From NCBI GenBank assembly GCA_965248605.1, contig CBDFJV010000005.1, positions 36,355 to 100,354 of the forward strand: a stretch of 64,000 bases of DNA. The letters run 5' to 3'. The stretch comes from Dehalococcoidia bacterium. GTDB lineage: Bacteria; Chloroflexota; Dehalococcoidia; Lucifugimonadales; CAUZJF01. The number at the start of each line of letters is the position of its first letter. The stretch's first letter is position 1. The translations under genes were made by a program, and so were the position numbers. The notes beneath the pieces are model-generated. The model was not told the origin of the DNA and did not search any database. It saw only the letters and a program-made list of their open reading frames with translations. Below are positions 1 through 64,000 of the stretch, piece by piece.

Positions 1-1
1 C

Positions 2-211
2 AACCCAGACGGCAAAGTCGCCGACCGCCAGACGAAGAGCTTCGCGTGGGGCATGTACGAGCTCGCCCTCGAGACCGAGACACTCGACATGGCCTTCGCC
101 AAAGACGGCGACACCAGCTACCTGGTGATGCTTGAGTCTTTCGCCGACCGCGACCGCTACTACTCCGAGGTCTTGGTCCCCGCTCTCGAGGCTTTCGCGT
201 TAGCGGAGTAG
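2..211 (+). CDS. 3' end of an unidentified gene (partial, enters from window edge)
   Basis: Open frame from position 2 to TAG at 209-211. Codon usage resembles neighbours. No recognisable motif. Confidence 0.35.
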   Translation, partial: NPDGKVADRQTKSFAWGMYELALETETLDMAFAKDGDTSYLVMLESFADRDRYYSEVLVPALEAFALAE

Positions 212-271
212 GTTCACCTAGGAGATACAATCTTTTCAAGAGGTCCTGTGATGTCGGCGGGGAGTTGATCT

Positions 272-1516
272 TTGCGCAAGAGAGTAGTTGTTCCGGCAGT
301 TGCGGCCGTTCTAGTGTCCCTACTGGGGCTGGCTTGGCTTCTGATCACGCCTGACCGATCGGTGGTGATGACGATCCTCGCGCACGGACACGTACTCTAC
401 TATTCATCGATCGAGGAGATGGCCGCCGATTCCGATCTGATCATCCTGGGTGAGATTGGTGACGTCGTGGGCCGCGAAAGAGACTACGGGACGGACAAGT
501 GGTGGGAGAAGATCACCAGCCGGGGAATTCCTTTGGCCTTCTATGAAATCGCGGTAACGGATGTCTTGAAGGGTAACGCGAGCGAGAACGTCATAGTGGG
601 CAGAATGGACCTCGAGCGTGTGAACGTTCCTGGTCGGAAATCGATGCGCGCAGGGGACCCGGTCTTGTTATTTCTCGACGAGCGCAGAGCCGAGAATTTC
701 CCAGGTATTTCGATTTTCGACCTTTTCTACTGGCCCGTGAGCGAAGACCACGGCGTTTTCGATGTCTTGCCCGGCGGTCTGGTGCAACCGCACCTGAGGG
801 GGTCCTTTGCACCGCCACCAGCCGATACTCCGCTGGAGCCCCCGACCTTCACGCTCGATGAGGTCCGGGAGAAGGTGCTAGGAGTCAGTCCAAATGCCCC
901 TCGCGATTCGCAGGTCACTCAAGACCCGCCTGGCGGAGTCGGGGTCTCTACAACAGCAGCGCTGGAGACGGAGAGTGCGTCCGAGCCCATCGTCGTGTCC
1001 GAGCCGGTGGAAGCGAGCTACAGGTTATTGAAGTCTTTTGATGCGCTTGTAGAAGACTCGGAGGTGATCGCGATCGGCACAGCTACACACGACGCTACCT
1101 CCACCAAAGAGTACGACGAATACGTTGGTGGCAAACCGGGGCTGCAGTTCGCAACAGCGATTCTGTACCCAGTTCGAGTCGACAGAGTGATTAAGGGGAC
1201 CGTGGGCGATACTCTCCTTTTCGGCCAGTTCGAAGAATACCGAGTGCTTAGAGATGGGCGCTGGTACCTCTTCCGGACGGAAAATGCCCAATATCCTATG
1301 CGGCCGGGCACGCGGTACTTGCTATTCCTTGCGCCGGACCACCTCGGGGAACCTGGCCTATTCTTTTCCAGGGGTCATCCTCCCAGATTTGTGCTTTCCG
1401 AGGGTACGGCCAAGGTTGAAGGGCCGGCGAGGTGGATCCTAACCAAGTACTTTCCCGATACGAGCGAAGACGATCTAATCAGTCAGCTTGAGGCAGCGGT
1501 TCTCGCCCGCCAATAG
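272..1516 (+). CDS. hypothetical secreted/membrane-anchored protein with internal two-fold repeat
   Basis: TTG start. N-terminal hydrophobic segment VVVPAVAAVLVSLLGLAWLLI. Two similar halves (...SDLIILGEIGDV...VTDVLKG... and ...SEVIAIGTATHD...VDRVIKG...). Followed by a terminator hairpin. Confidence 0.6.
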   Translation: MRKRVVVPAVAAVLVSLLGLAWLLITPDRSVVMTILAHGHVLYYSSIEEMAADSDLIILGEIGDVVGRERDYGTDKWWEKITSRGIPLAFYEIAVTDVLKGNASENVIVGRMDLERVNVPGRKSMRAGDPVLLFLDERRAENFPGISIFDLFYWPVSEDHGVFDVLPGGLVQPHLRGSFAPPPADTPLEPPTFTLDEVREKVLGVSPNAPRDSQVTQDPPGGVGVSTTAALETESASEPIVVSEPVEASYRLLKSFDALVEDSEVIAIGTATHDATSTKEYDEYVGGKPGLQFATAILYPVRVDRVIKGTVGDTLLFGQFEEYRVLRDGRWYLFRTENAQYPMRPGTRYLLFLAPDHLGEPGLFFSRGHPPRFVLSEGTAKVEGPARWILTKYFPDTSEDDLISQLEAAVLARQ

Positions 1517-1546
1517 GGTCTCTCGACGCGAAGGTAACCTCGAGAG

Positions 1547-1570
1547 AAAAGCGCGCTGTGGCGCGCTTTT
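1547..1570 (+). terminator. rho-independent terminator-like hairpin
   Basis: aaaagcgcgc-tgtg-gcgcgctttt is a perfect 10-bp stem ending in a T-run, about 30 nt after the stop of 272..1516. Confidence 0.55.
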
Positions 1571-1600
1571 CTGCGTCCTGCCTTCGGCGGTTCCTCCCTC

Positions 1601-2599
1601 ATGCGTTCTGGTATACAGTACCCGCACACAGCGAGGAGGCCCGTTTTGGCGATATTCCTTACCGAAGGCGACGTCAACCAACTGCTCACCATGGACATAG
1701 CCCTGGAGGCGGTCAAGGAGGGGTTCAGACATCAGGCGGCAGGCACCGCGGACAACAGCCGGCGCTCCCGGCTTCGAATCGAAGGCGGTTTCTTTAACTT
1801 CATGGCCGCGGCCGCGCCTGGCATGGGCGTGATGGGCCAGAAGGCCTATGCCGCCGTAAGGGGCGGACTCAGCCACTTCTACGTGCAACTCTACAGCTCC
1901 AAAGACGGCGAGTTGCTGGCCGTTTTCGAGGCATCGGACATGGGAAAGGTCCGCACCGGAGCGGCAAGCGGCGTAGCGACCAAGTACATGGCGAGACCCG
2001 ACGCCCGGACGGTGGGCATCATCGGCTCCGGCTACCAGGCGCGCACCCAGCTTGAGGCGATGTGCCGCGTCCGCGACATCGTCAGCGCGAAGGTCTTCAG
2101 TCGCAAGCCTGAGCGCCGGCAGAAGTTCGCCGACGAGATGAGCGCGAAGCTGGGCATCGACATATCCGTCTCCGACAGCGCGGAGGCGTGCGTTGCAGAC
2201 GCGGACATCGTGGTCACCATCACGACGTCGTCGGCGCCCATCCTAGAGGGCGCGTGGCTCAGTCCCGGCACCCACGTCAACGCAGCAGGGGCCAACCACT
2301 GGATGCGCCGCGAGATCGACGACGAGACGGTGAGGAGTGCAGGGACCATCGTGGCCGACGACGTCGAGCAGGCGAAGATCGAGTGTGGCGACCTGATGCA
2401 GCCAATCGAGCGAGGCTTGCTACGGTGGGACGACGTGCACGACCTCCACGAGATAGTGGGAGCCGCGCCGGGACGAACGGACGCCGAGGAGATAACGCTG
2501 TTCGCGTCTCAGGGCATGGCCCTGGAGGACATCGCGGTCGGCGAAAGGCTCTACAAGCTAGCGAGGGAACAGGGCGTTGGGACCGAGCTACCGCTGTAG
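1601..2599 (+). CDS. ornithine cyclodeaminase / mu-crystallin family protein
   Basis: 332 aa. Family-typical N-terminus (LTEGDVNQLLTMDIALEAVKEGF) and Rossmann motif GIIGSGYQARTQLEA. The exact start is uncertain and may lie some codons downstream. Confidence 0.85.
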   Translation: MRSGIQYPHTARRPVLAIFLTEGDVNQLLTMDIALEAVKEGFRHQAAGTADNSRRSRLRIEGGFFNFMAAAAPGMGVMGQKAYAAVRGGLSHFYVQLYSSKDGELLAVFEASDMGKVRTGAASGVATKYMARPDARTVGIIGSGYQARTQLEAMCRVRDIVSAKVFSRKPERRQKFADEMSAKLGIDISVSDSAEACVADADIVVTITTSSAPILEGAWLSPGTHVNAAGANHWMRREIDDETVRSAGTIVADDVEQAKIECGDLMQPIERGLLRWDDVHDLHEIVGAAPGRTDAEEITLFASQGMALEDIAVGERLYKLAREQGVGTELPL

Positions 2600-2611
2600 C
2601 TGCGTGGCGGT

Positions 2612-3007
2612 CTACAGGGGCTGCCGACCGACGAAGCCCGCGTCGACTTCGTGCCAGAAGGCGATCTCGGTCTCGCCTTCGATCCAGCAGAGGTAGACCT
2701 CGCGTCGCTCGCGTAGCGACGGGAAGTCGACCAGCCCTCGCATGACGTCTCTCACGACGATTCCGCGGGCTGTAACCGCCTCCACGCGTTCTGCCACGAG
2801 CTCGGACGCCTCCTGCAACTCGCGCCTGGCGCTGACCATTCGCTCATTTGCTTTGACGCCGCCGTTGGAGCGCATCCGCACGTCCAGGTCGTCCATCTCT
2901 TGGGTAAGCGAGGCTAGCTGCTCGCGCGCCGGCGCGATCTCACGGAAGGTCTCCGCGAGCCACGGGACCAGCTCCTGCGCCTGTTCGAGAGTGAAATATC
3001 GGTCCAT
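2612..3007 (-). CDS. DUF2203-family protein
   Basis: Translation from the internal ATG at 3007 (MDRYFTLEQAQELVPWL...) matches the DUF2203 pattern as I recall it. The longer ORF to 3067 adds a non-conserved leader. Confidence 0.65.
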   Translation of the reverse strand: MDRYFTLEQAQELVPWLAETFREIAPAREQLASLTQEMDDLDVRMRSNGGVKANERMVSARRELQEASELVAERVEAVTARGIVVRDVMRGLVDFPSLRERREVYLCWIEGETEIAFWHEVDAGFVGRQPL

Positions 3008-3078
3008 AGTGGATGCTCTTGACTGTGCCGGAGAAACGTCTAGAATTGTATACTGAAGTAGCTTCACAACGACAGCGG

Positions 3079-3112
3079 CCCTTTAAGTCAGTCCCGAGAG
3101 GCTGGCAAGGCG
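3079..3112 (+). promoter_or_regulatory. PyrR-binding RNA motif (pyr leader)
   Basis: ccctttaagtcagtcccgagaggctggcaagg matches the remembered PyrR binding-loop core (A/G)GUCCAGAGAGGCU..GCAAG with one change (C for A). It lies about 60 nt upstream of pyrR. Confidence 0.6.
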
Positions 3113-3140
3113 CGAATTAGACGGCCTCGCTTGCGAGTGA

Positions 3141-4786
<1,646 letters not shown>

Positions 4787-4790
4787 GGCT

Positions 4791-5141
4791 ATGGCAACGG
4801 CGCTCCGCGAAAGGGCTACTGTGCTCGTGATTAGAGATGAGAATGTCCTGCTGGTCCGCGACGTTGGGCCGAATTACGGAATGCCGGGTGGCGGCATCGA
4901 ATCAGGAGAATCGGCTACCGATGCGGCTATCAGAGAGCTCCACGAGGAAACCGGCCTCAAGGCGAAGAAGACGGAGTACATGTTCACCTGGGAAAGCAGC
5001 ATCAACCGGCACCGTGCTATCCGCGTTGAGACCGAAGGCGACGTAGAAATGGGGCTCGGAATCAGCGACTACACGTGGTGGGACCGGAAGGCCGCTCTCC
5101 CGTTGTACCCTCACGTCGAAGCGATACTGAAGAGGCTGTAA
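4791..5141 (+). CDS. NUDIX hydrolase
   Basis: Nudix box GGGIESGESATDAAIRELHEETGL. Lies between pyrB and pyrC. Confidence 0.85.
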   Translation: MATALRERATVLVIRDENVLLVRDVGPNYGMPGGGIESGESATDAAIRELHEETGLKAKKTEYMFTWESSINRHRAIRVETEGDVEMGLGISDYTWWDRKAALPLYPHVEAILKRL

Positions 5142-5145
5142 CAGT

Positions 5146-6504
5146 ATGAGCCAACCGCGCCCGATACTTGTCCAGGGCGGACATATCGTCGACCCGGCTC
5201 AGGGCGTAGACCGCAAGGGCGATCTACTCATCGAAGACGGCGTCGTAAGCGAACTCGACCCTGACATGGCATCGGGGCCGCCCGTCGGCCCGCAGACCAT
5301 CGACGCCGAAGGGCTCGTGGTATGCCCCGGCTTCATCGACGTCCACTGCCACCTGCGTGAGCCCGGCTTCGAATACAAGGAGACCATCGCCACAGGGACT
5401 CGGGCGGCGGCGGCCGGAGGGTTCACGACGGTGTGCGCCATGCCCAACACCAACCCTGTGATGGACTCGCGCTCGGTCGTCGAGTTCGTAATGGGGAGGG
5501 CCCGCGAGCAGGGCGTCGTGCGGGTGCTGCCTATCGGGGCCGTCACGCGAGGCAGCCAGGGCCGCGAGTTGGCCGAGATGGGGGAGCTGGCTGAGGCCGG
5601 CGCTATCGGCTTCAGCGACGATGGTCACCCGGTGTCGGACCCGAACATCATGCGGCAGGCGCTGAGCTACGCTTCCGGGTTGGGTCTGCCGATCATCAAC
5701 CACTGCGAGGTCCACGAGCTATCGACGGGCGGCGTCATGAACGAGGGGTGGGTTTCGAACCGGCTGGGCCTCAAGGGCATACCGAACTCCGCCGAGGAGA
5801 TCATGGTGGCGCGCGATATCGAGCTCGCCGAGCTGACTGGAGGCCGTCTCCACGTCGCCCACGCCAGCACCGCCGGAACGTTGACGCTTGTGCGTGAAGC
5901 GAAGGGGAAGGGCCTGAACGTCACGTGCGAGGTCACTCCCCACCACCTTACCCTTAGCGACGAGACGGTCATGGGTTACAGTCGCGACGGCCAGCCCTTC
6001 GAGCCGTTGACCGATTCGGCCTACGACACCAACGCCAAGGTGGCCCCGCCCCTTCGCGCCCGCAGCGACCTCGAGGCCATGGCGGAGGGACTGAAGGACG
6101 GCACGGTCGACTTCATCGCCACGGACCACGCGCCCCACGGGACCGTCGAGAAGCAGTGCACCTTCGACGAAGCTGCCAACGGCATAAGCGTGCTCGAGAC
6201 GGCGCTGGGCTCGCTGATGGGTCTCGTGGACGCCGGAGACACTGCGCTGCCGCTGCTTGTCGAGAAGCTGACGGCGGCTCCCGCAAAGTTCCTCGGGATC
6301 GACAGCGGCTCCCTCAAACAGGGCTCGCCCGCCGACGTGACGCTCTTCGACCCCGATGCCGAGTGGGCCGTCGACCCTGAACGGTTCGTCTCGAAGGGCA
6401 AGAACACTCCCCTCGCAGGCGCTACGCTTAGAGGACGCGTGGTTGCGACTATCGTGGCTGGCGAGGTCGTTTATGATGGGCGGGAGGAGTCGCGAGAACT
6501 ATAG
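5146..6504 (+). CDS. pyrC: dihydroorotase
   Basis: DVHCHLREPG metal-binding motif and ATDHAPH. 452 aa. Confidence 0.95.
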   Translation: MSQPRPILVQGGHIVDPAQGVDRKGDLLIEDGVVSELDPDMASGPPVGPQTIDAEGLVVCPGFIDVHCHLREPGFEYKETIATGTRAAAAGGFTTVCAMPNTNPVMDSRSVVEFVMGRAREQGVVRVLPIGAVTRGSQGRELAEMGELAEAGAIGFSDDGHPVSDPNIMRQALSYASGLGLPIINHCEVHELSTGGVMNEGWVSNRLGLKGIPNSAEEIMVARDIELAELTGGRLHVAHASTAGTLTLVREAKGKGLNVTCEVTPHHLTLSDETVMGYSRDGQPFEPLTDSAYDTNAKVAPPLRARSDLEAMAEGLKDGTVDFIATDHAPHGTVEKQCTFDEAANGISVLETALGSLMGLVDAGDTALPLLVEKLTAAPAKFLGIDSGSLKQGSPADVTLFDPDAEWAVDPERFVSKGKNTPLAGATLRGRVVATIVAGEVVYDGREESREL

Positions 6505-6506
6505 CC

Positions 6507-6978
6507 GTGGAAGCTATTCGCGTATATGCCGATACATCAGTGTTCGGAGGTGTCTTCGATACAGCTTTCGGAGATGCAAGCAAGGAGTTCTTCGCCGAAG
6601 TGCAGCGCGGGCGCTTTCAATTGGTGACGTCTGCCATCGTTCAAGAAGAGATAGCTCCGGCCCCTAAGCAAGTACGTGACCTTTTCAACGAGCTGATTGA
6701 TCACATGGAAGGTCGCAGATATATCCGAAGACGCGCTGCGGCTTAGAGATTCCTACGTTGTCGCTCGAATCGTTTCTCGGAAGTGGTTGGACGATGCACT
6801 TCACGTGGCGGTTGCCACTGTTTCGTCCTGTTCCATGATTGTAAGCTGGAATTTCACTCACATCGTTCATTTCGAAAAGATCCCGCTATACAACGCCGTC
6901 AATACGTTAAATGGCTACGCCCAGATAGGCTTCTTCTCGCCAATGGAGGTCGTCCAGTATGACAGCGAAGAGCATTGA
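6507..6978 (+). pseudogene. PIN-like toxin gene split by a 1-nt frameshift
   Basis: ORFs 6507..6746 (VYADTSVFGG...) and 6697..6978 (...DDALHVAVATV...IVSWNFTHIVHFEKI...YNAVN) together form one PIN-like protein. The frame changes around 6708-6714. Confidence 0.65.
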
Positions 6979-7174
6979 GTCGGTGGAAATGATGCATCGT
7001 GGCGCTGAAGAAGTGCTGGCGAAGACCGCCAGAATGAACCCGAGCGAGGAACTCGCCTGGTGGCAGGGGCGGTCGAAACAGCTTAGACAAGCCCAGCTGC
7101 GCGCTAAGGCCCATTCAGAGAACACGAGGAGAATACACGAGAGCGACGGGGCGAGCACCAATCTACTCCCATAA
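6959..7174 (+). CDS. small partner protein of the PIN-like gene (putative antitoxin-like)
   Basis: 71 aa, with an ATG overlapping the PIN 3' end by 20 nt. The pattern ...SIESVEMMHRGAEEV...NPSEELAWW... resembles small ORFs I recall downstream of this PIN family. Function not established. Confidence 0.45.
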   Translation: MTAKSIESVEMMHRGAEEVLAKTARMNPSEELAWWQGRSKQLRQAQLRAKAHSENTRRIHESDGASTNLLP

Positions 7175-7203
7175 ACGGTCGCAGCTCGTCAGCGAGAACC
7201 GAA

Positions 7204-8292
<1,089 letters not shown>

Positions 8293-8305
8293 CGCGTGGG
8301 GACGA

Positions 8306-8313
8306 TGTATAAT
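8306..8313 (+). promoter_or_regulatory. extended -10 promoter element (TGTATAAT) for vapBC
   Basis: tgtataat lies 28 nt upstream of the vapB ATG, inside the carA-vapB spacer. Confidence 0.35.
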
Positions 8314-8340
8314 GGCGGTGCGCTAATATGATGAGGTGTT

Positions 8341-8565
8341 ATGATGCGGACCACTTTGGATATCGATAAAAAGCTTCTAGAAGAAGTGGTCGAAGCAACG
8401 GGCGAAAAGACCAAGAGCAAAGCTGTCAGCCAGGTACTGGTCGAATACGTGCGGCACATAAAGATAACTGAGCTTCGAGCGATGGCCGGGAAGATTGATA
8501 TCATCGACAACTGGCGGGAACTTGAGGACCTCGAATTGGAGCACCAGCGGAAACTGCAATGGTGA
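8341..8565 (+). CDS. vapB: type II antitoxin VapB (DUF2191/RHH-like)
   Basis: MMRTTLDIDKKLLEEVVEATGEKTKSKAVSQVL pattern. Overlaps the vapC start. Confidence 0.8.
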   Translation: MMRTTLDIDKKLLEEVVEATGEKTKSKAVSQVLVEYVRHIKITELRAMAGKIDIIDNWRELEDLELEHQRKLQW

Positions 8566-8963
8566 TCGCCGATTCCGCCGCATGGATCGACTGGCTCAGG
8601 AACCCCGGTTCTGAAGTCGGTGAAGTGGTCGAGTCTTTGCTCGCAACGAATCAGGTAGTCCTTGTGGGAATTGTGCTAGGGGAAGTACTTCAAGGTGCAC
8701 GGACCGATTTCGAGTTCGATGCCCTTCTCGATCGGCTAGACGAATTGGAATATCTCCACACCGACAAGCGAGCATATACGGACGCCGCGCTGACGGTCTT
8801 GAGACTCAGAAAACAGGGAAAGCAGCTACCGCTTTCGGACGCCATCATCGCCGAAGTGGCAAAGCAACATGGACTACCTATCTATTCACGTGACCGTCAC
8901 TTCGAACGGGTCCCCGGACTGCACCTGTACTCCCCAGAGGTCCAGGAAGGCCCGCGTGACTAG
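8559..8963 (+). CDS. vapC: PIN-domain ribonuclease toxin VapC
   Basis: 134 aa. IADSAAWIDWLR N-terminus and a conserved acidic residue context (LSDAIIAEVA...YSRDRHF). Confidence 0.85.
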   Translation: MVIADSAAWIDWLRNPGSEVGEVVESLLATNQVVLVGIVLGEVLQGARTDFEFDALLDRLDELEYLHTDKRAYTDAALTVLRLRKQGKQLPLSDAIIAEVAKQHGLPIYSRDRHFERVPGLHLYSPEVQEGPRD

Positions 8964-9707
8964 ACTCGACGGCATCAAGGCCGTCTCCTTCGACGTGGAC
9001 GGCACTCTCTGGGACTTCGAGTCGGTCATGCGCCGGTCCCTCGGCGAGGCGTTGCGGGAACTACGGCGAATCGACCCAAAAGCTGCGAACGGCCTCGACG
9101 TCGACAAGATGATCGACATCCGCGAGCGCGTCCACCACCGGCTCGCCACCGACGGTGTCGACCTCGTCTCTATCCGACTCGAAGCCTTCAAGGAGACGCT
9201 GGGGGACGTGGGCAGGCCCGACGACATGCTCGCCTCCCGTCTCAACGACGTCTACTTCAAGCTCCGCTATGCCGAACCGCACCTGTACGATGACGTGGTC
9301 CCGACGCTCGAGGCCCTTCGGGGCCGGTTCAAGCTCGGCGTGCTCTCAAACGGTAACAGCTATCCGTCGCGCTTCGGGCTCGACGACGTGTTCGCTTTCA
9401 CGGTCTTTTCGCAGGACCACGGCGGCATCGAGAAGCCGGACCCGCGCCTGTTCGAGATCGCCGTCGCCGAAGCCGGCTGTGCGCCGGACGAGCTCCTTCA
9501 CGTCGGCGACCACTTGGAGTACGACGTGCTCGGCGCGCAGAATGCCGGCATACGAAGTGTTTGGCTCAACCGCGATGGTCGACCTGGCGGCGATGGTGCC
9601 GCCGGACCAACCTTGGAGGTCTCGTCGCTATACCGACTCCTCGATGCTCTGTCCGTCGCGGACGCTTCGTTGCCAGCGATGAGTCGCCTGAAGCGTATGG
9701 GTGACCA

Positions 9708-9711
<4 letters not shown>
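8956..9711 (+). CDS. HAD-superfamily hydrolase (possible nucleotidase/phosphatase)
   Basis: HAD motif [10 protein letters not shown], motif II SNG, motif [16 protein letters not shown] at 8956 chosen over 8869, whose extension overlaps vapC. The stop overlaps the carB start by 4 nt. Confidence 0.8.
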
Positions 9712-13019
<3,308 letters not shown>

Positions 13020-13032
13020 AGTGCCGGAGCTG

Positions 13033-13254
13033 CTATAGCCACCTGTTCCTGAAGGATAGCAGGAGTCCCACGAATAGGATGGTGGTCAGGCCCGCCATCC
13101 AGTCCCAATGGACCGTTCGGCCCAGGAGCGGGTTCACGGCGGCGCTAACAATGTCTGCCGCCACCACGATGGCGACTGCGATCGTAACTGAAGCCGCCCA
13201 TGTCCTCTTGGTGGTTGGCGCGTCTTTCGCAGGCGACCGTCGAGTCCTCTTCAT
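13033..13254 (-). CDS. small membrane protein, unknown function
   Basis: ATG at 13254 preceded by a GGAGG Shine-Dalgarno sequence. Two hydrophobic helices (VTIAVAIVVAADIVSAAV, LTTILFVGLLLSF). Confidence 0.45.
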   Translation of the reverse strand: MKRTRRSPAKDAPTTKRTWAASVTIAVAIVVAADIVSAAVNPLLGRTVHWDWMAGLTTILFVGLLLSFRNRWL

Positions 13255-13389
13255 CGCCTCCCCTTCTCGCTCGTTTTGGATGCGTGGTGTCGAGGCAAAG
13301 ATGCGGGCGTTCGGCGCGGAGGGACGAAATCCGGGGGTCTTGCCGTGATCTCCGGCGGTCCGGGCCTCTGTTGGCAACTCACCGATTTC

Positions 13390-13398
13390 TGTGGATAA
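13390..13398 (-). promoter_or_regulatory. perfect DnaA box (TTATCCACA on the minus strand)
   Basis: tgtggataa read directly. A 1-mismatch box ttacccaca lies at 13740-13748, just before the dnaA start. Confidence 0.6.
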
Positions 13399-13763
13399 GT
13401 GGCGTTGCCTGTGGGCAAAGTCGCACGGAGCACCAGCTACCCCGCAACACCCGCCGAGACGCCCGTGCCAATGCCCTCACGCCTAGCTGAACTCGCCGCT
13501 CGTTTCCGTAGTCGACATTACTGAATATCGCTGCACCCCCCTGCGCGCGGCGATAGAGCGGCCCACGGTTTTGCACCCGTCTACACCGGTGTGCAGACGC
13601 GTGTACTGCGTGGGAATTTGCTCCCAAATTCCCGCCGTCCAAGGCTTGATTCCTCAGCAAAAGGGCGTGCTAGAATCCGCCGCGTGCGTCGGGGCGCCCC
13701 ACCTCAGCAACGCCTCCCCAGGCTGGATCGAAGGGGCCCTTACCCACAACTATTTCACAGCAG

Positions 13764-15206
13764 GTGGCGCCTGTGTCTACGATCCGGGAAGAGCCCGACC
13801 AACTTTGGCAGGCCGTCCTCGGCCAACTCCAAATGAAGGTCAGCCGTCCCATCTACGAGACCTGGTTGAAGGACACGTCGGGCGTCTCCTACGACGACGG
13901 TGTGTTCGTGGTCAACGCACCCGATACCTTTGTCGCGGAGATGCTCGAACATCGTCTGTACGAGCTCATCTCACAAACCCTCAACGGCGTCGTACCGACC
14001 GGAGCGGACATCCGCTTCCACGTGGCTGGCAGCCCTGCCAACGCCGAGCAAGAGTCGCTCGTCCTGGAGCAGACACCACCCTCTGTCACCACTGCGGTCG
14101 CAGAGCGACCCGACGATGAGTCGAGCGTAGACGATGGCCCAGCCTCCTTTCGCACCAACAACCATAACGGCCGACCGGCCGTCGGCGCGGCCTCGTTCAA
14201 TCCCAGATACACCTTCGAATCGTTCATTGTGGGCAACTCAAACGAGCTCGCCCACGCGGCCGCGCTGGCAGTCTCCGATCGGCCCGCGATCACTTACAAT
14301 CCTTTGTTCCTCTACTCCGGCGTGGGCCTTGGCAAAACGCACCTTCTACACGCCATCGGGCACCGGTTCGTAGCGGCGGGACTCTCGACCATCTACGCCA
14401 CATGCGAGGAGTTTACCAACCAGTACATCAAGGCCATCCGGGAAGGGAATACCGAGGAGTTCCGGGAGCGCTACAGGAGCGCCGAAGCGCTGCTCCTCGA
14501 CGACATCCAGTTCATCATCGGCAAGGAGCAGACGCAAGAGGGCTTCTTCCACACCTTCAACTCCCTGCACATGGCCGCGAAGCAGATCATTATTACCAGC
14601 GACCGTCCCGTTACTTCGCTCACCCTGTTGGAGGACCGGGTGCGGTCGCGACTCGCGGGCGGACTCACCGTCGATATACAGCACCCCGACCTGGAGACTC
14701 GGCAGGCGATCCTCCGGGTCAAGGCCGACGAGACAGGCGCCAAGTTCCCGTCCGAAGTGCTTGAGTTCCTGGCGGAGCGCGTGCACAAAAACGTGAGAGA
14801 ACTCGAGGGGAGCCTGAACAGGGTCGCCGCCTACGCCCAGCTTACCGGTACCGACATCTCCGTGGACATGGTCAAAAACGCTCTCGCCGACACCCTTAAC
14901 CCCACGAAGACCAACCGTGTTTCAGAGCAACTGGTGGTCAACACCGTGTCAGCTTACTTCTCGATCGACGAAGAGTCTCTCAAAGGGCGGCGCAGGGACA
15001 AGCAGACGGCGCTTGCCAGGCAGGTCGCGATGTACCTGCTGCGTGAAGAGCTCAATCTCTCCTTGGCGGCAGTCGGCCGGACGATGGGCGGTAAGGACCA
15101 CACCACCGTCCTGCATGCCTGCACGAGCATCACTGCGAAGATTAACGTCGACGCCCACCTGAGGAGGGACGTCATAAACATCCGCGAGGCCCTTACCAAA
15201 GGCTAA
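13764..15206 (+). CDS. dnaA: chromosomal replication initiator DnaA
   Basis: N-terminus LWQAVLGQLQ...YETWL, Walker A GVGLGKTHLLHA, LLLDDIQF, and the C-terminal DNA-binding KDHTTVLHA. Confidence 0.95.
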   Translation: MAPVSTIREEPDQLWQAVLGQLQMKVSRPIYETWLKDTSGVSYDDGVFVVNAPDTFVAEMLEHRLYELISQTLNGVVPTGADIRFHVAGSPANAEQESLVLEQTPPSVTTAVAERPDDESSVDDGPASFRTNNHNGRPAVGAASFNPRYTFESFIVGNSNELAHAAALAVSDRPAITYNPLFLYSGVGLGKTHLLHAIGHRFVAAGLSTIYATCEEFTNQYIKAIREGNTEEFRERYRSAEALLLDDIQFIIGKEQTQEGFFHTFNSLHMAAKQIIITSDRPVTSLTLLEDRVRSRLAGGLTVDIQHPDLETRQAILRVKADETGAKFPSEVLEFLAERVHKNVRELEGSLNRVAAYAQLTGTDISVDMVKNALADTLNPTKTNRVSEQLVVNTVSAYFSIDEESLKGRRRDKQTALARQVAMYLLREELNLSLAAVGRTMGGKDHTTVLHACTSITAKINVDAHLRRDVINIREALTKG

Positions 15207-15247
15207 CCTCAGTCCTCCGTGCAACGTCGGCAAGTCCCAGCTACCGC

Positions 15248-15297
15248 GGGGGATAAGTTCTATTCTCCGGTGGATAACTACCCTTTCGTGTGGATAA
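15248..15297 (-). promoter_or_regulatory. phased DnaA-box cluster (candidate oriC core)
   Basis: gggggataa (15248-56), ggtggataa (15269-77) and tgtggataa (15289-97) share one orientation at 20-21-bp spacing. An AT-richer stretch lies at 15421-15445. Confidence 0.55.
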
Positions 15298-15461
15298 CCT
15301 GCGACCACATGGAGTAGTCCCCACGGGGCCACGATTAACACACAAGAACTCCACTGTACACCATAGGCGAGCACCGCTAAGAGACCGGCGGGAGCCCAAT
15401 TACCCCCACTGTAAACACCCCTTATAGACTGTTATTGATATCCTCCCAAAAGTAGCTGATT

Positions 15462-16736
15462 ATGCTCGATAAAGCCCTAATATCAGTAACAAGTGGTAAC
15501 GGTGGAAACGGCGCCGTTAGTGGCCGCAGGGAGAAGTTCGTCCCCGAAGGAGGCCCTGATGGTGGCGATGGTGGCAGTGGTGGGTCCGTCTTCCTCAGGT
15601 GTGACGCAGGGCTGAGCACGTTAAGCCGCTTCCGACGCAGCCGTAAGCACGTTGCGGCGGGCGGGACCCGAGGTGAGGGCCGGAAAAAGCATGGGCGAGA
15701 TGGGAAAGACATCGACGTTATGGTCCCCGAGGGAACTGAGGTTTGGCATATTGCAAATGGAGAGACACGTCTTTTCGATCTGACGAAGGACGGGCAGCGA
15801 GTACTCGTTGCTAGAGGAGGACGTGGGGGCAGGGGAAATACGCACTTCACGACATCGACCAACCGATTTTCCCTTCTGGCAGAGCAGGGTGAGGAAGGGC
15901 AGCACATTGAATTAAGGCTTGAGTTGAAGCTACTGGCCGACGTTGGGATCATCGGCGTACCCAACGCAGGGAAGTCCAGTCTACTCAGGGCAGTTAGCGC
16001 GGCACGGCCGAGGGTAGCGGACTATCCGTTCACGACTCTAGAGCCGGTCCTTGGGGTTGTTGAGCACAGGCAACGTAGCTTCGTGATGGTCGACATACCG
16101 GGGCTGGTAGAGGGAGCCCACAGTGGGAAAGGACTCGGTGACGAATTCCTCCGGCATGTGCAGAGGACGCGGATACTGGTGCATCTACTGGATGGCACCA
16201 CTGAAGACCTGACAAGCGAGTACCGAAAGATAAGGTCGGAGTTAAGCCTCTTCGACGAGAGCCTCGCTGAAAAGAGAGAGGTGGTCGTGGTGAACAAGGT
16301 AGACATCTCCGGTGTACAGGAGCGGTGCCCAGGTCTACCTGAGAGGCTGGGCGTCGACGTCGGGGATGTGTCTTGCGTTTCAGCGGTAGCCGGGTCAGGA
16401 ATAGATGAGATGCTGGACCGTGTTATCGGACTGCTCGCGGATGACAGGCAAACCGTGGGTGTCGCAGAGGAGCCGATGGACGTGGAGACGATTCCGGTGC
16501 TCAGGCCAAGCCGTTTGGACCGACGCATCGAAGTACACAAGAGGAACAGCGGGTACGTCGTCGAAGCGCCGGCGGCCGAGAGGATCGCGGCTCTGGTTGA
16601 CCGCAGCAACTGGCATGCCGTCTTGCAACTGCGCGAGCAGTTGCGGAAGCTTGGAGTCGTGGCGGCCTTGGACCGGGCTGGAGTCGGCCCCGGCGACACG
16701 GTGCGGATCGGCAAGCTGGAACTCACCTGGAACTGA
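15462..16736 (+). CDS. obg: GTPase Obg/CgtA
   Basis: Obg fold GNGGNGAVSGRREKFVPEGGPDGGDGGSGGSV and G-domain motifs GVPNAGKSS, DIPG, NKVD. Confidence 0.95.
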   Translation: MLDKALISVTSGNGGNGAVSGRREKFVPEGGPDGGDGGSGGSVFLRCDAGLSTLSRFRRSRKHVAAGGTRGEGRKKHGRDGKDIDVMVPEGTEVWHIANGETRLFDLTKDGQRVLVARGGRGGRGNTHFTTSTNRFSLLAEQGEEGQHIELRLELKLLADVGIIGVPNAGKSSLLRAVSAARPRVADYPFTTLEPVLGVVEHRQRSFVMVDIPGLVEGAHSGKGLGDEFLRHVQRTRILVHLLDGTTEDLTSEYRKIRSELSLFDESLAEKREVVVVNKVDISGVQERCPGLPERLGVDVGDVSCVSAVAGSGIDEMLDRVIGLLADDRQTVGVAEEPMDVETIPVLRPSRLDRRIEVHKRNSGYVVEAPAAERIAALVDRSNWHAVLQLREQLRKLGVVAALDRAGVGPGDTVRIGKLELTWN

Positions 16737-16737
16737 C

Positions 16738-17346
16738 ATGAAGCTAGGCGTGTTCGGTGGTACCTTCGACCCGGTCCATCTGGGCCACTTGATAATCGCC
16801 AGCGAGGTGACGGAACGGGTCGGACTCGACAAGGTACTATTCGTGCCTGCCGGCGATCCGTGGCTCAAATCCGACCAGAAAGTCAGCGCCGCTGACCACC
16901 GCATGGAGATGGTACGACTTGCGATTTCAGATGATGCACGCTTCGAGCCGTCCGCGATCGAGATCGAACGACCGGGTCCAACCCACACCGTAGACACGGT
17001 TGAGGCGCTCAGGCAACAGTACGGTGGGGGGGCCGAACTCCATCTTATCCTGGGCGCGGACCTCGTGGGCGAGTTGGGCCGGTGGTACGAATCCCGGCGT
17101 CTGCTCGAGCAAGTAATGCTCATAGTAGTGTCGAGGCCTGGCTTCGAAGAGCTGGACGTCGAAGCCCTGAAGGCGGTCCACTCGCCGGCGGCTTCCGGGA
17201 CCGTCTTTGTCGAGGGCCTCGGCGTGGGTATCAGTAGCACGGGCATACGGGACCGGGTGGCGACCGGGCGGTCGATTAGATACCTTGTGCCCTGGCGAGT
17301 CGAGCAATACATCCAAGAACACAGCTTGTACAGGGAGGCCGTATGA
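16738..17346 (+). CDS. nadD: nicotinate-nucleotide adenylyltransferase
   Basis: MKLGVFGGTFDPVHLGHL (HxGH motif) and ISSTGIRDR. The ATG lies 2 nt after the obg stop. Confidence 0.9.
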   Translation: MKLGVFGGTFDPVHLGHLIIASEVTERVGLDKVLFVPAGDPWLKSDQKVSAADHRMEMVRLAISDDARFEPSAIEIERPGPTHTVDTVEALRQQYGGGAELHLILGADLVGELGRWYESRRLLEQVMLIVVSRPGFEELDVEALKAVHSPAASGTVFVEGLGVGISSTGIRDRVATGRSIRYLVPWRVEQYIQEHSLYREAV

Positions 17347-17933
17347 CCGAGCTGGAGGCAAGTCTCAATGACCAGGCCGGAGCGATCCTCGACCTGGCGC
17401 TGCGAAAACAGGCCCTCAAGTTTGGGGAGTTCAAGCTCACCTCTGGTGCGACTAGCACCTACTACTTCGACGGGCGCCTTGTCACCCTCGACGCCGAGGG
17501 GGCGCACCGGGTAGCTACTGCGTTCTTGCCTGTGCTGAAGGAGTGCGGTGCGCAAGCGATAGCCGGGCCGACCGTGGGTGCCGACCCTATCGTCGGCGCG
17601 GTAGCCGCCTTGAGTTACCTGGACGGCCATGCTATCCCAGGGCTCATAGTCCGCATGAAGGCCAAGGGGCACGGAGCGAAGCGGATCATCGAGGGGCCGG
17701 TCGAACCCGGTCTCAGGGTGGCGGTCGTCGACGACGCCTGCAGTACCGGCGGCAGCCTGCTGCATACGATCAGGGAGGTCGAGGCCGCGGACTGCGAGGT
17801 GGTCAAGGTAATGTGCATCCTCGACCGGCACCAGGGTGGTAGCGCGGAGATCAAGCGGCTTGGCTACGACTTCCTTGCACTGCTCGGGGCCGACGAACAG
17901 GGCAACATAGCTCCGGCCGGCTTCAGGAGATAA
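17343..17933 (+). CDS. pyrE: orotate phosphoribosyltransferase
   Basis: FGEFKLTSGATSTYYFD and PRPP motif VAVVDDACSTGGS. 4-nt overlap with nadD. Confidence 0.9.
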   Translation: MTELEASLNDQAGAILDLALRKQALKFGEFKLTSGATSTYYFDGRLVTLDAEGAHRVATAFLPVLKECGAQAIAGPTVGADPIVGAVAALSYLDGHAIPGLIVRMKAKGHGAKRIIEGPVEPGLRVAVVDDACSTGGSLLHTIREVEAADCEVVKVMCILDRHQGGSAEIKRLGYDFLALLGADEQGNIAPAGFRR

Positions 17934-17946
17934 TGGGTAGATGAGG

Positions 17947-18077
17947 CTAGTAGACCGAAATCTTTGAAATGAGGGGTAGCCGAGATTGGCGTGCTACGAC
18001 GACAGGGCGGGTTTCAAACCCGCCCCTACCAAGCCGTAACCTCAGAACCCTTCAATACTAGGATGTTGGACCACTAG
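17947..18077 (+). mobile_element. 131-bp IS630-derived MITE, copy 1
   Basis: Ends ctagtagaccgaaatc... / ...gatgttggaccactag are imperfect TIRs related to the IS630 TIRs. TA flanks. Internal hairpin gggcgggtttcaaacccgccc. Identical by manual alignment to copies at 27119-27249 (inverted) and 40300-40430. Confidence 0.8.
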
Positions 18078-19316
18078 TGGTCCAACATCATTGAAATGAA
18101 TACCATGATAGTCATTGTTCCTCTTGGGGGTTCAATCGTAACGTTGAACCGAGGAGGAACCATGATGTCTACCAAGAAGTACCGTATCAGACTGACTACC
18201 GACGAACAACAGGAACTCAACGCCTTGGTCTCACGCGGTCGGGCTGCGGCGTACAAACAGACCCATGCGCGCATTCTGCTGATGAGCGATGAGTCACGCT
18301 CGGACGGGGGAATGAAGGACGCGGACATCACCAGCGCGCTCGGTGTGGGACAGTCAACGGTCGAGCGAATACGCAAGCGCTGTGTGGAGGAGGGGGTCGA
18401 GTCTGCGCTGAATCGCAAAAAGCAACTGCGTCGGCGTCAAAAGAGACTGGACGGCGAAGGTGAAGCACGGTTGATAGCGATGGCCTGCGGGGAACCGCCG
18501 GAGGGGCGTGCCAGTTGGACCCTGAAGCTGTTGGCTGACCAGTTGGTCGAGTGTGAGATAGTCGGGACCATTAGCACCGAGACGGTTCGCCAGGCGCTCA
18601 AAAAAAAACGAACTGAAGCCGTGGCTGAAGCAGAGTTGGTGCATCCCGCCCGGTCAGAGCGCGGAGTTTGTGTGCGCGATGGAAGACGTACTGGAGGTCT
18701 ACCAACGGCCGTACGATGGGAATGAGGTTCTGGTGTGCATGGATGAGACGAGCAAACAGCAAGTCAAGGAGACGCGAGTGCCGCGTCCCGCAGCGCCCGG
18801 CTTATCGGCGGCATACGACTACGAATACGAGCGCAATGGAGTGAGCAGCCTGTTCATGCTGTTTGCACCGTTGGACGGATGGCGCCGAGTCGAGGTCAGA
18901 GAGCGTCGCACGAAGGTGGACTGGGCGCATGTGATAAAGAAACTGGTCGACGAGGACTACCCTGACAGAGACCGGATCGTGCTGGTAATGGACAATCTCA
19001 ACACTCACAAGCTGTCCTCGCTATACGAGGCATTCGAGCCTGCTGAGGCGAGGCGTATAGCTGAGCGACTGGAGATACACTACACTCCCAAACACGGGAG
19101 TTGGTTGAATATGGCGGAGATAGAGATCGGTGTGCTGGCTCGACAGTGCCTGGACCGACGGATTGCCAATCAAGACATCCTGCGCGGCGAGGTCAATGCT
19201 TGGCAGAATCAACGCAACCGGGATGTGATACGAGTGGATTGGCGCTTCACTACCGAGGATGCGCGCATCAAGCTAAAGTCACTCTACCCATCAATACAAA
19301 AACGTTGAACCACTAG
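18075..19316 (+). mobile_element. IS630-family insertion sequence (about 1.24 kb)
   Basis: TIRs ctagtggtccaacatc / (rc) ctagtggttcaacg. TA at both ends (18075-76, 19314-15). Encodes an IS630-type transposase. Confidence 0.85.
18162..19308 (+). CDS. IS630-family transposase (two frames joined at an A9 run)
   Basis: The HTH N-terminal part is in frame 0. Downstream of the A9 run at 18600-18608 the +1 frame reads KKNELKPWLKQSWCIPP...DETS...NLNTH...YTPKHGSWLNMAEIE (DDE). GAGGAGG Shine-Dalgarno sequence before the ATG at 18162. Confidence 0.85.
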
Positions 19317-19981
19317 TCCTGATACGACATGGAGAGACAATCGCCAACGCCGAAGGGCGCATCCAGGGACAGACACCGCCGCCGGCCTTCCCACTATCGG
19401 ATACTGGGCGGGCCCAGGCCGAGAAGCTCCACGCCCGGTTCGAGCAGGAGGGGCTGGAGCCGACCCACGTGTACGCGAGCCCGCTGCCACGGGCCAGAGA
19501 GACAGCAGAGATCGTGGCGAGACAGTGGCCGGCACCGATCGCGTTCGCGGACGACCTCATGGAACACGACCTTGGCATCGTCTCCGGGCTGACCCGCGAG
19601 GAGATTCCCTCGAAGCACCCGGACATAGACTTCGCTCTCGAATCGGAGCGCAAGTTTGCCGGCGTTGAGGGTGCCGAGTCGCTCGAGCAGCGCCGCGACC
19701 GCGGGCGACGTGTCGTTGAGACGGTCGTCAGCGATCACACCGACGGCGACGTTGTAGTCATGTTCGCCCACGGGGGGATTATCCAGAACATAGTAGCGGC
19801 AGTGCTTCAGACGAGGCAGGCCTGGGAAATCCCGGTGCAGAACACTGCCGTCTTCGACTTCACCATCGATCCGGTCGCCTGGACGAGGGACTCCGGCGCC
19901 CTGCTCGGCAACGGGTTCCACATCGATCGCTTCAACGACGCCTCCCACCTCGACGGCCCTGCACTGTCGGCTAGCAGCTAG
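19316..19981 (+). pseudogene. histidine phosphatase (PGAM-like) gene, severed from its first 3 codons by MITE+IS630
   Basis: The frame from 19316 reads VLIRHGETIANAEGRIQGQ... (RHGET catalytic motif). Codons ATG-AGG-CTA at 17941-17949 join in frame if 17950-19315 is removed, giving MRLVLIRHGET. No in-frame start lies between the stop at 19274 and 19316. Confidence 0.75.
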
Positions 19982-20738
19982 ACGCCTGAAGTCGGGGCAG
20001 CACGAATTCGTCGATGGCCACGGCGAGGCCGTCTTCGTCGACGGATGGGGCGACGTAGTCCGCAAGAGCTAATAGCTCATCCGGGGCCCCGGCCATCGCG
20101 ACCCGAAGCCCGCTCACCTCGAACATCGGTAGGTCGTTATAGCTGTCTCCCGCTGCGATCATCTGGTGCGGAGCGACGCCGGCCAACTCGGCCAGCTTGA
20201 TTGCCGCGCTTCCCTTGTCGGTTCCGGCAGCGGTGAAGTCGACAGCCCACGTTTCGTTGTACGGGAGGAACACCTTCACGACTTGCAGGTCGTTGGAGCT
20301 CGCGAACGACGCTACCAGCTCGTCCGCCCGGCCTTCGGCGAGGTCGAGCGCCGAGATCCGTGTCATCTGGTCGGCCGTGCGGTCCAGATCAAGGGCGCGT
20401 CCTCCGGGGTATGTACCCATGTGGTTCATCCGCAGCTCCCGCAGACGCCCGATGACTCGCCGCGAGCGCTCCTCGCCTAGGGGGTCGGACCAAACGCCCG
20501 TTCCGTCGGTCGGGTCGAAGACGATCGCGCCGTTGTCGCAGACCTGCGGAGCGTTCAGGCCCAACTCTGCAGCGAACCGCATGGTTTCGGCCTGCTCCCG
20601 GCCGGTCGCGATGCTGACGTCCAGGACGCGGGCGGCTCGAGCGACGGACTCGGCCACCATAGGCGCAATCTGCTCGTCGCGGCCAATGAGAGTCCCGTCG
20701 AGGTCGAGGAGAAGGAGCCGGTAAGGATTCTTGGGCAT
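19971..20738 (-). CDS. HAD-IIB (Cof-type) hydrolase
   Basis: MPKNPYRLLLLDLDGTLIGRD and C-terminal GDSYNDLPMF. Confidence 0.8.
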   Translation of the reverse strand: MPKNPYRLLLLDLDGTLIGRDEQIAPMVAESVARAARVLDVSIATGREQAETMRFAAELGLNAPQVCDNGAIVFDPTDGTGVWSDPLGEERSRRVIGRLRELRMNHMGTYPGGRALDLDRTADQMTRISALDLAEGRADELVASFASSNDLQVVKVFLPYNETWAVDFTAAGTDKGSAAIKLAELAGVAPHQMIAAGDSYNDLPMFEVSGLRVAMAGAPDELLALADYVAPSVDEDGLAVAIDEFVLPRLQASSC

Positions 20739-20848
20739 CACGACAAACGATACTACGCGGGCGGCGGGCTCGGCCAGCAGGTATACGCCCATACGATAGG
20801 CTATAATTCGCTGGCATTCAACGATACGTGATCGTCGGAGGAACGCGA

Positions 20849-21754
20849 ATGGGAGAATACACAGCCTACTACAATGGCGAATGGATGCCCCTGAACGACG
20901 TCAGGATCGATCCGACGGACAGGGGGTTCTTCGTCGGCGACTCGGTCTTCGAAGTGGTCAGGACGTTCAACGGCAAGAGTTTCCGGATGGAGGAGCACAT
21001 CGACCGGCTCTATCGGTCTTTGAGCTATGCTCGCATAGACTCCGGGATGACGGCTCAGGAGATGATCGACCTCAGCGAGGAGGCCGTCGAGCGCAACATC
21101 GACATGCTCGGGGAGGCCGGCGACTTCAACATCCATCAGTTCGTCACACGCGGATATGGGCGACGTGCCTGGATGGCCCAGGACGCCGCGGTGTGCATCA
21201 GGATCGGGCCACTAGACTTCACCAACTACGCCGGCGCCTACGACGTCGGACTACACGGGGTGATCACGAAGACGTTGAGCTACCCACCGGAAGCGTTGGA
21301 CCCAAAGATCAAACACTACAGCCGCATGAACTTCAACCTGGCCGAGCTAGAGGCCAACGACGTCGACCCGGGCGCCCTACCGATTCTCCGGGACGAGCGG
21401 GGAAGCATCACGGAAGGCTCGGGCTACAACGTGTTCATGGTAGCGGACGGCGTGCTGCGGACCGCCGACGATCGGAGCATCCTCCAGGGCGTTTCACGCG
21501 GGATGGTCTTCGACCTCGCCCGGCAGCTGGAGATCCCTGTCCGGGAAGAGGAGCTTCAGCCCTACGACATGTACACAGCCGACGAGGCCTTCTTCGCCAG
21601 CACGACATGGTGCCTCGTGCCCGTTACGTATGTGGACAAGCGCCCCATAGGCGCCGGCAAGCCCGGCCCGATCACTAATCAGCTACTCGCGGCCTGGAGC
21701 GAGGCGGTCGGCCTTGACATCATCGACCAGGCGACCCGCCGCGCTGGGGTTTAG
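20849..21754 (+). CDS. class IV aminotransferase (branched-chain / D-amino-acid type)
   Basis: GGAGGAA Shine-Dalgarno sequence. DRGFFVGDSVFEVVRTF, EEHIDRLYRS, GSGYNVF. Confidence 0.85.
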   Translation: MGEYTAYYNGEWMPLNDVRIDPTDRGFFVGDSVFEVVRTFNGKSFRMEEHIDRLYRSLSYARIDSGMTAQEMIDLSEEAVERNIDMLGEAGDFNIHQFVTRGYGRRAWMAQDAAVCIRIGPLDFTNYAGAYDVGLHGVITKTLSYPPEALDPKIKHYSRMNFNLAELEANDVDPGALPILRDERGSITEGSGYNVFMVADGVLRTADDRSILQGVSRGMVFDLARQLEIPVREEELQPYDMYTADEAFFASTTWCLVPVTYVDKRPIGAGKPGPITNQLLAAWSEAVGLDIIDQATRRAGV

Positions 21755-21940
21755 TGCCGCGCTCTGAACGTCGGGGCCCCTCCTCAATCCTCCCCTGAGA
21801 GGGGAGGAGGTAAGACCGCACTCCTACCCCTTCCCCCGCCGGGGAAGGTTGTCGAAGATCCCGAGCCTCTCGGGGGGAAGGGGGAAACACCGCCCCTCGG
21901 CGTATTACTTACCGGGTGAGCAGTCGGGTCGAACGCCAGT

Positions 21941-22492
21941 CTAGCTTGCCTCAGCCGGAGGCGCGATGTAGTCGGCGAGGTACTTGCGTAGGAGTACGCG
22001 GGCCCTGTGTAGTCGCGACTTCAGCGCCGCCACTGTCACCTTGAGGGCTTCTGCGGCCTCGGTGTTGGAAAAGCCCTGGACGTCCCTCAGCACCACGGCC
22101 GCCCTGAGGTCCGGCTCCAGCCGGTTGATACCTTCCTGCAGCTTCTCGCCCAACTCGGTGTTCGCGGCCTCGCTGGACGGCGAACGGTCCCAGTCGGCGA
22201 TCTCCATGTCCTCGATGCCCGTCTGGGTCAGGGTCCGCGCCAGCTTGGTCTTCCGCAGTCTCATCAGCGCCGCGTTAACGGTGATGCGGTATAGCCAGGT
22301 GCTGACCCGCGATTGCCCCCGGAACCGGTCCCATGCACGGTAGGCCGACAGGAAGGCGTCCTGCGCCACGTCCTCGGCCTCCTCGGGACTCCCCATCATC
22401 CGGTAGGCAACGTTGTAGACGAAGTCGGAGTGCTTCTCGACTAGTGTGTTGAAGTCGTCGATCTCTGAGTCGTCGCTCGGCTGTTCGGTCAT
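21941..22492 (-). CDS. ECF (group IV) RNA polymerase sigma factor
   Basis: 183 aa from the ATG at 22492. Region 2 DVAQDAFLSAYRAW...STWLYRITVNAAL and region 4 VLRDVQGFSNTEAAEALKVTVAALKSRLHRAR. Confidence 0.9.
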   Translation of the reverse strand: MTEQPSDDSEIDDFNTLVEKHSDFVYNVAYRMMGSPEEAEDVAQDAFLSAYRAWDRFRGQSRVSTWLYRITVNAALMRLRKTKLARTLTQTGIEDMEIADWDRSPSSEAANTELGEKLQEGINRLEPDLRAAVVLRDVQGFSNTEAAEALKVTVAALKSRLHRARVLLRKYLADYIAPPAEAS

Positions 22493-22580
22493 GGGGTTCC
22501 TCAGATCACTGGGACGCCTCGAGCGGGTTGGAATCCCGCCGCTCGGAGGCGCATCCAATTCTAGTGAACGGCGTCTCAAT

Positions 22581-22597
22581 GTCAACGTGGCGTTGAC
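22581..22597. promoter_or_regulatory. palindrome in the sigma/anti-sigma divergent spacer (candidate operator)
   Basis: gtcaacg-tgg-cgttgac is a 7-bp inverted repeat. It overlaps a TGAAC-N16-CGTG arrangement on the plus strand, upstream of the anti-sigma gene. Confidence 0.3.
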
Positions 22598-22664
22598 CTG
22601 TTGTGGGAGCTGAACTAAAGTATACGGGCTTTGGGCAGGTAGTCCAAACTGAGGCGGAGCGGAG

Positions 22665-22937
22665 ATGAGTCTGAACGTCAACAGTGCATCGGGCCGAGAA
22701 GAGGAAGCGGACTGCCTCCACATGCGGGAGCTGTCGTCCGATTTTATCGACGGCGAGCTCGACGCGGAGACGGCCGATAGGATCCTTGCCCATCTCGAGT
22801 GGTGTCGTCCGTGCACAGCGTTCTTAAATACTCTGCGCGCGACGGTGAGCCTGCTCGGTTCATCGAAGGCTCCGGCCCCACCTGAGAGCTTCCGCGACCG
22901 TCTCTTCAGCCGGCTGCGTAAGGCCGGCTCCTCGTAG
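22665..22937 (+). CDS. soluble zinc-binding anti-sigma factor (ZAS, RsrA-like)
   Basis: HLEWCRPC (H-x3-C-x2-C) plus an upstream Cys 26 residues before the His. No transmembrane segment. 90 aa; the start may be an internal Met. Confidence 0.7.
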   Translation: MSLNVNSASGREEEADCLHMRELSSDFIDGELDAETADRILAHLEWCRPCTAFLNTLRATVSLLGSSKAPAPPESFRDRLFSRLRKAGSS

Positions 22938-23235
22938 TCTGGAGCTGGGTCCACCTGTCGTCGATCCCGCCTGACCATCTTCCTCACAATCGCCTTGGCG
23001 ACGTGTAGACCGACTCGTTGCCATTGCCTGACAGATCTATCGTTCCCAGTAGATCGCCTGGTGCGGCAGAAACCCCCGGCGATCCAGCCAAGACGGTCAG
23101 CCACACCGCCGAGGCCAAGAGCGTAACGCCAAGCAGACGGGATGCGTATCCTTGGGACAACCTATACCTCGCAGCAGGGTCTGAACGCAGCCATTACAAG
23201 CAAGGTGTGGCTTTTGAACCTACTTGCACATGGGA

Positions 23236-23694
23236 TTAGCTAGCGGCGATGTACTTAGAAGGGCACTTGACGGAGACGTTGTGGCTCTCAAACGTCCCGC
23301 TGCTCAGGTAGCTGCCCTCGAGGATGATCTCTGAGTGCTCGTTGAAGAAGAGGTCCGGTAAGACACCTTCGTGGAAGGCTTCCATGGTCGCGTCGCCGTC
23401 GGTTAGCGTGAACTGGGCCACGGTGGAGCCCTCGTCTCGGTGGAAGGAGTCGGGCACCAGCTTTCCGCTGAGCCGGATGCTCCGGCCCTCCTCGGTCGGG
23501 CCGACGTCGTGCAGCTCGCCGACCGTGTAGTAGAACAGCGTCGCGCTCTGGAACGCGATCAGCGCGAAGTAACCGAAGGCCCCAACCACCACCGCCAGGG
23601 CGATGAACACCTTGACACTGTGTGCCGAGAGCAAGCCTTCAACGGGGGCCTGCGGATAGTCTAGGGTCGAGTTCGTTTCACTCATCTCGCCCAT
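23236..23694 (-). CDS. ccmE: cytochrome c maturation heme chaperone CcmE, CxxxY variant
   Basis: N-terminal TM anchor and OB-fold region (RLSGKLVPDSF...VAQFTLTDGDATMEAFHEGVLPDLF...IILEG). The C-terminal VKCPSKY replaces the canonical HxxxY. Confidence 0.85.
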   Translation of the reverse strand: MGEMSETNSTLDYPQAPVEGLLSAHSVKVFIALAVVVGAFGYFALIAFQSATLFYYTVGELHDVGPTEEGRSIRLSGKLVPDSFHRDEGSTVAQFTLTDGDATMEAFHEGVLPDLFFNEHSEIILEGSYLSSGTFESHNVSVKCPSKYIAAS

Positions 23695-24028
23695 CCCCTT
23701 GTTGCTCTTCAGGCTGGTCCCGTTCTGCCACCACTCTCCTCAACGCGTCGAGCTCACTCTGCATCTCCCTTCGCCGCCGTGTCATCACGAAGACGTATCC
23801 AAACAGCCCCGCCCACGTGACGATAAAAACGGCGAACAGGTAAGGCAGGTTGGCTTCGGGGTCGTAGTCTTCGTCGTCCGTCTGCTGGGGCAGACTCTCC
23901 CTTTCGACGAATCCCCGGGTGTCGTTCTCCGCCGCTTCGACGCTTGTTCCCTGCAACTGGTACGCGGCGAGCGCCAGCAAGAGGACGAGGCCCAGCGTTA
24001 TCCGGACATCGAGACTGCTAGGTCGCAT
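23678..24028 (-). CDS. CcmD-like small membrane protein with extended N-terminus
   Basis: Lies between ccmC and ccmE. TM helix LPYLFAVFIVTWAGLFGYVFVM followed by RRRRE, typical of CcmD. Start assigned to the ATG at 24028. Confidence 0.45.
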   Translation of the reverse strand: MRPSSLDVRITLGLVLLLALAAYQLQGTSVEAAENDTRGFVERESLPQQTDDEDYDPEANLPYLFAVFIVTWAGLFGYVFVMTRRRREMQSELDALRRVVAERDQPEEQQGDGRDE

Positions 24029-24758
24029 TCCGGTATAGCTCGTCGATCCCGGCCTCCGAGCGCCGGAGATTGTATCGCTCGACAAAGAGGTAAATGTAGA
24101 GGATGGTGAAGGTCAGGACGGAGACCCAGAGGGTCAGCTGCATTCTAGAGTCGAGGCCGCCGGACTCGGCAAGAGGACCGATGTTCAGCTCAGGGTGCTG
24201 CGTCCGCCACCAGACCGTGGCCATGTATATGATCGGGGTGTCGATGGCGCCTATCAATGCGACGACGGCGCCGTACCGCGCGCCCTGTGAGCCCTTGGGC
24301 CCGTAGGCCCGCAGCATGAGATAAGCGACGTAGATGAACCACAGGATCAGTGTCGTCGTGAGCCTGGCGTCCCAGGTCCACCACCGTCCCCAGGCCGGCT
24401 TGTTCCAGATTATTCCGGTGATGAGCAGCAGCGAGATGAACACCACGCCGATCTCGGCGGCGGCGTAGGCCATGCTGTCCCACTTCTCCTTGCGGGTGAT
24501 GAGATGCATGGCGCTGGCGAACGCGACTACAACTATGGAGATCATGCCGAGCCAAGCCAGCGGCAGGTGGAGGTAGAAGATCCTCTGCGACACGCCGAGG
24601 TTGACTTCCGTCGGGACCCACATGTACACGAGGTACAGGGTCAAGGCCATCAGACCCGCGGTGGCGATGAGGAGCAGGTCCCAGGTGGTGCTCCGGGTAG
24701 TCCTTCGTGGCGCTTCTGGCGCTATCGCTGCCATCTTGTGCAATATATCACAAGCCAT
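24018..24758 (-). CDS. ccmC: heme exporter/lyase component CcmC
   Basis: Trp-rich WWD-type motif PAWGRWWTWDARLT. Multiple TM helices. Confidence 0.9.
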   Translation of the reverse strand: MACDILHKMAAIAPEAPRRTTRSTTWDLLLIATAGLMALTLYLVYMWVPTEVNLGVSQRIFYLHLPLAWLGMISIVVVAFASAMHLITRKEKWDSMAYAAAEIGVVFISLLLITGIIWNKPAWGRWWTWDARLTTTLILWFIYVAYLMLRAYGPKGSQGARYGAVVALIGAIDTPIIYMATVWWRTQHPELNIGPLAESGGLDSRMQLTLWVSVLTFTILYIYLFVERYNLRRSEAGIDELYRNAT

Positions 24759-24856
24759 ATTTGGCCGCTAGGAACACCGCTTTTTACGGACTTTCCGATG
24801 CCGCATCGAGATGCGCCTGCCTCGAGTCCCAGCTAGAATACCCCCAACTACGGTAG

Positions 24857-24877
24857 GGGCAGGTCTCAGACCTGCCC
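24857..24877. repeat. REP-like palindrome gggcaggtctSagacctgccc
   Basis: Perfect hairpin flanked by gtagggg. The same core recurs at 26008-26028 and 53375-53395. Confidence 0.7.
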
Positions 24878-24894
24878 TGGCACCGCGTTACGCT

Positions 24895-25986
24895 ATGAAA
24901 GCCGCCGTCCTGAAAGAACTGAACAGACCGATCGTAGTCGAGGACGTCGACTTCGAGGGTCCACGAGCAGGCGAGGTCCTGGTAAAGGTCGCCGCCACCG
25001 GCGTCTGCCACAGCTGCTACCACGCCGTTACGGGTAACCTGAGCGTACCGCTCCCTACCGTCCTGGGCGACGAGGGGGCCGGCATCGTCGAGGAGGTCGG
25101 CTCCGGAGTGACCCTCGTCCAGCCCGGTGACCACGTCATCCTGTCGTGGGCCCCATCCTGCGGGCACTGTATCTACTGCACCCAGGGCTATCCGGCGGTC
25201 TGCCTTACGGCTAGCCGGATACGAAAGGGCCACATGGCCGACGGCACGACCCGATACAGCACGAACGGCGAGCCGGTCTACCACTTCGCCAATATATCCT
25301 CGTTCGCGGAGTACACCGTCATCGCCGAGGAGTCGGCCATCCCCATCGAGAAAGACATCCCGCTCGACAAGGCGGCGCTGGTCGGGTGCAGCGTGACCAC
25401 GGGTGTGTGCGCGGTCACTAACACGGCGCGGGTTCGGCCTGGCAGCAGCGTCGCCGTGTTCGGTGTAGGAGGAATCGGGCTCAACGTGGTCCAGGGAGCC
25501 CTCCTCGCGGGCGCGGAGAGGATCATCGCCATTGACCTGATTGATTCGAAGCTGGAGATGGCGGAACAGCTCGGCGCGACCCACACGATCAACGCCGGCG
25601 AGACCGACCCCGTTGAAGGGGTGCACGCGCTAACCGACGGACTCGGCGCCGAGTACGCCTTCGAGGCCATCGGGACGAAGGCCACCTACGAGCAGGCGGT
25701 CCGCTCGATCAGGAGTCGCGGCAAGGCCGTCTGGATCGGCGCACCGCCCCTCGAGCCGCTGTCCCTCGATGCTGGGGTCGTCTTCTGGGGCGAGAAGACG
25801 ATCATGGGGAGCAACTACGGCTCAGCGCGGCCCCGCTACGACATGCCGCGGCTGCTAGCGCTGTACAAGGCGGGACGATTGAAGCTCGACGAGCTAGTGA
25901 CGCGTACCTACGAGCTAGAGCAGATCAACGACGCCTTCGATGACATGCTCCAGGGCAAGCTGGCGAGGGGATTGATTCGCTTCTGA
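24895..25986 (+). CDS. zinc-dependent alcohol dehydrogenase (MDR family)
   Basis: MKAAVLKELNRP..., GVCHSCYH, GDEGAGIVEEVG, GVGGIGLNVVQGA. Confidence 0.85.
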   Translation: MKAAVLKELNRPIVVEDVDFEGPRAGEVLVKVAATGVCHSCYHAVTGNLSVPLPTVLGDEGAGIVEEVGSGVTLVQPGDHVILSWAPSCGHCIYCTQGYPAVCLTASRIRKGHMADGTTRYSTNGEPVYHFANISSFAEYTVIAEESAIPIEKDIPLDKAALVGCSVTTGVCAVTNTARVRPGSSVAVFGVGGIGLNVVQGALLAGAERIIAIDLIDSKLEMAEQLGATHTINAGETDPVEGVHALTDGLGAEYAFEAIGTKATYEQAVRSIRSRGKAVWIGAPPLEPLSLDAGVVFWGEKTIMGSNYGSARPRYDMPRLLALYKAGRLKLDELVTRTYELEQINDAFDDMLQGKLARGLIRF

Positions 25987-26007
25987 GGCCGGTCGCGATC
26001 GGTAAGA

Positions 26008-26080
26008 GGGCAGGTCTGAGACCTGCCCCTACGTGACGAGGTCCGGTCGTCGGTGTAGGGGCGCACCTGGGTGTGCGCCC
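26008..26080. repeat. two adjacent REP-like palindromes
   Basis: gggcaggtctgagacctgccc (26008-28) and gggcgcacctgggtgtgcgccc (26058-80), between the convergent ADH and AKR genes. Confidence 0.65.
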
Positions 26081-26112
26081 GTCCCTTCGCGACGGACGCG
26101 CCACTCAAACAG

Positions 26113-27099
26113 CTATTCCCAGGCCGACATCTCGGCGCGCAGTTCTGGGTCCAGGCCCATCTCGTAGGCCTCGAGGGCGTTGTCGATGTGGCGCGTCTCC
26201 CGAGCACCTACTAGCACCGACGTCACGTGCGGATGGGTCATCGTCCACGCCATCGCGAGTTTGACCATCGATATGTCCAGCTCGTCTGACTTGGCGCGAA
26301 GCCGGTCGACCACCCGGAAGTTGCGGTCGCTGAAGTAGATGTCGATATGGCCCGGCGCGGTATCGAAACGCGTCCGCGCCGGTATCTTGGTTCGGTCGGG
26401 CGTGTACTTGCCCGCGAGGAAGCCAGAGCCTAGCGGGCTGTGGGGCGTCACCGCGATCTCCTCCCGGCCACAGAGTGGCAGCAGCTCGTCCTGTGCCTCC
26501 GGCGTCGCTAGATTATAGGGCGGCTGAGTGATCTCGAACCGCTCGTAACCGTGGGCGGCGCTGGCGTCCAGGGCCTCTTGAATCTGGGCCGCCAAGTAGT
26601 TGCTGCACCCGATAGCGCCGACCCGACCGGACTTCACCTCAGCCGTCATCGCCGCAAGCGTCTCGTCGATGGGCGTGTTGGCGTCAGGCGAGTGCATCTT
26701 GTATATCTCGACGCGGTCTGTCCGGAGACGCTCCAGGCTGGCGGCTAAGGCCCTTGGGACGTTCTCCGAGCTACCGCCGGTGCTGACCTTCGTGCACACC
26801 GTGATCTCATCTCGGCAACCCCTGAGGTCCATCCACGCGCCGATGATCCGCTCCGACGAGCTCATCTCGTCGCTGACCTCTCGCCACTCCTCGTCTCCGG
26901 TGGTCGCCTTCCTTCCGGCCCTCGCCTGACCGCCGCCATACGCCTCGGCAGTGTCGAAGAAGGTGATGCCCTTCTCGACGGCGTAGTCCATCATCTTGTA
27001 CGCGGTCTCTTCGTCGATCTCTCGTCCGAACGTCACGCACCCCAACCCGATACCGCTGATGGTGCGGCCCGACCTTCCAAGAGGTTTCTGGTCCAACAT
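26113..27099 (-). CDS. aldo/keto reductase
   Basis: LGRSGRTISGIGLGCVTFG, FFDTAEAYGGG, and the C-terminal AWTMTHPHVTSVLVGAR pattern. Confidence 0.9.
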   Translation of the reverse strand: MLDQKPLGRSGRTISGIGLGCVTFGREIDEETAYKMMDYAVEKGITFFDTAEAYGGGQARAGRKATTGDEEWREVSDEMSSSERIIGAWMDLRGCRDEITVCTKVSTGGSSENVPRALAASLERLRTDRVEIYKMHSPDANTPIDETLAAMTAEVKSGRVGAIGCSNYLAAQIQEALDASAAHGYERFEITQPPYNLATPEAQDELLPLCGREEIAVTPHSPLGSGFLAGKYTPDRTKIPARTRFDTAPGHIDIYFSDRNFRVVDRLRAKSDELDISMVKLAMAWTMTHPHVTSVLVGARETRHIDNALEAYEMGLDPELRAEMSAWE

Positions 27100-27118
27100 G
27101 CTCTTCTCCCGATTTCAG

Positions 27119-27249
27119 CTAGTGGTCCAACATCCTAGTATTGAAGGGTTCTGAGGTTACGGCTTGGTAGGGGCGGGTTTGAAACCCGCCCTGTCGTCGT
27201 AGCACGCCAATCTCGGCTACCCCTCATTTCAAAGATTTCGGTCTACTAG
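27119..27249 (-). mobile_element. 131-bp IS630-derived MITE, copy 2 (inverted)
   Basis: The reverse complement is identical to copy 1 by manual alignment. TA flanks. Confidence 0.8.
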
Positions 27250-27565
27250 CTTTCGGCAGCGAAAGGGTAGCCGAGGGCGCTTGCCGTGTCCAGCGTCCAG
27301 CCGGCCTCTGCAAACGCCTGAGACACCTACTGCTTTTGACCACACCTTTGGATAGTAGCGCGGGGTCCGAAAAATTTACTCTGTTGCAAACCGTAGCAAA
27401 CCGATGCATTCATATCTGAGGGTTGCAACACCTGGGCGGGGGAATGCAACAGGTAGGTGGAGGTGGGTACGGGGTACGTGTAGTCGATTTCGGGGGTCGT
27501 CTGACGGATTGTTGCTCTCCTCAGGACAGACCTGCGGGGTCCCGTTCCTCAACGCATCATAGCAC

Positions 27566-27937
27566 AGACGTTCTGGTCGTGCCACGTGGGGTTGCACCGG
27601 GGGCGTGATCGAAAGTAGGCGGAGCTGTCGCGTCAGAACAAAGAGCCAGCTTGGGCGGAATGCTTCGGGCGCATGTCCCGATGCCGCATCGGGACGCCCC
27701 TACAAATGCGGAAGATGCCTACTACTCTTGACCACATCCGTCAGCCTAACGGGCGAGCGCCGTGTCGTACCGGATGCGGACCCGAGCAACCCGGATCTCT
27801 TCGTATGAGAACTCCACGCCGAGCAGGTCTCGGACGGGGCTAAGGGCCTCTCCTCCGGCTTCACGGAAGGCGGCCGCGATCTTCTCGAACCGGTCTTGCG
27901 GCATCAAGTGCGCCACGTCGATCTTCTCGCCGGTGCC
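27566..27937. repeat. left copy of an ~375-bp direct repeat (intergenic unit plus recQ 3' end)
   Basis: Aligns with 28917-29301. The intergenic part is near-identical (ggttgcaccgggggcgtgatcgaaagtaggcggagctgtcgcgtcagaacaaagagccagcttgggcggaatgcttcgg...). The coding-derived part is more diverged. Confidence 0.75.
27746..27937 (-). pseudogene. orphan duplicate of the recQ C-terminal ~63 codons
   Basis: Minus-strand translation GTGEKIDVAHLMPQDRFEKIAAAFREAGGEALSPVRDLLG... parallels the RecQ C-terminus AGTGEKIDVAHLMPQDRFEKIAAAFREAGGEALRPVRDLLG.... No upstream coding continuation. Confidence 0.6.
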
Positions 27938-27951
27938 TATCTGATCTCGAA

Positions 27952-28857
27952 TCAGCCAAGAGCCTGTCGAATTCTCTCAGCTGCACTCTTGTTTATACTT
28001 TTGCCAGTCTTTGTTAGATGGAAGGGTTTCGGCATTGAACCATCTGTGTCTCGAAATCCGTACTCCTTCGCTAGTTCACCTACAACCAAAACTTTTCCTG
28101 CTTTTCGCCGGACCTTCTTGTCAGCGGCAAGAGCCGCCACAGCCCGGCCAACGTACAGGGGAGATTCCGAGTCTGGTAGTGTAGTACCTTCGCGGCCTCG
28201 CATGACTCCCTCAGTTCGAACAAGGCCAGGGTACAGGGCAACGCATGTCACCCCTGTTCCTCGAAGGTCCCTGGCCATTTCAACCGCCATTTTGTCCGTA
28301 GCCAGCTTAGCCACGGAGTAGGAACAACTGCCTAAGGCATGGTGGGCGGTGTAAAAAGAGATATTCACAATCAGACCACTGCCCTGAGTAATCAGGAGTG
28401 GGGCGGCATATGTGCTTGTGACGAAGTGGGAGCGAACTCCCACTTCAAACTGGGAATCCCATTCGGAAATTGGCAGTTCCCAGAACCTTCCGGTGTCGTA
28501 TTGACCTCTATGTAGGCCCTCGTATCCAGACCACGCGTTGTTAACGAGGATGTCTAGTCGACCCTGAGTGCGTTCAATCTTCTCGATGACGGATTTGGTC
28601 TGGCGATCGTCTCCATGATCACATTTGCAGGGAATACCACGACCCCCCAACGTGGCGATCTCCGCGGCCGTTTCTTGAAGTGATCCTGGCAGAGGTACGG
28701 TCGCCTGCCCCTCCTTCAGGGTTCGTCCTGTGAGGAAGACGGTTGCTCCCGCCTCGCCCAGAGCGAGGGCTATGCCTTTTCCAACACCCCGACTTGCCCC
28801 GGTAACGAGTGCTACCTTGTCAACAAGAGAACCGCTATCTCTTTTGCTGGATTTCAT
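27952..28857 (-). CDS. short-chain dehydrogenase/reductase (SDR)
   Basis: VALVTGASRGVGKG, NNAW, catalytic YSVAKLA. The ATG at 28857 has a GAGGA Shine-Dalgarno sequence. G+C is visibly lower than the flanks. Confidence 0.85.
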   Translation of the reverse strand: MKSSKRDSGSLVDKVALVTGASRGVGKGIALALGEAGATVFLTGRTLKEGQATVPLPGSLQETAAEIATLGGRGIPCKCDHGDDRQTKSVIEKIERTQGRLDILVNNAWSGYEGLHRGQYDTGRFWELPISEWDSQFEVGVRSHFVTSTYAAPLLITQGSGLIVNISFYTAHHALGSCSYSVAKLATDKMAVEMARDLRGTGVTCVALYPGLVRTEGVMRGREGTTLPDSESPLYVGRAVAALAADKKVRRKAGKVLVVGELAKEYGFRDTDGSMPKPFHLTKTGKSINKSAAERIRQALG

Positions 28858-28916
28858 GACTGCTCTTTTCCTCACTAACTTCTGGTAGGCAACCAGTCAG
28901 GCAGACAATTTTGGCA

Positions 28917-29301
28917 CATGCGTTCTGGTCTGTCAACGGGGGGGGGGGTTGCACCGGGGGCGTGATCGAAAGTAGGCGGAGCTGTCGCGTCAGAACAAAG
29001 AGCCAGCTTGGGCGGAATGCTTCGGACGCCCCGATGCGACATCGGGGTGGAATCGGGACGCCCCTACAAATGCCGAAGAAGCCTACCGTTCTTAACCACA
29101 ACCGCCGAGCTATAGAGCGGGAGCCGATTCCTGACCGAGGCGAATTCGCGTCAGGCTTATCTCTTCGTAGGAGTACTCCTCGCCCAGTAGGTCTCGGACC
29201 GGTCTCAGGGCCTCTCCTCCGGCCTCGCGGAAGGCGGCCGCGATCTTCTCGAACCGGTCCTGCGGCATCAAGTGCGCCACGTCGATCTTCTCGCCGGTGC
29301 C
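28917..29301. repeat. right copy of the ~375-bp direct repeat
   Basis: See 27566-27937. This copy includes the authentic recQ 3' end. Confidence 0.75.
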
Positions 29302-31284
29302 AGCCAGCCGTTCAATGTGCGACAACACCGTGCTGTCCGTGAGGATTCGTTGTTCAGCGATTTCCTCGATGGAGAGGCCTTGTAACAGGAGCCGCTTTGT
29401 CTCCTGGAACGTCGTCCCCGCAACGCCATCACTTCTCCCGCGCCGCTCCGGCGGATGCTGCTCGGGTGCGTCACGTTCGGCGAGGCCATTCTCGTGAGCG
29501 TACTGCTGGATCACCGCGAGGAACGCGTCGCTGAACTGCGCTAGCTTCTCGGTACCTACTCCGTTGACGCGGGCGAAACTTTCCTTACTCTGCGGTAGAA
29601 ACGCCGCCATTTCCCGGAGAGCCCGGTCGCCGAAGATCACGAACCCAGGCACGTCTTTCTCGTCCGCCAGCCTCTTTCTGAGCACCCGGAGACGCTCGAA
29701 GAGCGCGCCGTCGTATTCCAGCTTGTGGATGTCCGGGACCCGCTGCGGCTCGCGTCGGGGCCGCTTCAAAACAAGGCGCTCGCGCCGTTTCAAGAACGTC
29801 TGTCCGGCCTCCGTGACCTGGAGAATCGGGTACTCGGTGCCTACCTTCTCCAGTAGACCGCGCTCGGTGAACAGCTTGATCAGATCTCGGACCTCCTCGC
29901 CCGAGGTGTCACGCATAATCCCGTGTACAGTGAGCTGGTCGTGGCCGAGCTCCACCAGCCTCTTCGACCGTGAGCCTTGAAGGACCAGCGCGACGTGGGC
30001 AGCCCCGAACCTCTCGCCGGTCCGGATGACTGCCGAGAGGACCTTCTGCGCCGCCTCGGTGGCGTCGAACTCCTCTTCCTCGGCTAGACAGACGTCGCAG
30101 CCTCCGCAGTCGTCTCCATCCATCGATTCGCCGAAGTAGTCGAGCAGAAAGGCCCTCCGGCACGTGACGCTCTCGCTCATCTCGATCATCTTCGCTAGCT
30201 TGAGGCTCGCGTTCTTCTTTTCCGCCGGGTCTTCCATCTGGTCGATGAAGAAGTCTTGCTTAATCTTGTCGCCGTACGAGTAGAAGAACACGCAGTCGCT
30301 GGGTAGCCCATCGCGGCCTGCCCGACCCGTCTCCTGGTAGTACCCCTCGATCGACTTGGGCAGATCGTAGTGGACGACCGTGCGGACATCGGGCTTGTCG
30401 ATCCCCATCCCGAAGGCGATCGTGGCCACTATGACAGGCACGTCGTCCCGGATAAACCGCTCCTGGGTCTCTCTCCGGACGTCGTCTTCGAGCCCGGCGT
30501 GGTATGGCATCGCCTTCAGCCCGCTGGCCGAAAGGTCGGCGGCAAGCTCCTCGGTCCCTTTGCGCGAAAAGCAGTAGACGATGGCGGGAGTGCTGCCGTC
30601 CTGCCGTAGCACTTCGACGAGCGCCCGTCGGGCACGCTTCTTGGGCCGCACGAGGTACTTGAGGTTGGGCCGGTCGAAGCTGGCCAGGAATGTCCGCGAG
30701 CCCTCGAGACCAAGATGTTCGACGACGTCGCGCTGCACCCTTTCAGTCGCCGTCGCAGTCAGGGCGATCGTCGGAACGTTGGGAACATCTCCCCTCAGAA
30801 TGTCCAGGTTGCGGTACTCGGGCCGGAAGTCGTGACCCCACTCGGAGATACAGTGGGCTTCGTCGACGGCGATGAGCGCGACTTCGACGCGCTGCAGGAA
30901 GTTGCGGAATCCCGGTACCGTCAGGCGCTCGGGCGCCACGTAGAGGATGTCTAGCCGGCCGGCAAGGCCTTGAACGTGAACGCGCGACACCTCGGCAGCA
31001 GTCATTGTGCTGTTGATGAACTCGGCGCGGACGCCGTTCGCCTTGAGAGCGTCTACCTGGTCCTTCATCAGGGAGATCAGGGGCGACACCACGAGTGCCA
31101 CGCCATCGAGCAGCAGCCCTGGAAGCTGGTAGCACATCGACTTGCCGCTGCCCGTCGGCATCACGACCAGGGCGTCCTTTCCAGCGAGCACGTGGGAGAC
31201 GATCTCTTCCTGCAACGGGAGGAAGGCGTCGTAGCCGAAGCGCGCCTTCAGTTCGGCGAGCGGCTCGCGAACAGTTTCATTCAT
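29110..31284 (-). CDS. recQ: ATP-dependent DNA helicase RecQ
   Basis: FGYDAFLPLQEEIV, PTGSGKS, DEAH (VDEAHCISEWGHDFRPEY), zinc-binding Cys cluster, HRDC, and a C-terminal HTH-like extension. Confidence 0.95.
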   Translation of the reverse strand: MNETVREPLAELKARFGYDAFLPLQEEIVSHVLAGKDALVVMPTGSGKSMCYQLPGLLLDGVALVVSPLISLMKDQVDALKANGVRAEFINSTMTAAEVSRVHVQGLAGRLDILYVAPERLTVPGFRNFLQRVEVALIAVDEAHCISEWGHDFRPEYRNLDILRGDVPNVPTIALTATATERVQRDVVEHLGLEGSRTFLASFDRPNLKYLVRPKKRARRALVEVLRQDGSTPAIVYCFSRKGTEELAADLSASGLKAMPYHAGLEDDVRRETQERFIRDDVPVIVATIAFGMGIDKPDVRTVVHYDLPKSIEGYYQETGRAGRDGLPSDCVFFYSYGDKIKQDFFIDQMEDPAEKKNASLKLAKMIEMSESVTCRRAFLLDYFGESMDGDDCGGCDVCLAEEEEFDATEAAQKVLSAVIRTGERFGAAHVALVLQGSRSKRLVELGHDQLTVHGIMRDTSGEEVRDLIKLFTERGLLEKVGTEYPILQVTEAGQTFLKRRERLVLKRPRREPQRVPDIHKLEYDGALFERLRVLRKRLADEKDVPGFVIFGDRALREMAAFLPQSKESFARVNGVGTEKLAQFSDAFLAVIQQYAHENGLAERDAPEQHPPERRGRSDGVAGTTFQETKRLLLQGLSIEEIAEQRILTDSTVLSHIERLAGTGEKIDVAHLMPQDRFEKIAAAFREAGGEALRPVRDLLGEEYSYEEISLTRIRLGQESAPAL

Positions 31285-31508
31285 TCGAGGAGCCTTTGGA
31301 ACTCATCGCGAGTTAGTTCCAGATCGTTGCGTATCTTCGTCATCATTCCTGGCCCAAGTACGTCTCCACCGTGCACAGGAACCACCGTCTTTCTTCCGGC
31401 TTCGTGTTTCAGGAATCGGTGACTGCCTCGCTGACGGACCACCTGGAAGCCAGCTCTGGACAGCTTCCTGATGACCTCTTCTCCAGTTATCCTGGGCAAT
31501 CGATTCAT
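31281..31508 (-). CDS. hicA: HicA-family mRNA interferase toxin
   Basis: ITGEEVIRKLSRAGFQVVRQRGSHRFLKH. ATGA overlaps with both hicB (upstream) and recQ (downstream). Confidence 0.8.
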   Translation of the reverse strand: MNRLPRITGEEVIRKLSRAGFQVVRQRGSHRFLKHEAGRKTVVPVHGGDVLGPGMMTKIRNDLELTRDEFQRLLE

Positions 31509-31714
31509 ACGACCAGTCTCTGGACCCCGACCAGTTCTAGGGTGCCTGCTTCCTCTCCTTCCACTTCGAGGCAAAGCCTGATCGCTTCGTCGATCCGTTC
31601 TAACAGATCATCCATCGTCCTCGCCTGAGTATGACATCCCGGAAGCGAGGGAACCGAGCCAACCAGATAGCCTTCTTCGTCCCGCTCGATCACCACCGTG
31701 AACTCCCTTGCCAT
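31505..31714 (-). CDS. hicB: HicB-family antitoxin (UPF0150 fold)
   Basis: FTVVIERDEEGYLVGSVPSLPGCHTQARTMDDLLERIDEAIRLCLE. Confidence 0.8.
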   Translation of the reverse strand: MAREFTVVIERDEEGYLVGSVPSLPGCHTQARTMDDLLERIDEAIRLCLEVEGEEAGTLELVGVQRLVV

Positions 31715-31723
31715 GACTTCCTC

Positions 31724-33775
31724 CTATGTGTTGGTCGTCGGTCCCTGTCCCAAGCTCTCGTCCAGAATCTCGATCAGGTCTCTGGCTCTCGCGCCGCTTC
31801 CGTCCGCCGTCGAGCCGATGCCCTCCTCGAACATCTGGAGGCAGAACGGACACGAGACCGCGACGGTATCGGCGCCGGTCTCCAGGAACTGCTCGGTGCG
31901 GATGTGGTTGACCCGTCTGCCGCGACTCTCCTCGAGCCACATGTGGCCACCGCCGGCCCCGCAGCAGAATGCGCTCTCTCGCGAGCGCTCCATCTCGACC
32001 AGAGTGGTCCCGGGCACGGCTTCGGCGATGCGCCGGGGTGCGTCGTAGACCCCATTGTGCCGGCCCAGGTAGCAGGAGTCGTGATAGGCGATTGTCGCGT
32101 CGACGGCAGCGACAGGCTTCAACCTTCCGTCCTCGATCAGCTCGGCGACGAACTCGCTGTAGTGCTGCACCTCGAAATCGCCGCCCAGGTGCGGGTACTC
32201 GTTCTTGATCGTGTTGAAGCAGTGAGGGCAGATCGTGACGACTTTCTTTACATCGTACTGCTTGAGGGTCTCGATGTTCTGGGTCGCCATCGTCTGATAG
32301 AGGTACTCGTTGCCCATTCGCCGTGCGGGATCGCCGGAACACGTCTCTTCGTCGCCGAGGACCGCGAAGTCGACACCGGCCCGTTTCAGGACAGCTGCCA
32401 TCGACCTCGCGACGCTCTGGCTGCGCTTCTCCAGGGCGCCCGTGCACCCAACCCAGAACAGCACCTCTGCCTCCGGGTGCTCTGAGAGTGTCTTCACGTC
32501 GAGCCCGTCGGCCCAGTCGAGCCGCGAGTAGGGCGTGCCGCGCCACGGGTGCCCACGCTGCTCCATACTCGCAAGAGCGCTCAGCCCTGCCTCCGGGATC
32601 TCCGCCTTTTCCATCACCAGGTACCGGCGCATGTCGACGATTGGGTCGATATGCTCAACCCCGACCGGACAGGCCTCAACGCATGCGCCGCACGTCAGGC
32701 AGTCCCACAACGCCTCCTCGCTGACGGTGCCGCCGACCAACGGCTTAGTGGCAGCGCCGTCGCCATCGCGTACGACCGAAGGTCCGGCGTCCACCACGTA
32801 CTGCCTCAGGCCCTCGACGACGTGCATCGGCGACAGCGTTTTCTCGCTGATATGAGCTGGGCACGCCTCGGTGCACCTGCCGCAGACCGCGCAGGCGAAC
32901 CCATCGAGAAGCTCCTTGGTCGTGAAGTCTTCGACCTGCGAAGCGCCAAACCGTTCGGTGTTCTCCAGGTCACGTGGGGTAGAGAGTGTCCCCGTGGGCT
33001 CGAGAGAGCGCAGGAAGAAGCTCAGCGGCGACGCCAGCAGATGCATGTGCTTCGACACAGGTATATAGACTGCAAACCCCAGGATCACCGCCACGTGTGA
33101 CCACCACACGATCGCGTGCAAACCGTCGGCAAGGTCTTGGTCCAGGCCAGCGTTCCCAAGCAGCCCGCCCAACGCGGACCCGATGAGGGCCGAGGTCGTC
33201 GGACCTGTCCCGCCAGCAGCCACGTACAGCGCCTCGGCCGTTATCGACAAGACCATCAGCAGCGCGATTAGTAGCAGGATGGCGGCCGCCTCGCGTCGCT
33301 GCGTGAGATCGAAGCTCAACCGGTGGGGAGTCGCGGCCCAGCGGCGTAACGCTGCCCACGCCAGCACTATGAGGAACCCCCCAGCGAGCAGGTCGAGGTA
33401 GACGCTAAAAAGTTCGACCCCGGTGTCGGTCAGCAGCGTCGTCGAAAAAGGGCCCCATGTCGAGTCGCCGTAGATGAAGACGAGGTAGCTGAACACGAAG
33501 GAGAGAAATCCCCAGAAGATGAACACATGCGCCAGTCCGGCCCGATCGCGCTGGGACACGCTCCGGAGGACCCTGGTCTGGCCGAATGCCAGCGGAATGG
33601 CTCCAATGAACCGGCGTAATGGTCGGTCGAGTCGGCCGGCCCGCTTTCCCAACAGCACCAGCTCGAATACGCGGTGGTACATGAACAGGGCGGCGACCCC
33701 AAAGGCGATAGCGGAAGCGGCGTAGACGCCCGTCCAGGTAGGGACGTCGCCGAACAGTGCGTCCGGAGGGACCAT
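31724..33775 (-). CDS. membrane-anchored HdrD/GlpC-like (Fe-S)-binding oxidoreductase with CCG domains
   Basis: N-terminal ~6 hydrophobic helices. Two 4Fe-4S motifs (CAVCGRCTEACP, CLTCGACVEACP). Cys-rich CCG-type repeats (...FCCGAGGG...). Confidence 0.85.
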   Translation of the reverse strand: MVPPDALFGDVPTWTGVYAASAIAFGVAALFMYHRVFELVLLGKRAGRLDRPLRRFIGAIPLAFGQTRVLRSVSQRDRAGLAHVFIFWGFLSFVFSYLVFIYGDSTWGPFSTTLLTDTGVELFSVYLDLLAGGFLIVLAWAALRRWAATPHRLSFDLTQRREAAAILLLIALLMVLSITAEALYVAAGGTGPTTSALIGSALGGLLGNAGLDQDLADGLHAIVWWSHVAVILGFAVYIPVSKHMHLLASPLSFFLRSLEPTGTLSTPRDLENTERFGASQVEDFTTKELLDGFACAVCGRCTEACPAHISEKTLSPMHVVEGLRQYVVDAGPSVVRDGDGAATKPLVGGTVSEEALWDCLTCGACVEACPVGVEHIDPIVDMRRYLVMEKAEIPEAGLSALASMEQRGHPWRGTPYSRLDWADGLDVKTLSEHPEAEVLFWVGCTGALEKRSQSVARSMAAVLKRAGVDFAVLGDEETCSGDPARRMGNEYLYQTMATQNIETLKQYDVKKVVTICPHCFNTIKNEYPHLGGDFEVQHYSEFVAELIEDGRLKPVAAVDATIAYHDSCYLGRHNGVYDAPRRIAEAVPGTTLVEMERSRESAFCCGAGGGHMWLEESRGRRVNHIRTEQFLETGADTVAVSCPFCLQMFEEGIGSTADGSGARARDLIEILDESLGQGPTTNT

Positions 33776-33785
33776 GGTTTCCGAA

Positions 33786-33882
33786 GGGTACAGGGTGCGG
33801 GGTATGGGGTAAAGGCCGAGAGCGGGGGCTAGGGGTTAGGGGTTAGGGGCTAGGGCTTGGGGGCTGGGGGTTGGAGGTTGGC
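33786..33882 (+). repeat. G-tract / TTAGGGG-like low-complexity repeat
   Basis: gggggctaggggttaggggttaggggctagggcttgggggctgggggttgg, with many G3-5 runs on the plus strand in the divergent spacer. Confidence 0.6.
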
Positions 33883-33941
33883 CTGCCACCGCAAGGCGAT
33901 TCGGAGGGATTAGAATGGGAGGGTCTTAAAGAGGACGAGCC

Positions 33942-34430
33942 ATGCCGGTAGACAGCATACGGGTCCGTGTCGGGTCAGGAGCGCCTGATTTCGTGCTCCC
34001 CGCCGCTGGGGGAGGTGAGGTGTCGCTCAGCGACTATCGCGGGAAGCGGTGCGTGGTCCTGGTGTTCCTGCGTGGGTTCCAGTGACCTTTCTGCCGTCGG
34101 CATCTCCGTCAGTTGACGGAGGACTACCTCGAATTCACGCAGGCGGGCGCCGAGGTCATCGCTGTTGTCTGGGAGACGAAAGAGCGAGCGCATACCTACT
34201 TTGAGGAGCACAACGTCCCATTCCTCTGCCTTGTCGATCCGGAGCGTAGGGTCTACGACCAGTACGAAGTGAAGAGCAGTCTCCAGTCTCTAGGCCAGCG
34301 GCCGGGGCTGTTTGTCATTGACGTCGAGGGCATCGTTCGGTACGCCCACCTGGGCTGGCAGCAGTGGGAGATCCCACCCAACGCCGAGGTGCTGGAGGTC
34401 TGTCGCAGTATTCGATGTGAAGCCGGCTGA
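33942..34430 (+). CDS. thioredoxin-fold redoxin/peroxiredoxin-like protein with in-frame TGA (candidate Sec, U-P-F-C)
   Basis: The ATG at 33942 gives MPVDSIRVRVGSGAPDFVLPAAGGGEVSLSDYRGKRCVVLVFLRGFQ-TGA-PFCRRHLRQL.... This is in frame with ORF 34113..34430. The TGA at 34083-85 falls where redoxins have the first Cys of CxxC. Confidence 0.6.
34104..34121 (+). promoter_or_regulatory. SECIS-candidate hairpin
   Basis: ctccgtc-agtt-gacggag begins 21 nt after the TGA. The loop contains GU. Confidence 0.35.
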
Positions 34431-34512
34431 AAGGGGGGTCGCGCGGACAGCGAGCCGCCTCACGTGGAGGCCACGTATCGCAGACAGGTACTCGAAGCCC
34501 TGGCTCTCAGCC

Positions 34513-35451
34513 CTAGCGGAAAAGCACGAGGACCGTCGAGGCCGTCGCCAGCCAGAGCACGATCGTGACGATAAGAGGGATGTCGGTGATCAGCACCTCT
34601 TCCGGTGCTTCTCCGAGATTCTCTGAGTGGACCAGGAAGAGGTACCTGAACAGTCCGTAGACGACGAACGGTATCGTCAGCATCATTGCGTGGTTCTCTG
34701 GAAGGTTGGGAGCGGTGAAGGTGTAGAGGGTGTAGGCGAGGAGCGTCGACGTGGCGACGAGCGCGATAAATTGGTCCAGCAGCGGGACCGTGTAAACCGC
34801 AAGGGTCTCGCGCTGTCTTTCGGCGAGACCGTGGGACGCGACCAGCTCGCTCCGTCTCTTGGCCAGTGCGATCAGTAGCGCGCCGAGGCCTGTACACGTA
34901 TACAGCCATGGGGAAATGGGCACCTGAAGCACAGCAGCGCCCGCAACGGCCCTCAAGACAAACCCAGCGCTGATCGCAAAGACGTCGAGTAGCACGATCC
35001 GCTTCAAGACGACCGAGTAGACTGCCATCAGCGCCAGGTAGGCGAGCGCCACCCACCCGAACTCCGGCACCAGCAGGAATGAGATGGTGACCCCGGCGAG
35101 GGTTAAAGCCGCGGCGCCGGACCACGCCAATTGCACGGGAAGCTGGCCCGATGCTATGGGCCTTAGTCGCTTGGTCGGATGCGCCCGGTCTGCCTCCAGG
35201 TCGAAGATGTCGTTGACCAGGTATACCGCGGCTGACAGCGCCGAGAACACCAGAAAGGCGAGACCGGTCTGGCCGACCAACGAAAGAGCCTTGTCTGTGT
35301 CTCCTACGCTCCAGGCGTCGTCGATCGTGAAGATGAGGGCAAAGAAAATGATAAGGTTCTTGGTCCACTGTTTCGGCCGGGCGGCCACGACCAGCGACTT
35401 CAGGACGCCGAGAACGGAGGGAGGCAGCGTTTGCTCGCGTGGGGTCTCCAC
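34513..35451 (-). CDS. UbiA-family prenyltransferase (decaprenyl-phosphate phosphoribosyltransferase-like)
   Basis: RPKQWTKNLIIF and NDIFDLEADRAHPTKRLRPIASG. Polytopic membrane protein. Confidence 0.85.
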   Translation of the reverse strand: METPREQTLPPSVLGVLKSLVVAARPKQWTKNLIIFFALIFTIDDAWSVGDTDKALSLVGQTGLAFLVFSALSAAVYLVNDIFDLEADRAHPTKRLRPIASGQLPVQLAWSGAAALTLAGVTISFLLVPEFGWVALAYLALMAVYSVVLKRIVLLDVFAISAGFVLRAVAGAAVLQVPISPWLYTCTGLGALLIALAKRRSELVASHGLAERQRETLAVYTVPLLDQFIALVATSTLLAYTLYTFTAPNLPENHAMMLTIPFVVYGLFRYLFLVHSENLGEAPEEVLITDIPLIVTIVLWLATASTVLVLFR

Positions 35452-35546
35452 GTCCTGGATAATACGCTCGGCCCGTTGAGACCGTCAACGGAGATGAGGT
35501 CCACGTACACGGGCTTGGCGGCGCCGTCGATTCGAACTTCCACTCG

Positions 35547-35575
35547 TTGACATCGGAAGTTGGCTTCATTACGAT
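35547..35575 (+). promoter_or_regulatory. sigma70-like promoter for groES
   Basis: TTGACA (35547-52), 17-nt spacer, TACGAT (35570-75), about 85 nt before the groES ATG. Confidence 0.45.
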
Positions 35576-35659
35576 ACCTTGGCAGTCGGTGCGGGAGGCT
35601 GCCAGCCAGCGCGGCTGCGTCTCTCGCGGCCGCCCACAGCCACAAGGAGGAGTGTCAGC

Positions 35660-35965
35660 ATGGCCACCAAGTCTAAGGTCTCGTTCAAGCCCCTCGGGAA
35701 TCGCATCGTCGTCGAGCCCAACGAAGAGGACGCGCAGGTGACCGCGGGGGGGATATACATCCCGGACACCGCCAAAGAGAAGCCTCAGGAAGGCACGGTA
35801 GTCGCGGCAGGCCCAGGTAAGATGAGCGACGACGGGAAGCGGATACCCATGGAGATCGAAGTCGGAGATGTCGTCGTCTACTCGAAGTACGGGGGCACCG
35901 AGTACAAAGAGGGCGATATCGAGTATATGGTCCTTCGAGACGACGACGTTCTGTTCAAGAAGTAG
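35660..35965 (+). CDS. groES: co-chaperonin GroES
   Basis: AAGGAGG Shine-Dalgarno sequence. KPLGNRIVVEP...TAGGIYIPDTAKEKPQEGTVVAAGPG. Confidence 0.95.
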   Translation: MATKSKVSFKPLGNRIVVEPNEEDAQVTAGGIYIPDTAKEKPQEGTVVAAGPGKMSDDGKRIPMEIEVGDVVVYSKYGGTEYKEGDIEYMVLRDDDVLFKK

Positions 35966-36006
35966 TGCAGCGGCTGGACCGCCGGCCGGACAAACGCTAC
36001 AAGTGG

Positions 36007-36043
36007 AAGCGGCTCTGGAGCGATTCCAGGGCCGCTTTCTTTT
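36007..36043 (+). terminator. rho-independent terminator after groES
   Basis: aagcggc-t-ctgga-gcgat-tccag-g-gccgctt followed by tcttttcc. Confidence 0.55.
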
Positions 36044-36228
36044 CCAGGTCGTACGTGCGCTCCATATAGGGATGTGATAGTGCGCTGAGGCCACATGTTG
36101 TGGCCTGGCGGGGCGTCAGGATTGGTCTCCAATTGGCCCCCTTGGACGCTTGACGGCCCCTTGTGGGGCCGTTGTTATAATGGCGCCCATTCCCAAGTCT
36201 GATCCCCGCTCACGGTGCCAGGAATCTG

Positions 36229-39200
36229 TTGTTTACCCACCTCCACAATCATACCGAGTACAGCTTCCTCCTGGACGGGCTGAGCCGCCTCGAAACCGTA
36301 GTTGGACGTGCAAAAGAGCTGGGCATGGACTCCCTCGCGATCACCGACCACGGGGGTCTATACGGCGTCATCGACTTCTACCGGACCGCCAGGGAAGCCG
36401 GAATCAAGCCGATCATCGGGTGCGAGATGTACGTCGCGCCGAACAGTCGGCACGACCGCAATCCGGGCGACAAAACGTCCTTTCACCTGACCGTGCTCTG
36501 CAAGAACATCGAAGGCTATCGCAACCTCGTCAAGCTGGTCACGGCCGCCCACCTCGAAGGCTTCTACTACAAACCCAGGGTTGACCGCGAGATCCTACAG
36601 CAATATCACGAAGGCCTGATCGTACTTTCGGGATGTCCCAGCGGCGAGGTGCCTTCGCTTATTTCGCAAGGACGGATGGACGAGGCCCGGTCTGCCGCGA
36701 CCTGGTACAAGGAACTCTTCGGCGACTACTACCTCGAGCTCATGCGCCACGACGGAGTCGACGGGCTGCCAGCCATCAACGAAGGTCTTGTCGAGCTTCA
36801 CCGGGAGCTAGGCATCGACGTGGTCGCGACAAACGACAGCCACTACGTGCACCAGGAAGACGCGCCTATCCAGGACGTGTTGATCTGTATCCACACGAAC
36901 ACGAATGTAAACGACGAAAAACGCCTGAAGATGGACGACGACTCCTACTACCTCAAGAGCGCTGACGAGATGGAGTCGCTCTTCGCGGACGTGCCCGAAG
37001 CTATATCCAACAGCCAGGCAATAGCCGACAAGTGCAATCTCGAGCTCGATTTCTCCCAGCTGCACATGCCTGAATACCCGGTGCCGGACGGCCTCACGCC
37101 CGACGACTACCTGCGTCAGCTCTGTGAGGAAGGGTTGCAGAGCCGCTTCGAGAGGGTGACGGAGGTCGAAAGAGGCAGGCTGTCATACGAGCTCGACGTA
37201 ATCCGCCAGACAAAATACGCCAACTACTTCCTAGTGGTTTGGGACATCGCGCGCTTCGTTAGGGAACACGACATCTACTTCGCGGTGCGAGGAAGCGCTG
37301 CCGGAAGCATCGTCCTCTACTGCCTGGGCGTGACCGACGTGAACCCGCTGCAGTACGAGATCGTTTTCGAGCGGTTTCTGAACGTCGAGCGTCGAGAGAT
37401 GCCCGACATCGACATGGACTTCCAGGACGACCGGCGGGAAGAGGTCCTGAACTACGTCGTCGAAAAGTACGGCGGTGACCACGTGGCGCAGATAATCACG
37501 TTCGGGACCCTCGGGGCCCGGGCCTCCATTCGCGACGTCGGACGGGCGCTGGCGATGCCCTACGGCGACGTCGACCAGATTGCTCGAATGATCCCCAATA
37601 GGCTCAACATGACCCTCGAAAAGGCCATGGGTGAGAACCCCGAACTGGAGGAGGCGTACGGCGCCGACGAGGGCACCAAGAAGCTGGTCGACATCGCGCA
37701 AAGGCTCGAAGGAATTACCAGGCACGCCAGCACTCACGCGGCAGGAGTGGTTATCTCGCAGGAGCCCCTCGAGACCTACGTACCCCTCCAAAAGCCGACG
37801 CGAGGCGACGACGACAGCATTTCGATGACCCAGTACGCCATGGAGCCCATCGCCGCCCTCGGGCTGCTCAAGATGGACTTCCTTGGCCTCGTCAATCTCA
37901 CGGTCCTGGCCAAAGCCCGCGATCTGATCGATCGGACGCGAGGTGTTCGCCTCAATCTCAAGGACATCCCCCTCGACGACACCAAGACCTTCGAGCTCCT
38001 CTCAGCGGGACAGACGGTTGGCGTGTTCCAGATGGAGGGGGCGGGCATGACCAACTACATACAGGACCTGAAGCCAACGACGATAAACGACGTAGCGTCG
38101 ATGATCGCCCTCTACCGTCCGGGGCCCATGGAGCACATCGGCACGTTCATCGACGCGAAGCATGGACGGGCGGAGGCCCAGTACGTCCACGAATCGCTGA
38201 AAGGCATTCTCGAGGAGACGTATGGAGTCATCGTCTACCAGGACCAGGTGTTCCTGATCGCCCAGGCATTCGCAGGCTACTCGCTCGGCGAGGCGGACGT
38301 GCTCAGGAAGGCCATGGGCAAGAAGATCCCCGAGATTATGGAAAAGGAGCGCGACAAGTTCCTTAGTGGGGTGATCGCGCAGGGTCACTCTCGGGAGCTG
38401 GCGGAGAAAGTTTTCGCGCTGATCGAGCCGTTCGCCGGCTACGGCTTCCCGAAGGCCCACGCGGTTAGCTACGGCCTCATCTCGTACTGGACTGCTTACC
38501 TGAAGGCGAACTTCCCGGAAGAGTACATGGTGTGTCTCCTCAACGCCTACGTTGAGAACACCGAGAAGCTTGGCGGATCGGTCGCCGAGTGCCGGAGGCT
38601 CGGGATTGAGGTGATGCCGCCCGACGTTAACTACAGCCACGTCGAGTTCTCGGTGGAGCGGCAGAACGATGGCGGGACCGCCGTGCGGGTCGGGCTCGCA
38701 TCGGTCAAGAACGTCGGCGAAGGGGCGGTGACGCCGGTCATCGAGGCGAGAGAGAAAGAGGGGCCGTTCGCGTCGATCGAGCAAATGTGCAGGGTCGCCG
38801 ACCTCCGGGGCCTTAACCGGAAGTCGCTAGAGAGCTTGATCAAGGCCGGGGCTTTCGACCAGTTCGGCGACCGAGGCGCACTGCTAGAGGTCGTGGACAG
38901 GGTGCTGTCCTTGGCCCAGAGCGAGGCTAGCCTCCGCGAGTCCGACCAGACCTCTATGTTCGACCTTTTCGGAGAGTCGGTGCCGACTCCTCTGGCGCAA
39001 ATCGATCTTCCGGCCGGCCAGACATCCAAGAGCGAGAAAAAGGTCTGGGAGACCGAGCTGTTAGGCGTGAATTTCGCCGACAACCCTCTGCTGAATCTCC
39101 CGGCGTCCGATGGCGACACAAAGGCGATCATGTCCCGGAGTGAAGTCAGAGCCGACATGAACGGCGAGAAGATCGAGCTCAGGGGCCAGGTCGCATCGGT

Positions 39201-39870
39201 GAGCCACAGGTACACCAAGGACCAGAAGCCCTACTCGAGCGCCAACATCGCGCTCCTGGACGGCGACATCGACGTATTCGTCTGGCAGAACGTGCTCGAA
39301 AAGACCCAGGGCTTGTGGGAGCCCAGCAAGCTGCTTACGATCGCAGGCCGGGTGAGAGCGAGGGATGACAGGGTCAGTATCTCCTGTCTCAACGCGTCGG
39401 AGTTCAAGGTGAAGGAAGACGGCGAGTCGCCGGACGAGAAGCCCGCTCCAGAGCCGGCTGCGCCACCTGCCGCGAGCCCATTGTCCATCTCTCCAAACGG
39501 CGTCTCACCCCCGGCCCAGGAGCCGCGGGCCGACACTGCGCCTTCTCCACCTCCCGTACAGACTCCGGCAGAAACGTATCCGCGCCAGAGACGACTGCTG
39601 CTCCGTATCCGGGAGACCGACCAGCCCGACGACGACCATCGCTTGATGGACGACCTGAAACAGCTGCTTCTGGGGTACCAGGGTGACGACTCCGTCGGAC
39701 TCGAGATCGCGTCGAACGGGCACCTGGTGACGCTGGACTGGGCTCTGGTGCGGGTAAACATATGCCCGCCGCTACAAGAGGCGCTCGAAGAGGTAATCGG
39801 CCCTTCCGGAAGCATCTCGATCGCGGACGAGCCCTCCAACGGCGCCGTATCCCGGAACGGCGTGGCTTAA
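36229..39870 (+). CDS. dnaE: DNA polymerase III alpha subunit
   Basis: PHP domain FTHLHNHTEYSFLLDG. Polymerase core GLLKMDFLGL. OB fold. Pro/Ala-rich linker before the C-terminal segment. Confidence 0.95.
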   Translation: MFTHLHNHTEYSFLLDGLSRLETVVGRAKELGMDSLAITDHGGLYGVIDFYRTAREAGIKPIIGCEMYVAPNSRHDRNPGDKTSFHLTVLCKNIEGYRNLVKLVTAAHLEGFYYKPRVDREILQQYHEGLIVLSGCPSGEVPSLISQGRMDEARSAATWYKELFGDYYLELMRHDGVDGLPAINEGLVELHRELGIDVVATNDSHYVHQEDAPIQDVLICIHTNTNVNDEKRLKMDDDSYYLKSADEMESLFADVPEAISNSQAIADKCNLELDFSQLHMPEYPVPDGLTPDDYLRQLCEEGLQSRFERVTEVERGRLSYELDVIRQTKYANYFLVVWDIARFVREHDIYFAVRGSAAGSIVLYCLGVTDVNPLQYEIVFERFLNVERREMPDIDMDFQDDRREEVLNYVVEKYGGDHVAQIITFGTLGARASIRDVGRALAMPYGDVDQIARMIPNRLNMTLEKAMGENPELEEAYGADEGTKKLVDIAQRLEGITRHASTHAAGVVISQEPLETYVPLQKPTRGDDDSISMTQYAMEPIAALGLLKMDFLGLVNLTVLAKARDLIDRTRGVRLNLKDIPLDDTKTFELLSAGQTVGVFQMEGAGMTNYIQDLKPTTINDVASMIALYRPGPMEHIGTFIDAKHGRAEAQYVHESLKGILEETYGVIVYQDQVFLIAQAFAGYSLGEADVLRKAMGKKIPEIMEKERDKFLSGVIAQGHSRELAEKVFALIEPFAGYGFPKAHAVSYGLISYWTAYLKANFPEEYMVCLLNAYVENTEKLGGSVAECRRLGIEVMPPDVNYSHVEFSVERQNDGGTAVRVGLASVKNVGEGAVTPVIEAREKEGPFASIEQMCRVADLRGLNRKSLESLIKAGAFDQFGDRGALLEVVDRVLSLAQSEASLRESDQTSMFDLFGESVPTPLAQIDLPAGQTSKSEKKVWETELLGVNFADNPLLNLPASDGDTKAIMSRSEVRADMNGEKIELRGQVASVSHRYTKDQKPYSSANIALLDGDIDVFVWQNVLEKTQGLWEPSKLLTIAGRVRARDDRVSISCLNASEFKVKEDGESPDEKPAPEPAAPPAASPLSISPNGVSPPAQEPRADTAPSPPPVQTPAETYPRQRRLLLRIRETDQPDDDHRLMDDLKQLLLGYQGDDSVGLEIASNGHLVTLDWALVRVNICPPLQEALEEVIGPSGSISIADEPSNGAVSRNGVA

Positions 39871-40007
39871 CCGCCAAACAGAGCTTTGTACCAAATCACG
39901 CTGTGCGGGGCGTGGTTCGACAGGCCTGCCCTGAGTAGGCCGAAGGGCTCACAAGTAACTGCTCCTCTTGAGTGCCTCGCGGGCGGACCAGGGCAGGCAC
40001 GGGGGCG

Positions 40008-40088
40008 CTGCCCCTACGCGTGAAGGCAAGCCAGTTGCTTTCGTATGTTCGGCCCGCCCCGCAGACGTAAGGTTGCTCACCACGAACC
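40008..40088 (+). repeat. 81-bp direct repeat, copy A
   Basis: ctgcccctacgcgtgaaggcaagccagttgctttcgtatgttcggcccgccccgcagacgtaaggttgctcaccacgaacc. About 8 mismatches to 41853-41933. Confidence 0.7.
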
Positions 40089-40299
40089 CGCGGTGAGCTG
40101 TTTTAGTCGCCGCACCGCCGTAGAAAGACTGAACGGGCGGGTCAAGGCGCACCGTAGATTGAACTCTGTATCTGTAAGGGTTAGACCGCGGGCCAGGGTG
40201 ATGACCCACGTACTTCTCGCAACAAGCACATACCACGGCCCAAGTGGTAGCCACGGGGAGTCGCGCCTCGGTGAGGCCAATAAAAGATGCGGCCTAAGG
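40045..40299 (+). pseudogene. C-terminal remnant of a DDE transposase gene
   Basis: ...RRTAVERLNGRVKAHRRLNSVSVRVRPRARVMTHVLLA... resembles the conserved C-terminus (R..vE..f..lK...gl......rG..kv......la) of IS4/IS5-like transposases. No N-terminal part is present, and the frame runs into MITE copy 3. Confidence 0.4.
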
Positions 40300-40430
40300 C
40301 TAGTAGACCGAAATCTTTGAAATGAGGGGTAGCCGAGATTGGCGTGCTACGACGACAGGGCGGGTTTCAAACCCGCCCCTACCAAGCCGTAACCTCAGAA
40401 CCCTTCAATACTAGGATGTTGGACCACTAG
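40300..40430 (+). mobile_element. 131-bp IS630-derived MITE, copy 3
   Basis: Identical to copy 1 by manual alignment. Inserted at the centre of the palindrome aagatgcggcctaagg / ccttaagccgcatctt. Confidence 0.8.
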
Positions 40431-40602
40431 CCTTAAGCCGCATCTTGGTCTATACTTGTTTGAAACCGGTGCGGATGCCCTGGTCTGGTGCTGGTACCAC
40501 CTTCCAGGTAGCCAATTCCTCTTCCTAAGAAGCTCGGCTATTTCAATTCTAGCCGGGCTAGGCATCGTTGTCAATACGCTCGGCAGAAAAGGAGCGGTAA
40601 CG

Positions 40603-41337
40603 ATGGGCGCTCTGTCAGGCGGACAGATTGTTGAGTTGGTTACCAAGGGCGAGTTAGTCATAGACCCATTTGATGAAAAACTTGTTCAACCTGCCACTTA
40701 CGACCTTCGCTTGGGGGATAAGATACTGGCCAGCCCCCTTGGCCCTGTAGAACATGGGGGGCCTGTTCAGCTTAGTCGTGACAGACCTAGCTATGATGTC
40801 ATCACCGGTCAAATGGTCTCTGTGAAATCGGCGGAATACATAGAGTTGCCGCTTACCGTTGCTAGCGGTAGCTTCGGGATACGATCCCACTACGCGAAGC
40901 TTGGCTTTATCGCCTTTGGGGGCGTTCAATTGGACCCCGGATTCCATGGTGTTGTCATAATGAATCTCCAAAACGTGGGTCCCGAACCAATACCACTCAA
41001 GATGAATGACCCCTTTTTTACCGTCCAGTTTGAGCGCCTCGAACAGCCAGCAAGCAAAGGATACGACGGACCGAACCAAGGCCAACGCGATTTCCCCGAT
41101 GACCTTATAAGGTTCATCGAATCGGCGCGAACCACTAGTCTTGCCGAGATTCCGGGGCTCAGACGCGAAATCGCACGCCTTAGCGTGCAGCTTGAAGCAC
41201 TGACTGACAAGCTGCCTGCGCCGGAGAACGACTTTGAGTTGAAAGAAGAGGTCATTGACGCCCTTCACCGCTCTTCTACGAAGCCCCGAGACTCATTGAT
41301 TACTCTTGACGAGATGCGCTCTCGACTAGCTGAGTGA
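40603..41337 (+). CDS. dCTP deaminase/dUTPase-fold protein with ~80-aa C-terminal extension
   Basis: GGAG 8 nt before the ATG. GGQIVELVTKGELVIDPF, QPATYDLRLG, QLDPGFHGVVIMNLQN, YDGPNQGQ, then a helical tail ...LRREIARLSVQLEALTDKL...LITLDEMRSRLAE. Confidence 0.75.
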   Translation: MGALSGGQIVELVTKGELVIDPFDEKLVQPATYDLRLGDKILASPLGPVEHGGPVQLSRDRPSYDVITGQMVSVKSAEYIELPLTVASGSFGIRSHYAKLGFIAFGGVQLDPGFHGVVIMNLQNVGPEPIPLKMNDPFFTVQFERLEQPASKGYDGPNQGQRDFPDDLIRFIESARTTSLAEIPGLRREIARLSVQLEALTDKLPAPENDFELKEEVIDALHRSSTKPRDSLITLDEMRSRLAE

Positions 41338-41347
41338 ACCTCCAAAC

Positions 41348-41614
41348 ATGGCACTGTTGTTCGACGACGATGCTTTCGCTGGTGTTTCTTCAAAGGCTGC
41401 CCAACGCATGACAGACAAGGCTGAGTGGATATGGAAGCACAGAACCGAGGTTCCACATACAGCCCTTCGCGAAGACCTCAATCCTTATCTTTGTTGGCGT
41501 GTCGGAGACTATCGCCTGATCTACACGTATGACAAAGAGCCTGATGAAATGATTGTCCGACTCGGCGGCCACCGCCGAGACATCTACAAGAAAGCCCCCA
41601 AACTCCTTCCCTAG
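41348..41614 (+). CDS. RelE/ParE-superfamily toxin
   Basis: 88 aa. ...CWRVGDYRLIYTYDKEPDEMIVRLGGHRRDIYKK. Starts 10 nt after the stop of the Dcd-like gene. Confidence 0.75.
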   Translation: MALLFDDDAFAGVSSKAAQRMTDKAEWIWKHRTEVPHTALREDLNPYLCWRVGDYRLIYTYDKEPDEMIVRLGGHRRDIYKKAPKLLP

Positions 41615-41852
41615 CTAGCAAGAGTTCATCTGAACCCCCTTCTCTCCTCCGCCGGTCGAATTTAACGCTCCAGGGTTTCGATCCTTGCTGCGAGGCCCGT
41701 ATTTTCCGCTCGCCCTTGAGCCCTATCGAGGGGCGCCCCTATGGTTAGACAAGCTACCGAGTAACTGGTGAGCGCGAACGGGTCGGGGCCATAATGAGTA
41801 GGCGGACGGGCGCGTACGATGCGTCCCTACGGCCGTTAACGGGGACGAAATC

Positions 41853-41933
41853 CTGCCCCTACGCATGGAGGCAAGCCCGGTGCTTTCATATGTTCAGCCC
41901 GCCCCGCGGACGTAAAGTTGCTCACCACGAACC
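41853..41933 (+). repeat. 81-bp direct repeat, copy B
   Basis: Aligns with 40008-40088. Embedded in a REP-rich spacer. Confidence 0.7.
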
Positions 41934-42078
41934 AAGGTATGGGATTATTGCCGTTCGTCCTGAGGTTGTCGAAGAACCCTCCCGCGCTTCACACGTGGCC
42001 CGATAGACGTCAGGTGGGGACGGGACTTTGTGATAATATTAACAAAGCTACCGCCTATGTCCGGCCCTAAGATCCCCT

Positions 42079-43746
42079 ATGCCTGAACGCATCCTCGTCG
42101 CCGTCGCCTGGCCGTACGCCAATGGCTCGATCCACCTAGGACAGGCGGCAGGCGCGTATATCCCCGCCGACATCTTCGCTCGATACCATCGCCTCAAAGG
42201 AAACGAGGTGTTGATGGTGTCCGGCAGCGACTCCCACGGCACGCCCGTCACACTGGAGGCCGAGAAGCGGGGCGTCTCACCTGAGGAGGTTTTCGGACAG
42301 TATCACGAAGAGTTCTTGGACAACTGGGAGCGCTTGGGGATCAGCTTCGACCTCTTCACCTCCACCCACACGGAAAACCACAAGGCCGTCGCTCAGGACA
42401 TGTTCCTGAAGCTCCGGGAAAACGGCTACATTTACACGGACACGATGTCCCAGCCGTTCTGCGAGACGGACAACCGCTTCCTGGCCGACCGATACGTCGG
42501 TGGCAAGTGTCCCCACTGCGGATTCGATGGCGCCAAAGGCGACCAGTGCGACAACTGCGGCCGCACCCTCGACCCCGAAGAGCTCATCGACATTGTCTGC
42601 TTGCTCTGCGGCAATACGCCTGTGTTCAGGGAGACCGAGCACTTCTTCTTCAAGCTAACCGCCTTCGAAGAGCGCCTCAAGGAGTGGGTGGCGCAGCAGG
42701 AGCACTGGCGTCCGAACGTGCGGAACCTGTCGTTGGGATGGCTCGAAGGCGGGCTTCAGAACAGCGCCATCACGAGGGACATCAATTGGGGCATTCCGGT
42801 CCCCGTCGATGGCTATGAAGGCAAGCGCATATACGTCTGGTTCGAGGCCGTGATGGGATACCTGTCCGCGTCCATCGAGTGGGCGAAGTCGACGGGCGAC
42901 GAATCGAAGTGGCAGGACTTCTGGCAGAAGGACTGCCGCGCCTACTACTTCATGGGCAAGGACAATACCCCGTTTCACACCATCCGCTGGCCGGCTATGC
43001 TGATGGGGTACGGCGGTCTCAACCTGCCCTACGACGTGCCCGCCAACGAGTACCTACAGCTCGAAGGTCTCAAGCTGTCTACCAGCAGGAATTGGGCTGT
43101 CTGGCTACCGGACTACCTCGACGAATTCGAGCCCGACCCGCTGCGGTACGCCATCGCGGCCAATATGCCGGAAACCAGCGACTCCGACTTCTCGTGGCGA
43201 GAGTACGTCCGCCGGAACAACGACGAGCTGGTCGCCACGTACGGCAATCTCGCTCACCGCGTCTTGACCATGTCCCACCGCAACTTCGAGGGACGTGTAC
43301 CGGAGCGCGGCGAGCTCGACGAGCAAGACAACCAGCTGCTCGACGAGGCCGCCAACCGGTTCGACGAGACCGGCGAGAACATCGGTCTCTGCCACTTCCG
43401 CGCCGGATTGGGCTCTGCGATGGCCCTTGCACAGGCCGCGAACCGGTACCTGGACCAGAAGTCGCCGTGGCATTCGATCAAGACCGATCGGGGGCAGGCG
43501 GCCACAACGCTATGGGTCGGACTGGCGGTCATCAACTGCCTCAAGACGGCCCTGTACCCCTTCTTGCCGTTCAGCTCCCAAAAGCTGCACGGAATGCTCG
43601 GCTTCGACGACGATCTCGCTACCCATGGATGGACCTGGGACCGAGACGCCATCGAGTCCGGCAAAGAGCTGCGGGTCCCGGAGCCGCTGTTCACCAAGCT
43701 GGACGAAGCCGTAATCGAACGGGAAACTCAACGAATCGGTGTGTAG
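42079..43746 (+). CDS. metG: methionine--tRNA ligase
   Basis: AWPYANGSIHLGQ (HIGH-type), zinc knuckles CPHCG...CDNCG, KLSTSRN (KMSKS-type). Confidence 0.95.
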   Translation: MPERILVAVAWPYANGSIHLGQAAGAYIPADIFARYHRLKGNEVLMVSGSDSHGTPVTLEAEKRGVSPEEVFGQYHEEFLDNWERLGISFDLFTSTHTENHKAVAQDMFLKLRENGYIYTDTMSQPFCETDNRFLADRYVGGKCPHCGFDGAKGDQCDNCGRTLDPEELIDIVCLLCGNTPVFRETEHFFFKLTAFEERLKEWVAQQEHWRPNVRNLSLGWLEGGLQNSAITRDINWGIPVPVDGYEGKRIYVWFEAVMGYLSASIEWAKSTGDESKWQDFWQKDCRAYYFMGKDNTPFHTIRWPAMLMGYGGLNLPYDVPANEYLQLEGLKLSTSRNWAVWLPDYLDEFEPDPLRYAIAANMPETSDSDFSWREYVRRNNDELVATYGNLAHRVLTMSHRNFEGRVPERGELDEQDNQLLDEAANRFDETGENIGLCHFRAGLGSAMALAQAANRYLDQKSPWHSIKTDRGQAATTLWVGLAVINCLKTALYPFLPFSSQKLHGMLGFDDDLATHGWTWDRDAIESGKELRVPEPLFTKLDEAVIERETQRIGV

Positions 43747-43767
43747 AACATCGGGAGACGCCAGGTT

Positions 43768-44784
43768 TTGACTTCGACAACCCGGCTTAACTTGGCCGCG
43801 ACTCCCGAGGAGCTCAATGAGCTTCTCGGTAGAATCCACTCGCCCGTCGAAGTTGGGCTCGACCGGGTCAAGGCGAACCTTCTGAGTCTCGACGGCAGCC
43901 CGCCTCCGTTTCTGTCCGAGCTTCTGGAGCATGTCGTTCAGCCGACAGGTAAGCGGCTGAGGCCGGCTCTAACGCTCCTAGCTTCGAAGCTCCACCCCCA
44001 TGACGGACGCAACGCGGAGATAATGGCCGCGGCGGTGGAACTGCTTCATATCGCGAGCATGGTCCACGACGACACGGTCGATAACTCCTATATACGGAGG
44101 GGAAAGGCCACGGTGAACCGGGTCTGGGGACGAAACGCGGCCGTCCTGGTTGGCGACTACGTCTTTGCGACGTCAGCCACTTTCGTTTGCGACACCGGGA
44201 ACATCAGGGTTATCCGGAGGTTCGCGGAGACCATCATGGACCTGTCGGCGGGCGAACTGAACGAGATCGCCTCGGCCTACAGCCTGTCACAGACCCGAGA
44301 AGACTACTTCCAGCGCATATACCAGAAGACGGCCTCGCTATTCAGCACGGCCACCGAGGCTGGCGCAGTCCTCAGTGGCGCACCGGAGGAGACCGCCGAG
44401 GCCATGGAACGCTATGGGCGCAACGTCGGACTCGCGTTCCAGGTCGTGGACGACATTCTGGATTTCGATGGCTCCGGAGACGAGATAGGGAAACCGGTTG
44501 GGAGCGACCTCGCTCAAGGCATCATGACCCTGCCCATCATCATTGCGGTCGAGCGTCATGGCCCTGACAGTCCGATCGCGCGTTTCTTGGCCAGCACGGG
44601 GAACGACGGTGAGACCGAAGAGGCGGTCGCTGCGGCACAAGACCCCGCGGTCATCGCCGAATGCTACGAGATAGCCGCTCGCTACTGCGACGTGGCGATC
44701 GAAAGCCTCGCACCCATCGAGTCCAACCCGGCTCGCGACGCCCTCGAAGACGTGGTGTCGTACGTACTCCGGAGGCGTAGCTAG
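43768..44784 (+). CDS. polyprenyl diphosphate synthase (long-chain trans-IPPS)
   Basis: First DDxxD motif MVHDDTVDNSYIRRG and second motif FQVVDDILD. Confidence 0.9.
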   Translation: MTSTTRLNLAATPEELNELLGRIHSPVEVGLDRVKANLLSLDGSPPPFLSELLEHVVQPTGKRLRPALTLLASKLHPHDGRNAEIMAAAVELLHIASMVHDDTVDNSYIRRGKATVNRVWGRNAAVLVGDYVFATSATFVCDTGNIRVIRRFAETIMDLSAGELNEIASAYSLSQTREDYFQRIYQKTASLFSTATEAGAVLSGAPEETAEAMERYGRNVGLAFQVVDDILDFDGSGDEIGKPVGSDLAQGIMTLPIIIAVERHGPDSPIARFLASTGNDGETEEAVAAAQDPAVIAECYEIAARYCDVAIESLAPIESNPARDALEDVVSYVLRRRS

Positions 44785-44955
44785 CCACCTTCTGTTGCGT
44801 AGTCAACTTCGACCGGTCCAACATGAGATTCTCTCCGGCATGCGTCGTTGACCCAAACGCGGTTGCCGCAGACCGACCCTAATCCCTAGGTAGAAGACAA
44901 GATAGAAACGATCGACTATCCCCTCTGGGCGTGGGGTGGTTTCGTCGGCCTCGTC

Positions 44956-45915
44956 GTGGTGCTACTCGTCCTTGACCTGGGCGTGTTTCATCGCAGGGCC
45001 CACGTGGTCAGCCTCAGAGAAGCTGCGATCTTCTACGTTTTCTGGTTGAGCTTGGCCGCCCTCTTCAACGTCGGTATTTACGCATGGCTAGGTTCAGAGA
45101 AGGGCACCGAGTTCCTCACCGGGTACGTCATCGAAGTCTTGTTGAGCGTTGACAACGTCTTCGTCTGGCTCATTGTTTTCGCCTACTTCGCAGTGCCTGC
45201 CCAGTTCCAGCACCGTGTGCTTTTCCTGGGAATCCTCGGTGCGGTCGTTATGCGTGGGGTCTTCATCGCCACCGGCGTTACGCTGCTCAACCAGTTCGAA
45301 TGGGTGATCTACGTCTTCGGGGCGTTTCTGGTCTTTACTGGCATCAGGCTCGCGCTGCGTAACGAGGAAGAGGTCCACCCGGAGCGGAACCCGGTCCTCC
45401 GGCTAGCTCGCCGCTTCTTGCCCATCACTTCCGAGTACCGGGAACAGCATTTCTTCGTCTTGGAACAGGGTAAACGGTTGGTAACGCCTCTGTTCCTGGT
45501 GCTACTGGTTGTGGAGACGACCGACGTTGTCTTCGCCATGGACTCGGTCCCCGCCATTCTGTCGATCACGACGGACCCCTTCATCGTGTGGACTTCGAAC
45601 GTATTCGCGATTCTGGGTCTGCGGGCTCTGTTCTTCCTGGTAGCCGGCACTTTACGGTATTTCAGACATCTCAAGATTGGGCTGTCTCTCGTGTTGGTGT
45701 TCGTCGGCGTAAAGATGCTTATCAGTGAGGTCTACCACTTACCGACGGTGATATCCCTTGGCGCCGTGGTGGGGATTCTTGCCGTAACTATGCTGATTTC
45801 ATACCTCATCACGCGGCGCGAAGGCGACTCGCCGGCTGCCGAGACGCGCATCGTTGCATCTAGTTCCGACTCCAACGGATCCGAGTCGGAAGACTTAGGT
45901 AGAGAGCGAGGATGA
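44956..45915 (+). CDS. TerC-family integral membrane protein
   Basis: LDLGVFHRRAHVVSLREA, SVDNVFVWL, AMDSVPAIL. The family-like sequence (PLWAWGGFVG...) continues upstream of the first canonical start, so the true start is uncertain. Confidence 0.85.
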   Translation: MVLLVLDLGVFHRRAHVVSLREAAIFYVFWLSLAALFNVGIYAWLGSEKGTEFLTGYVIEVLLSVDNVFVWLIVFAYFAVPAQFQHRVLFLGILGAVVMRGVFIATGVTLLNQFEWVIYVFGAFLVFTGIRLALRNEEEVHPERNPVLRLARRFLPITSEYREQHFFVLEQGKRLVTPLFLVLLVVETTDVVFAMDSVPAILSITTDPFIVWTSNVFAILGLRALFFLVAGTLRYFRHLKIGLSLVLVFVGVKMLISEVYHLPTVISLGAVVGILAVTMLISYLITRREGDSPAAETRIVASSSDSNGSESEDLGRERG

Positions 45916-46122
45916 GCTCCCATAAATCGAGCCGGCCCGCCGGAGACGCGCGGGCGCCGGCGGAAGTTTCGTAAGTCCCGCCCCTTGCCGGCGCTGCTCC
46001 AACGATTCAAGCCAGGCCTTCCCGAAGCCTAACGCCCCGGAACGACGACAAGGTTCTGCTCGGCGTCAGGCCCGCATCGAATTGTTCGGCAGGCGCCGAT
46101 CGTACACCAACCCGACACCGCC

Positions 46123-46150
46123 TTGACTGGCGAATAGGCAAGTGTATATT
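46123..46150 (+). promoter_or_regulatory. sigma70-like promoter for cysS
   Basis: TTGACT, 16-nt spacer, TATATT. AGGAGG Shine-Dalgarno sequence before the GTG at 46197. Confidence 0.4.
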
Positions 46151-46196
46151 AGACCGACGGCCATGCTATCTGAGCGCGGGAACGAGGAGGCGAGAA

Positions 46197-48419
46197 GTGC
46201 TTAAGCTGTACGACACGATGTCGAAGCAGGTGTCCGAGCTGGAGCCCCTAGAACAGGGTCAAATCAAGATGTATACCTGCGGCCCTACGGTGTACAGAGA
46301 CGCTCACATCGGCAATCTACGTACCTACCTGATGGCGGACTGGATCAGACGGACCCTTGAGTTCCAGGGGGTCTCGGTCACCCAGGTAAAGAACATCACC
46401 GACGTCGGTCACATGCGGCAGGAGATGCTCGAGCGCGGCGAAGACAAGGTGGTCGCGGCGGCGTTGTCCGAGGGGAAGACCCCCTTCGAGATAGCGGCCA
46501 ACTACACAGAGCGCTTCCTCTCGGACGAAGGCAAGCTGAATATCACTCCCGCGGACCAATTCCCGAAGGCGACGGACCACATCGGCGACATGATCAAGAT
46601 CACCGAAGGCCTTGTGGAAAAGGGGTTGGCGTACGAGGCCGGCGGGAACGTCTACTACGAGATTTCGAAGTTCCCCAACTATGGCCAACTCTCCGGTAAC
46701 ACAGGGGAAGAAGGTCTCAGGGAAGGTGTCCGGGTCGAGGTCGACCCGCTAAAGCGAGACCCTCGTGACTTCACGCTTTGGAAAGCCGCCGAGCCGGGCC
46801 GGGAATTGAAGTGGAACAGTCCCTGGGGAGAAGGTTTCCCAGGGTGGCACGTCGAATGCTCTGCTATGTCGATGAAGTACCTGGGGCAACAGTTCGACCT
46901 TCACACCGGCGGCGTAGATAACGTGTTCCCTCACCACGAAGCCGAGATCGCTCAAAGCGAAGGCTTCACGGGCAGCAAGGTCGTGAACCGTTGGGTCCAT
47001 GGACAGCATCTGCTGGCAGACGGCGTGAAGATGGCCAAGTCCATGGGGAACACGTTCATCCTGGCCGACATCGAAGCTCGAGGTATAGAACCGCTCGCGT
47101 TCCGATACCTTTGTCTCACCGCGCAGCACGCCACGCGCTTGAACTTCACCTTTACCGCGCTGGGAGCCGCGCAGCAGGCGCTGCAGTCCCTGAGAGACAG
47201 GATCTGGGAGTGGGAGCTGCTCTCCGGGTCAGCCGAACCCGACGACGACGTTTGGCTGGAATGGAGGGGCAAATTCCTCGATCACCTGAACGACAACCTG
47301 GACCTGCCCGGAGCGCTCGCATTGACGTGGGAACTGGCCCGATCCGACCTTCCCAGCCAGACGAAGCTGGCTACCCTCCGGGGGTTCGACCGCGTCCTGG
47401 GGCTAGGACTCGACAACGTAGCCGAGAGCTATCAGGTCCCCGACGAAATCCAAGCTACAGTTGCTCGGAGATCGATTCTCAGAGAGCAAGCTCAAGCCGC
47501 TGAGCCTGAGGCCCGGCAACCGTTGTACGACCAGGCCGACGCCGTTCGCCAGGAGCTCTCCGAGGCGGGTTACGTCATCGAAGACACGGCCGCCGGCACG
47601 CTGGTCCGCCCGAGGTCGACTTGGGAGAAAAGGCAGGAGGAGTGGAACCAGGTCTCTTCGTCCGCGGAAGTGGACTCGCTTGTTGACGAACCGGATACAG
47701 TGGACTTCACCATAGGTATCGTCGCAAGTAACTACGTCGACGACGTATCTCGGTGCGTTCAAAGCGCCCTCAGATGGGCCGGAGATAGGCCGATTGAGGT
47801 GATCGTCCTCGATAACGGATCGACGGATGGCACGGGGGAATGGATTGAGGAGGTCGCGTCCAAGGACGAAAGGGTGCGAGCAGCGCACACCGATCACGTG
47901 TTGGGCCAGGGAGCTGCCGCGAATATCGTGCTAAAGCTGAGTCGTGGAGGGATCGTCGCCCTGCTCGATACCAGCGTGGAGGCGGTCGGTGACTTCCTCG
48001 AACCGCTGCAGAGCTTGCTCGCCGACGACACCATAGGTGTCGCAGGACCGTTCGGACTGCGCACGACTGACTTGCACCACTTCCACGATGGAGAAGGAGA
48101 GAGCGGCGATATGGATGCGATGCAGGCGTACTGTTTCGCGTTCAGACGTAGCAGTGTACCGGTCGTCGGACTGATGCGGGAGACCTTCAGGTTCTACCGC
48201 AACCTCGATCTCGACTACAGTTTCCATTTCAAGGATAAGGGCTACCGAATCGTTGCGGACCCTTCGCTGCCATTCACCCGCCACGAGCATCGAGTATGGA
48301 GCGAGCTTGGCGAGGACGAGCGCGAAGACCTCAGCAAAAAGAACTATCGACGCTTCTTGGACAAGTGGGGCGAGCGAAGCGACCTCCTGGTCGCGAACCA
48401 GGCTCCGCGCGCGCAGTAG
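46197..48419 (+). CDS. cysS: cysteine--tRNA ligase fused to a C-terminal GT2 glycosyltransferase domain
   Basis: Residues 1 to ~480 form a complete CysRS (CGPTVYRDAHIGNLRTY, WHVECS, KMAKSMGN, DALR-like LNDNLDLPGAL, C-terminal ADAVRQELSEAGYVIEDT). Residues ~500-740 are GT-A (IGIVASNY...EVIVLDNGSTDGT...ALLDTS). Confidence 0.9.
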   Translation: MLKLYDTMSKQVSELEPLEQGQIKMYTCGPTVYRDAHIGNLRTYLMADWIRRTLEFQGVSVTQVKNITDVGHMRQEMLERGEDKVVAAALSEGKTPFEIAANYTERFLSDEGKLNITPADQFPKATDHIGDMIKITEGLVEKGLAYEAGGNVYYEISKFPNYGQLSGNTGEEGLREGVRVEVDPLKRDPRDFTLWKAAEPGRELKWNSPWGEGFPGWHVECSAMSMKYLGQQFDLHTGGVDNVFPHHEAEIAQSEGFTGSKVVNRWVHGQHLLADGVKMAKSMGNTFILADIEARGIEPLAFRYLCLTAQHATRLNFTFTALGAAQQALQSLRDRIWEWELLSGSAEPDDDVWLEWRGKFLDHLNDNLDLPGALALTWELARSDLPSQTKLATLRGFDRVLGLGLDNVAESYQVPDEIQATVARRSILREQAQAAEPEARQPLYDQADAVRQELSEAGYVIEDTAAGTLVRPRSTWEKRQEEWNQVSSSAEVDSLVDEPDTVDFTIGIVASNYVDDVSRCVQSALRWAGDRPIEVIVLDNGSTDGTGEWIEEVASKDERVRAAHTDHVLGQGAAANIVLKLSRGGIVALLDTSVEAVGDFLEPLQSLLADDTIGVAGPFGLRTTDLHHFHDGEGESGDMDAMQAYCFAFRRSSVPVVGLMRETFRFYRNLDLDYSFHFKDKGYRIVADPSLPFTRHEHRVWSELGEDEREDLSKKNYRRFLDKWGERSDLLVANQAPRAQ

Positions 48420-48730
48420 GCCGCGAATACGTCCTACTCTCCGATGCGATGTCGCGGTCCCTTTGCGGTGGACGTTGCGCCTCGCACCTTTGTACTGCCT
48501 TGACGCCAGCCAATAGGTCGACAAAACTCGATGAAAACCGCGTGATTTCTGTGCCTCGCGTCAGGGCTCCGTGATATAATCCGCCTGCCCTTCTGAGGCG
48601 TGCTGTCGAGTCGGTCCGGCTGACATTCTTGCCCAGCAGTGGTATCATTTAGAACAGACGTTTCCTGTCCCTTTGGTGCGAACCTGAGGCTCAGCTTGGG
48701 CGGGATGCGTAGACACAGAGGGTTTCCAAA

Positions 48731-49444
48731 ATGCGAGTCGTTTTCCTGGATGACGTTCCTGGGGTCGCTCTCGGGGGCGAGGTCAAGGAGGTAAAGAACG
48801 GGTTCGCCCGCAACTACCTCATTCCGCAGAAACTCGCCGTCGCTGCAACTCGCGATGCGCTCCAGGGGGTCGCGAAGCTCGGCAATCAAGCCGAAGTCAA
48901 ACGGCTCAAGACGCTGCAAGACATGAAGGCTCTGAGCGAGGTGCTAGACGGGGTTCGTGTCGACGTCGATATGAGGGCCGGCACCAGCGGCCGACTGTAC
49001 GGCTCCGTCACCAACGCAATCGTGGCGGAAAAGCTCGCCGAGTTGACGGACCGGGAGATCGACCGCAGGACCATTGAACTGGCCGAACCTATACGAGAGC
49101 TGGGTGCCTTCGCGCTAAATGTTCGCCTCCACCCCGAAGTCATCGCCACCGTGAACCTTCTCGTCTATCCCTCCGGTTCCGAGCCAGACGAATTCCTAAC
49201 GAGTTGGCTGGAAGAGGCTGCGGCAAAAAAGGAGGCGGAGGTGGCTGAAGCCGAGTCCGAAGAGGCCGCGGAAGATACGGATACCGTCGCAGTCACGGAC
49301 GCAGCCAGTACCGCGGAGGATACTGTGTCAGAGACTGATCACGCCACAGTAGGAACGCCGGCGATCGAGGCGCCCGAGCTGTCGGAAACCGAGCAGCCCG
49401 AGGCCGTCGACGAGGCCTCCGAGGAAGAGCCGGACCAGAAGTAG
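48731..49444 (+). CDS. rplI: 50S ribosomal protein L9 with acidic C-terminal extension
   Basis: MRVVFLDDVPGVALGGEVKEVKNGFARNYLIPQKLA. About 90 extra Glu/Asp/Ala/Thr-rich residues. Confidence 0.9.
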   Translation: MRVVFLDDVPGVALGGEVKEVKNGFARNYLIPQKLAVAATRDALQGVAKLGNQAEVKRLKTLQDMKALSEVLDGVRVDVDMRAGTSGRLYGSVTNAIVAEKLAELTDREIDRRTIELAEPIRELGAFALNVRLHPEVIATVNLLVYPSGSEPDEFLTSWLEEAAAKKEAEVAEAESEEAAEDTDTVAVTDAASTAEDTVSETDHATVGTPAIEAPELSETEQPEAVDEASEEEPDQK

Positions 49445-49572
49445 CCGTCCGGCAGCGCGTCCGGACCATTCAACCGACCGGCCGGTCATAGAGACGCCGT
49501 TTCGGTCTCTGTGATTCACATCGACGAGCCAGCCCCCGATTTCACGTCGGGGTTCATCCAGGGAGTCAGACC

Positions 49573-50952
49573 TTGTACGCCGAGCGGCTCTTACCCCACG
49601 AAACAGAAGCGGAAGAGTCCGTAATCGGCTCGATTCTGATCGACGGCGAGTCTCTGACAAAGGTCTCGTCGTTCCTCAAGTCGGACGACTTCTACAGCGC
49701 CAAAAACCGCTGGTGCTTCGACGCTTTTCTCGCACTGTTCGAGAGAGGCGAGGCCATCAACCAGGTTACGGTAGCGCACGAGCTCTCCGGCCAGGAGAGG
49801 CTCGATGACGTCGGCGGCGTCGCCTACCTGGCGCACCTCGTGCGCTCGGTGCCGACGTCGGTCCATGTCGAGCACTATTCCAAGATTGTCCAACGTACAT
49901 CAACGATGCGGCGTCTCATTGCCGCGGCGGGCGACATCGCTGCCATCGGCTACGACGCGGGCCCAGACGTAGACTCCGCGCTAGGCCAGGCAGAAGACCT
50001 GCTCTACAAGGTACGGGCAGGCGGGGGCACGCGTGACTTCCGCCACATCCGCGAGGTCCTTGATGCTTACATGGAAGACACGGCGACAATCGATCTCGAC
50101 CCGGGTCGCTATCTGGCTCCCATCCCGACCGGCTTCAACAGACTCGACGAGCTACTCGGGAACGGGCTACAGAGGTCCGATATGGTGGTCGTGGCCGCCC
50201 GGCCGAGCCTGGGGAAAAGCACACTAGCGTTTAACATCGCACAGCACGCGGCGCAGCAGGGCGCCCGCGTCGGCATCTTCAGCCTCGAGATGAGCGCCGA
50301 GCAGATCGCTATCCGCATGCTGGCGGGCGAAGCGAACGTCGACAGCCACCGGCTGCGCATCGGGTTCGTCAGCGAGGCCGAAGAGAGCAGGGTCCATGAC
50401 GCTATCGGCGTCCTCTCCGAGCTGCCCATCTACATCGACGAGACTCCCATTCAAGGAGTAGTCGAGATGCGCGGAAAGGCCCGTCGGCTCCAGACGGAAC
50501 GTGGCCTCGATCTAGTAATCGTCGACTACCTCCAGCTTATGACGTCTGGAAACACGAGGAACGACAACCGGGTCCAGGAGATGGGAGAGTTCTCCCGCTC
50601 GCTAAAGGGCCTGGCGCGCGACCTCGACATCCCGGTACTGGCCTGCTCCCAGCTGAGCCGTGCACCGGAGCAGCGCCCCTCCCACAGGCCGATACTGTCT
50701 GACCTTCGGGAGAGCGGCAGTATCGAGCAGGACGCCGACGTCGTCGCGTTCATCTACCGCGAGGACATGTACACGACCGAAGAGCAGTGGGAGAAGCGGT
50801 CTCCCAGCGAGCCGTACCCAAAGAACATAGCCGAGCTCATCGTCTCGAAGCACCGGAACGGGCCCACCGGTACTATCCCGCTGTACTTCCGCAACGACGT
50901 GGTGCGATTCGAGAGCCTTGACCAGTCGGTGGGGTCGAGGGAGTTTGCCTAG
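49573..50952 (+). CDS. dnaB: replicative DNA helicase DnaB
   Basis: PHETEAEESVIGSIL, Walker A ARPSLGKST, IVDYLQLM, SQLSR, IEQDADVV. Confidence 0.95.
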   Translation: MYAERLLPHETEAEESVIGSILIDGESLTKVSSFLKSDDFYSAKNRWCFDAFLALFERGEAINQVTVAHELSGQERLDDVGGVAYLAHLVRSVPTSVHVEHYSKIVQRTSTMRRLIAAAGDIAAIGYDAGPDVDSALGQAEDLLYKVRAGGGTRDFRHIREVLDAYMEDTATIDLDPGRYLAPIPTGFNRLDELLGNGLQRSDMVVVAARPSLGKSTLAFNIAQHAAQQGARVGIFSLEMSAEQIAIRMLAGEANVDSHRLRIGFVSEAEESRVHDAIGVLSELPIYIDETPIQGVVEMRGKARRLQTERGLDLVIVDYLQLMTSGNTRNDNRVQEMGEFSRSLKGLARDLDIPVLACSQLSRAPEQRPSHRPILSDLRESGSIEQDADVVAFIYREDMYTTEEQWEKRSPSEPYPKNIAELIVSKHRNGPTGTIPLYFRNDVVRFESLDQSVGSREFA

Positions 50953-51636
50953 GTGGCATTTACGGGCTTTCCGTCGAAGGTGCGATACACACCCGTTCCA
51001 AGCTCGCTATTTAGCGAGCTTCTGGAGCAGATAGATGACATTGCGGAGCTCAAATGCACCTTGCGTCTCATGTGGCTCTTGCACGAAAAGAGGAGCTACC
51101 CTCGCTTCCTGACCCGTCGTGAGCTAGTTACGGATAGGGTCCTCGCTAGGGTGCTGGTGAGGGATGGCAGCGATCCGCAGGCCGCTATCGACAGAGCCTT
51201 GATGTCGGCCGTACGCCGGGGGACCTTCCTATCGGGGCTCGTGAAGGGCACCGGGGCGTCGGAGCGCGTCTACGCTCTGAACACCGAGCCCGATCGCAGA
51301 GCGATGGCCAGGGTGGTGACGAAGACGTCGCTGGGCGGAGAAGAAGTCCCTCCGAGTGCCCAGGAAGAGCCGAGCGAGCGTCCAAACATCTTCGGCCTTT
51401 ACGAGGACAACATCGGGCTACTGAGCCCGATGATCGCCGAAGAGCTGAAACACACCGAAGCGGCCTATCCTCACGGTTGGATAGAGGACGCCTTTCGGGA
51501 GGCCGTCAGCAACAACAAACGTAGCCTGAGGTATATCACCGCGATACTGGAACGATGGGAGCGAGATGGAAGGGGCGATGGAAGACCTCTCCGATATCCT
51601 AAAAAGAATAGCTTCGAAGAACGGGTCGGGAGATAG
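50953..51636 (+). CDS. DnaD-domain replication protein
   Basis: GTG immediately after the dnaB stop. C-terminal DnaD/DnaB_2-like segment NIFGLYEDNIGLLSPMIAEELK...SLRYITAILERWERDG. Confidence 0.7.
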   Translation: MAFTGFPSKVRYTPVPSSLFSELLEQIDDIAELKCTLRLMWLLHEKRSYPRFLTRRELVTDRVLARVLVRDGSDPQAAIDRALMSAVRRGTFLSGLVKGTGASERVYALNTEPDRRAMARVVTKTSLGGEEVPPSAQEEPSERPNIFGLYEDNIGLLSPMIAEELKHTEAAYPHGWIEDAFREAVSNNKRSLRYITAILERWERDGRGDGRPLRYPKKNSFEERVGR

Positions 51637-52981
51637 CAGGCCGCGAGAGCGTCCCCAGGATATTGACGAGCCCGAAGTCTGCGGCGTCTGCAGCGGCCGC
51701 GGCTGGCTGACCACAGACGTCCCAGCCGGTGACCCCAACTTCGGGCGCTTCGTTTTGTGCGAGTGCCAGGAGCCGCGGGTCGACGAGGAGCGGTATTCAA
51801 GGCTCCTTCGGTACAGTAACCTGGGCGCCCTGAGCCGCTTCACGTTCGAGACCCTACGGCGACCGCCGTCTGAAGGACCGGACGATGAGAGCCGGTACGG
51901 CGAGGCCTACCAGGCCGCTGAATCGTACGCGGAAAGCCCAAGCGGCTGGCTCGTCCTCACCGGACCTTACGACCCAATGAAGGTGCGGCTGGCCGCCGCT
52001 ATCGGCAATCGATGCCTCGAGCGCGGCTACGTCGTCTTGTTTGTTCACGTGTCGGACCTGCTCGACCACCTCCGGGCAACCTTCAGCCCAACGAGCGAGA
52101 TGGCTTACAGCGAGCTCTTCGATCAGGTCAGGAACACCCCGCTCCTGATACTCGACGACCTGGGCAGTCACAGCACGACGCCCTGGGCCGAGGAGAAGCT
52201 CCGACAGATCGTCAACCAGCGGTACAATGCCGAGCTCCCGACCGTCATCACCACGACCGGCGATCTGAACGAGGTCGACCCTTACATTCTCAGCCGTATT
52301 CAATCGCCGGACCTCAGCCGCATCTTCGAGGTAGGGACCGAGCCTAAGGGCCCCACGCACAGGTTAGGCGGGATCGATCCCGACATGCTGAAGCGGATGA
52401 CGTTCACGACCTTCGACGTTCGCGGGAACGGCCCTAGCGATGGTCAGAGACGCAGCATCGAGGCTGCCCGTACGGCTGCCAAGAACTTCGCGGCCGACCC
52501 CGACGGCTGGTTGACGCTCTTCGGCGAGACCGGCGTCGGCAAGACGCACCTCGCGGTCGCCATCGCCGCTGAGCAGATCGAGAAGGGGAAGTCGATCTTC
52601 TTCGCCAGGGTTCCCGAGCTTCTCGACTACCTCAGGTACACTTTCAGCCCGGACAGTCCGGTCACCTACGACCGGCTATTCGAGGACGTCAAGACCGCGC
52701 CCCTGCTCATACTGGACGATCTCGGTCAGGAGCACAGCAGCCCCTGGGCGAGCGAGAAGCTCTATCAGATCGTCGTCCACCGTCACGATGCGCGGCTGCC
52801 GACAGTGGTCACCAGCATGGTCGACTTCACGAAGGAGCACGGCCCGATGGGCTCGCGGGTCCAGGACACGTCCGTTGCGCTTGTCTGCAGAATCGACGCC
52901 CCCGACTACCGAAACAAGGCGGCCAGGCGCAGTGGGAGCCCGCGTCAGTCCGGCGCTACCCGGGCGCGACCCTCGCGCTGA
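51566..52981 (+). CDS. DnaC/DnaI-like helicase loader with N-terminal Cys4 knuckle and two tandem AAA+ modules
   Basis: CGVCSGRGW...CECQ. Module 1: WLVLTGPYDPMKVRLAAAI...LLILDDLG. Module 2: WLTLFGETGVGKTHLAVAI...LLILDDLG. Confidence 0.8.
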   Translation: MEGAMEDLSDILKRIASKNGSGDSRPRERPQDIDEPEVCGVCSGRGWLTTDVPAGDPNFGRFVLCECQEPRVDEERYSRLLRYSNLGALSRFTFETLRRPPSEGPDDESRYGEAYQAAESYAESPSGWLVLTGPYDPMKVRLAAAIGNRCLERGYVVLFVHVSDLLDHLRATFSPTSEMAYSELFDQVRNTPLLILDDLGSHSTTPWAEEKLRQIVNQRYNAELPTVITTTGDLNEVDPYILSRIQSPDLSRIFEVGTEPKGPTHRLGGIDPDMLKRMTFTTFDVRGNGPSDGQRRSIEAARTAAKNFAADPDGWLTLFGETGVGKTHLAVAIAAEQIEKGKSIFFARVPELLDYLRYTFSPDSPVTYDRLFEDVKTAPLLILDDLGQEHSSPWASEKLYQIVVHRHDARLPTVVTSMVDFTKEHGPMGSRVQDTSVALVCRIDAPDYRNKAARRSGSPRQSGATRARPSR

Positions 52982-52993
52982 CGGGCCCTGCGC

Positions 52994-53374
52994 ATGGACG
53001 GCAAAGATTGCACCTTCTGCGAGGTCATTGCCGGACGCCTCCCATCACGTAAGCGCTTCGAAGACGATGACGTAGTCGTTTTCGACAACGAACTCGACTG
53101 GCTGCCCGTGATGCTGCTGGTCGTCCCTCGCACCCACATGACCCAGGTTGAGCTCTGGAAGGACAGCGCTATGCTGTCGAAGCTCGGCTCGTTGGCGGTC
53201 CGTTTGGGGCAAGAGCACTGCCCCGATGGGTTCCGCGTCCTCTCGAACTTCGGCGACGACGCGCTCCAGACCCAGCGCCACGGACACCTGCACGTCCTCG
53301 GTGGCCAGCCCCTCGGCCTTTACGTCCGGCCGCCACAGGACCGCGGCAATATCGTCCATGATGGCCCTCCGTAG
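52994..53374 (+). CDS. HIT-family (histidine triad) protein
   Basis: CTFCEVIAG and HGHLHVLGG (HxHxHxx). Confidence 0.85.
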   Translation: MDGKDCTFCEVIAGRLPSRKRFEDDDVVVFDNELDWLPVMLLVVPRTHMTQVELWKDSAMLSKLGSLAVRLGQEHCPDGFRVLSNFGDDALQTQRHGHLHVLGGQPLGLYVRPPQDRGNIVHDGPP

Positions 53375-53395
53375 GGGCAGGTCTCAGACCTGCCC
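53375..53395. repeat. REP-like palindrome gggcaggtctcagacctgccc
   Basis: Third copy of the core seen at 24857 and 26008. Confidence 0.7.
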
Positions 53396-53464
53396 TCCAT
53401 TTTCAAGCAAGACGCCCGCGTCCCTCTTGTGGCGCCCAAGCCCCAACGATAGACTGGGCCCATC

Positions 53465-54478
53465 GTGAAGAAAGCCATCCTCCACGGCCCCCGAGACCTG
53501 CGCATCGAAGACGTCGCGCTGGATGCCTCCAGTCTGAAACCGCACGATATCTGGGTCCGGACTGAGATAACGGCCTTCAAGATCGGGACCGACCGCGGCA
53601 ACTACGAGGGCGCGGAGCAGGTGCCGGGAGCGCCGGGATACCCGCGCTTCGTCGGCGACAGCAACCTGGGCGCCGTGCGAGGAGTCGGAAGCGACGTAAC
53701 CCGATTCCGAGTCGGGGACCGGGTCGTATCCAGGGCGCCACACCAGTCGGAGTACATCCTCGACGAGTCGCAGTCCATCGTTAAGGTGCCCGATGGGGTG
53801 GACCTAGACGACGGGGTCTGGGCGCACCTGTACACCCTGAGCAGCCTTTGCTATCGAAAGGCACATTTCCAGCCGGGGGAGAACGTCGCCGTAATTGGAC
53901 TGGGCGTGCTTGGCCTTGGTGCGGTAGGGTTGGGTCCGGCCTTCGGAGCCAGAGTGGTCGGGATTGGGAACAGCGAGACCCGGCTGGAGATGGCCCAACG
54001 GATGGGCGCGCACAAGGTATTCCTATCTGATGACCCAGAGCTCCCGAGTAAGCTCGACGCTTTTACCGGCGGCGCCGGCGTTGACCTGGTTATCCTGACC
54101 GCTAACCCATGGCCGGCCTACCGAACGTCTGTCGAGATCGTGCGTCCCGGCGGCCGCGTTTCGATCGTCAGCCTGCTCGGCCGGGGGGAGCCGCCTCTCG
54201 ACTTCAACCCGTTGGCGATGGAGTACTTCTACCTGAAGGGGATCTCCCTCATCGCCGTCAACGGACGCGCCGGTTACCTGTATCCTGGGGAAGGCGACCG
54301 CTTCGACTGGGACCGGGCGTGCGAATACGTGCTCGCCCTCATGGCAGACGGCCGGCTCGAACCCAAGCGCCTGATAACCCACCGGCTGCCGTACACTGAC
54401 ATAGTCGATGCCTACGAGATGGCGTACCGCCGCGAGAAGTCGATGCTGGGCGTGGTCTTCGACTGGCGCAACGCGTGA
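53465..54478 (+). CDS. zinc-type alcohol/polyol dehydrogenase (MDR family)
   Basis: Rossmann motif VAVIGLGVLGLGAV. MDR-like N-terminal catalytic domain. Confidence 0.8.
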   Translation: MKKAILHGPRDLRIEDVALDASSLKPHDIWVRTEITAFKIGTDRGNYEGAEQVPGAPGYPRFVGDSNLGAVRGVGSDVTRFRVGDRVVSRAPHQSEYILDESQSIVKVPDGVDLDDGVWAHLYTLSSLCYRKAHFQPGENVAVIGLGVLGLGAVGLGPAFGARVVGIGNSETRLEMAQRMGAHKVFLSDDPELPSKLDAFTGGAGVDLVILTANPWPAYRTSVEIVRPGGRVSIVSLLGRGEPPLDFNPLAMEYFYLKGISLIAVNGRAGYLYPGEGDRFDWDRACEYVLALMADGRLEPKRLITHRLPYTDIVDAYEMAYRREKSMLGVVFDWRNA

Positions 54479-54618
54479 GCAATCTTGCGACGGATCTTCG
54501 TGTCCGCCCGGCCTTAGGCTCTTCGGCCAACAATGGTTAATAGGCAAAACACAAAAACCGTAGGGGCGCCCCGATGCCACATCGGGGCTATGCGCCCGTC
54601 CTGGCGAGGTTGGAACCA

Positions 54619-55941
54619 ATGCCGATAGACCCACGTGTCCGCAGATCGACGGAGATGTACAACCGCGCCAACCAGCTCTTCCCTGGCAAGACGCAGCTCC
54701 GAAGCCGGCTGGCCCGCGGTTTCGCCGAGGGCGTCAGCCCTGTCTACGCCAAGAGCGCCAAGGGCTCGCGGTTCATCGACGTCGATGCCAACGAGTACGT
54801 CGACTGGGTCAGCGCCTTCGGCGCGATCATCCTTGGACATGCCGACGACACGGTCGACAACGCCGTCAAAGAACAGATCGACCGCGGCAGCATCTACACC
54901 GTGAACGGGCCCCTGGAGATCGAGCTTGCTGAAGAGCTGGTGGCCACTATCCCGTCCGCTGAGATGGTCCGGTACACCAAGGCTGGCGGCGAGGCCTGCG
55001 CTCTGGCGGTCCGGATCGCTCGCGCTGCGACTGGGAGAGACAAGGTCCTCTTTTCCGGGTATCACGGCTGGCACGACTGGTACCAGGCCGCCCAGTACGA
55101 ATCGGACCCGAAGCTGGCCAGCGGCGTCGAGCCGGTAGGCGTTCCGCGCGCCCTGGCGGGCACGTCAATCCCCTTCGCCGAGGGCGACCTCGAGAGGCTT
55201 CCACGGCTTCTCGACGACAACGCCGGCGAGGTGGCCGCCGTCATGATGGAGCCGTTGAGATCCACGGTGCCGGAGGAAGGTTACCTTGAGACGGTCAAGG
55301 AGCTCGTTCGTGCTCACGGTGCCATCCTCATCTTCGACGAGGTGTCGTGCGGCTGGCGCATCGCGCTGGGAGGAGCGCAGGAGTACCTCGGCGTTACCCC
55401 AGATATGACAGTCGTCGCCAAGGCGATGTCCAACGGCTATCCCATGGGCGCCGTCGTCGGCTCGCGAGAGTCGATGGAGCCCGGCGCCGACGCCTTCATT
55501 TCGAGCTCGTACTGGAGCGACAACATCGGGCTGGCGGCGTCCCTCACGACTATCCGAGAGCTGCGGCGACGCGACTCGGGGTCGGGGTTCAAGGAGCTGG
55601 GTGAGAAGCTCACTTTGGCTATGAACGAAGCCATCGAATCGGTCGGGATCTCCGCGCGGTTCTCCGGCCTCCACACCAATCCGACCCTGACCATCGACGG
55701 CCCCGACGAGACGGTCGCGTCCCAGGCGAAAACGTTGTTCATCCAGGAGATGGCCAGGCGGGGAGTCCACTGCAACATGACGTTCAAGGGGACGCTGGCC
55801 CACAGTGACGAAGACATCAAGCTGACCGCCGACGCGACCGCCGAGTCCCTCGCGGTGGTCATGAAAGGTCTCGAAGGCGATATGGACGACCTGCTCGTCG
55901 CCAATGTGCAGCAGGAAGCCTTTCGCCGGATCGTCAGATAG
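54619..55941 (+). CDS. class III aminotransferase (GSA aminomutase-like)
   Basis: SGYHGWHDWY, IFDEVSCGWR, VAKAMSNGYP (PLP lysine context). ATG at 54619 chosen. Confidence 0.85.
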   Translation: MPIDPRVRRSTEMYNRANQLFPGKTQLRSRLARGFAEGVSPVYAKSAKGSRFIDVDANEYVDWVSAFGAIILGHADDTVDNAVKEQIDRGSIYTVNGPLEIELAEELVATIPSAEMVRYTKAGGEACALAVRIARAATGRDKVLFSGYHGWHDWYQAAQYESDPKLASGVEPVGVPRALAGTSIPFAEGDLERLPRLLDDNAGEVAAVMMEPLRSTVPEEGYLETVKELVRAHGAILIFDEVSCGWRIALGGAQEYLGVTPDMTVVAKAMSNGYPMGAVVGSRESMEPGADAFISSSYWSDNIGLAASLTTIRELRRRDSGSGFKELGEKLTLAMNEAIESVGISARFSGLHTNPTLTIDGPDETVASQAKTLFIQEMARRGVHCNMTFKGTLAHSDEDIKLTADATAESLAVVMKGLEGDMDDLLVANVQQEAFRRIVR

Positions 55942-55950
55942 GTCAGCATC

Positions 55951-57324
55951 GTGGCCACTCTCGCTCGACAGATGGCTGATTTCACGTTCTCCCTGCGGTA
56001 CGAGGACATCCCCCCGAACGTTATTCAGGCCACACGTCGATACCTAGCTGACACACTCGCCTGTTCACTCGGGGCCTATCGTGCAGAGACGGTTGAGAGT
56101 CTAAGACAGCACGCGCTCCAAGTTGGTGGCAGCGGCGATGCGACCCTTTTGGGAACCGATAGTAGAGTGCCGTCCAGCATGGCAGCGCTCGTCAACGGTA
56201 CCATGGTCCGCTACCTGGACGCCAACGACATCTCGTCACTCAGGGCAGGTGGTCATTTCAGCGATGGAACTCCGGCTTTGATCGCCATCGCTGAGAAGCA
56301 TCAGCGCAGTGGGAAGGAACTGCTGACCTGTCTGGTGGCGTCGTACGAGCTACAGGGTGCATTGGCCGAATCTTTCGATTTCATGAGCCGAGGGTTTCAT
56401 GCTTTGGCTCAGGTGCCGTGGACCGGACCAATTGTAGCGACACGATTGTCAGAAGGAACACCGGAAGAGGCTGTCCACGCTTCCGGTCTCTCCGGCACCA
56501 CGGGCATGGTAATGAACACGTGGCTGAAGCCGTCCGAGCGCATCCCGTCGATAAAGTCGGTGGCCGTCGGTATGGCATCGCAGCGTGCGGTTGAAGCCGC
56601 AAACCTCGCAGGCGTCGGCGTCACAGCGCCTGACGATGCCCTCGAAACCGCGCTCTTTCGCTTGGAATCCCTTGCGGACCTTCCGGTTCGCAAGGAACCA
56701 TTCGCGCAGCTGGGCCACCGTTGGACCAGTCTCCGCAACATCATCAAGGCGTACCCGGCACAGATCTATACGCAGGCCGCCATCGAGGCCGCGGTGGCGC
56801 TCTATCGCAAAGGCGTCAGAGCACAGCAGGTACGTAAGCTTACCCTCTACGGCCATCGGAACGTCGCCGCGGGAGTACAGGGCTCGCGAGAGGCGTTCAC
56901 GCCCAGAAGTCGCGAAGCCGCTGACCACAGTACGCCTTACGTCATGGCGATGGCACTGATGCGCGGAAGGCTGACGCTTCGGGAGTACGATGGCGCGCCA
57001 TGGGAAACCGACGAGGTCAGGGACATCATGTCCAGAATCGAGCTTGTAGTCGACCCTGAACGGGACCGTGCAATGGCTGAGGATGGAATTCTGGGAGTCC
57101 GGCTTGTCGCAGACCTTGAGGATGGCTCAACCGAGGCAATCGAGGTCCACCAGCCGAAAGGCCATCCGGACGCCCCGTTCGACGATGCTGGCGTGCTGGA
57201 CAAGATGACCTGGCTGCTGGAGGACGTCGTAGCACCAGATATTCCGAGCCGTCTGATGAGCCTATGCGAGCGGCTGTCGAGCCCCGAGGACGTGACTGAA
57301 CTGATCGAAGCATGTCGCGTTTGA
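55951..57324 (+). CDS. MmgE/PrpD-family protein
   Basis: FTFSLRYEDIPPNVIQATRRYLADTLACSLGA N-terminus is typical of this family. 457 aa. Confidence 0.8.
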   Translation: MATLARQMADFTFSLRYEDIPPNVIQATRRYLADTLACSLGAYRAETVESLRQHALQVGGSGDATLLGTDSRVPSSMAALVNGTMVRYLDANDISSLRAGGHFSDGTPALIAIAEKHQRSGKELLTCLVASYELQGALAESFDFMSRGFHALAQVPWTGPIVATRLSEGTPEEAVHASGLSGTTGMVMNTWLKPSERIPSIKSVAVGMASQRAVEAANLAGVGVTAPDDALETALFRLESLADLPVRKEPFAQLGHRWTSLRNIIKAYPAQIYTQAAIEAAVALYRKGVRAQQVRKLTLYGHRNVAAGVQGSREAFTPRSREAADHSTPYVMAMALMRGRLTLREYDGAPWETDEVRDIMSRIELVVDPERDRAMAEDGILGVRLVADLEDGSTEAIEVHQPKGHPDAPFDDAGVLDKMTWLLEDVVAPDIPSRLMSLCERLSSPEDVTELIEACRV

Positions 57325-57346
57325 GTCGGGCAACCTGCCTGGTTCC

Positions 57347-59671
57347 CTAGCCTTGACTCTCCGGTACTAGACGCAGCGTTTCCACAGTCGTCTTCTCAAC
57401 CGCCTTTTGAGTCCACGCGATAGGAACGCCGTCCCCTCGCAGCCAGAACGGTAGCAGATTGTCGTAGTGGGGCGACATCGGATTGCCCGACTGGCCCCCA
57501 GGCATCGAGAACCGGCTCTCGTCCCAGTTGCCCACGTCGAGCACCATTCGCATCGAGGCCACGGCCAGCGGATTGGCGGTTGGGTCGAAGGGGTTGGGAG
57601 CTGCCTGTGCGACCGTGTTGACGTCGCCGCCCTGCGGGAACGGGCCCAGATTGAATACGCGCTGGAATAAGCTCCGTTGCCCGAATGGGTGTCGCAACGT
57701 CAGGGGGCGGACCGCGCCCCACTCCCAACTGCTTCGGTCGACACCGTAGGTGGACCGAAGCCTTCGGAACGCGCGAGACAGCGCCTCCTCGATCAGCTGC
57801 TCCGAGGCCGCACGTGGAGATTCCCGGAGCCGGCGCACCAGGTGTCCGACTCGGCGGGCGGCCAGCAGTGTCAATGGGTGCACAGGGCCGACGCCTTCGC
57901 CGAGGGCGAACCGCCATGAGTTTGGCGCCTGCGATTCGGCGATGCCCTGGAACATCTCGGCAAGAAAGAACTCGAAGACCGTCGCGGCGTTCGACTCGGC
58001 CGACACCGAGCCGTCCCAGTCGCGCAGCAGATCGACGGCCCGCTGCGCGTCCGTGTCGTCGGGGTCTACGCCGAGGACCGACTCGCGAAGCTCGGTCCAT
58101 GGGATGGAGTGTATGTCCATCTGGAGAGCAAGGCTTGCGGCGACGTCCCAGTCGTCGCGCGCCTCGATCGCCTCGGAGACGCGTGCCACCCTGTAGCCGT
58201 CCAGCCAGTCGACGCCCAGAAACAGCCCGCCGTCGTACGGCGCCGGCTGGTTGTTGGACGTTGCGACGTACCCGGCCTCCGGGTCGAAGGTGGAGGGCAG
58301 GTCATCGAAGCTGACGGGCGACTCATGCCAGCCGGAGTCGGGGTCCGCCCCTGGGGTTGGGACCGTGCCAAAGCCCCGTTTTCGGCGCGGCACGTCCCCG
58401 ACGAGCTGGTACCCGATGGACCCAGAGGTGTCGGCGTACACGACGTTGAGCGAGATGTGCGGCCAGTGCTCGAAGGCCCGTCTGAACTCTTCGAAGGAGC
58501 GGGTCCGCTCGACGGCGAGGAAGCCTTGGACTGGCAACGGGTCGAGCCAGGTGGCGCGAAGCGATATGGCGTCGTCGGCCGCCGACAGCGCGGGGCCGAC
58601 GATGGGGCCTCGTTTAGTTATCGCGACGTCCTCGACGACCGCGCTACTTCCCTTGACGTGAATCGTTTCCCGAACGACTTCGCACGGTACGAAGGCGTCT
58701 CCCTCGCGGACGCTGTGGCCATCGGGCCCAAGCTCTTCGATGAACAGGTCCGAGTTGTCGGCCAGCCCGGCGGAGATGCCCCAGGCGGCGGTTCCGTTAT
58801 GCCCGGCGGGAAAGACAGGGACGCCAACGAATGCAGCACCCGCCACGGCCCATTCAGGCGCGCGAACGTGGGCAAAATACCAGTGAGGGGGAATCGCTGG
58901 CCTGAGATGAGGGTCGTTGGCCAGGACCGGTCGGCCGGACGAGGTACGTAATGGTGCTATGGCCCACGCGTTGGTGGTGGGCCCGCGCCCGACGACCTCC
59001 GCAAAGGCGGCTAGGTCCTCGAACAGCGCGTTGATCGCCTTGCCGGCCTGCTCGCCCGAAGGCACTGAAACGGGCAACCACTCCTGGTACGCCGGGTCGA
59101 GGGCCTTCAGCGCCTCGACGCCGTCTTCCCTCAGTATCCGGAGCCTGGCAAGCTCGATGTCCCAATTGGATGCGAGGACGAAGGCCTGCAGGAGATAGAC
59201 CGCCACCACGTCTGCTGCGGTGTAGGCCGACGGCTTCCGTCGCAGCAATGCGAACTCGTGGGCCCGTCGTGGTGACCCGAGCGTTGCCCCGTCCGTTATG
59301 CCACGAGCGAAGGCCGCGACTCTGGCCTGAGCCTGAGCGTCGAAGGCCTCGAGCTGTGGCTGGGCGCTGCGGGCGAAGCCTATCCGCCGCGAGAGGCGGT
59401 CGATGGCCAGACCGCCGGTGCCGATCAGCTCGGATAGCGTGCCCCGCGCCACGCGGTTTAGAAGCTCCACCTGGAATGCTCTGTCCTGACCCTGGCAGAA
59501 GCCCAGGCCGTACCAGGCGTCGCCGTCGGTCGCGGCTTCGACGTGAGGGATACCGAATGCGTCGCGCCTAATCGAGATGGGCTGGTCCAGGCCGGAGACT
59601 GTCAGGGTGCCCGAGGTCATTGGAAGACGGCGGCCGAGGACCAGCCGGAAGAGCAGCTTCGGGAGGTTCAT
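57347..59671 (-). CDS. penicillin acylase-family Ntn hydrolase (AHL-acylase-like)
   Basis: IRRDAFGIPHVEA, and the candidate Ntn nucleophile Ser/Thr context GPTTNAWAI. 774 aa. ATGA overlap with the lipB stop. Confidence 0.85.
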   Translation of the reverse strand: MNLPKLLFRLVLGRRLPMTSGTLTVSGLDQPISIRRDAFGIPHVEAATDGDAWYGLGFCQGQDRAFQVELLNRVARGTLSELIGTGGLAIDRLSRRIGFARSAQPQLEAFDAQAQARVAAFARGITDGATLGSPRRAHEFALLRRKPSAYTAADVVAVYLLQAFVLASNWDIELARLRILREDGVEALKALDPAYQEWLPVSVPSGEQAGKAINALFEDLAAFAEVVGRGPTTNAWAIAPLRTSSGRPVLANDPHLRPAIPPHWYFAHVRAPEWAVAGAAFVGVPVFPAGHNGTAAWGISAGLADNSDLFIEELGPDGHSVREGDAFVPCEVVRETIHVKGSSAVVEDVAITKRGPIVGPALSAADDAISLRATWLDPLPVQGFLAVERTRSFEEFRRAFEHWPHISLNVVYADTSGSIGYQLVGDVPRRKRGFGTVPTPGADPDSGWHESPVSFDDLPSTFDPEAGYVATSNNQPAPYDGGLFLGVDWLDGYRVARVSEAIEARDDWDVAASLALQMDIHSIPWTELRESVLGVDPDDTDAQRAVDLLRDWDGSVSAESNAATVFEFFLAEMFQGIAESQAPNSWRFALGEGVGPVHPLTLLAARRVGHLVRRLRESPRAASEQLIEEALSRAFRRLRSTYGVDRSSWEWGAVRPLTLRHPFGQRSLFQRVFNLGPFPQGGDVNTVAQAAPNPFDPTANPLAVASMRMVLDVGNWDESRFSMPGGQSGNPMSPHYDNLLPFWLRGDGVPIAWTQKAVEKTTVETLRLVPESQG

Positions 59672-60390
59672 CCACCGAGCACGGATGTGGCCGTTGCCTG
59701 TTTCTCCGCCGCCTTGCTCGGCAGGCCCAGCTCAGCGAGGCTGGTCCACTCGATGTCGAAACCGAACACATGGCTAAACTCGCGGGCTAGCACCGGCACC
59801 ACCGACTCTACGGAAACGCCTTCGCTTCCATGAGCAACCATCGAAGTCACAGCTACGTCGGACATACCGCACGGGACAATGTGCTCGAAGTACGAGAGAT
59901 CAGGGTCCACGTTGAGTGCGAAGCCGTGGGTCGTCACGCCTCGGCTGATCTTTACTCCGATGGCGGCGATCTTCGCGTCGCCGACCCAGACTCCGGTGGG
60001 CCGCTCGTCCGACGTAGCGTCGATGCCGAACTCCGCCAGCGTGGCAACGATCACCCGCTCGAGGCTCCGAACGTATTGGAGGGGCCCAATGCCTAGTGTC
60101 CGCAGGTTAACGATGGGGTAGCCGACAAGCTGACCGGGGCCGTGGTAAGTCACCTCGCCGCCGCGGTCGATATGGTGTACCTCGACGCCTAGCTCCTCGA
60201 GTCGCTGTGGCGCTGCCAGAATGTCGCTATCGTTACCACGGCGACCCAGGGTATAGATGTGGTTGTGCTCTACAAACAGCAGCACGCCCGGCGGATCGCC
60301 GTCGGCGACCCTGGCCTGGAGGGTTCTTTGGAGTTCGAGCGCTTCGGCATAGTCGAGACGGCCAGCGTCGACCGCGTAGCAGAGGGTCAT
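59668..60390 (-). CDS. lipB: lipoyl(octanoyl) transferase
   Basis: DYAEALELQR, HNHIYTLGRRG, DRGGEVTYHGPGQLVGYP, KIAAIGVKI. Confidence 0.9.
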   Translation of the reverse strand: MTLCYAVDAGRLDYAEALELQRTLQARVADGDPPGVLLFVEHNHIYTLGRRGNDSDILAAPQRLEELGVEVHHIDRGGEVTYHGPGQLVGYPIVNLRTLGIGPLQYVRSLERVIVATLAEFGIDATSDERPTGVWVGDAKIAAIGVKISRGVTTHGFALNVDPDLSYFEHIVPCGMSDVAVTSMVAHGSEGVSVESVVPVLAREFSHVFGFDIEWTSLAELGLPSKAAEKQATATSVLGG

Positions 60391-60591
60391 TGGGCACAGC
60401 GTACCGCGTTTCAGCTGGCGCGGTCTACGGACGCGGCCACGATAGCAATGAGACAAGGATTTTTTAGGGTGTCTCATCTGGTCTCAAAGTGTCTCATTGA
60501 ATGGTGCGCTCATAGGGCCGAGAGCCCCCGTCTCAATCTTCCGCCGGAAGGGGAAGAGGAGAGACCGCTTCCCCGATACGCTAAGGGGGTC

Positions 60592-60759
60592 TCAACGGCG
60601 CCCATCCGCATCGATCGGCGCCTCGAGCTCGGCCAGAGCGACGATCTTGATGTGGGTCTCGCCGTGGTGTTTCGTCCTCAGAATCAGATGGCCGTTCTTG
60701 ACTTCGCCCATCTTGAGACCGTCGTGGTCGCAGCGGATCGCTTGCATCTTGGCGTCCAA
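60592..60759 (-). CDS. small hypothetical protein (55 aa)
   Basis: AGGAGG Shine-Dalgarno sequence 7 nt before the TTG at 60759. MDAKMQAIRCDHDGLKMGEVKNGHLILRTKHHGETHIKIV.... No family recognised. Confidence 0.35.
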   Translation of the reverse strand: MDAKMQAIRCDHDGLKMGEVKNGHLILRTKHHGETHIKIVALAELEAPIDADGRR

Positions 60760-60800
60760 TGGTGTTCCTCCTGTTACTCGTGATTGCTTCTCACCCTGGT

Positions 60801-60840
60801 CCCTAATCCCCAACCCCTAACCCCAAACCCCTAATCCCTA
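60801..60840 (-). repeat. TTAGGG-like G-tract repeat (G-rich on the minus strand)
   Basis: ccctaatccccaacccctaaccccaaacccctaatcccta. The reverse complement shares ggggttaggggtt with 33786-33882. Confidence 0.55.
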
Positions 60841-62550
60841 ATCCACCGAAGGACGGCGTGTAGGAGGCCTGCTGAAGAAACAAAAGGGTGCGCCTCTGAA
60901 TCTGGGATAATGGTTTTGAAACAGAAAACCGGTCCCAGAAAAGGAGCACCCGATAGATGCTACCACGTAACCACCCCGACCGCATCCAAATCGCCTTCGA
61001 CGACCACCGCCTGGTGGCCAATGCCGGGCTGATCCTTCCCGCCACCCTCGCCCTGCGCCTTGGCCTGCCCCAACTCCTCCGGAAGCACCTCGACCTCGGC
61101 GGCGCGCCGGGCCGGGCGAACACCGGCGACAAGATGATGACCCTGGTGGCCTCCGCCCTAGCCGGCGGAGATTGCATCGACGACGCCGATGTGCTGCGCG
61201 CCGGCGGGACCGCCCGCGTGCTCGGTTTCACGGCTAAGGCTCCCTCCACCCTGGGCACCTTCCTGCGCAGCTTCAGGTGGGGCCATGTCCGCCAACTGGA
61301 CCGGGTGAGCCGCGAGTTGCTGGCCCGGGTCTGGAAGGCCGGTGCCGGACCCGGCGACGCACCATTCACCATCGACCTTGATTCGACGATCTGCGAGACC
61401 TACGGACTGGCCAAGGAGGGCGCCCGCCACCACGGCTACACCGGTGCGCGGGGCTATCACCCGCTGCTGGCCGTCGCCGCCGGCACCGGCGACGTGCTGA
61501 TGGCCCGCCTGCGCGAGGGCCGGGCTAACACCGCCCGCGGCGCTGCCCACTTCCTGCGTGAAACGGTGGGGCGGGTGCGCTACTGCGGAGCCAGGGGCCA
61601 ACTCACGGTGCGGGCCGACAGCGGCTTCTATACCCACGCCGTGGTCGCCGTCTGCCGCCGGATGGATGTCCGCTTCTCCATCGCCATCCGCCAGCGCGCC
61701 CGCCTGCGGAATCTCATCGAGGCGATACCCGAAGATGCCTGGACGCCGATTCCTTACTGGCTGGACGGCGCCGCCGATGTGGCCGAGACCACCTACACCC
61801 CGTTCCAGGCCGAGGCGGACGCCGCGCCGGTACGGCTCATCGTCCGGCGGGTGAAGCCGGCGCCCTGTTCTCAACTGGCTCTCTTCGCCACCTACAGCTA
61901 TCACGGCTTCATCACCGACCGGGACGGGGAGACGCTGGAACTGGAGGCCGATCATCGCCGTCACGCCGAGATCGAGAATGCGATACGCGACCTCAAGTAC
62001 GGCGTGGGGCTGAACCATCTCCCCTCGGGCCGTTTCGCCGCCAACGGCGCCTGGCTGGCGGTACAGGTGATGGCGCACAACCTGGCCCGCTGGACAGCCC
62101 GCATCGGCCTGGGTCAGCAGATCGTGACCACCAAGACCCTCAGACGACGGGTCTTTGCCTTGGCCGGACGGATCACCCGCTCGGCACGCCGATTGACCCT
62201 GCAGCTTCCCCGGCGCTGGCCCTGGGAGGAGCAGTTCAGCCGCGCCCTGGCCCGACTGCGAGCCATTCCACTCCCAGCCTGACGGAGCCCGTCCGCCACT
62301 GACCCACCAGCCAACCCAACGTCCCCGCAAACTCGCGCCAGCCCAGTCCGCGAGCGCCTCTTGCCGTGTCCTATCCCGCCATCTGGCTCGCCACAGCCAC
62401 TGTAGGCCGCCATCGGTGCCCCCCAAAAGCGCCTGCAGACCGCCCGCCAACCTCCCGTCTACCCAAATTCGAGCCCGGATCATCACGCCTGTAACTCCCT
62501 CACCCCCTTCCGCTGTCCTCACGTCGTCCATCCCTGTCCGTCGGTGGATT
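60840..62550 (+). mobile_element. IS1380-family insertion sequence (about 1.7 kb)
   Basis: Imperfect TIRs aatccaccgaaggacgg / (rc) aatccaccgacggacagg. Single 441-aa transposase ORF. Confidence 0.8.
60957..62282 (+). CDS. IS1380-family transposase
   Basis: IAFDDHRLVANAGLILPATLALRLGL, FTIDLDSTICETYG, RADSGFY, ENAIRDLKYGVGLNHLPSG. Confidence 0.9.
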   Translation: MLPRNHPDRIQIAFDDHRLVANAGLILPATLALRLGLPQLLRKHLDLGGAPGRANTGDKMMTLVASALAGGDCIDDADVLRAGGTARVLGFTAKAPSTLGTFLRSFRWGHVRQLDRVSRELLARVWKAGAGPGDAPFTIDLDSTICETYGLAKEGARHHGYTGARGYHPLLAVAAGTGDVLMARLREGRANTARGAAHFLRETVGRVRYCGARGQLTVRADSGFYTHAVVAVCRRMDVRFSIAIRQRARLRNLIEAIPEDAWTPIPYWLDGAADVAETTYTPFQAEADAAPVRLIVRRVKPAPCSQLALFATYSYHGFITDRDGETLELEADHRRHAEIENAIRDLKYGVGLNHLPSGRFAANGAWLAVQVMAHNLARWTARIGLGQQIVTTKTLRRRVFALAGRITRSARRLTLQLPRRWPWEEQFSRALARLRAIPLPA

Positions 62551-62690
62551 CGGGCCAAGAAGAGGCTGTAGTTGTTCCACCCGTGCCGGCGCAGAGCGTC
62601 GAGCATGTCGGGCCAGACAGCTTTGTGGTGCTCCTTGTACTCGTCCAGTCTCTCTTTGCGGACCTTGAGCAGAAAGCCTACCCGTTCCAT
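62551..62690 (-). pseudogene. rhaM: L-rhamnose mutarotase gene truncated by IS1380 (first ~47 codons only)
   Basis: MERVGFLLKVRKERLDEYKEHHKAVWPDMLDALRRHGWNNYSLFLA, then the reading frame enters the IS TIR. The remainder is not found on the other side of the IS. Confidence 0.7.
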
Positions 62691-62762
62691 GTTCTCGACT
62701 CCTCACCGGCGACCTAGATGGGCGATTTCGATGGCTTCGGTTCTCGTCTGGGCCGTGGGGCT

Positions 62763-63731
62763 TCAAGTGCTGGGTCGTCTGGCTACCATGATGATATGTG
62801 TGCCGCTGTCGACGAGCCCGGGTGCCCGGTTCAGCCGCCTTTCGATCTCGACTGCGGTGTCCCATACCTTGGGATCAGCTTCCACGTCGGCCAAGGTCAA
62901 GGATCCTTCGAAGGTGGTCACGTTGGACCCCGCGAGCTCGAGGACCTCACAGTCACCGAACAGATCGCGCAACTCGTCGGCAGAGTAAAGGTGCATCGGG
63001 GGATGATCTATTGAGGGTACGCTACTCGGGAAGCCTGGGCGGTCTCCCTCGTCCAAGATACTCCACAGGTGCCTACCGTCCGGATCGTTCAGGATGTCGA
63101 GCTCTGGCCGACGAACGACGTTGGCGGCAGCGCCGAAGCGACTCATCACACTGACCAGAAGGTGCCCGTCGGGCTTCACAACCCTTACTAGCTCTGCGGC
63201 AGCGTTCTTTCTTTGCTCACAGACATACGAGAGTGCTCCTCCGAAGCAAACCACGCGATCGAAATAGCCATCTTGCAGCATCGACAGGTCAGTGATGTCG
63301 CCTCGGACGAGTCCTTCGGCGCCATGGACAAGCCCCTCCGCTTCCAGGTTCTCTCGGGCAAGCTTGAGTTGCTCGTCGGAGAGATCCAGCAGCGTGACTC
63401 GTGCTCCGAGACGAACCATGGCGATACTGAAACGGCCTGGGCCGCTCCCCGCATCGAGTACAAGATCTCCCGGCCTCACGTAGCGCTTGATGAAATCCGT
63501 GTGGATAATGGCTTGCAGCCGACCATACGCTTGATCCTCGAGCCTAGACCACTCGCGCTCACCATAGGCGTTATAGAAGAACCGAGTCCGGTCGGGGTCG
63601 TATTGCGTCTCTATTTCGTACCTACACTCAGGTTGAATGTCGCGCAGCTTGAAATGCACGTCAGGCCCCACGACAGCCGGAATCCTATCACGGTAGCAAC
63701 CGGCCTGGAGCGCCGTGGTGTAACATTTCAC
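62763..63731 (-). CDS. class I SAM-dependent methyltransferase
   Basis: Motif I VLDAGSGPGRFS. Post-I acidic LLDLSDE. Confidence 0.85.
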   Translation of the reverse strand: MKCYTTALQAGCYRDRIPAVVGPDVHFKLRDIQPECRYEIETQYDPDRTRFFYNAYGEREWSRLEDQAYGRLQAIIHTDFIKRYVRPGDLVLDAGSGPGRFSIAMVRLGARVTLLDLSDEQLKLARENLEAEGLVHGAEGLVRGDITDLSMLQDGYFDRVVCFGGALSYVCEQRKNAAAELVRVVKPDGHLLVSVMSRFGAAANVVRRPELDILNDPDGRHLWSILDEGDRPGFPSSVPSIDHPPMHLYSADELRDLFGDCEVLELAGSNVTTFEGSLTLADVEADPKVWDTAVEIERRLNRAPGLVDSGTHIIMVARRPST

Positions 63732-63756
63732 GACATCGACGTCCCTGGAGAGCCCG

Positions 63757-64000
63757 ATGAAGTGCCTCGTCTATCACGGAAACAAAGACCTGCGCCTCGA
63801 GTCCGCGCCCGATCCGACTCCCGGCCCCGGCGAGGTGAAGCTCCGCATCGACTATTGCGGCATATGTGCCACGGACATCGAGGAGTACCTCTACGGGCCG
63901 AAGTTCATCGCCAGCGACCCTCCGAACCCTCTGACCGGCAAGACCCTACCGACTATCATCGGCCACGAGATGACGGGCACGGTCTTCGAGCCCGCCGATG
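63757..64000 (+). CDS. zinc-dependent dehydrogenase (butanediol/sorbitol DH-like), 5' partial
   Basis: MKCLVYHGNKDLRLE...GEVKLRIDYCGICATDIEEY...IGHEMTG. Runs off the window end. Confidence 0.8.
   Translation, partial: MKCLVYHGNKDLRLESAPDPTPGPGEVKLRIDYCGICATDIEEYLYGPKFIASDPPNPLTGKTLPTIIGHEMTGTVFEPAD

Follow-up and report, generated by a model that had tools for sequence, protein, structure and literature searches.

In the 64,000-nt stretch of Dehalococcoidia DNA analyzed here (hereafter, the window), the reading frame of a redoxin-like protein is interrupted by a TGA at the first position of a CxxC-type redox motif, and this raises the question of whether the triplet marks a broken gene or encodes selenocysteine (Sec). 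The initial annotation of this stretch, made from its letters, preferred read-through as Sec to a pseudogene, and this preference is supported by the conservation of the TGA among homologues, by the alternation of Sec and Cys at the site, by the hairpin that follows it, and by selection on both sides of it. We consider it very probable that positions 33942-34430 are one intact gene for a selenocysteine-containing peroxiredoxin (Prx)-like thiol:disulfide oxidoreductase, in which the UGA is read as Sec by means of the hairpin.

The full coding sequence (CDS) occupies 33942..34430 on the plus strand. Its ATG lies 6 nt downstream from a Shine-Dalgarno (SD)-like AAGAGGA (33929..33935, plus strand), recognized by direct reading, and it ends with a TGA stop at 34428-34430. 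The predicted Prx-like selenoprotein has 162 residues, including Sec48, whose proposed codon is the in-frame TGA at 34083..34085 (plus strand). Translation across this internal TGA reads ...VVLVFLRGFQ*PFCRRHLRQLTEDY..., and the redox motif at this point is RGFQ-U-PFC, i.e., UxxC rather than TxxU, with the proposed Sec at position 1 of U-P-F-C and Cys51 (TGC codon, 34092..34094, plus strand) at position 2 of the UxxC pair. The list of open reading frames (ORFs) for this region held 33942..34085 (47 aa) and 34113..34430 (105 aa, with a TTG start), and nothing longer; translation confirmed the earlier statement that the frame opened by the ATG at 33942 is in register with the second of these. When Cys was placed at the TGA, residues 10-134 of the 162-aa product matched the Pfam AhpC-TSA family (PF00578; E = 7.4e-29; 100.6 bits against a cutoff of 26), so the domain spans the TGA. 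The Redoxin (E = 5e-19) and AhpC-TSA_2 families were also matched, and the combined product is thus of the AhpC/TSA/redoxin type, as had been proposed. In the sequence of the 162-aa product, we found no membrane anchor or signal sequence, and a simple scan detected no sigma-70-type promoter. The gene start is a shared feature: of 84 homologous loci, 79 have an ATG 46-47 codons 5' of the TGA, and purine-rich SD-like sequences precede the start codon in many homologues.

The distribution of the TGA among relatives was examined in protein, metagenome, and genome data. When 5.8 billion proteins were searched, 377 matches were obtained, most of which were approximately 100-108 aa long and covered the C-terminal 64% of the query. 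Such short matches are the expected outcome if a conserved TGA halts gene callers, and in relatives two pieces of 45-47 aa and 105-106 aa are indeed called in place of the whole gene. The initial annotation had anticipated that ORF callers would report the C-terminal piece, which is the form that most database entries take. One fragment is named "redoxin domain-containing protein" by NCBI. In a metagenome scan, 80 loci with 57-74% protein identity were collected, and every one of them had the TGA at this column. The same column also holds a TGA in every closer relative, and in the loci L001, L005, L006, and L088-L093. When the homologous genes that are distinct and full-length were considered, 77 of 77 carried the TGA, as did L010 and L020, and no other in-frame stop occurred in any of the 77. 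The nearest genome found in the genome scan was that of a Dehalococcoidia metagenome-assembled genome (MAG), in which the locus is 95% identical at the nucleotide level, has the TGA, and shows no change in the hairpin.

A small number of homologues have Cys at this position. Two database proteins, P0004 and P0006, truly have Cys there, in the motif GFGCPFC, and the DNA of the locus that encodes P0004 (L007) does read TGC. A distant relative (L002) has a TGT Cys codon at the same column. More than 80 Sec forms are set against three Cys forms, namely, a pair that share 86% identity and the distant relative at 36% identity. The alternation of Sec and Cys among orthologues, which had been put forward as a check on the Sec reading, was thus observed with both Cys codons.

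The hairpin downstream from the TGA (34104..34121, plus strand) has the sequence CUCCGUC-AGUU-GACGGAG and consists of a 7-bp stem (34104-34110 paired with 34115-34121) and the loop AGUU (34111-34114), with an additional U.G pair at 34103/34122. The sequence and the GU in the loop are as first described, whereas the distance given at that time, 21 nt after the TGA, holds when counted from the first base of the triplet and becomes 18 nt after its last base. The fold of 63 nt had a z-score of -1.25 relative to dinucleotide shuffles. In this window, with its G+C content of 61.7%, a hairpin resembling a bacterial Sec insertion sequence (bSECIS) followed 4.6% of all UGA triplets, and an equally strong one followed 1.6%. 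By itself, the hairpin is weak evidence because it is not statistically unusual. What gives it significance is that homologues conserve it, that its stem covaries among them, and that its synonymous sites are frozen.

We aligned the 54-nt segment that starts with the TGA in 66 distinct sequences, and the alignment was gapless. Stem columns 23-28/33-38 were paired in nearly all 66 sequences, and the outermost pair, 22-39, was present in only 22 of them. The loop was AGUU in 62 sequences and GGUU in four, and G30, U31, U32, and G33 were invariant. Overall, 87.7% of the cells were paired, compared with 73% in shuffled alignments. In four of the seven stem pairs, both sides change (42 cells), and the covariation score was 0.395, compared with 0.13 for shuffled alignments (0 of 500 reached the observed value) and 0.04-0.09 for slid registers. 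Codons that pair with each other in the stem are mutually reverse-complementary and are exchanged jointly (Arg CGU/Thr ACG, Ser UCG/Arg CGR, Ala GCG/Arg CGC, and Arg CGC/Ala GCG), and the amino acid changes are non-conservative while the pairing stays. Synonymous sites are also constrained. The Leu codon at nt 31-33 was UUG in 66 of 66 sequences, and UUG accounts for 8.5% of the Leu codons elsewhere in the same genes; the Leu codon at nt 22-24 was CUC in 61 of 66, compared with 34% elsewhere in the same genes; and the Ser codon at nt 25-27 was UCG in 43 of 43. Cys51 was invariant (66 of 66). A hairpin in this register was absent from two Cys-form loci. Judging from these alignment patterns, the hairpin is a selected RNA element.

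This element was then compared with the published bSECIS model (PMC13188914, Fig. 2), which describes a loop of 3-9 nt on an upper stem of 4-16 bp, a G within loop positions 1-2 that is usually followed by G or U, an apical loop placed 16-37 nt from the UGA, and a minimum free energy of ≤ -7.5 kcal/mol. Here, the loop has 4 nt and the stem 7-8 bp (at least six contiguous pairs in 53 of the 66 homologues), the G is at loop position 2 and is followed by U, and 25 nt separate the UGA from the loop in a register that is fixed in all homologues. The energy is -12.2 kcal/mol, and 59 of the 66 homologues also pass the energy threshold, the other seven being weaker than -7.5 kcal/mol. The proposal of a SECIS-like hairpin is therefore upheld by a kept register, by covariation, and by agreement with all four features of the published model. 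No SECIS or other relevant Rfam family matched, either at the gathering score in the whole window or at E ≤ 10 in 34040-34200; this is unsurprising because bacterial SECIS elements share little sequence (review, PMC13188914). Like the fdhF-type SECIS of Escherichia coli and the bSECISearch consensus, the element is a stem-loop within the CDS, directly 3' of the UGA, with a small loop in which G is followed by U. It differs from the fdhF-type element in that its sequence is unrelated and the hairpin at 34104-34121 has no conserved bulged U. Its loop G-U is at +30/+31, compared with +23/+24 in fdhF.

The explanation that survives best beside Sec insertion, and one that we nevertheless regard as unlikely, is that a near-cognate Trp or Cys tRNA, or another suppressor, reads the UGA without selenium, and that the hairpin merely slows termination. 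This explanation would fit the hairpin's lack of a match to any Rfam SECIS model, and it would also fit the content of the sequences at hand: ARAGORN identified no tRNA-Sec in the window, which has no tRNA of any kind, or in 60 related loci, a Pfam scan of 40 window ORFs revealed no SelA, SelB, or SelD domain, and no sel genes were found in the fetched homologous loci. However, the site alternates specifically with Cys within a redox UxxC motif, and the invariant loop G-U and the spacing are those required by the bSECIS model. Furthermore, the UxxC family is catalogued as a selenoprotein family, and MAGs of the Dehalococcoidia are documented Sec users. Chloroflexi were listed as containing selenoproteins as early as 2006 (PMC1794560), and two Dehalococcoidia MAGs in BSepDB, with 49 and 46 selenoproteins, are among the richest bacteria (PMC13326102).

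We regard as very improbable the possibility that the TGA is a nonsense mutation in a CxxC redoxin gene, i.e., a pseudogene or a true truncation from which the 105-aa C-terminal ORF is expressed at most. The fragments reported by ORF callers could be read in this way, as could the additional 7-nt deletion that shifts the frame within the gene in L001, the closest genome representative. However, more than 80 independent and divergent homologues share the TGA at this position and lack any other in-frame stop, the start codon is conserved, and both halves show the same pattern of substitution. Entropy at the three codon positions was 0.82/0.56/1.51 in the 46 codons upstream of the TGA and 0.66/0.49/1.22 in the 110 codons downstream, and approximately half of the upstream codon differences were synonymous (46,930 synonymous and 48,870 non-synonymous). 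These values indicate that purifying selection acts in one frame on both sides of the TGA. The 105-aa piece is also a poor candidate for a functional product, given that its TTG "start" is the UUG formed by the hairpin loop and the closing pair and has no SD sequence. Judging from the structural model of P0004 (see below), strands beta1-beta3 and the active-site helix would be missing from this piece.

An error in sequencing or assembly is a still weaker explanation, with a probability that we consider negligible. It would require that the true codon is TGC or TGT (Cys) or TGG, each of which is one base away from TGA, and the database proteins with W at the Sec column could suggest TGG. These apparently "full-length" matches all came from short contigs that do not translate to the deposited protein; their DNA has TGA, which was called under code 4, and we therefore rejected the W as evidence for TGG. 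Moreover, the TGA recurs in the assemblies of many projects and technologies. The initial annotation had named an assembly error or a true truncation as findings that would overturn the Sec reading, and both are excluded by dozens of independent assemblies and by the two-sided purifying selection. In short, pseudogene, truncation, and assembly error are rejected because the conservation pattern among homologues fits none of them. Equally negligible, in our view, is the possibility that the code is reassigned and TGA has a sense meaning (Trp in code 4 or Gly in code 25), even though callers chose code 4 for several of the short homologous contigs, because TGA is an ordinary stop that ends 14 of the 37 Pfam-confirmed genes in the window at the expected length, the present gene included, and no other gene in the window combines in-frame TGAs with a two-sided coding signal. 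Consistent with this, neither a GC3-based screen nor a screen using trained codon log-odds yielded a convincing second TGA-interrupted gene in the window, and outside the confirmed genes no other in-frame TGA in the window had both a two-sided coding signal and a redox motif.

With the gene read as a selenoprotein gene, its active site can be compared with those of solved structures. The best sequence match in the PDB was ResA of Bacillus subtilis (1st9; ResA/TlpA/CcmG type; E = 1e-14). Sec48 corresponds to the nucleophilic N-terminal Cys of ResA because GTWCEPC aligns residue for residue with GFQUPFC, so that U48 falls on the first Cys of the CEPC motif. The alignment to 5enu, a BCP-type peroxiredoxin, pairs U48 with the Thr of TxxC and C51 with the peroxidatic Cys. 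The initial description of the TGA as lying where such proteins carry the catalytic Cys is accordingly right for the first Cys of the CxxC of thioredoxin and ResA, but not for true peroxiredoxins, which have Thr at this position and in which the peroxidatic residue is the equivalent of Cys51. An AlphaFold (AF2) model was available for the Cys homologue P0004, which is 53% identical and has the same numbering (pLDDT 87.8, pTM 0.86). In this model, residues 48-51 (CxxC) are at the N-terminus of helix 49-60, and the best structural matches in the PDB were BCP, PrxQ, and AhpE (TM 0.85-0.89), with ResA at TM 0.74. The predicted structure is thus nearer to BCP/PrxQ/AhpE than to ResA, and the product also differs from ResA in having neither a membrane anchor nor a signal sequence. 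Based on the ResA and 5enu alignments and on the matches of the P0004 model, the protein is predicted to carry a UxxC site of the thioredoxin type on a peroxiredoxin scaffold.

Relative to the canonical peroxiredoxin active site (PxxxTxxC plus Arg), C51 is present, Thr is replaced by Sec48, and Pro is replaced by Arg44. Arg120 (codon 34299..34301, plus strand) is located in the invariant SLGQRPGLFVID and was itself invariant in three alignments (A1, A3, and A6). In the phmmer alignment to 5enu, it is one residue away from the Prx Arg, and it may be the equivalent of the conserved catalytic Arg of peroxiredoxins. With an invariant Arg within one residue of this position, the protein may have peroxidase activity.

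The selenoproteins of the PF00578 UxxC family have been described previously (PMC1088965, PMC2398784, PMC13188914). The Prx-like thiol:disulfide oxidoreductases (PF00578, UxxC/UxxU) are listed as "predicted with high confidence" in reviews from 2022 and 2026 (the latter, PMC13188914, does not count them as experimentally verified), and the same family appears as the "Prx-like protein" of the Sargasso Sea data, with 22 Sec and 4 Cys forms, and as "Prx-like 1" of the GOS data (225 sequences), with WP_010940744.1 as the reference protein. Based on these described features, we assign the present gene to this family. The features in common are the PF00578 domain, Sec at position 1 of UxxC, rare Cys homologues, and a bSECIS-type hairpin after the UGA, and the Sec form predominates here as it does in the Sargasso set. 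The present clade has a signature of its own (RGFxUPFCRRHL ... SLGQRPGLF ... GWQQWEIP), and its hosts are of the Dehalococcoidia/Chloroflexota type together with uncultured organisms of soil, sediment, and the deep sea, whereas the family was first found in Geobacter/Deltaproteobacteria.

No NCBIfam model reached its own cutoff for the present clade. PrxU of Eubacterium acidaminophilum (TxxU, NF040737) shares the AhpC/TSA fold and a Sec in the turn of the active-site helix. In PrxU, however, the Sec replaces the peroxidatic Cys, whereas here it is at the Thr three residues earlier and Cys51 is kept. The protein is therefore not a PrxU-type selenoperoxiredoxin, because the position of the Sec differs and because the NF040737 score (41.3 bits) is below the cutoff of 270. 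The best NCBIfam match was NF040769 (SelL-related redox protein), with 89.3 bits against a cutoff of 120 and over residues 17-113 only; SelL resembles the present protein in its Prx-like fold and in having its redox motif at the same place. Animal SelL, a UxxU protein with a eukaryotic 3'-UTR SECIS, was reportedly described by Shchedrina and colleagues in 2007. The UxxU motif and the eukaryotic 3'-UTR SECIS of animal SelL are also given in PMC2398784.

Taken in this family setting, the decoding and catalysis of the present gene product may be outlined as follows. Translation would start at the ATG at 33942, and SelB carrying Sec-tRNA(Sec) would bind the hairpin at 34104-34121, 18 nt past the UGA at 34083, so that Sec would be inserted in place of termination and the ribosome would run on to the stop at 34428. 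The product would be a 162-residue protein on a BCP/PrxQ-like scaffold, whose first active-site helix would carry the U48-P-F-C51 site at its N-terminus. The selenolate of Sec48 would be the attacking nucleophile on the substrate, a disulfide or a peroxide; a selenenylsulfide would then form between Sec48 and Cys51, its proposed partner, and a thioredoxin-type reductant would reduce it. Both the dependence on SelB and tRNA-Sec and the selenenylsulfide cycle are presumed from the features described above.

The window is a core chromosomal region that includes dnaA, pyr/car genes, dnaE, metG, cysS, rplI, and dnaB. The selenoprotein gene stands alone between a divergent gene for a CCG-domain Fe-S oxidoreductase (31724-33775, minus strand) and a convergent gene for a UbiA prenyltransferase (34513-35451, minus strand). 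These two neighbors are kept in near-identical relatives only; the neighbors encode an ArsA-like ATPase and an S49 peptidase in a soil/sediment clade, and an ECF sigma factor and a thioredoxin-domain protein of the DsbH-like kind in a marine clade. No conserved operon partner was found among the relatives' loci that were compared, and such a partner cannot be inferred because the neighbors differ between clades.

The gene matters mainly for annotation, because the selenoprotein family has already been described and gene callers split the gene in two. Catalogues have listed Prx-like selenoproteins of the UxxC type since the mid-2000s, and the present gene raises no new biological question in this respect. 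Almost all public calls for this family are wrong, being C-terminal pieces of approximately 105 aa, N-terminal pieces of 45-47 aa, or code-4 "Trp" read-throughs, and they would be mended by a single 162-aa selenoprotein. The hairpin shows with unusual clarity how an RNA element dictates amino acid covariation (R/T, S/R, and A/R) within a protein, and with its fixed register, covarying codons, and frozen synonymous sites, it would be a good training or test case for models of bacterial SECIS elements, which Rfam at present misses. A more far-reaching reading, which we consider doubtful, is that the clade is a distinct and almost obligately Sec-dependent subfamily with a hybrid peroxidase mechanism, in which a GPx-like selenolate at the Thr position is combined with the retained Cys at the peroxidatic position and the Arg on a BCP-type scaffold. 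If this were true, the protein would have a biochemically uncharacterized peroxidase mechanism and would not be a plain thiol:disulfide oxidoreductase. As it stands, the features of the sequence identify the gene as one more representative of a selenoprotein family that has long been known, here from a bacterial class rich in selenoproteins. It marks the source genome as that of a probable selenocysteine user, and it predicts that this genome has selA/B/C/D and further selenoprotein genes.

On the minus strand, the divergent neighbour of the selenoprotein gene (31724-33775) encodes a 683-aa protein with a 4Fe-4S dicluster domain and two CCG (HdrD/GlpC-like) domains. A family described as "Fe-S oxidoreductase (GlpC)" is known as a selenoprotein family in Deltaproteobacteria (PMC1794560), but the window copy contains no in-frame TGA. 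Since the CCG-domain gene and the Prx-like gene stay adjacent in near-identical genomes only, there is no support for a functional link between the two. In the marine-clade loci (L090-L093:7562-10321), a 712-aa Thioredox_DsbH/Thioredoxin_7 protein is encoded on the same strand, 130 nt upstream of the homologous selenoprotein gene, and an ECF sigma factor gene comes after the selenoprotein gene. The DsbH-like protein, the selenoprotein and the sigma factor may form a redox-stress module specific to the marine clade.

The divergent intergenic region directly upstream of the selenoprotein gene contains a tandem repeat of a G-rich heptamer, GGGGTTA/GGGGCTA, in approximately 7–8 copies (33824-33881), which possibly forms a G-quadruplex. 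The complementary heptamer TCCCTAA occurs in 6.4 copies at 60800-60844. At the upstream site, two close relatives, the 95% nucleotide-identical locus L001 and the 4.65-Mb contig L088, have only two heptamer copies, followed by about 110 nt of unrelated sequence; the repeat site is variable. Additional IS insertions adjoin the selenoprotein gene in L088. Within the window, two overlapping ORFs on the plus strand (18096-19308), the first with HTH_32/HTH_23 domains and the second with a DDE_3 endonuclease domain, look like a frameshift-split transposase of the IS630 family, and an IstB-like ATPase ORF is located at 51566-52981.

In a 740-aa ORF on the plus strand (46197-48419), residues 15-326 match the catalytic domain of cysteinyl-tRNA synthetase and residues 506-630 a family-2 glycosyltransferase domain. 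The ORF is either an uncommon gene fusion or the result of naive ORF calling that joined two separate genes. Three long ORFs, at 272-1516 (+), 16395-17831 (-) and 34460-36094 (-), had no Pfam match at 1e-5. The last of these, with a GC3 of 0.50, is probably a spurious frame over the real UbiA gene (34513-35451).

The selenoprotein gene is intact in L088. In L001, which is the GTDB Dehalococcoidia MAG representative, a 7-nt deletion (L001:3340-3350, aligned with window positions ~34278-34284) shifts the frame within the gene's C-terminal half, reflecting either an assembly error or local pseudogenisation. Among the homologues in public protein databases, six entries (P0002, P0003, P0005 and P0007-P0009; loci L005, L006) are written with Trp at the Sec codon. 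These seemingly full-length "W" proteins are the product of gene callers switching to genetic code 4 on short metagenome contigs, and this artefact could mislead analyses of Sec and Cys usage.

What the first reader, a model, noticed from the sequence alone, without database searches (positions are those of the whole stretch)
40300..41614. dCTP-deaminase-fold protein in the antitoxin slot of a RelE/ParE toxin, on a low-GC islet
Seen in the sequence:
- ORF 40603-41337 (244 aa) begins like Dcd/dUTPase-fold enzymes for about 165 aa (GGQIVELVTKGELVIDPF, QPATYDLRLG, QLDPGFHG, YDGPNQGQ).
- It then has an extra ~80-aa tail: a helical stretch LRREIARLSVQLEALTDKL followed by ...FELKEEVIDALHRSSTKPRDSLITLDEMRSRLAE.
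- Ten nt after its stop comes an 88-aa ORF with the RelE/ParE signature (RVGDYRLIY...GGHRRDIYKK).
- No separate small antitoxin ORF precedes the toxin, so the Dcd-like protein holds the position an antitoxin normally has.
- Where I remember the Dcd catalytic Glu (G-x-I-T-L-E-x-x-N), this protein reads G-V-V-I-M-N-L-Q-N. It may therefore bind nucleotide without deaminating it.
- The pair sits in DNA that looks lower in G+C than its flanks (by eye). It is bounded by MITE copy 3, a transposase remnant and an 81-bp direct repeat.

Established knowledge: dCTP deaminases (usually kinase-fused) act as anti-phage dNTP-depletion effectors, and RelE/ParE proteins are TA toxins. I know of no described system that joins the two.

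Inference: this could be a nucleotide-pool-sensing antitoxin, or a two-effector abortive-infection module.
Basis: partly seen in the sequence, partly recalled or inferred. Interest (0 to 1): 0.8.

Follow-up and report, generated by a model that had tools for sequence, protein, structure and literature searches.

The report
dUTPase-fold antitoxin paired with RelE toxin
A two-gene toxin-antitoxin module whose antitoxin carries a nucleotide-binding dCTP-deaminase/dUTPase-fold head in place of the usual DNA-binding domain; the same head occurs across uncultured bacteria with interchangeable tails for different toxins, which points to an undescribed, possibly nucleotide-sensing, class of antitoxin.

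Summary
ORF 40603-41337 (244 aa) has a dCTP-deaminase/dUTPase-fold head of about 165 residues and an 80-residue helical extension. Ten nt downstream, ORF 41348-41614 (88 aa) is a RelE-fold toxin.

- **Pairing:** a RelE-like gene follows every homologue that could be checked: 12 of 12 genome loci and 72 of 72 metagenome loci with enough downstream DNA. No third gene is conserved.
- **Tail swapping:** close relatives with the same head and linker but a different tail are followed by PIN or HEPN-like genes, or by small genes of unknown family. Many more distant relatives end in a transmembrane helix and have no partner gene.
- **Active site:** the catalytic Glu of dCTP deaminases is missing across the family (N121 here). 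The nucleotide-pocket and lid residues are strongly conserved.

Best reading: a type II-like TA module. The C-terminal tail neutralises RelE, and the probably trimeric head binds a deoxynucleotide and may gate toxin release. Direct binding, toxicity and nucleotide sensing are untested. The "two-effector dNTP-depletion" reading is not supported: known anti-phage dCTP deaminases have a different, zinc-dependent fold. I found no description of this family in the accessible literature. I rate it a new variant of a known kind.

The parts
40603..41337 (+). Gene for the 244-aa DCD/dUTPase-fold antitoxin candidate (true start ATG 40603; the longer TTG-40456 ORF is not supported by homologues)
   Evidence: ORF. 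Homologues start at MGxLSG. GGAG lies 8 nt upstream. Pfam DCD E=7.5e-16. Family of 253+ proteins of 243-246 aa.
40603..41097 (+). Head, residues 1-165: dUTPase-superfamily beta-barrel including the C-terminal lid motif Y154-G156-Q159-Q161
   Evidence: AF2 pLDDT above 90 over this part. Foldseek to 9ln0/8y1w TMt 0.88-0.90 and to DCD-DUT enzymes. Pocket residues conserved over 125 diverse representatives.
40963..40965 (+). Codon AAT = N121, at the position of the dCTP-deaminase catalytic Glu
   Evidence: HMMER alignment to 4a6a places E129 opposite N121. This column is G/S/T/P/N, not E, in family representatives.
41098..41157 (+). Conserved linker, residues 166-185 (short helix plus ARTTSLAEIP motif)
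   Evidence: Invariant S179, A181, I183, P184, R187 in 115 sequences. The motif is also recognisable in distant TM-tailed relatives.
41158..41214 (+). Heptad-repeat helix, residues 186-204 (a/d positions L186, I190, L193, L197, L200, L204): predicted coiled-coil stalk
   Evidence: AF2 helix 182-203. The a/d columns are hydrophobic in the representatives that align there; a third to two thirds are gapped at these columns. Coiled-coil and trimer formation is inferred.
41215..41334 (+). C-terminal tail, residues 205-244 (LPxPDxGLEL, helix 215-225, helix 235-243): proposed RelE-neutralising segment
   Evidence: Conserved within the RelE-paired subfamily. Replaced by other tails when the partner is PIN, HEPN-like or another gene. 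pLDDT 66-78 in the monomer model. No homology to solved antitoxins.
41338..41347 (+). 10-nt intergenic spacer (operon-like coupling)
   Evidence: In homologous loci the gap is mostly 1 to 21 nt; about a tenth of the called ORFs overlap.
41348..41614 (+). Gene for the 88-aa RelE-family toxin
   Evidence: Profile hits to RelE2, T. thermophilus RelE, RelE1 and YoeB. AF2 pLDDT 87 and Foldseek best hits are RelE structures, TM about 0.7. Invariant R20, H37, R56, R76, Y80.
41683..41705 (+). Terminator-like hairpin plus T-run about 70 nt after the toxin stop
   Evidence: Consensus scan only.
40284..40446 (.). MITE-like element with 47-nt inverted arms, immediately upstream of the module
   Evidence: Inverted repeat. 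Two more copies in the window at 98-100% identity.
40008..40088 (+). Left copy of the 81-bp direct repeat bracketing the islet
41853..41933 (+). Right copy of the 81-bp direct repeat (90% identical)

Best explanation
This is a mobile, type II-like toxin-antitoxin operon.

**Toxin.** The downstream gene encodes a RelE-type toxin, expected to be a ribosome-dependent mRNA endonuclease.

**Antitoxin.** The upstream 244-aa protein is the antitoxin. It has three sections:
1. A dUTPase-superfamily head (residues 1-165). It has lost the deaminase Glu but keeps the deoxynucleotide pocket and the C-terminal lid.
2. A conserved linker and a heptad helix (residues 166-204), which probably form a trimeric stalk.
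3. A 40-residue tail (residues 205-244), which binds and neutralises RelE.

**Proposed mechanism.** In canonical family members the lid closes over the bound nucleotide, and here it runs directly into the linker and stalk. I therefore propose that nucleotide occupancy of the head controls how well the tails hold the toxin. A change in the dNTP pool, for example during phage infection or replication stress, would then free RelE and arrest translation.

**Shown here:** the folds, the loss of Glu, the conservation of the pocket, the invariant pairing, the co-variation of tail and toxin family, and the mobile context.

**Inferred:** physical neutralisation by the tail, trimer and coiled-coil formation, nucleotide binding, and gating.
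For: - **Pairing:** 12 of 12 tail-bearing genome loci and 72 of 72 metagenome loci with enough downstream DNA carry a RelE homologue on the same strand, mostly 1 to 21 nt away.
- **No third gene:** none is conserved in 83 modules, and transposases recur in the flanks of 12 loci.
- **Tail swapping:** the second paralogue in L005 and P0004/L135 (76% identical to the window protein over the aligned 80% of the query) carry a different tail (GxWPxxxDFDxF) and are followed by PIN genes. P0356 is also followed by a PIN gene. P0279 is followed by a HEPN-like gene. L015 has another tail and a RelE_StbE/ParE_toxin partner. HicB-like-looking and wHTH variants each have a small downstream gene.
- **Head:** folds as a DCD-like dUTPase. 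The Glu position is N121.
- **Conservation over 125 diverse representatives:** S95 106+T11, R/K99 109, D111 119, G116 124, N124 123, Y154 102, G156 98, Q159 96. The Glu column is G/S/T/P/N.
- **Toxin:** RelE fold with an invariant R56/R76/Y80 set.
- **Mobile context:** low-GC islet, MITE and direct repeats. Several genomes hold more than one paralogue.
- **Co-inheritance:** head and toxin distances correlate at r=0.82.
Against: - No direct evidence of binding.
- A mutual-information scan over 81 pairs (Neff 37) showed no enrichment of tail-toxin couplings.
- The tail has no detectable homology to any solved antitoxin or Pfam family.
- The protein has no DNA-binding domain, so classical autoregulation is not explained.
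- The conserved pocket is equally compatible with an active dUTPase or dNTP pyrophosphatase whose chemistry, rather than ligand sensing, is the point.
- No sigma-70-like promoter was found on the + strand.
- PADLOC gives no defence-system hit.
Confidence: 0.6

Rival explanations
1. Enzyme-plus-addiction fusion. The head is an active dUTPase or other dNTP pyrophosphatase doing nucleotide sanitation. The tail is an antitoxin peptide fused to it, so the RelE gene merely stabilises (addicts the cell to) the enzyme gene. Head chemistry and toxin control are not coupled.
For: - The closest structures are true dUTPases that also lack the deaminase Glu (9ln0, 8y1w).
- Pocket, Asp111 and lid residues are conserved as in active enzymes.
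Against: - The same head and conserved linker are combined with tails for at least RelE, PIN and HEPN-like partners, and with a terminal TM helix. That pattern fits a regulatory module better than a housekeeping enzyme.
- Several copies occur per genome and the context is mobile.
- The linker and heptad helix between lid and tail are conserved.
Confidence: 0.2
2. Scaffold only. The head serves just as a trimerisation platform replacing the dimeric DNA-binding domain of ordinary antitoxins. Nucleotide binding is vestigial.
For: - dUTPase-superfamily proteins are obligate trimers (established knowledge).
- The antitoxin lacks any DNA-binding domain.
Against: Ligand-contacting residues (S95, R/K99, D111, Y154, G156, Q159) are kept across representatives that are otherwise only about 30% identical, while the deaminase Glu is freely replaced. 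A pure scaffold would not preserve the pocket and lid.
Confidence: 0.08
3. Enzymatic (type VII-like) antitoxin. The tail tethers the toxin, and the dUTPase-type active site transfers a dNMP onto it (attack on the alpha-phosphate by a toxin side chain instead of water), inactivating it covalently as MNT does to HEPN.
For: - The alpha-phosphate-attacking active-site architecture is retained.
- Partners include a HEPN-like protein.
- This reading is speculative.
Against: - No precedent exists for transferase chemistry in this fold.
- The partners are structurally unrelated toxins (RelE, PIN, HEPN-like).
- TM-tailed relatives have no partner to modify.
Confidence: 0.04
4. Two-effector abortive-infection module. 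The head depletes dCTP by deamination while RelE shuts down translation.
For: Only the fold name and the adjacency.
Against: - The catalytic Glu is absent here and in almost all of the family: two of the 149 representatives inspected have Glu at that position.
- TIGR02274 scores below its cut-off.
- Known defensive dCTP deaminases have a different, zinc-dependent fold with a kinase domain.
- This reading leaves RelE without an antitoxin.
Confidence: 0.03

Closest known systems
relBE-type type II toxin-antitoxin modules (RelB-RelE; M. tuberculosis RelBE1/RelBE2; T. thermophilus RelE)
   Same: - Antitoxin gene first, then an 85-95 aa RelE-fold toxin a few nt downstream.
- Mobile, patchy distribution.
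- A partly disordered helical C-terminal segment in the antitoxin.
   Different: - The antitoxin's N-terminal domain is a 165-aa dUTPase-superfamily barrel, not an RHH or Phd/YefM DNA-binding dimer.
- The tail shows no detectable homology to RelB or YefM.
- The expected stoichiometry is built on a trimer.
Panacea (DUF4065) hyperpromiscuous antitoxin domain and the NetFlax network (PMC8832971, PMC10440598)
   Same: One antitoxin-side domain recurs with many unrelated toxin families, and partner swapping is evident from gene neighbourhoods.
   Different: - The fold is unrelated; Pfam finds no DUF4065.
- Here specificity appears to sit in exchangeable C-terminal tails.
- The common head keeps a nucleotide pocket.
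- The main text of the NetFlax paper does not mention deaminase, dUTPase or DCD.
- This family has no experimental validation.
Archaeal DCD-like dUTPases (Pyrococcus P45, PDB 9ln0; Thermococcus pacificus dUTPase, 8y1w)
   Same: - Best sequence and structure matches (E about 1e-14; TMt 0.88-0.90).
- They also lack the deaminase Glu (Met at that position).
- They share the RSSxAR, DPG and YxGxYQG motifs.
   Different: - Those enzymes are about 155 aa and stand alone.
- The window protein adds a linker, heptad helix and tail, and is always in an operon with a toxin.
dCTP deaminase (Dcd) and bifunctional DCD-DUT (E. coli 1xs1, M. tuberculosis 2qxx, M. jannaschii 1ogh)
   Same: Same fold, the Ser/Arg phosphate-binding pair, the Asp of the DPG motif, and a C-terminal lid that orders over the nucleotide. 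Regulation of these enzymes by dTTP is established knowledge.
   Different: - The catalytic Glu is replaced by Asn.
- The score is below the TIGR02274 cut-off.
- The protein has the extra C-terminal modules.
Anti-phage dCTP deaminase of Tal et al. (bioRxiv 10.1101/2021.04.26.441389) / AvcD
   Same: Only the substrate name and the theme of nucleotide pools in defence.
   Different: That protein has an N-terminal kinase domain plus a zinc-dependent cytosine-deaminase domain. It is a non-homologous fold, is a single-gene effector, and gives no PADLOC match here.
Staphylococcal phage trimeric dUTPases as derepressors of SaPI Stl (recalled from memory, not checked here)
   Same: A dUTPase-fold trimer whose nucleotide state and C-terminal lid control binding to a protein partner. 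This is a precedent for the fold acting as a switch.
   Different: That dUTPase is phage-encoded and enzymatically active, and its partner is a repressor rather than a toxin tethered by a fused tail.

Membership tests
Type II toxin-antitoxin system | Two adjacent co-oriented genes, one encoding a recognised toxin domain | tested here: met
   10-nt gap. RelE fold. The pair is conserved in 84 of 84 loci where it could be checked.
Type II toxin-antitoxin system | The antitoxin protein binds and neutralises the toxin | not testable with these tools
   Only indirect support: the tail type changes with the toxin family. The MI scan was uninformative.
Type II toxin-antitoxin system | The antitoxin carries a DNA-binding domain that autoregulates the operon | tested here: not met
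   No HTH, RHH or AbrB domain in the 244-aa protein. A wHTH occurs only in a different tail variant.
Type II toxin-antitoxin system | Toxicity of the toxin when expressed alone | not testable with these tools
   Needs an expression experiment. The invariant R56/R76/Y80 set is consistent with an active RNase.
dCTP deaminase (Dcd, TIGR02274) | dUTPase-superfamily fold with the Ser/Arg and DPG motifs | tested here: met
dCTP deaminase (Dcd, TIGR02274) | Catalytic Glu (E138 in E. coli, E129 in M. tuberculosis) | tested here: not met
   N121 aligns with E129. The column lacks Glu in almost all of the family.
dCTP deaminase (Dcd, TIGR02274) | Score above the curated equivalog cut-off | tested here: not met
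   76.6 bits against a cut-off of 92.8.
DCD-like dUTPase (archaeal P45 type) | Fold, absence of the deaminase Glu, conserved nucleotide pocket and lid | tested here: met
DCD-like dUTPase (archaeal P45 type) | dUTP hydrolysis activity | not testable with these tools
   Requires an enzyme assay.
RelE family of ribosome-dependent mRNases | RelE/BECR fold | tested here: met
   AF2 pLDDT 87. Foldseek best hits 2khe, 9g12, 3bpq, 4fxh and 3g5o, TM 0.62-0.72.
RelE family of ribosome-dependent mRNases | Basic/aromatic catalytic set (E. coli RelE R61, R81, Y87 equivalents) | tested here: inconclusive
   R56, R76 and Y80 are invariant in the family and lie in the segments aligned to RelE2 and T. thermophilus RelE. 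Residue-by-residue equivalence to E. coli RelE rests on my recollection of that sequence.
ParE gyrase poisons | Best similarity to ParE rather than RelE proteins | tested here: not met
   PF05016 scores only 22.6 bits, below its cut-off of 23. RelE structures rank first and ParE complexes come only at rank 32 and below.
Anti-phage dCTP deaminase (kinase + zinc deaminase) | Zinc-dependent cytosine-deaminase domain plus N-terminal kinase | tested here: not met
   No such domains. No PADLOC hit.
Panacea (DUF4065) antitoxins | Presence of the DUF4065 domain | tested here: not met
   Pfam finds only DCD. The resemblance is functional (promiscuity), not homology.

The most novel reading that the evidence does not exclude
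The deaminase-dead dUTPase-fold head is a widespread, hyperpromiscuous deoxynucleotide sensor. It would be trimeric, with lid closure on a specific dNTP (or on a phage-made or damaged dNTP) transmitted through the conserved linker and coiled-coil. That signal would hold or release whatever is attached: tails that cage RelE, PIN, HEPN-like and unknown toxins, or a transmembrane helix that could act on the membrane directly. This would be a new class of ligand-gated toxin-antitoxin and abortive-infection switches that read the dNTP pool.
Probability: 0.3. Interest if true: 0.85.

Novelty: new variant of a known kind. Interest (0 to 1): 0.72.

Why it matters
Type II antitoxins are generally seen as a DNA-binding domain plus a toxin-binding tail. 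What triggers toxin release is a long-standing open question. Here the DNA-binding domain is replaced by a conserved small-molecule pocket of known chemistry, placed directly upstream of the toxin-binding tail. That gives a concrete, testable trigger: the state of the dNTP pool.

The same head is reused with several toxin families and with membrane anchors, mainly in uncultured Chloroflexota but also in Proteobacteria, Acidobacteria, Nitrospirota and sponge symbionts. This suggests a general sensor module that annotation currently hides under the name 'dCTP deaminase'. It also corrects that annotation: these proteins cannot be dCTP deaminases.

Tried and rejected
- **Mutual information.** MI with APC between antitoxin and toxin columns over 81 pairs (Neff 37) gave top pairs distributed like the background: head 18, linker 7, tail 5 of the top 30. 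Uninformative.
- **Mirror-tree and partial Mantel test.** Head-toxin r=0.82, and tail given head 0.21. This shows co-inheritance only, not contact.
- **Tail homology.** Pfam scans of five tail sequences, from four tail types plus a family consensus, and a PDB profile search with the RelE-type tail found nothing. Homology of the tails to RelB, VapB or HicB is therefore not established; 'VapB-like' and 'HicB-like' are descriptive labels only.
- **Defence libraries.** PADLOC gave no hit.
- **tRNA or RNA gene as integration site.** None found.
- **Transposase remnant at 40045-40320.** No family hit.
- **Plasmid and phage collections.** Only head-only matches at about 30% identity, and no full-length relatives.
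- **Literature.** No paper in the library pairs a Dcd/dUTPase-fold protein with an antitoxin role. Specific checks:
  - The NetFlax, Makarova 2009 and Gerdes 2025 main texts do not mention one.
  - The DefensePredictor 'dUTPase' system is a different, MazG-C/aGPT-Pplase-linked one.
  - Burroughs et al. 2015 (NAR) could not be read.
- **Source record.** The window protein itself was not found, and no source names it.
Full report
**1. What is in the window**

Between dnaE (36229-39870) and metG (42079-43746) lies a 2.2-kb islet of lower G+C: 0.52-0.54 against 0.60-0.63 in the flanks. It holds two co-oriented ORFs.
- ORF 40603-41337 encodes 244 aa. It has a GGAG 8 nt before the ATG.
- ORF 41348-41614 encodes 88 aa and starts 10 nt after the first gene's stop.

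The islet is bracketed by an 81-bp direct repeat, 40008-40088 and 41853-41933, 90% identical. It also contains a MITE-like inverted-repeat element at 40284-40446. Two further copies of that element, 98-100% identical, lie at 17944-18077 and 27118-27260. The islet contains no tRNA gene and no Rfam family. The 'transposase remnant' at 40045-40320 could not be verified.

**2. The two proteins**

*The 244-aa protein.* It matches Pfam DCD (PF22769) at E=7.5e-16 over residues 4-145. It stays below the curated cut-off of the dCTP-deaminase equivalog TIGR02274, at 76.6 against 92.8 bits.

An AlphaFold2 model built from 115 homologues has pLDDT 86.8. The barrel (residues 1-165) scores above 90. Four helices follow, at 166-173, 182-203, 215-225 and 235-243, with pLDDT 66-78.

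Foldseek ranks archaeal DCD-like dUTPases first: Pyrococcus P45 (9ln0) and Thermococcus pacificus dUTPase (8y1w), with TM 0.88-0.90 on the target. Bifunctional DCD-DUT enzymes and E. coli Dcd follow.

In the HMMER alignment to M. tuberculosis DCD-DUT, the residues line up as follows:

| M. tuberculosis DCD-DUT | Window protein | Note |
|---|---|---|
| E129 (catalytic Glu) | N121 | Glu lost |
| S102 | S95 | retained |
| R106 | K99 | Arg in most homologues |
| D119 | D111 | retained |
| C-terminal lid | Y154-x-G156-x-x-Q159-x-Q161 | motif retained |

The archaeal dUTPases likewise have a non-acidic residue (Met) at the Glu position.

*The 88-aa protein.* It scores just under the ParE_toxin Pfam cut-off. 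A profile of 17 orthologues hits M. tuberculosis RelE2 (3.5e-8), T. thermophilus RelE, RelE1, YoeB and archaeal RelE. Its AF2 model (pLDDT 87) is closest to RelE structures, with TM about 0.7. R20, H37, R56, R76 and Y80 are invariant. It is therefore a RelE-type toxin rather than a ParE gyrase poison.

The source record annotates it as only 68 aa, starting at M21. However, the first 20 residues are conserved and are modelled as strand beta-1 and the start of helix alpha-1.

**3. Is the pairing real?**

The 244-aa protein belongs to a family of more than 250 database proteins, nearly all 241-246 aa, so the tail is a conserved part of the protein.
- **Reference genomes:** all 12 loci whose DCD-like protein carries a tail have a RelE homologue directly downstream on the same strand. 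The hosts are Chloroflexota/Dehalococcoidia MAGs and two 'delta proteobacterium' MAGs.
- **Metagenome contigs:** 72 of 78 loci have it. The six exceptions all end within 240 nt of the DCD-like stop codon.
- **Spacing:** gaps are mostly 1 to 21 nt; about a tenth of the called ORFs overlap.
- **No third gene:** clustering all flanking ORFs of 83 modules found no conserved third gene. The only recurrent neighbour is a transposase, in 12 loci on either side.
- **Co-inheritance:** head and toxin divergence are tightly correlated at r=0.82, so the two genes travel together.

**4. The decisive comparative result: tails swap with toxins**

| DCD-like protein | Tail | Downstream gene |
|---|---|---|
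| Window protein and its subfamily | LPDPDEGLEL...RKxL | RelE |
| L015 type | ends '...KNLGLxW' | scores as RelE_StbE / ParE_toxin |
| L005 second paralogue (260 aa, 900 nt upstream of the RelE-type module) | ...LLGGWPDDDNFEEFL... | overlapping PIN-domain gene, PF01850 4e-12 |
| P0004 (76% identical to the window protein over the aligned 80% of the query) | same kind as the L005 paralogue | PIN gene, split by a frameshift in that assembly |
| P0356 | not read (grouped with this type by 57% identity to P0141 over 98% of its length) | PIN gene |
| P0279 (298 aa) | not classified | HEPN-like gene, PF05168 20.5 bits against cut-off 22 |
| P0321 (334 aa) and L028 (346 aa) | looks HicB-like | conserved 88-91-aa gene of unknown family |
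| P0380 (307 aa) and L048 (380 aa) | winged helix | overlapping 76-aa gene of unknown family |

An exhaustive profile search of 1.84 billion cluster representatives returned 76 representatives at E<=1e-30 and 2,932 at E<=1e-10; the latter number includes ordinary Dcd enzymes. The whole RelE-tailed subfamily collapses into a single representative. The others show the same head and linker with different C-termini. The most common C-terminus is a single transmembrane helix. Two such TM-tailed genes examined in context have no partner gene and sit next to IS elements or a Fic gene.

**5. What selection says about the head**

Across 125 diverse representatives:
- **Nucleotide-contacting residues are kept:** S95 (106, plus 11 Thr), R/K99 (109), D111 (119), G116 (124), N124 (123), Y154 (102, plus 18 W/F), G156 (98), Q159 (96).
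- **The catalytic-Glu column is G/S/T/P/N.** Glu appears in only two of the 149 representatives inspected.
- **The linker motif is recognisable** even in TM-tailed relatives (ARTTSLAEIP here).
- **The a/d positions of the following helix** (L186, I190, L193, L197, L200, L204) are hydrophobic in the representatives that align there; a third to two thirds are gapped at these columns.

The family has therefore given up deamination. It is under selection to keep a deoxynucleotide pocket, its lid, and a heptad helix that could form a trimeric coiled-coil on the three-fold axis of a dUTPase-type trimer. The trimer and the coiled-coil are inferred.

**6. Mechanism proposed**

- **Shown:** the folds, loss of Glu, conservation of the pocket, the obligate operon, tail and toxin co-variation, and the mobile context.
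- **Inferred, step 1:** the tail (residues 205-244) binds and neutralises RelE, as antitoxin C-termini do.
- **Inferred, step 2:** the head is a trimer presenting three tails.
- **Inferred, step 3:** in Dcd and dUTPase enzymes the C-terminal lid orders over the bound nucleotide (established knowledge of the family). Here that lid continues straight into the linker and stalk. Nucleotide occupancy could therefore set the geometry or stability of the tails, and so decide whether RelE is held or released.

I put the TA/antitoxin assignment at about 0.75 and the nucleotide-gating step at about 0.35-0.4.

Rival readings:
- An active dUTPase merely fused to an antitoxin peptide (0.2).
- A pure trimerisation scaffold (0.08), disfavoured by pocket conservation.
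- A nucleotidyl-transferring type VII-like antitoxin (0.04).

**7. Comparison with what is known**

The module works like a relBE-type type II TA system. It fails one classical feature, the DNA-binding autoregulatory domain, and its neutralisation step is untested.

In its promiscuity the head resembles the Panacea/DUF4065 antitoxin domain but is unrelated to it.

It is not a dCTP deaminase: the Glu is missing and the score is below the curated cut-off. It may or may not be a dUTPase.

It is unrelated to the anti-phage 'dCTP deaminase', which has a kinase domain plus a zinc-dependent cytosine-deaminase domain. PADLOC has no model for it.

Searches of the paper library found no description of a Dcd/dUTPase-fold antitoxin. 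The NetFlax, Makarova 2009 and Gerdes 2025 main texts do not mention one. The 'dUTPase' highlighted by DefensePredictor belongs to a different, MazG-C/aGPT-Pplase system. One possibly relevant paper, Burroughs et al. 2015, could not be read. No full-length relative exists in the plasmid or phage collections, which fits a family confined mostly to uncultured lineages.

**8. Verdict**

- **Observation:** confirmed.
- **Interpretation:** partly supported. The antitoxin slot is supported, nucleotide sensing is plausible, and the dNTP-depleting effector reading is not supported.
- **Novelty:** a new variant of a known kind. This is a type II-like TA module with an undescribed, widely reused antitoxin head that probably binds a ligand.
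- **Interest:** 0.72. A TA specialist would find a conserved nucleotide pocket wired to exchangeable toxin-binding tails surprising. It also makes the question 'what triggers a type II TA system' directly testable for this family.

Noticed in passing
L005 1994-3195 and 3669-4675: Two paralogous modules in tandem on one Chloroflexota contig: a DCD-like protein with a different tail plus an overlapping PIN gene, followed 470 nt later by a DCD-like protein with the RelE-type tail plus a RelE gene.
   Followed up: yes
L016-L043 (e.g. L016 4995-5672); P0133, P0145, P0158-P0160 and many others: A large set of distant relatives (30-37% identity) in Proteobacteria, Acidobacteria, Nitrospirota and sponge symbionts. 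They have the same head, linker and heptad helix but end in a single transmembrane helix (about 215-235 aa) and have no partner gene. This may be a single-gene membrane-acting variant.
   Followed up: partly
L139 3509-3775; L028 about 3840-4116: A conserved 88-91-aa protein of unknown family (KHDxxVxRxxGKxIxxFGIxRGSKxQxHDxI...QCREFRECxLSxExYIEIL) always follows the DCD-like proteins with a HicB-like-looking tail. It is a candidate new toxin family with no Pfam or NCBIfam hit.
   Followed up: partly
L141 3393-3623; L048 5843-6073: A 76-aa ORF of unknown family overlaps the end of DCD-like proteins that carry a C-terminal winged helix. It is another uncharacterised partner.
   Followed up: partly
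L137 3400-3756: A 118-aa HEPN-like protein (PF05168, 20.5 bits against a cut-off of 22) lies directly downstream of a 298-aa DCD-like protein.
   Followed up: partly
window 41348-41407: The public record of the source contig annotates the toxin as 68 aa starting at M21 (P0121). Homologues conserve the first 20 residues, and the model places strand beta-1 and the start of helix alpha-1 there, so the 88-aa form is the likely product.
   Followed up: yes
L135 4768-5168: The PIN gene downstream of P0004 is split by a frameshift (4768-4965 and 4998-5168). This is either a decaying toxin gene or an indel error in a long-read assembly.
   Followed up: partly
window 17944-18077 and 27118-27260: Two further copies (100% and 98% identical) of the roughly 140-bp MITE-like element that sits at 40289-40431. 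The element is recently active in this genome.
   Followed up: partly
L049 4479-5909; L050 4350-5843; P0147, P0151, P0153, P0168: Larger architectures containing the DCD-like domain: an N-terminal P-loop region plus DCD-like plus coiled-coil (476-497 aa), and proteins of about 455 aa with two matched stretches to the head profile ending in a TM helix.
   Followed up: no
L014 4095-5781: A degraded copy of the module in a Dehalococcoidia chromosome, with the DCD-like gene frameshifted after the TTSL motif. Its upstream sequence shares 31 aa (58% identity) with window 40093-40185, so part of the window's 'remnant' may belong to the mobile unit.
   Followed up: partly
L011 5001-5633; L013 4965-5633: Variants of 210-222 aa in delta-proteobacterial MAGs that stop right after the heptad helix (...LREGRFTE) and have no toxin gene downstream.
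   Followed up: no
window 40546-40574 (- strand): A near-consensus sigma-70-like promoter match (TTGACA-17-TAGAAT, 11 of 12) points away from the module on the minus strand, just upstream of the antitoxin start. No comparable match was found on the + strand.
   Followed up: no

Follow-up and report, generated by a model that had tools for sequence, protein, structure and literature searches.

A cysteinyl-tRNA synthetase fused to a predicted GT-A glycosyltransferase domain in Dehalococcoidia and other Chloroflexota

The fusion gene and its synthetase half

The window analysed here, a 64,000-nucleotide stretch of DNA from a Dehalococcoidia bacterium, carries on its forward strand (46197..48419) an open reading frame of 740 codons in a single unbroken frame, the start of which matches residue 1 of E. 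coli cysteinyl-tRNA synthetase (CysRS) and of 80 aligned orthologues. A Shine-Dalgarno sequence lies just ahead of the start codon, and a promoter consensus scan, which returned two sites against 0.7 expected, provides weak evidence for a sigma-70-like site further upstream. Neither Rfam elements nor tRNAs were found within the window. The features of the gene and of its synthetase half are as follows.

46123..46150, + strand: match to a sigma-70-like promoter, TTGACT-16-TATATT, ahead of the gene (consensus scan)
46184..46190, + strand: Shine-Dalgarno sequence GAGGAGG, 6 nt upstream of the GTG start (sequence reading)
46197..48419, + strand: whole CysRS-GT2 fusion ORF, 740 aa plus stop, GTG start (ORF list, Pfam, NCBIfam)
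46197..47186, + strand: catalytic domain (Rossmann) of class-I CysRS, aa 1-330 (Pfam PF01406, E 9e-91)
46278-46280, + strand: C28, zinc ligand (1li5 alignment)
46305-46316, + strand: HIGN, aa 37-40, HIGH signature
46857-46859, + strand: C221, zinc ligand (1li5 alignment)
46932-46934, + strand: H246, zinc ligand (1li5 alignment)
46944-46946, + strand: E250, zinc ligand (1li5 alignment)
47028-47042, + strand: KMAKS, aa 278-282, KMSKS signature
47187..47606, + strand: helical and anticodon-binding part of the CysRS, aa 331-470, ending in ...AGYVIEDTAAGTLV (TIGR00435, 1li5, Foldseek)

The first-pass annotation had described this frame as a complete CysRS followed by a short linker and a GT-A/GT2 glycosyltransferase (GT) domain, an architecture fully borne out by Pfam, NCBIfam and the fold model: a complete class-I CysRS (aa 1-470) is followed by a connector (aa 471-500) and by the GT-A/GT2 domain (aa 501-740). 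All of the motifs it quoted were located in the ORF upon checking of their coordinates, namely HIGN, GWHVECS (containing C221), KMAKS, the stretch ...RQELSEAGYVIEDT, IGIVASNY, EVIVLDNGSTDGT and ALLDTS. The DALR-like helix that it listed stands in part, in that the region is structurally equivalent to the helical/anticodon-binding part of CysRS whereas Pfam DALR_2 went undetected at E<=0.1.

The synthetase half matched Pfam tRNA-synt_1e (PF01406) over aa 15-326 with an E-value of 9e-91, and scored 395.7 bits against a cut-off of 340 with the NCBIfam cysS model TIGR00435, aa 2-470 falling on model positions 1-463 of 466. Solved CysRS were matched end to end (8qhp, 315 bits; 3sp1, 308 bits; 1li5, 255 bits), and the 1li5 alignment reaches residue 456 of 461, thus taking in the anticodon-binding domain. 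In this alignment, the E. coli zinc ligands C28, C209, H234 and E238 correspond to C28, C221, H246 and E250 of the fusion, which, along with H37, G39, N40, K278, M279, K281 and S282, were kept in 81/81 sequences. Within the anticodon-binding region, R425, D448, R451 and D463 are invariant, and PF23493 (CysS_C) was found in orthologues. The full-length model of the fusion, whose pTM is only 0.71, aligned with the CysRS-tRNACys complex 1u0b_B at a TMt of 0.83 in Foldseek. Residues 1-470 possess all the sequence and fold features required for cysteine activation, namely the zinc site for thiol selection, HIGH and KMSKS, and, in the anticodon-binding domain, for tRNACys binding.

The fusion is collinear with bacterial class-I CysRS over its residues 1-468. 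Like E. coli CysS (1li5/1u0b) and Borrelia burgdorferi CysS (3sp1), it has the catalytic domain, the zinc site, the HIGH and KMSKS signatures and the anticodon-binding domain, and it has the 11-residue 'GH....GEDK' insertion (fusion aa 73-84) in common with the Borrelia-type enzyme. Unlike solved or characterised CysRS, which stop where the connector begins, the fusion has about 270 extra C-terminal residues with a GT-A domain. The catalytic domain of MshC (Cys:GlcN-Ins ligase; 3c8z/8hfm), to our knowledge the only link of CysRS-type chemistry to a sugar scaffold, is homologous to that of the fusion; MshC differs in having no tRNA anticodon-binding end, in being a separate paralogue and in having no fused GT. 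The fusion scored 209 bits with the MshC equivalog model TIGR03447, below its cut-off of 485, and in a search with the fusion MshC PDB chains reached 157 bits versus 255-315 for true CysRS. The synthetase half, which keeps the anticodon-binding domain, thus reads as a canonical tRNA ligase rather than as an MshC-like protein. No second CysRS was found in the 64-kb window or in 84 flanking loci.

The connector and the glycosyltransferase half

Downstream of the synthetase half, the following features were delineated.

47607..47696, + strand: conserved connector, aa 471-500, RPRSTWEKRQEEWNQVSSSAEVDSLVDEPD (orthologue alignment, structure model)
47697..48416, + strand: GT-A/GT2 glycosyltransferase domain, aa 501-740 (Pfam PF00535, AlphaFold2, Foldseek)
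47811-47834, + strand: DNGSTDGT of the GT domain, conserved 81/81
47967-47981, + strand: D591-T-S593-V-E595 at the DXD position of the GT domain, conserved 81/81
48114-48116, + strand: D640 of the GT domain, conserved 81/81
48201-48209, + strand: N669-L-D671 of the GT domain, conserved 81/81
48282-48293, + strand: H696-E-H698-R of the GT domain, conserved 81/81

The Ser-rich connector shows a mean column identity of 0.65, with S487 kept in at least 98% of 81 sequences. In the C-terminal model, its residues from position 11 onward have a pLDDT >90 and pack against the GT domain. Beyond it, Pfam Glycos_transf_2 (PF00535) was matched over aa 506-630 (E 4e-17; 63.1 bits versus a cut-off of 23.3). 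The AlphaFold2 model of the GT domain (pLDDT 94.3, pTM 0.90) aligned in Foldseek with GT27/GT2 structures, including ppGalNAc-T, WrtF, K4CP and 6p61, at a probability of 1.0 and a TMq of up to 0.71. The domain is thus predicted to adopt a GT-A fold, and the initial caveat that the C-terminal part might lack GT2 structure fell away. No GT4 family match was found in the fusion protein by Pfam at E<=0.1, which sets it apart from MshA and BshA, both GT-B/GT4 enzymes.

With the GT2/GT27 enzymes K4CP chondroitin polymerase (2z86), GalT1 (5hea), a Leptospira GT (6p61), WrtF (9omm) and ppGalNAc-T2 (2ffu), the GT half has in common the GT-A fold, an N-terminal 'DxGS.D' nucleotide-binding strand, an Asp at the first DXD position and a putative C-terminal His motif. 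It is only 15-21% identical to these structures, has D-x-S in place of DXD or DXH and, unlike them, has no lectin domain, membrane segment or partner domains; in the acceptor half it has invariant motifs of its own (HFH, DAMQAY, FRFYRNLD and HEHR). Its likeness to GT27 is one of fold only, at 15-20% identity, with D-x-S instead of D-x-H and no ricin-type lectin domain because the protein stops after the GT-A core. A search of PDB sequences with the GT profile revealed a generic likeness confined to the N-terminal half of GT2 enzymes, and a 60-residue probe around the DXD position returned nothing meaningful. A suspected resemblance to the 'D-x-H-x-E ... LEPL' stretch of GT27, supported by neither search, was dropped. 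No transmembrane segment was found in the GT domain, and a scan of viral contigs found no relatives of it.

Conservation of the GT domain is extensive: 43 positions are kept in at least 98% of 81 species, and 34 remain invariant when 109 fusions of the four lineages are compared; most of the motif residues listed above are invariant in this wider set, as are R651, R665 and R668 in the acceptor half. The DXD motif is not canonical, D591-T-S593 lying opposite D-C-D of K4CP and D-S-D of GalT1, with Ser at the position of the second Asp in 81/81 sequences. Metal binding is therefore possibly unusual or absent, although the invariant E595, two residues past S593, may compensate for the lost Asp. 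D671 (of NLD) and H696/H698 are invariant as well, their roles as catalytic base (an xED-type Asp) and C-terminal His being assigned by motif order alone rather than by superposition. With D591-x-S593-x-E595, D640, D671 and H696-x-H698 all invariant, the active site does not look degenerate.

Integrity and spread of the fusion

The first-pass annotation had also pointed to the risk of a stop or frameshift missed at the junction, of two separate genes, or of a singleton with a degenerate site. What was found is an intact fused frame: each of the 80 best GTDB species loci has a single open frame, at least 728 codons long, in which the HIGH, KMSKS and GT motifs are present, and a 740-aa product 99% identical to that of the window ORF (P0268) occurs on seven contigs, the four places shown belonging to four different ENA assemblies. 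The best 120 matches in each of two database searches were all full-length fusions.

A query with the C-terminal 270 residues returned only proteins of at most 472 aa, some adjoining a separate CysRS ORF, as might be seen if adjacent cysS and GT2 genes had been merged by sequencing or assembly error. These short versions, however, stem from long-read metagenome assemblies at 3-11x coverage and are frameshifts: in four contigs with an apparent split, the CysRS ORFs upstream are overlapping or out of frame and the junction reads through, at locus L087 the junction lies in a single frame, and break positions vary between close relatives. Given the intact frames described above and a connector conserved at the protein level, the notion of a merged-gene artefact is refuted. 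A free-standing 'anticodon-domain + GT2' family was rejected upon inspection of the same four contigs. No genuine fission of the fusion was found across four lineages, and none of the top 120 GT-domain relatives examined turned out to be free-standing.

The four lineages in question are Dehalococcoidia/SAR202, in which at least 80 GTDB species carry the fusion, Chloroflexia, Ktedonobacteraceae and Candidatus Dormibacteria; the combination is conserved throughout the phylum Chloroflexota. Fusion-related MAG records name the genera Kouleothrix and Oscillochloris. Purifying selection acts on both halves of the protein, the median dN/dS being 0.28 for the GT domain, 0.18 for the CysRS catalytic domain and 0.44 for the anticodon-binding domain, values that are only rough, dS being close to saturation in the majority of pairs. 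Divergence of the CysRS and GT domains is correlated (r=0.885). In a neighbour-joining tree of the CysRS part, fusion-length proteins grouped in one region together with four shorter sequences, which we take to be fragments.

SAR202 ranks among the most abundant bacteria in the dark ocean, and new biology, from editing to lipid aminoacylation and signalling, has repeatedly come to light in domains appended to aminoacyl-tRNA synthetases (aaRS). In this group and in further lineages, a GT that is apparently active remains joined to a seemingly housekeeping CysRS; orthologues carry the NCBI label 'cysteine--tRNA ligase', which by itself hides the second domain. Consistent with the first-pass annotation, which knew of no characterised CysRS-GT2 fusion, a full-text literature search found no paper on one, and the fusion is absent from two Chloroflexi/CysRS papers (PMC5424206, PMC5389517).

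Candidate acceptors of the appended domain

The fusion gene sits among core genes, namely those for MetRS, a polyprenyl synthase, TerC, L9, DnaB, a DnaD-like protein, Pol III alpha and RecQ. Clustering of about 1250 crude ORFs from 81 loci showed that the neighbours vary by subclade (pyruvate kinase, Na/Ca exchanger, Amidohydro_3, LplA/B, MeaB, polyprenyl synthase, MetRS) and found no consistently linked glycan, thiol or tRNA-modification gene. An Amidohydro_3 gene is present in 27 loci, mostly three genes downstream, and is not universal. In none of 84 loci was a tRNACys gene found within 8 kb of the fusion gene, nor was any tRNA-modification gene found linked to it.

Leaving the identity of the acceptor aside, we consider it probable that the protein is an ordinary housekeeping CysRS with a catalytically competent GT appended to it. 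A soluble, cytoplasmic GT-A domain of the GT2 type would then be joined to the natural C-terminus of the synthetase, directly after the anticodon-binding domain, through the conserved and structured 30-residue connector. Residues 501-740 are predicted to bind a nucleotide-sugar and a divalent metal via D539, D591(-x-S593-x-E595) and H696/H698, and would transfer the sugar with D671 and/or D640 as the base, an assignment made from motif position rather than from superposition. The placement of a connector-joined GT after the anticodon domain, in a fusion of four lineages showing no genuine fission, argues that the GT may act on something that the synthetase presents. We regard it as possible, at somewhat less than even chance, that the GT glycosylates the substrate bound by the synthetase, whether a nucleoside of tRNACys at or close to its anticodon arm or the cysteinyl group of Cys-tRNACys, or else builds a Cys-sugar thiol together with the CysRS active site.

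The leading candidate for the acceptor, put forward tentatively, would be enzyme-bound tRNACys (or Cys-tRNACys), although proteins and small molecules are nearly as likely. tRNACys is not known to carry a glycosylated nucleoside and has no queuosine. As to precedents, GluQRS/YadB, a GluRS paralogue, modifies queuosine in tRNAAsp, indicating that aaRS-type modules can serve anticodon-loop modification, and the eukaryotic queuosine glycosyltransferases QTGAL/QTMAN illustrate that GT enzymes can glycosylate tRNA nucleosides; both serve here as analogies only, and we are aware of no bacterial tRNA glycosyltransferase of the QTGAL/QTMAN kind. LysX of Mycobacterium tuberculosis, a LysRS fused to an MprF-type lysyl-phosphatidylglycerol synthase, resembles the CysRS-GT2 protein in being an aaRS covalently fused to a second enzyme. 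The partner in LysX consumes aminoacyl-tRNA and LysX is a second, non-housekeeping copy; the CysRS-GT2 fusion, by contrast, pairs a predicted NDP-sugar transferase with what appears to be the housekeeping synthetase. Were the GT to act on the CysRS's own substrate, the protein would be the first aaRS with a built-in glycosyltransferase activity of that kind, and Chloroflexota, marine SAR202 included, would be suspected of having a tRNA modification or low-molecular-weight thiol new to science; an acceptor that is tRNACys or a Cys-glycoside would define a new class of aaRS-coupled chemistry.

It is rather unlikely, in our estimation, that the GT instead transfers sugar to a protein, peptide or metabolite of the cytoplasm that has nothing to do with cysteine or tRNA, the fusion merely securing co-expression or stability, in which case the finding would be a curiosity of domain architecture. 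The first-pass annotation had for its part offered an unrelated moonlighting role of the GT2 domain as its alternative. Polypeptide GalNAc-transferases gave the best structural coverage of the GT model (TMq 0.69-0.71 versus 0.55-0.64 for other GT2 structures), but the Foldseek E-values of GT27 and GT2 matches are practically tied. With a median pI of 5.2, the GT domain is acidic; RNA binding is not favoured by this, no general RNA-binding character being apparent, and the neighbourhood offers no functional link whatever. On the other hand, an unlinked fusion should have split, or have free-standing close homologues, somewhere in the four lineages, whereas the apparent splits are frameshift artefacts and the relatives examined proved no free-standing GT; nor is the conserved and structured connector a loose tether.

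Less likely still is a coupling of cysteine activation to a sugar scaffold, in which the GT would make a glycoside, the cysteine would come from the CysRS active site or from Cys-tRNACys, and the product would be a Cys-glycoconjugate such as a thiol resembling mycothiol or bacillithiol. This proposal of the first-pass annotation follows Rosetta-stone logic, MshC being a CysRS paralogue that ligates Cys to GlcN-Ins and a detectable homologue of the fusion; an anionic acceptor, malate or inositol phosphate for example, would fit the invariant R651, R665 and R668; and a literature search on Chloroflexi thiols gave nothing, while we know of no major thiol reported for SAR202. It nonetheless found no support in our analysis. 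The synthetase half is predicted to be a full tRNA ligase and passes the cysS rather than the MshC equivalog model, the GT is of the GT-A type as opposed to the GT-B/GT4 type of MshA and BshA, and 80 loci show no conserved neighbouring gene for an LmbE-type deacetylase, an acetyltransferase or another step of a thiol pathway. Judging from 1u0b, moreover, the GT would be attached beside the anticodon-binding part, a long way from where aminoacylation takes place in the E. coli complex.

That the GT-A fold is non-catalytic and tunes the CysRS by sensing nucleotide-sugars, by mediating oligomerisation or by adding affinity for tRNA appears improbable. Non-catalytic appended domains are frequent on aaRS, and the Ser in place of the second DXD Asp in every member would fit such a role. 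Set against this, D539, D591, D671, H696/H698 and the GxxG loops, which are catalytic positions of GT-A enzymes, stay invariant, and the number of positions invariant over the four lineages exceeds the usual need of a binding module.

Integrity and spread of the fused reading frame

The first-pass annotation had described a single 740-aa ORF carrying a full cysteinyl-tRNA synthetase (CysRS) and a GT2 domain, a reading on which the ORF listing, Pfam and TIGR00435 agreed; every motif it had quoted was recovered upon re-translation at the exact coordinates.

Features of the fusion gene
46197-48419, + strand: fusion ORF (one ORF, start GTG, 740 aa)
6 nt upstream of the fusion ORF: Shine-Dalgarno sequence GAGGAGG
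46123-46150: sigma-70-like match upstream of the fusion ORF

Pfam placed tRNA-synt_1e at aa 15-326 (E 9e-91) and Glycos_transf_2 at aa 506-630 (E 4e-17; 63.1 bits against a cut-off of 23.3), and the NCBIfam cysS equivalog TIGR00435 aligned over aa 2-470 with 395.7 bits (cut-off 340).

No stop or frameshift had been missed at the junction. Seven contigs, one of 4.65 Mb, encode a 740-aa product (library protein P0268) 99% identical to that of the window, and the four places shown for it, from four different ENA assemblies, have a common gene order (MetRS, polyprenyl synthase, TerC, fusion, L9, DnaB, DnaD-like). A GTDB scan with one genome per species returned relatives in at least 296 species; the best 80, all from Dehalococcoidia, SAR202 or Chloroflexota MAGs and many on complete chromosomes, matched the query from residue 1 to about 735, and all 80 loci held a single frame that runs for 728 codons or more without a stop and contains HIGH, KMSKS and the GT motifs. 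Far from being a singleton, the intact fusion is thus carried by at least 80 species. When 5.8 billion proteins were searched with the full fusion, the best 120 matches were all 704-781 aa long with both Pfam domains; a search with the C-terminal 270 aa was misleading, returning only proteins of 472 aa or less.

At four loci in long-read metagenome assemblies, the fusion was called as a CysRS piece and an overlapping or adjacent 'GT2' piece of 265-446 aa.

Split-called fusion loci
L001, 5106-7308
L002, 4890-7341
L087, 3593-5798
L088, 3778-5975

Natural fission into separate CysRS and GT2 genes was considered and rejected, the upstream CysRS ORF being overlapping or out of frame on the four contigs. 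The split versions are frameshift errors, since the junction of L087 reads through in one frame, break points vary between close relatives, coverage of these contigs is 3-11x, and other genes are broken too on at least L001. Through such copies, spurious free-standing entries named 'GT2' or 'cysteinyl-tRNA synthetase', in reality fragments, enter protein databases.

Divergent representatives (45-50% identity) included proteins from a Roseiflexaceae bacterium (818 aa), a Candidatus Dormibacteria bacterium (722 aa) and a Chloroflexota bacterium. In the 818-aa form, two short inserts follow window residues 412 and 557, and a tail of ~49 aa extends the C-terminus; the best 120 matches of a search seeded with this form were all full-length fusions of 788-866 aa, with Oscillochloris, Kouleothrix and Ktedonobacteraceae among the named sources.

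Longer version of the fusion
~800 aa, library proteins P0126 and P0432-P0550: Roseiflexaceae, Oscillochloris, Kouleothrix, Ktedonobacteraceae; Candidatus Dormibacteria at 722 aa

A crude NJ tree built on the CysRS part placed fusion-length proteins in one region, apart from other free-standing CysRS; four shorter sequences (474-533 aa), probably fragments or frameshifted copies, fell there too. Divergence of the CysRS half correlated with that of the GT half (r=0.885). Most simply, a single old fusion would have been passed down through much of Chloroflexota and its sister group; transfer between lineages may also have occurred. Two other CysRS proteins carried N-terminal additions, a PALP (cysteine-synthase-like) domain in P0231 (768 aa) and an extra DALR_2-containing piece in P0140 (858 aa), each ahead of a full CysRS.

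Both parts of the fusion are ordinary members of known superfamilies. Public databases hold it under the name of its first domain only, the best full-length matches being labelled 'cysteine--tRNA ligase [SAR202 cluster bacterium]' by NCBI and the divergent ones likewise 'cysteine--tRNA ligase'. The first-pass annotation had been aware of no characterised CysRS-GT2 fusion, and no description of one was found in the full-text literature, including papers on Chloroflexi and CysRS. The fusion is thus a widespread aaRS architecture, uncharacterised in the literature found and conserved in a large, ecologically important phylum; should cultured relatives carry the fusion, it may be open to direct testing.

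The synthetase half

The CysRS half is collinear with solved CysRS (8qhp, 315 bits; Borrelia 3sp1, 308 bits; E. coli 1li5, 255 bits, residues 1-468 of the fusion against 1-456), whereas MshC structures scored far lower (157 bits), and the 209 bits obtained with the MshC equivalog fell short of its cut-off of 485. The E. coli zinc ligands C28/C209/H234/E238 correspond to C28/C221/H246/E250, and these ligands, HIGN and KM(A/S)KS are kept in 81/81 fusion sequences. A full-length AlphaFold model (pLDDT 82.5, pTM 0.71) matched the CysRS-tRNACys complex 1u0b_B with a TMt of 0.83. The DALR-like helix noted earlier had no Pfam DALR_2 match, but the region is a structurally normal helical/anticodon-binding part of CysRS. 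Given these canonical features, the core-gene setting, and the finding of no second CysRS in the window or 84 flanking loci, we infer that this half is the housekeeping CysRS.

Insertion in the synthetase half
46413-46448 (aa 73-84): 11 residues after NITDVGH, invariant across the fusion family

This insertion, modelled at pLDDT <50, is common to Borrelia-type CysRS (3sp1), whereas E. coli-type enzymes are without it. The window protein also has a 10-residue insert, AAEPEARQPL, in its anticodon-binding domain (47496-47525, aa 434-443), which most relatives are without and which is longer in P0002. One lineage (L002, 5900-6250) carries an acidic, D/E/S/A-rich low-complexity insert of roughly 80 aa between the catalytic and anticodon-binding parts, and the frameshift of that contig lies inside it.

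The glycosyltransferase half

The GT-A fold of the C-terminal domain was borne out by structure prediction. Modelled alone with 50 homologues (pLDDT 94.3, pTM 0.90), it showed the classical GT-A order of strands and helices, and Foldseek matched it to many GT-A enzymes in the PDB with probability 1.0. Polypeptide GalNAc-transferases (GT27) gave the best coverage (TMq 0.69-0.71), followed by K4CP, WrtF, GalT1 and a Leptospira GT2; with identities of 15-21% and E-values nearly tied, the comparison of the predicted structure settles GT-A as the fold without pointing to a substrate. PDB sequences searched with a profile showed generic GT2 similarity only, in the nucleotide-binding half. In that alignment D591 and S593 stand opposite the two Asp residues of DXD, in this order; the motif in the fusion therefore reads D-x-S-x-E. 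By its sequence and fold features the protein belongs to CysRS and, apart from the canonical DXD, to GT2.

Conserved in 81/81 sequences were D539, N540, G541, D591, S593, E595, D640, Q643, N669, L670, D671, H696 and H698, and 34 GT positions were invariant among 109 fusions from four lineages. Judged from this residue conservation, the active site is not degenerate, and its predicted metal site differs from the DXD of textbooks. Median dN/dS values, rough because of high dS, were 0.28 for the GT, 0.18 for the catalytic domain and 0.44 for the anticodon-binding domain. No hydrophobic segment was found in the GT domain, and a scan of viral contigs found no relatives of it. The 30-residue connector is conserved (S487 kept in at least 98% of 81 sequences) and was modelled at pLDDT >90, packed against the GT domain.

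Genomic setting and candidate acceptors

The fusion gene lies amid core replication and translation genes.

Neighbouring genes in the window
29110-31284, - strand: RecQ, upstream
36229-39870: Pol III alpha, upstream
40456-41337: dCTP-deaminase-like gene, upstream
48731-52981, + strand: replication-gene run directly downstream (L9, DnaB helicase, DnaD-like (DnaB_2), IstB/DnaC-like AAA+)

Between the genes for an Fe-S/CCG-domain protein and DNA polymerase III alpha, a 544-aa ORF (34460-36094, - strand) matched no Pfam family at E<=1e-5. Neighbours vary among subclades (pyruvate kinase, Na/Ca exchanger, Amidohydro_3, LplA/B, MeaB, polyprenyl synthase, MetRS), are housekeeping or unrelated, and none is universal. 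The window gave no Rfam elements or tRNAs, and a tRNACys gene was not found close to the fusion in any of 84 loci.

One polypeptide thus unites a complete CysRS with a conserved GT-A domain, and both halves are under selection across at least 80 species in four lineages. Such a protein would charge tRNACys, and its C-terminal domain would transfer sugar from a nucleotide-sugar. We favour an acceptor that would be presented by the synthetase itself, because the structured connector ties the GT directly to the anticodon-binding domain and the fusion never visibly came apart. The leading candidate, a tentative one, is tRNACys or Cys-tRNACys; against it, the GT domain is acidic (median pI 5.2), tRNA-modification genes linked to the fusion were not found, and we know of no glycosylated nucleoside in tRNACys. 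An unrelated protein or metabolite as acceptor is only slightly less probable. The coupling of cysteine activation to a glycosyl scaffold or thiol, as first proposed, is unlikely, the CysRS being canonical rather than MshC-like, the GT being GT-A rather than GT4, and no deacetylase being conserved nearby. The sole neighbour that could conceivably be one is an Amidohydro_3-family amidohydrolase, found in 27/80 loci (e.g. L007, 11769-13313) on the downstream side of the fusion, mostly three genes away on the same strand (20 loci); it is neither universal nor present in the window neighbourhood. That the GT domain is a non-catalytic sensor or affinity module is very improbable.
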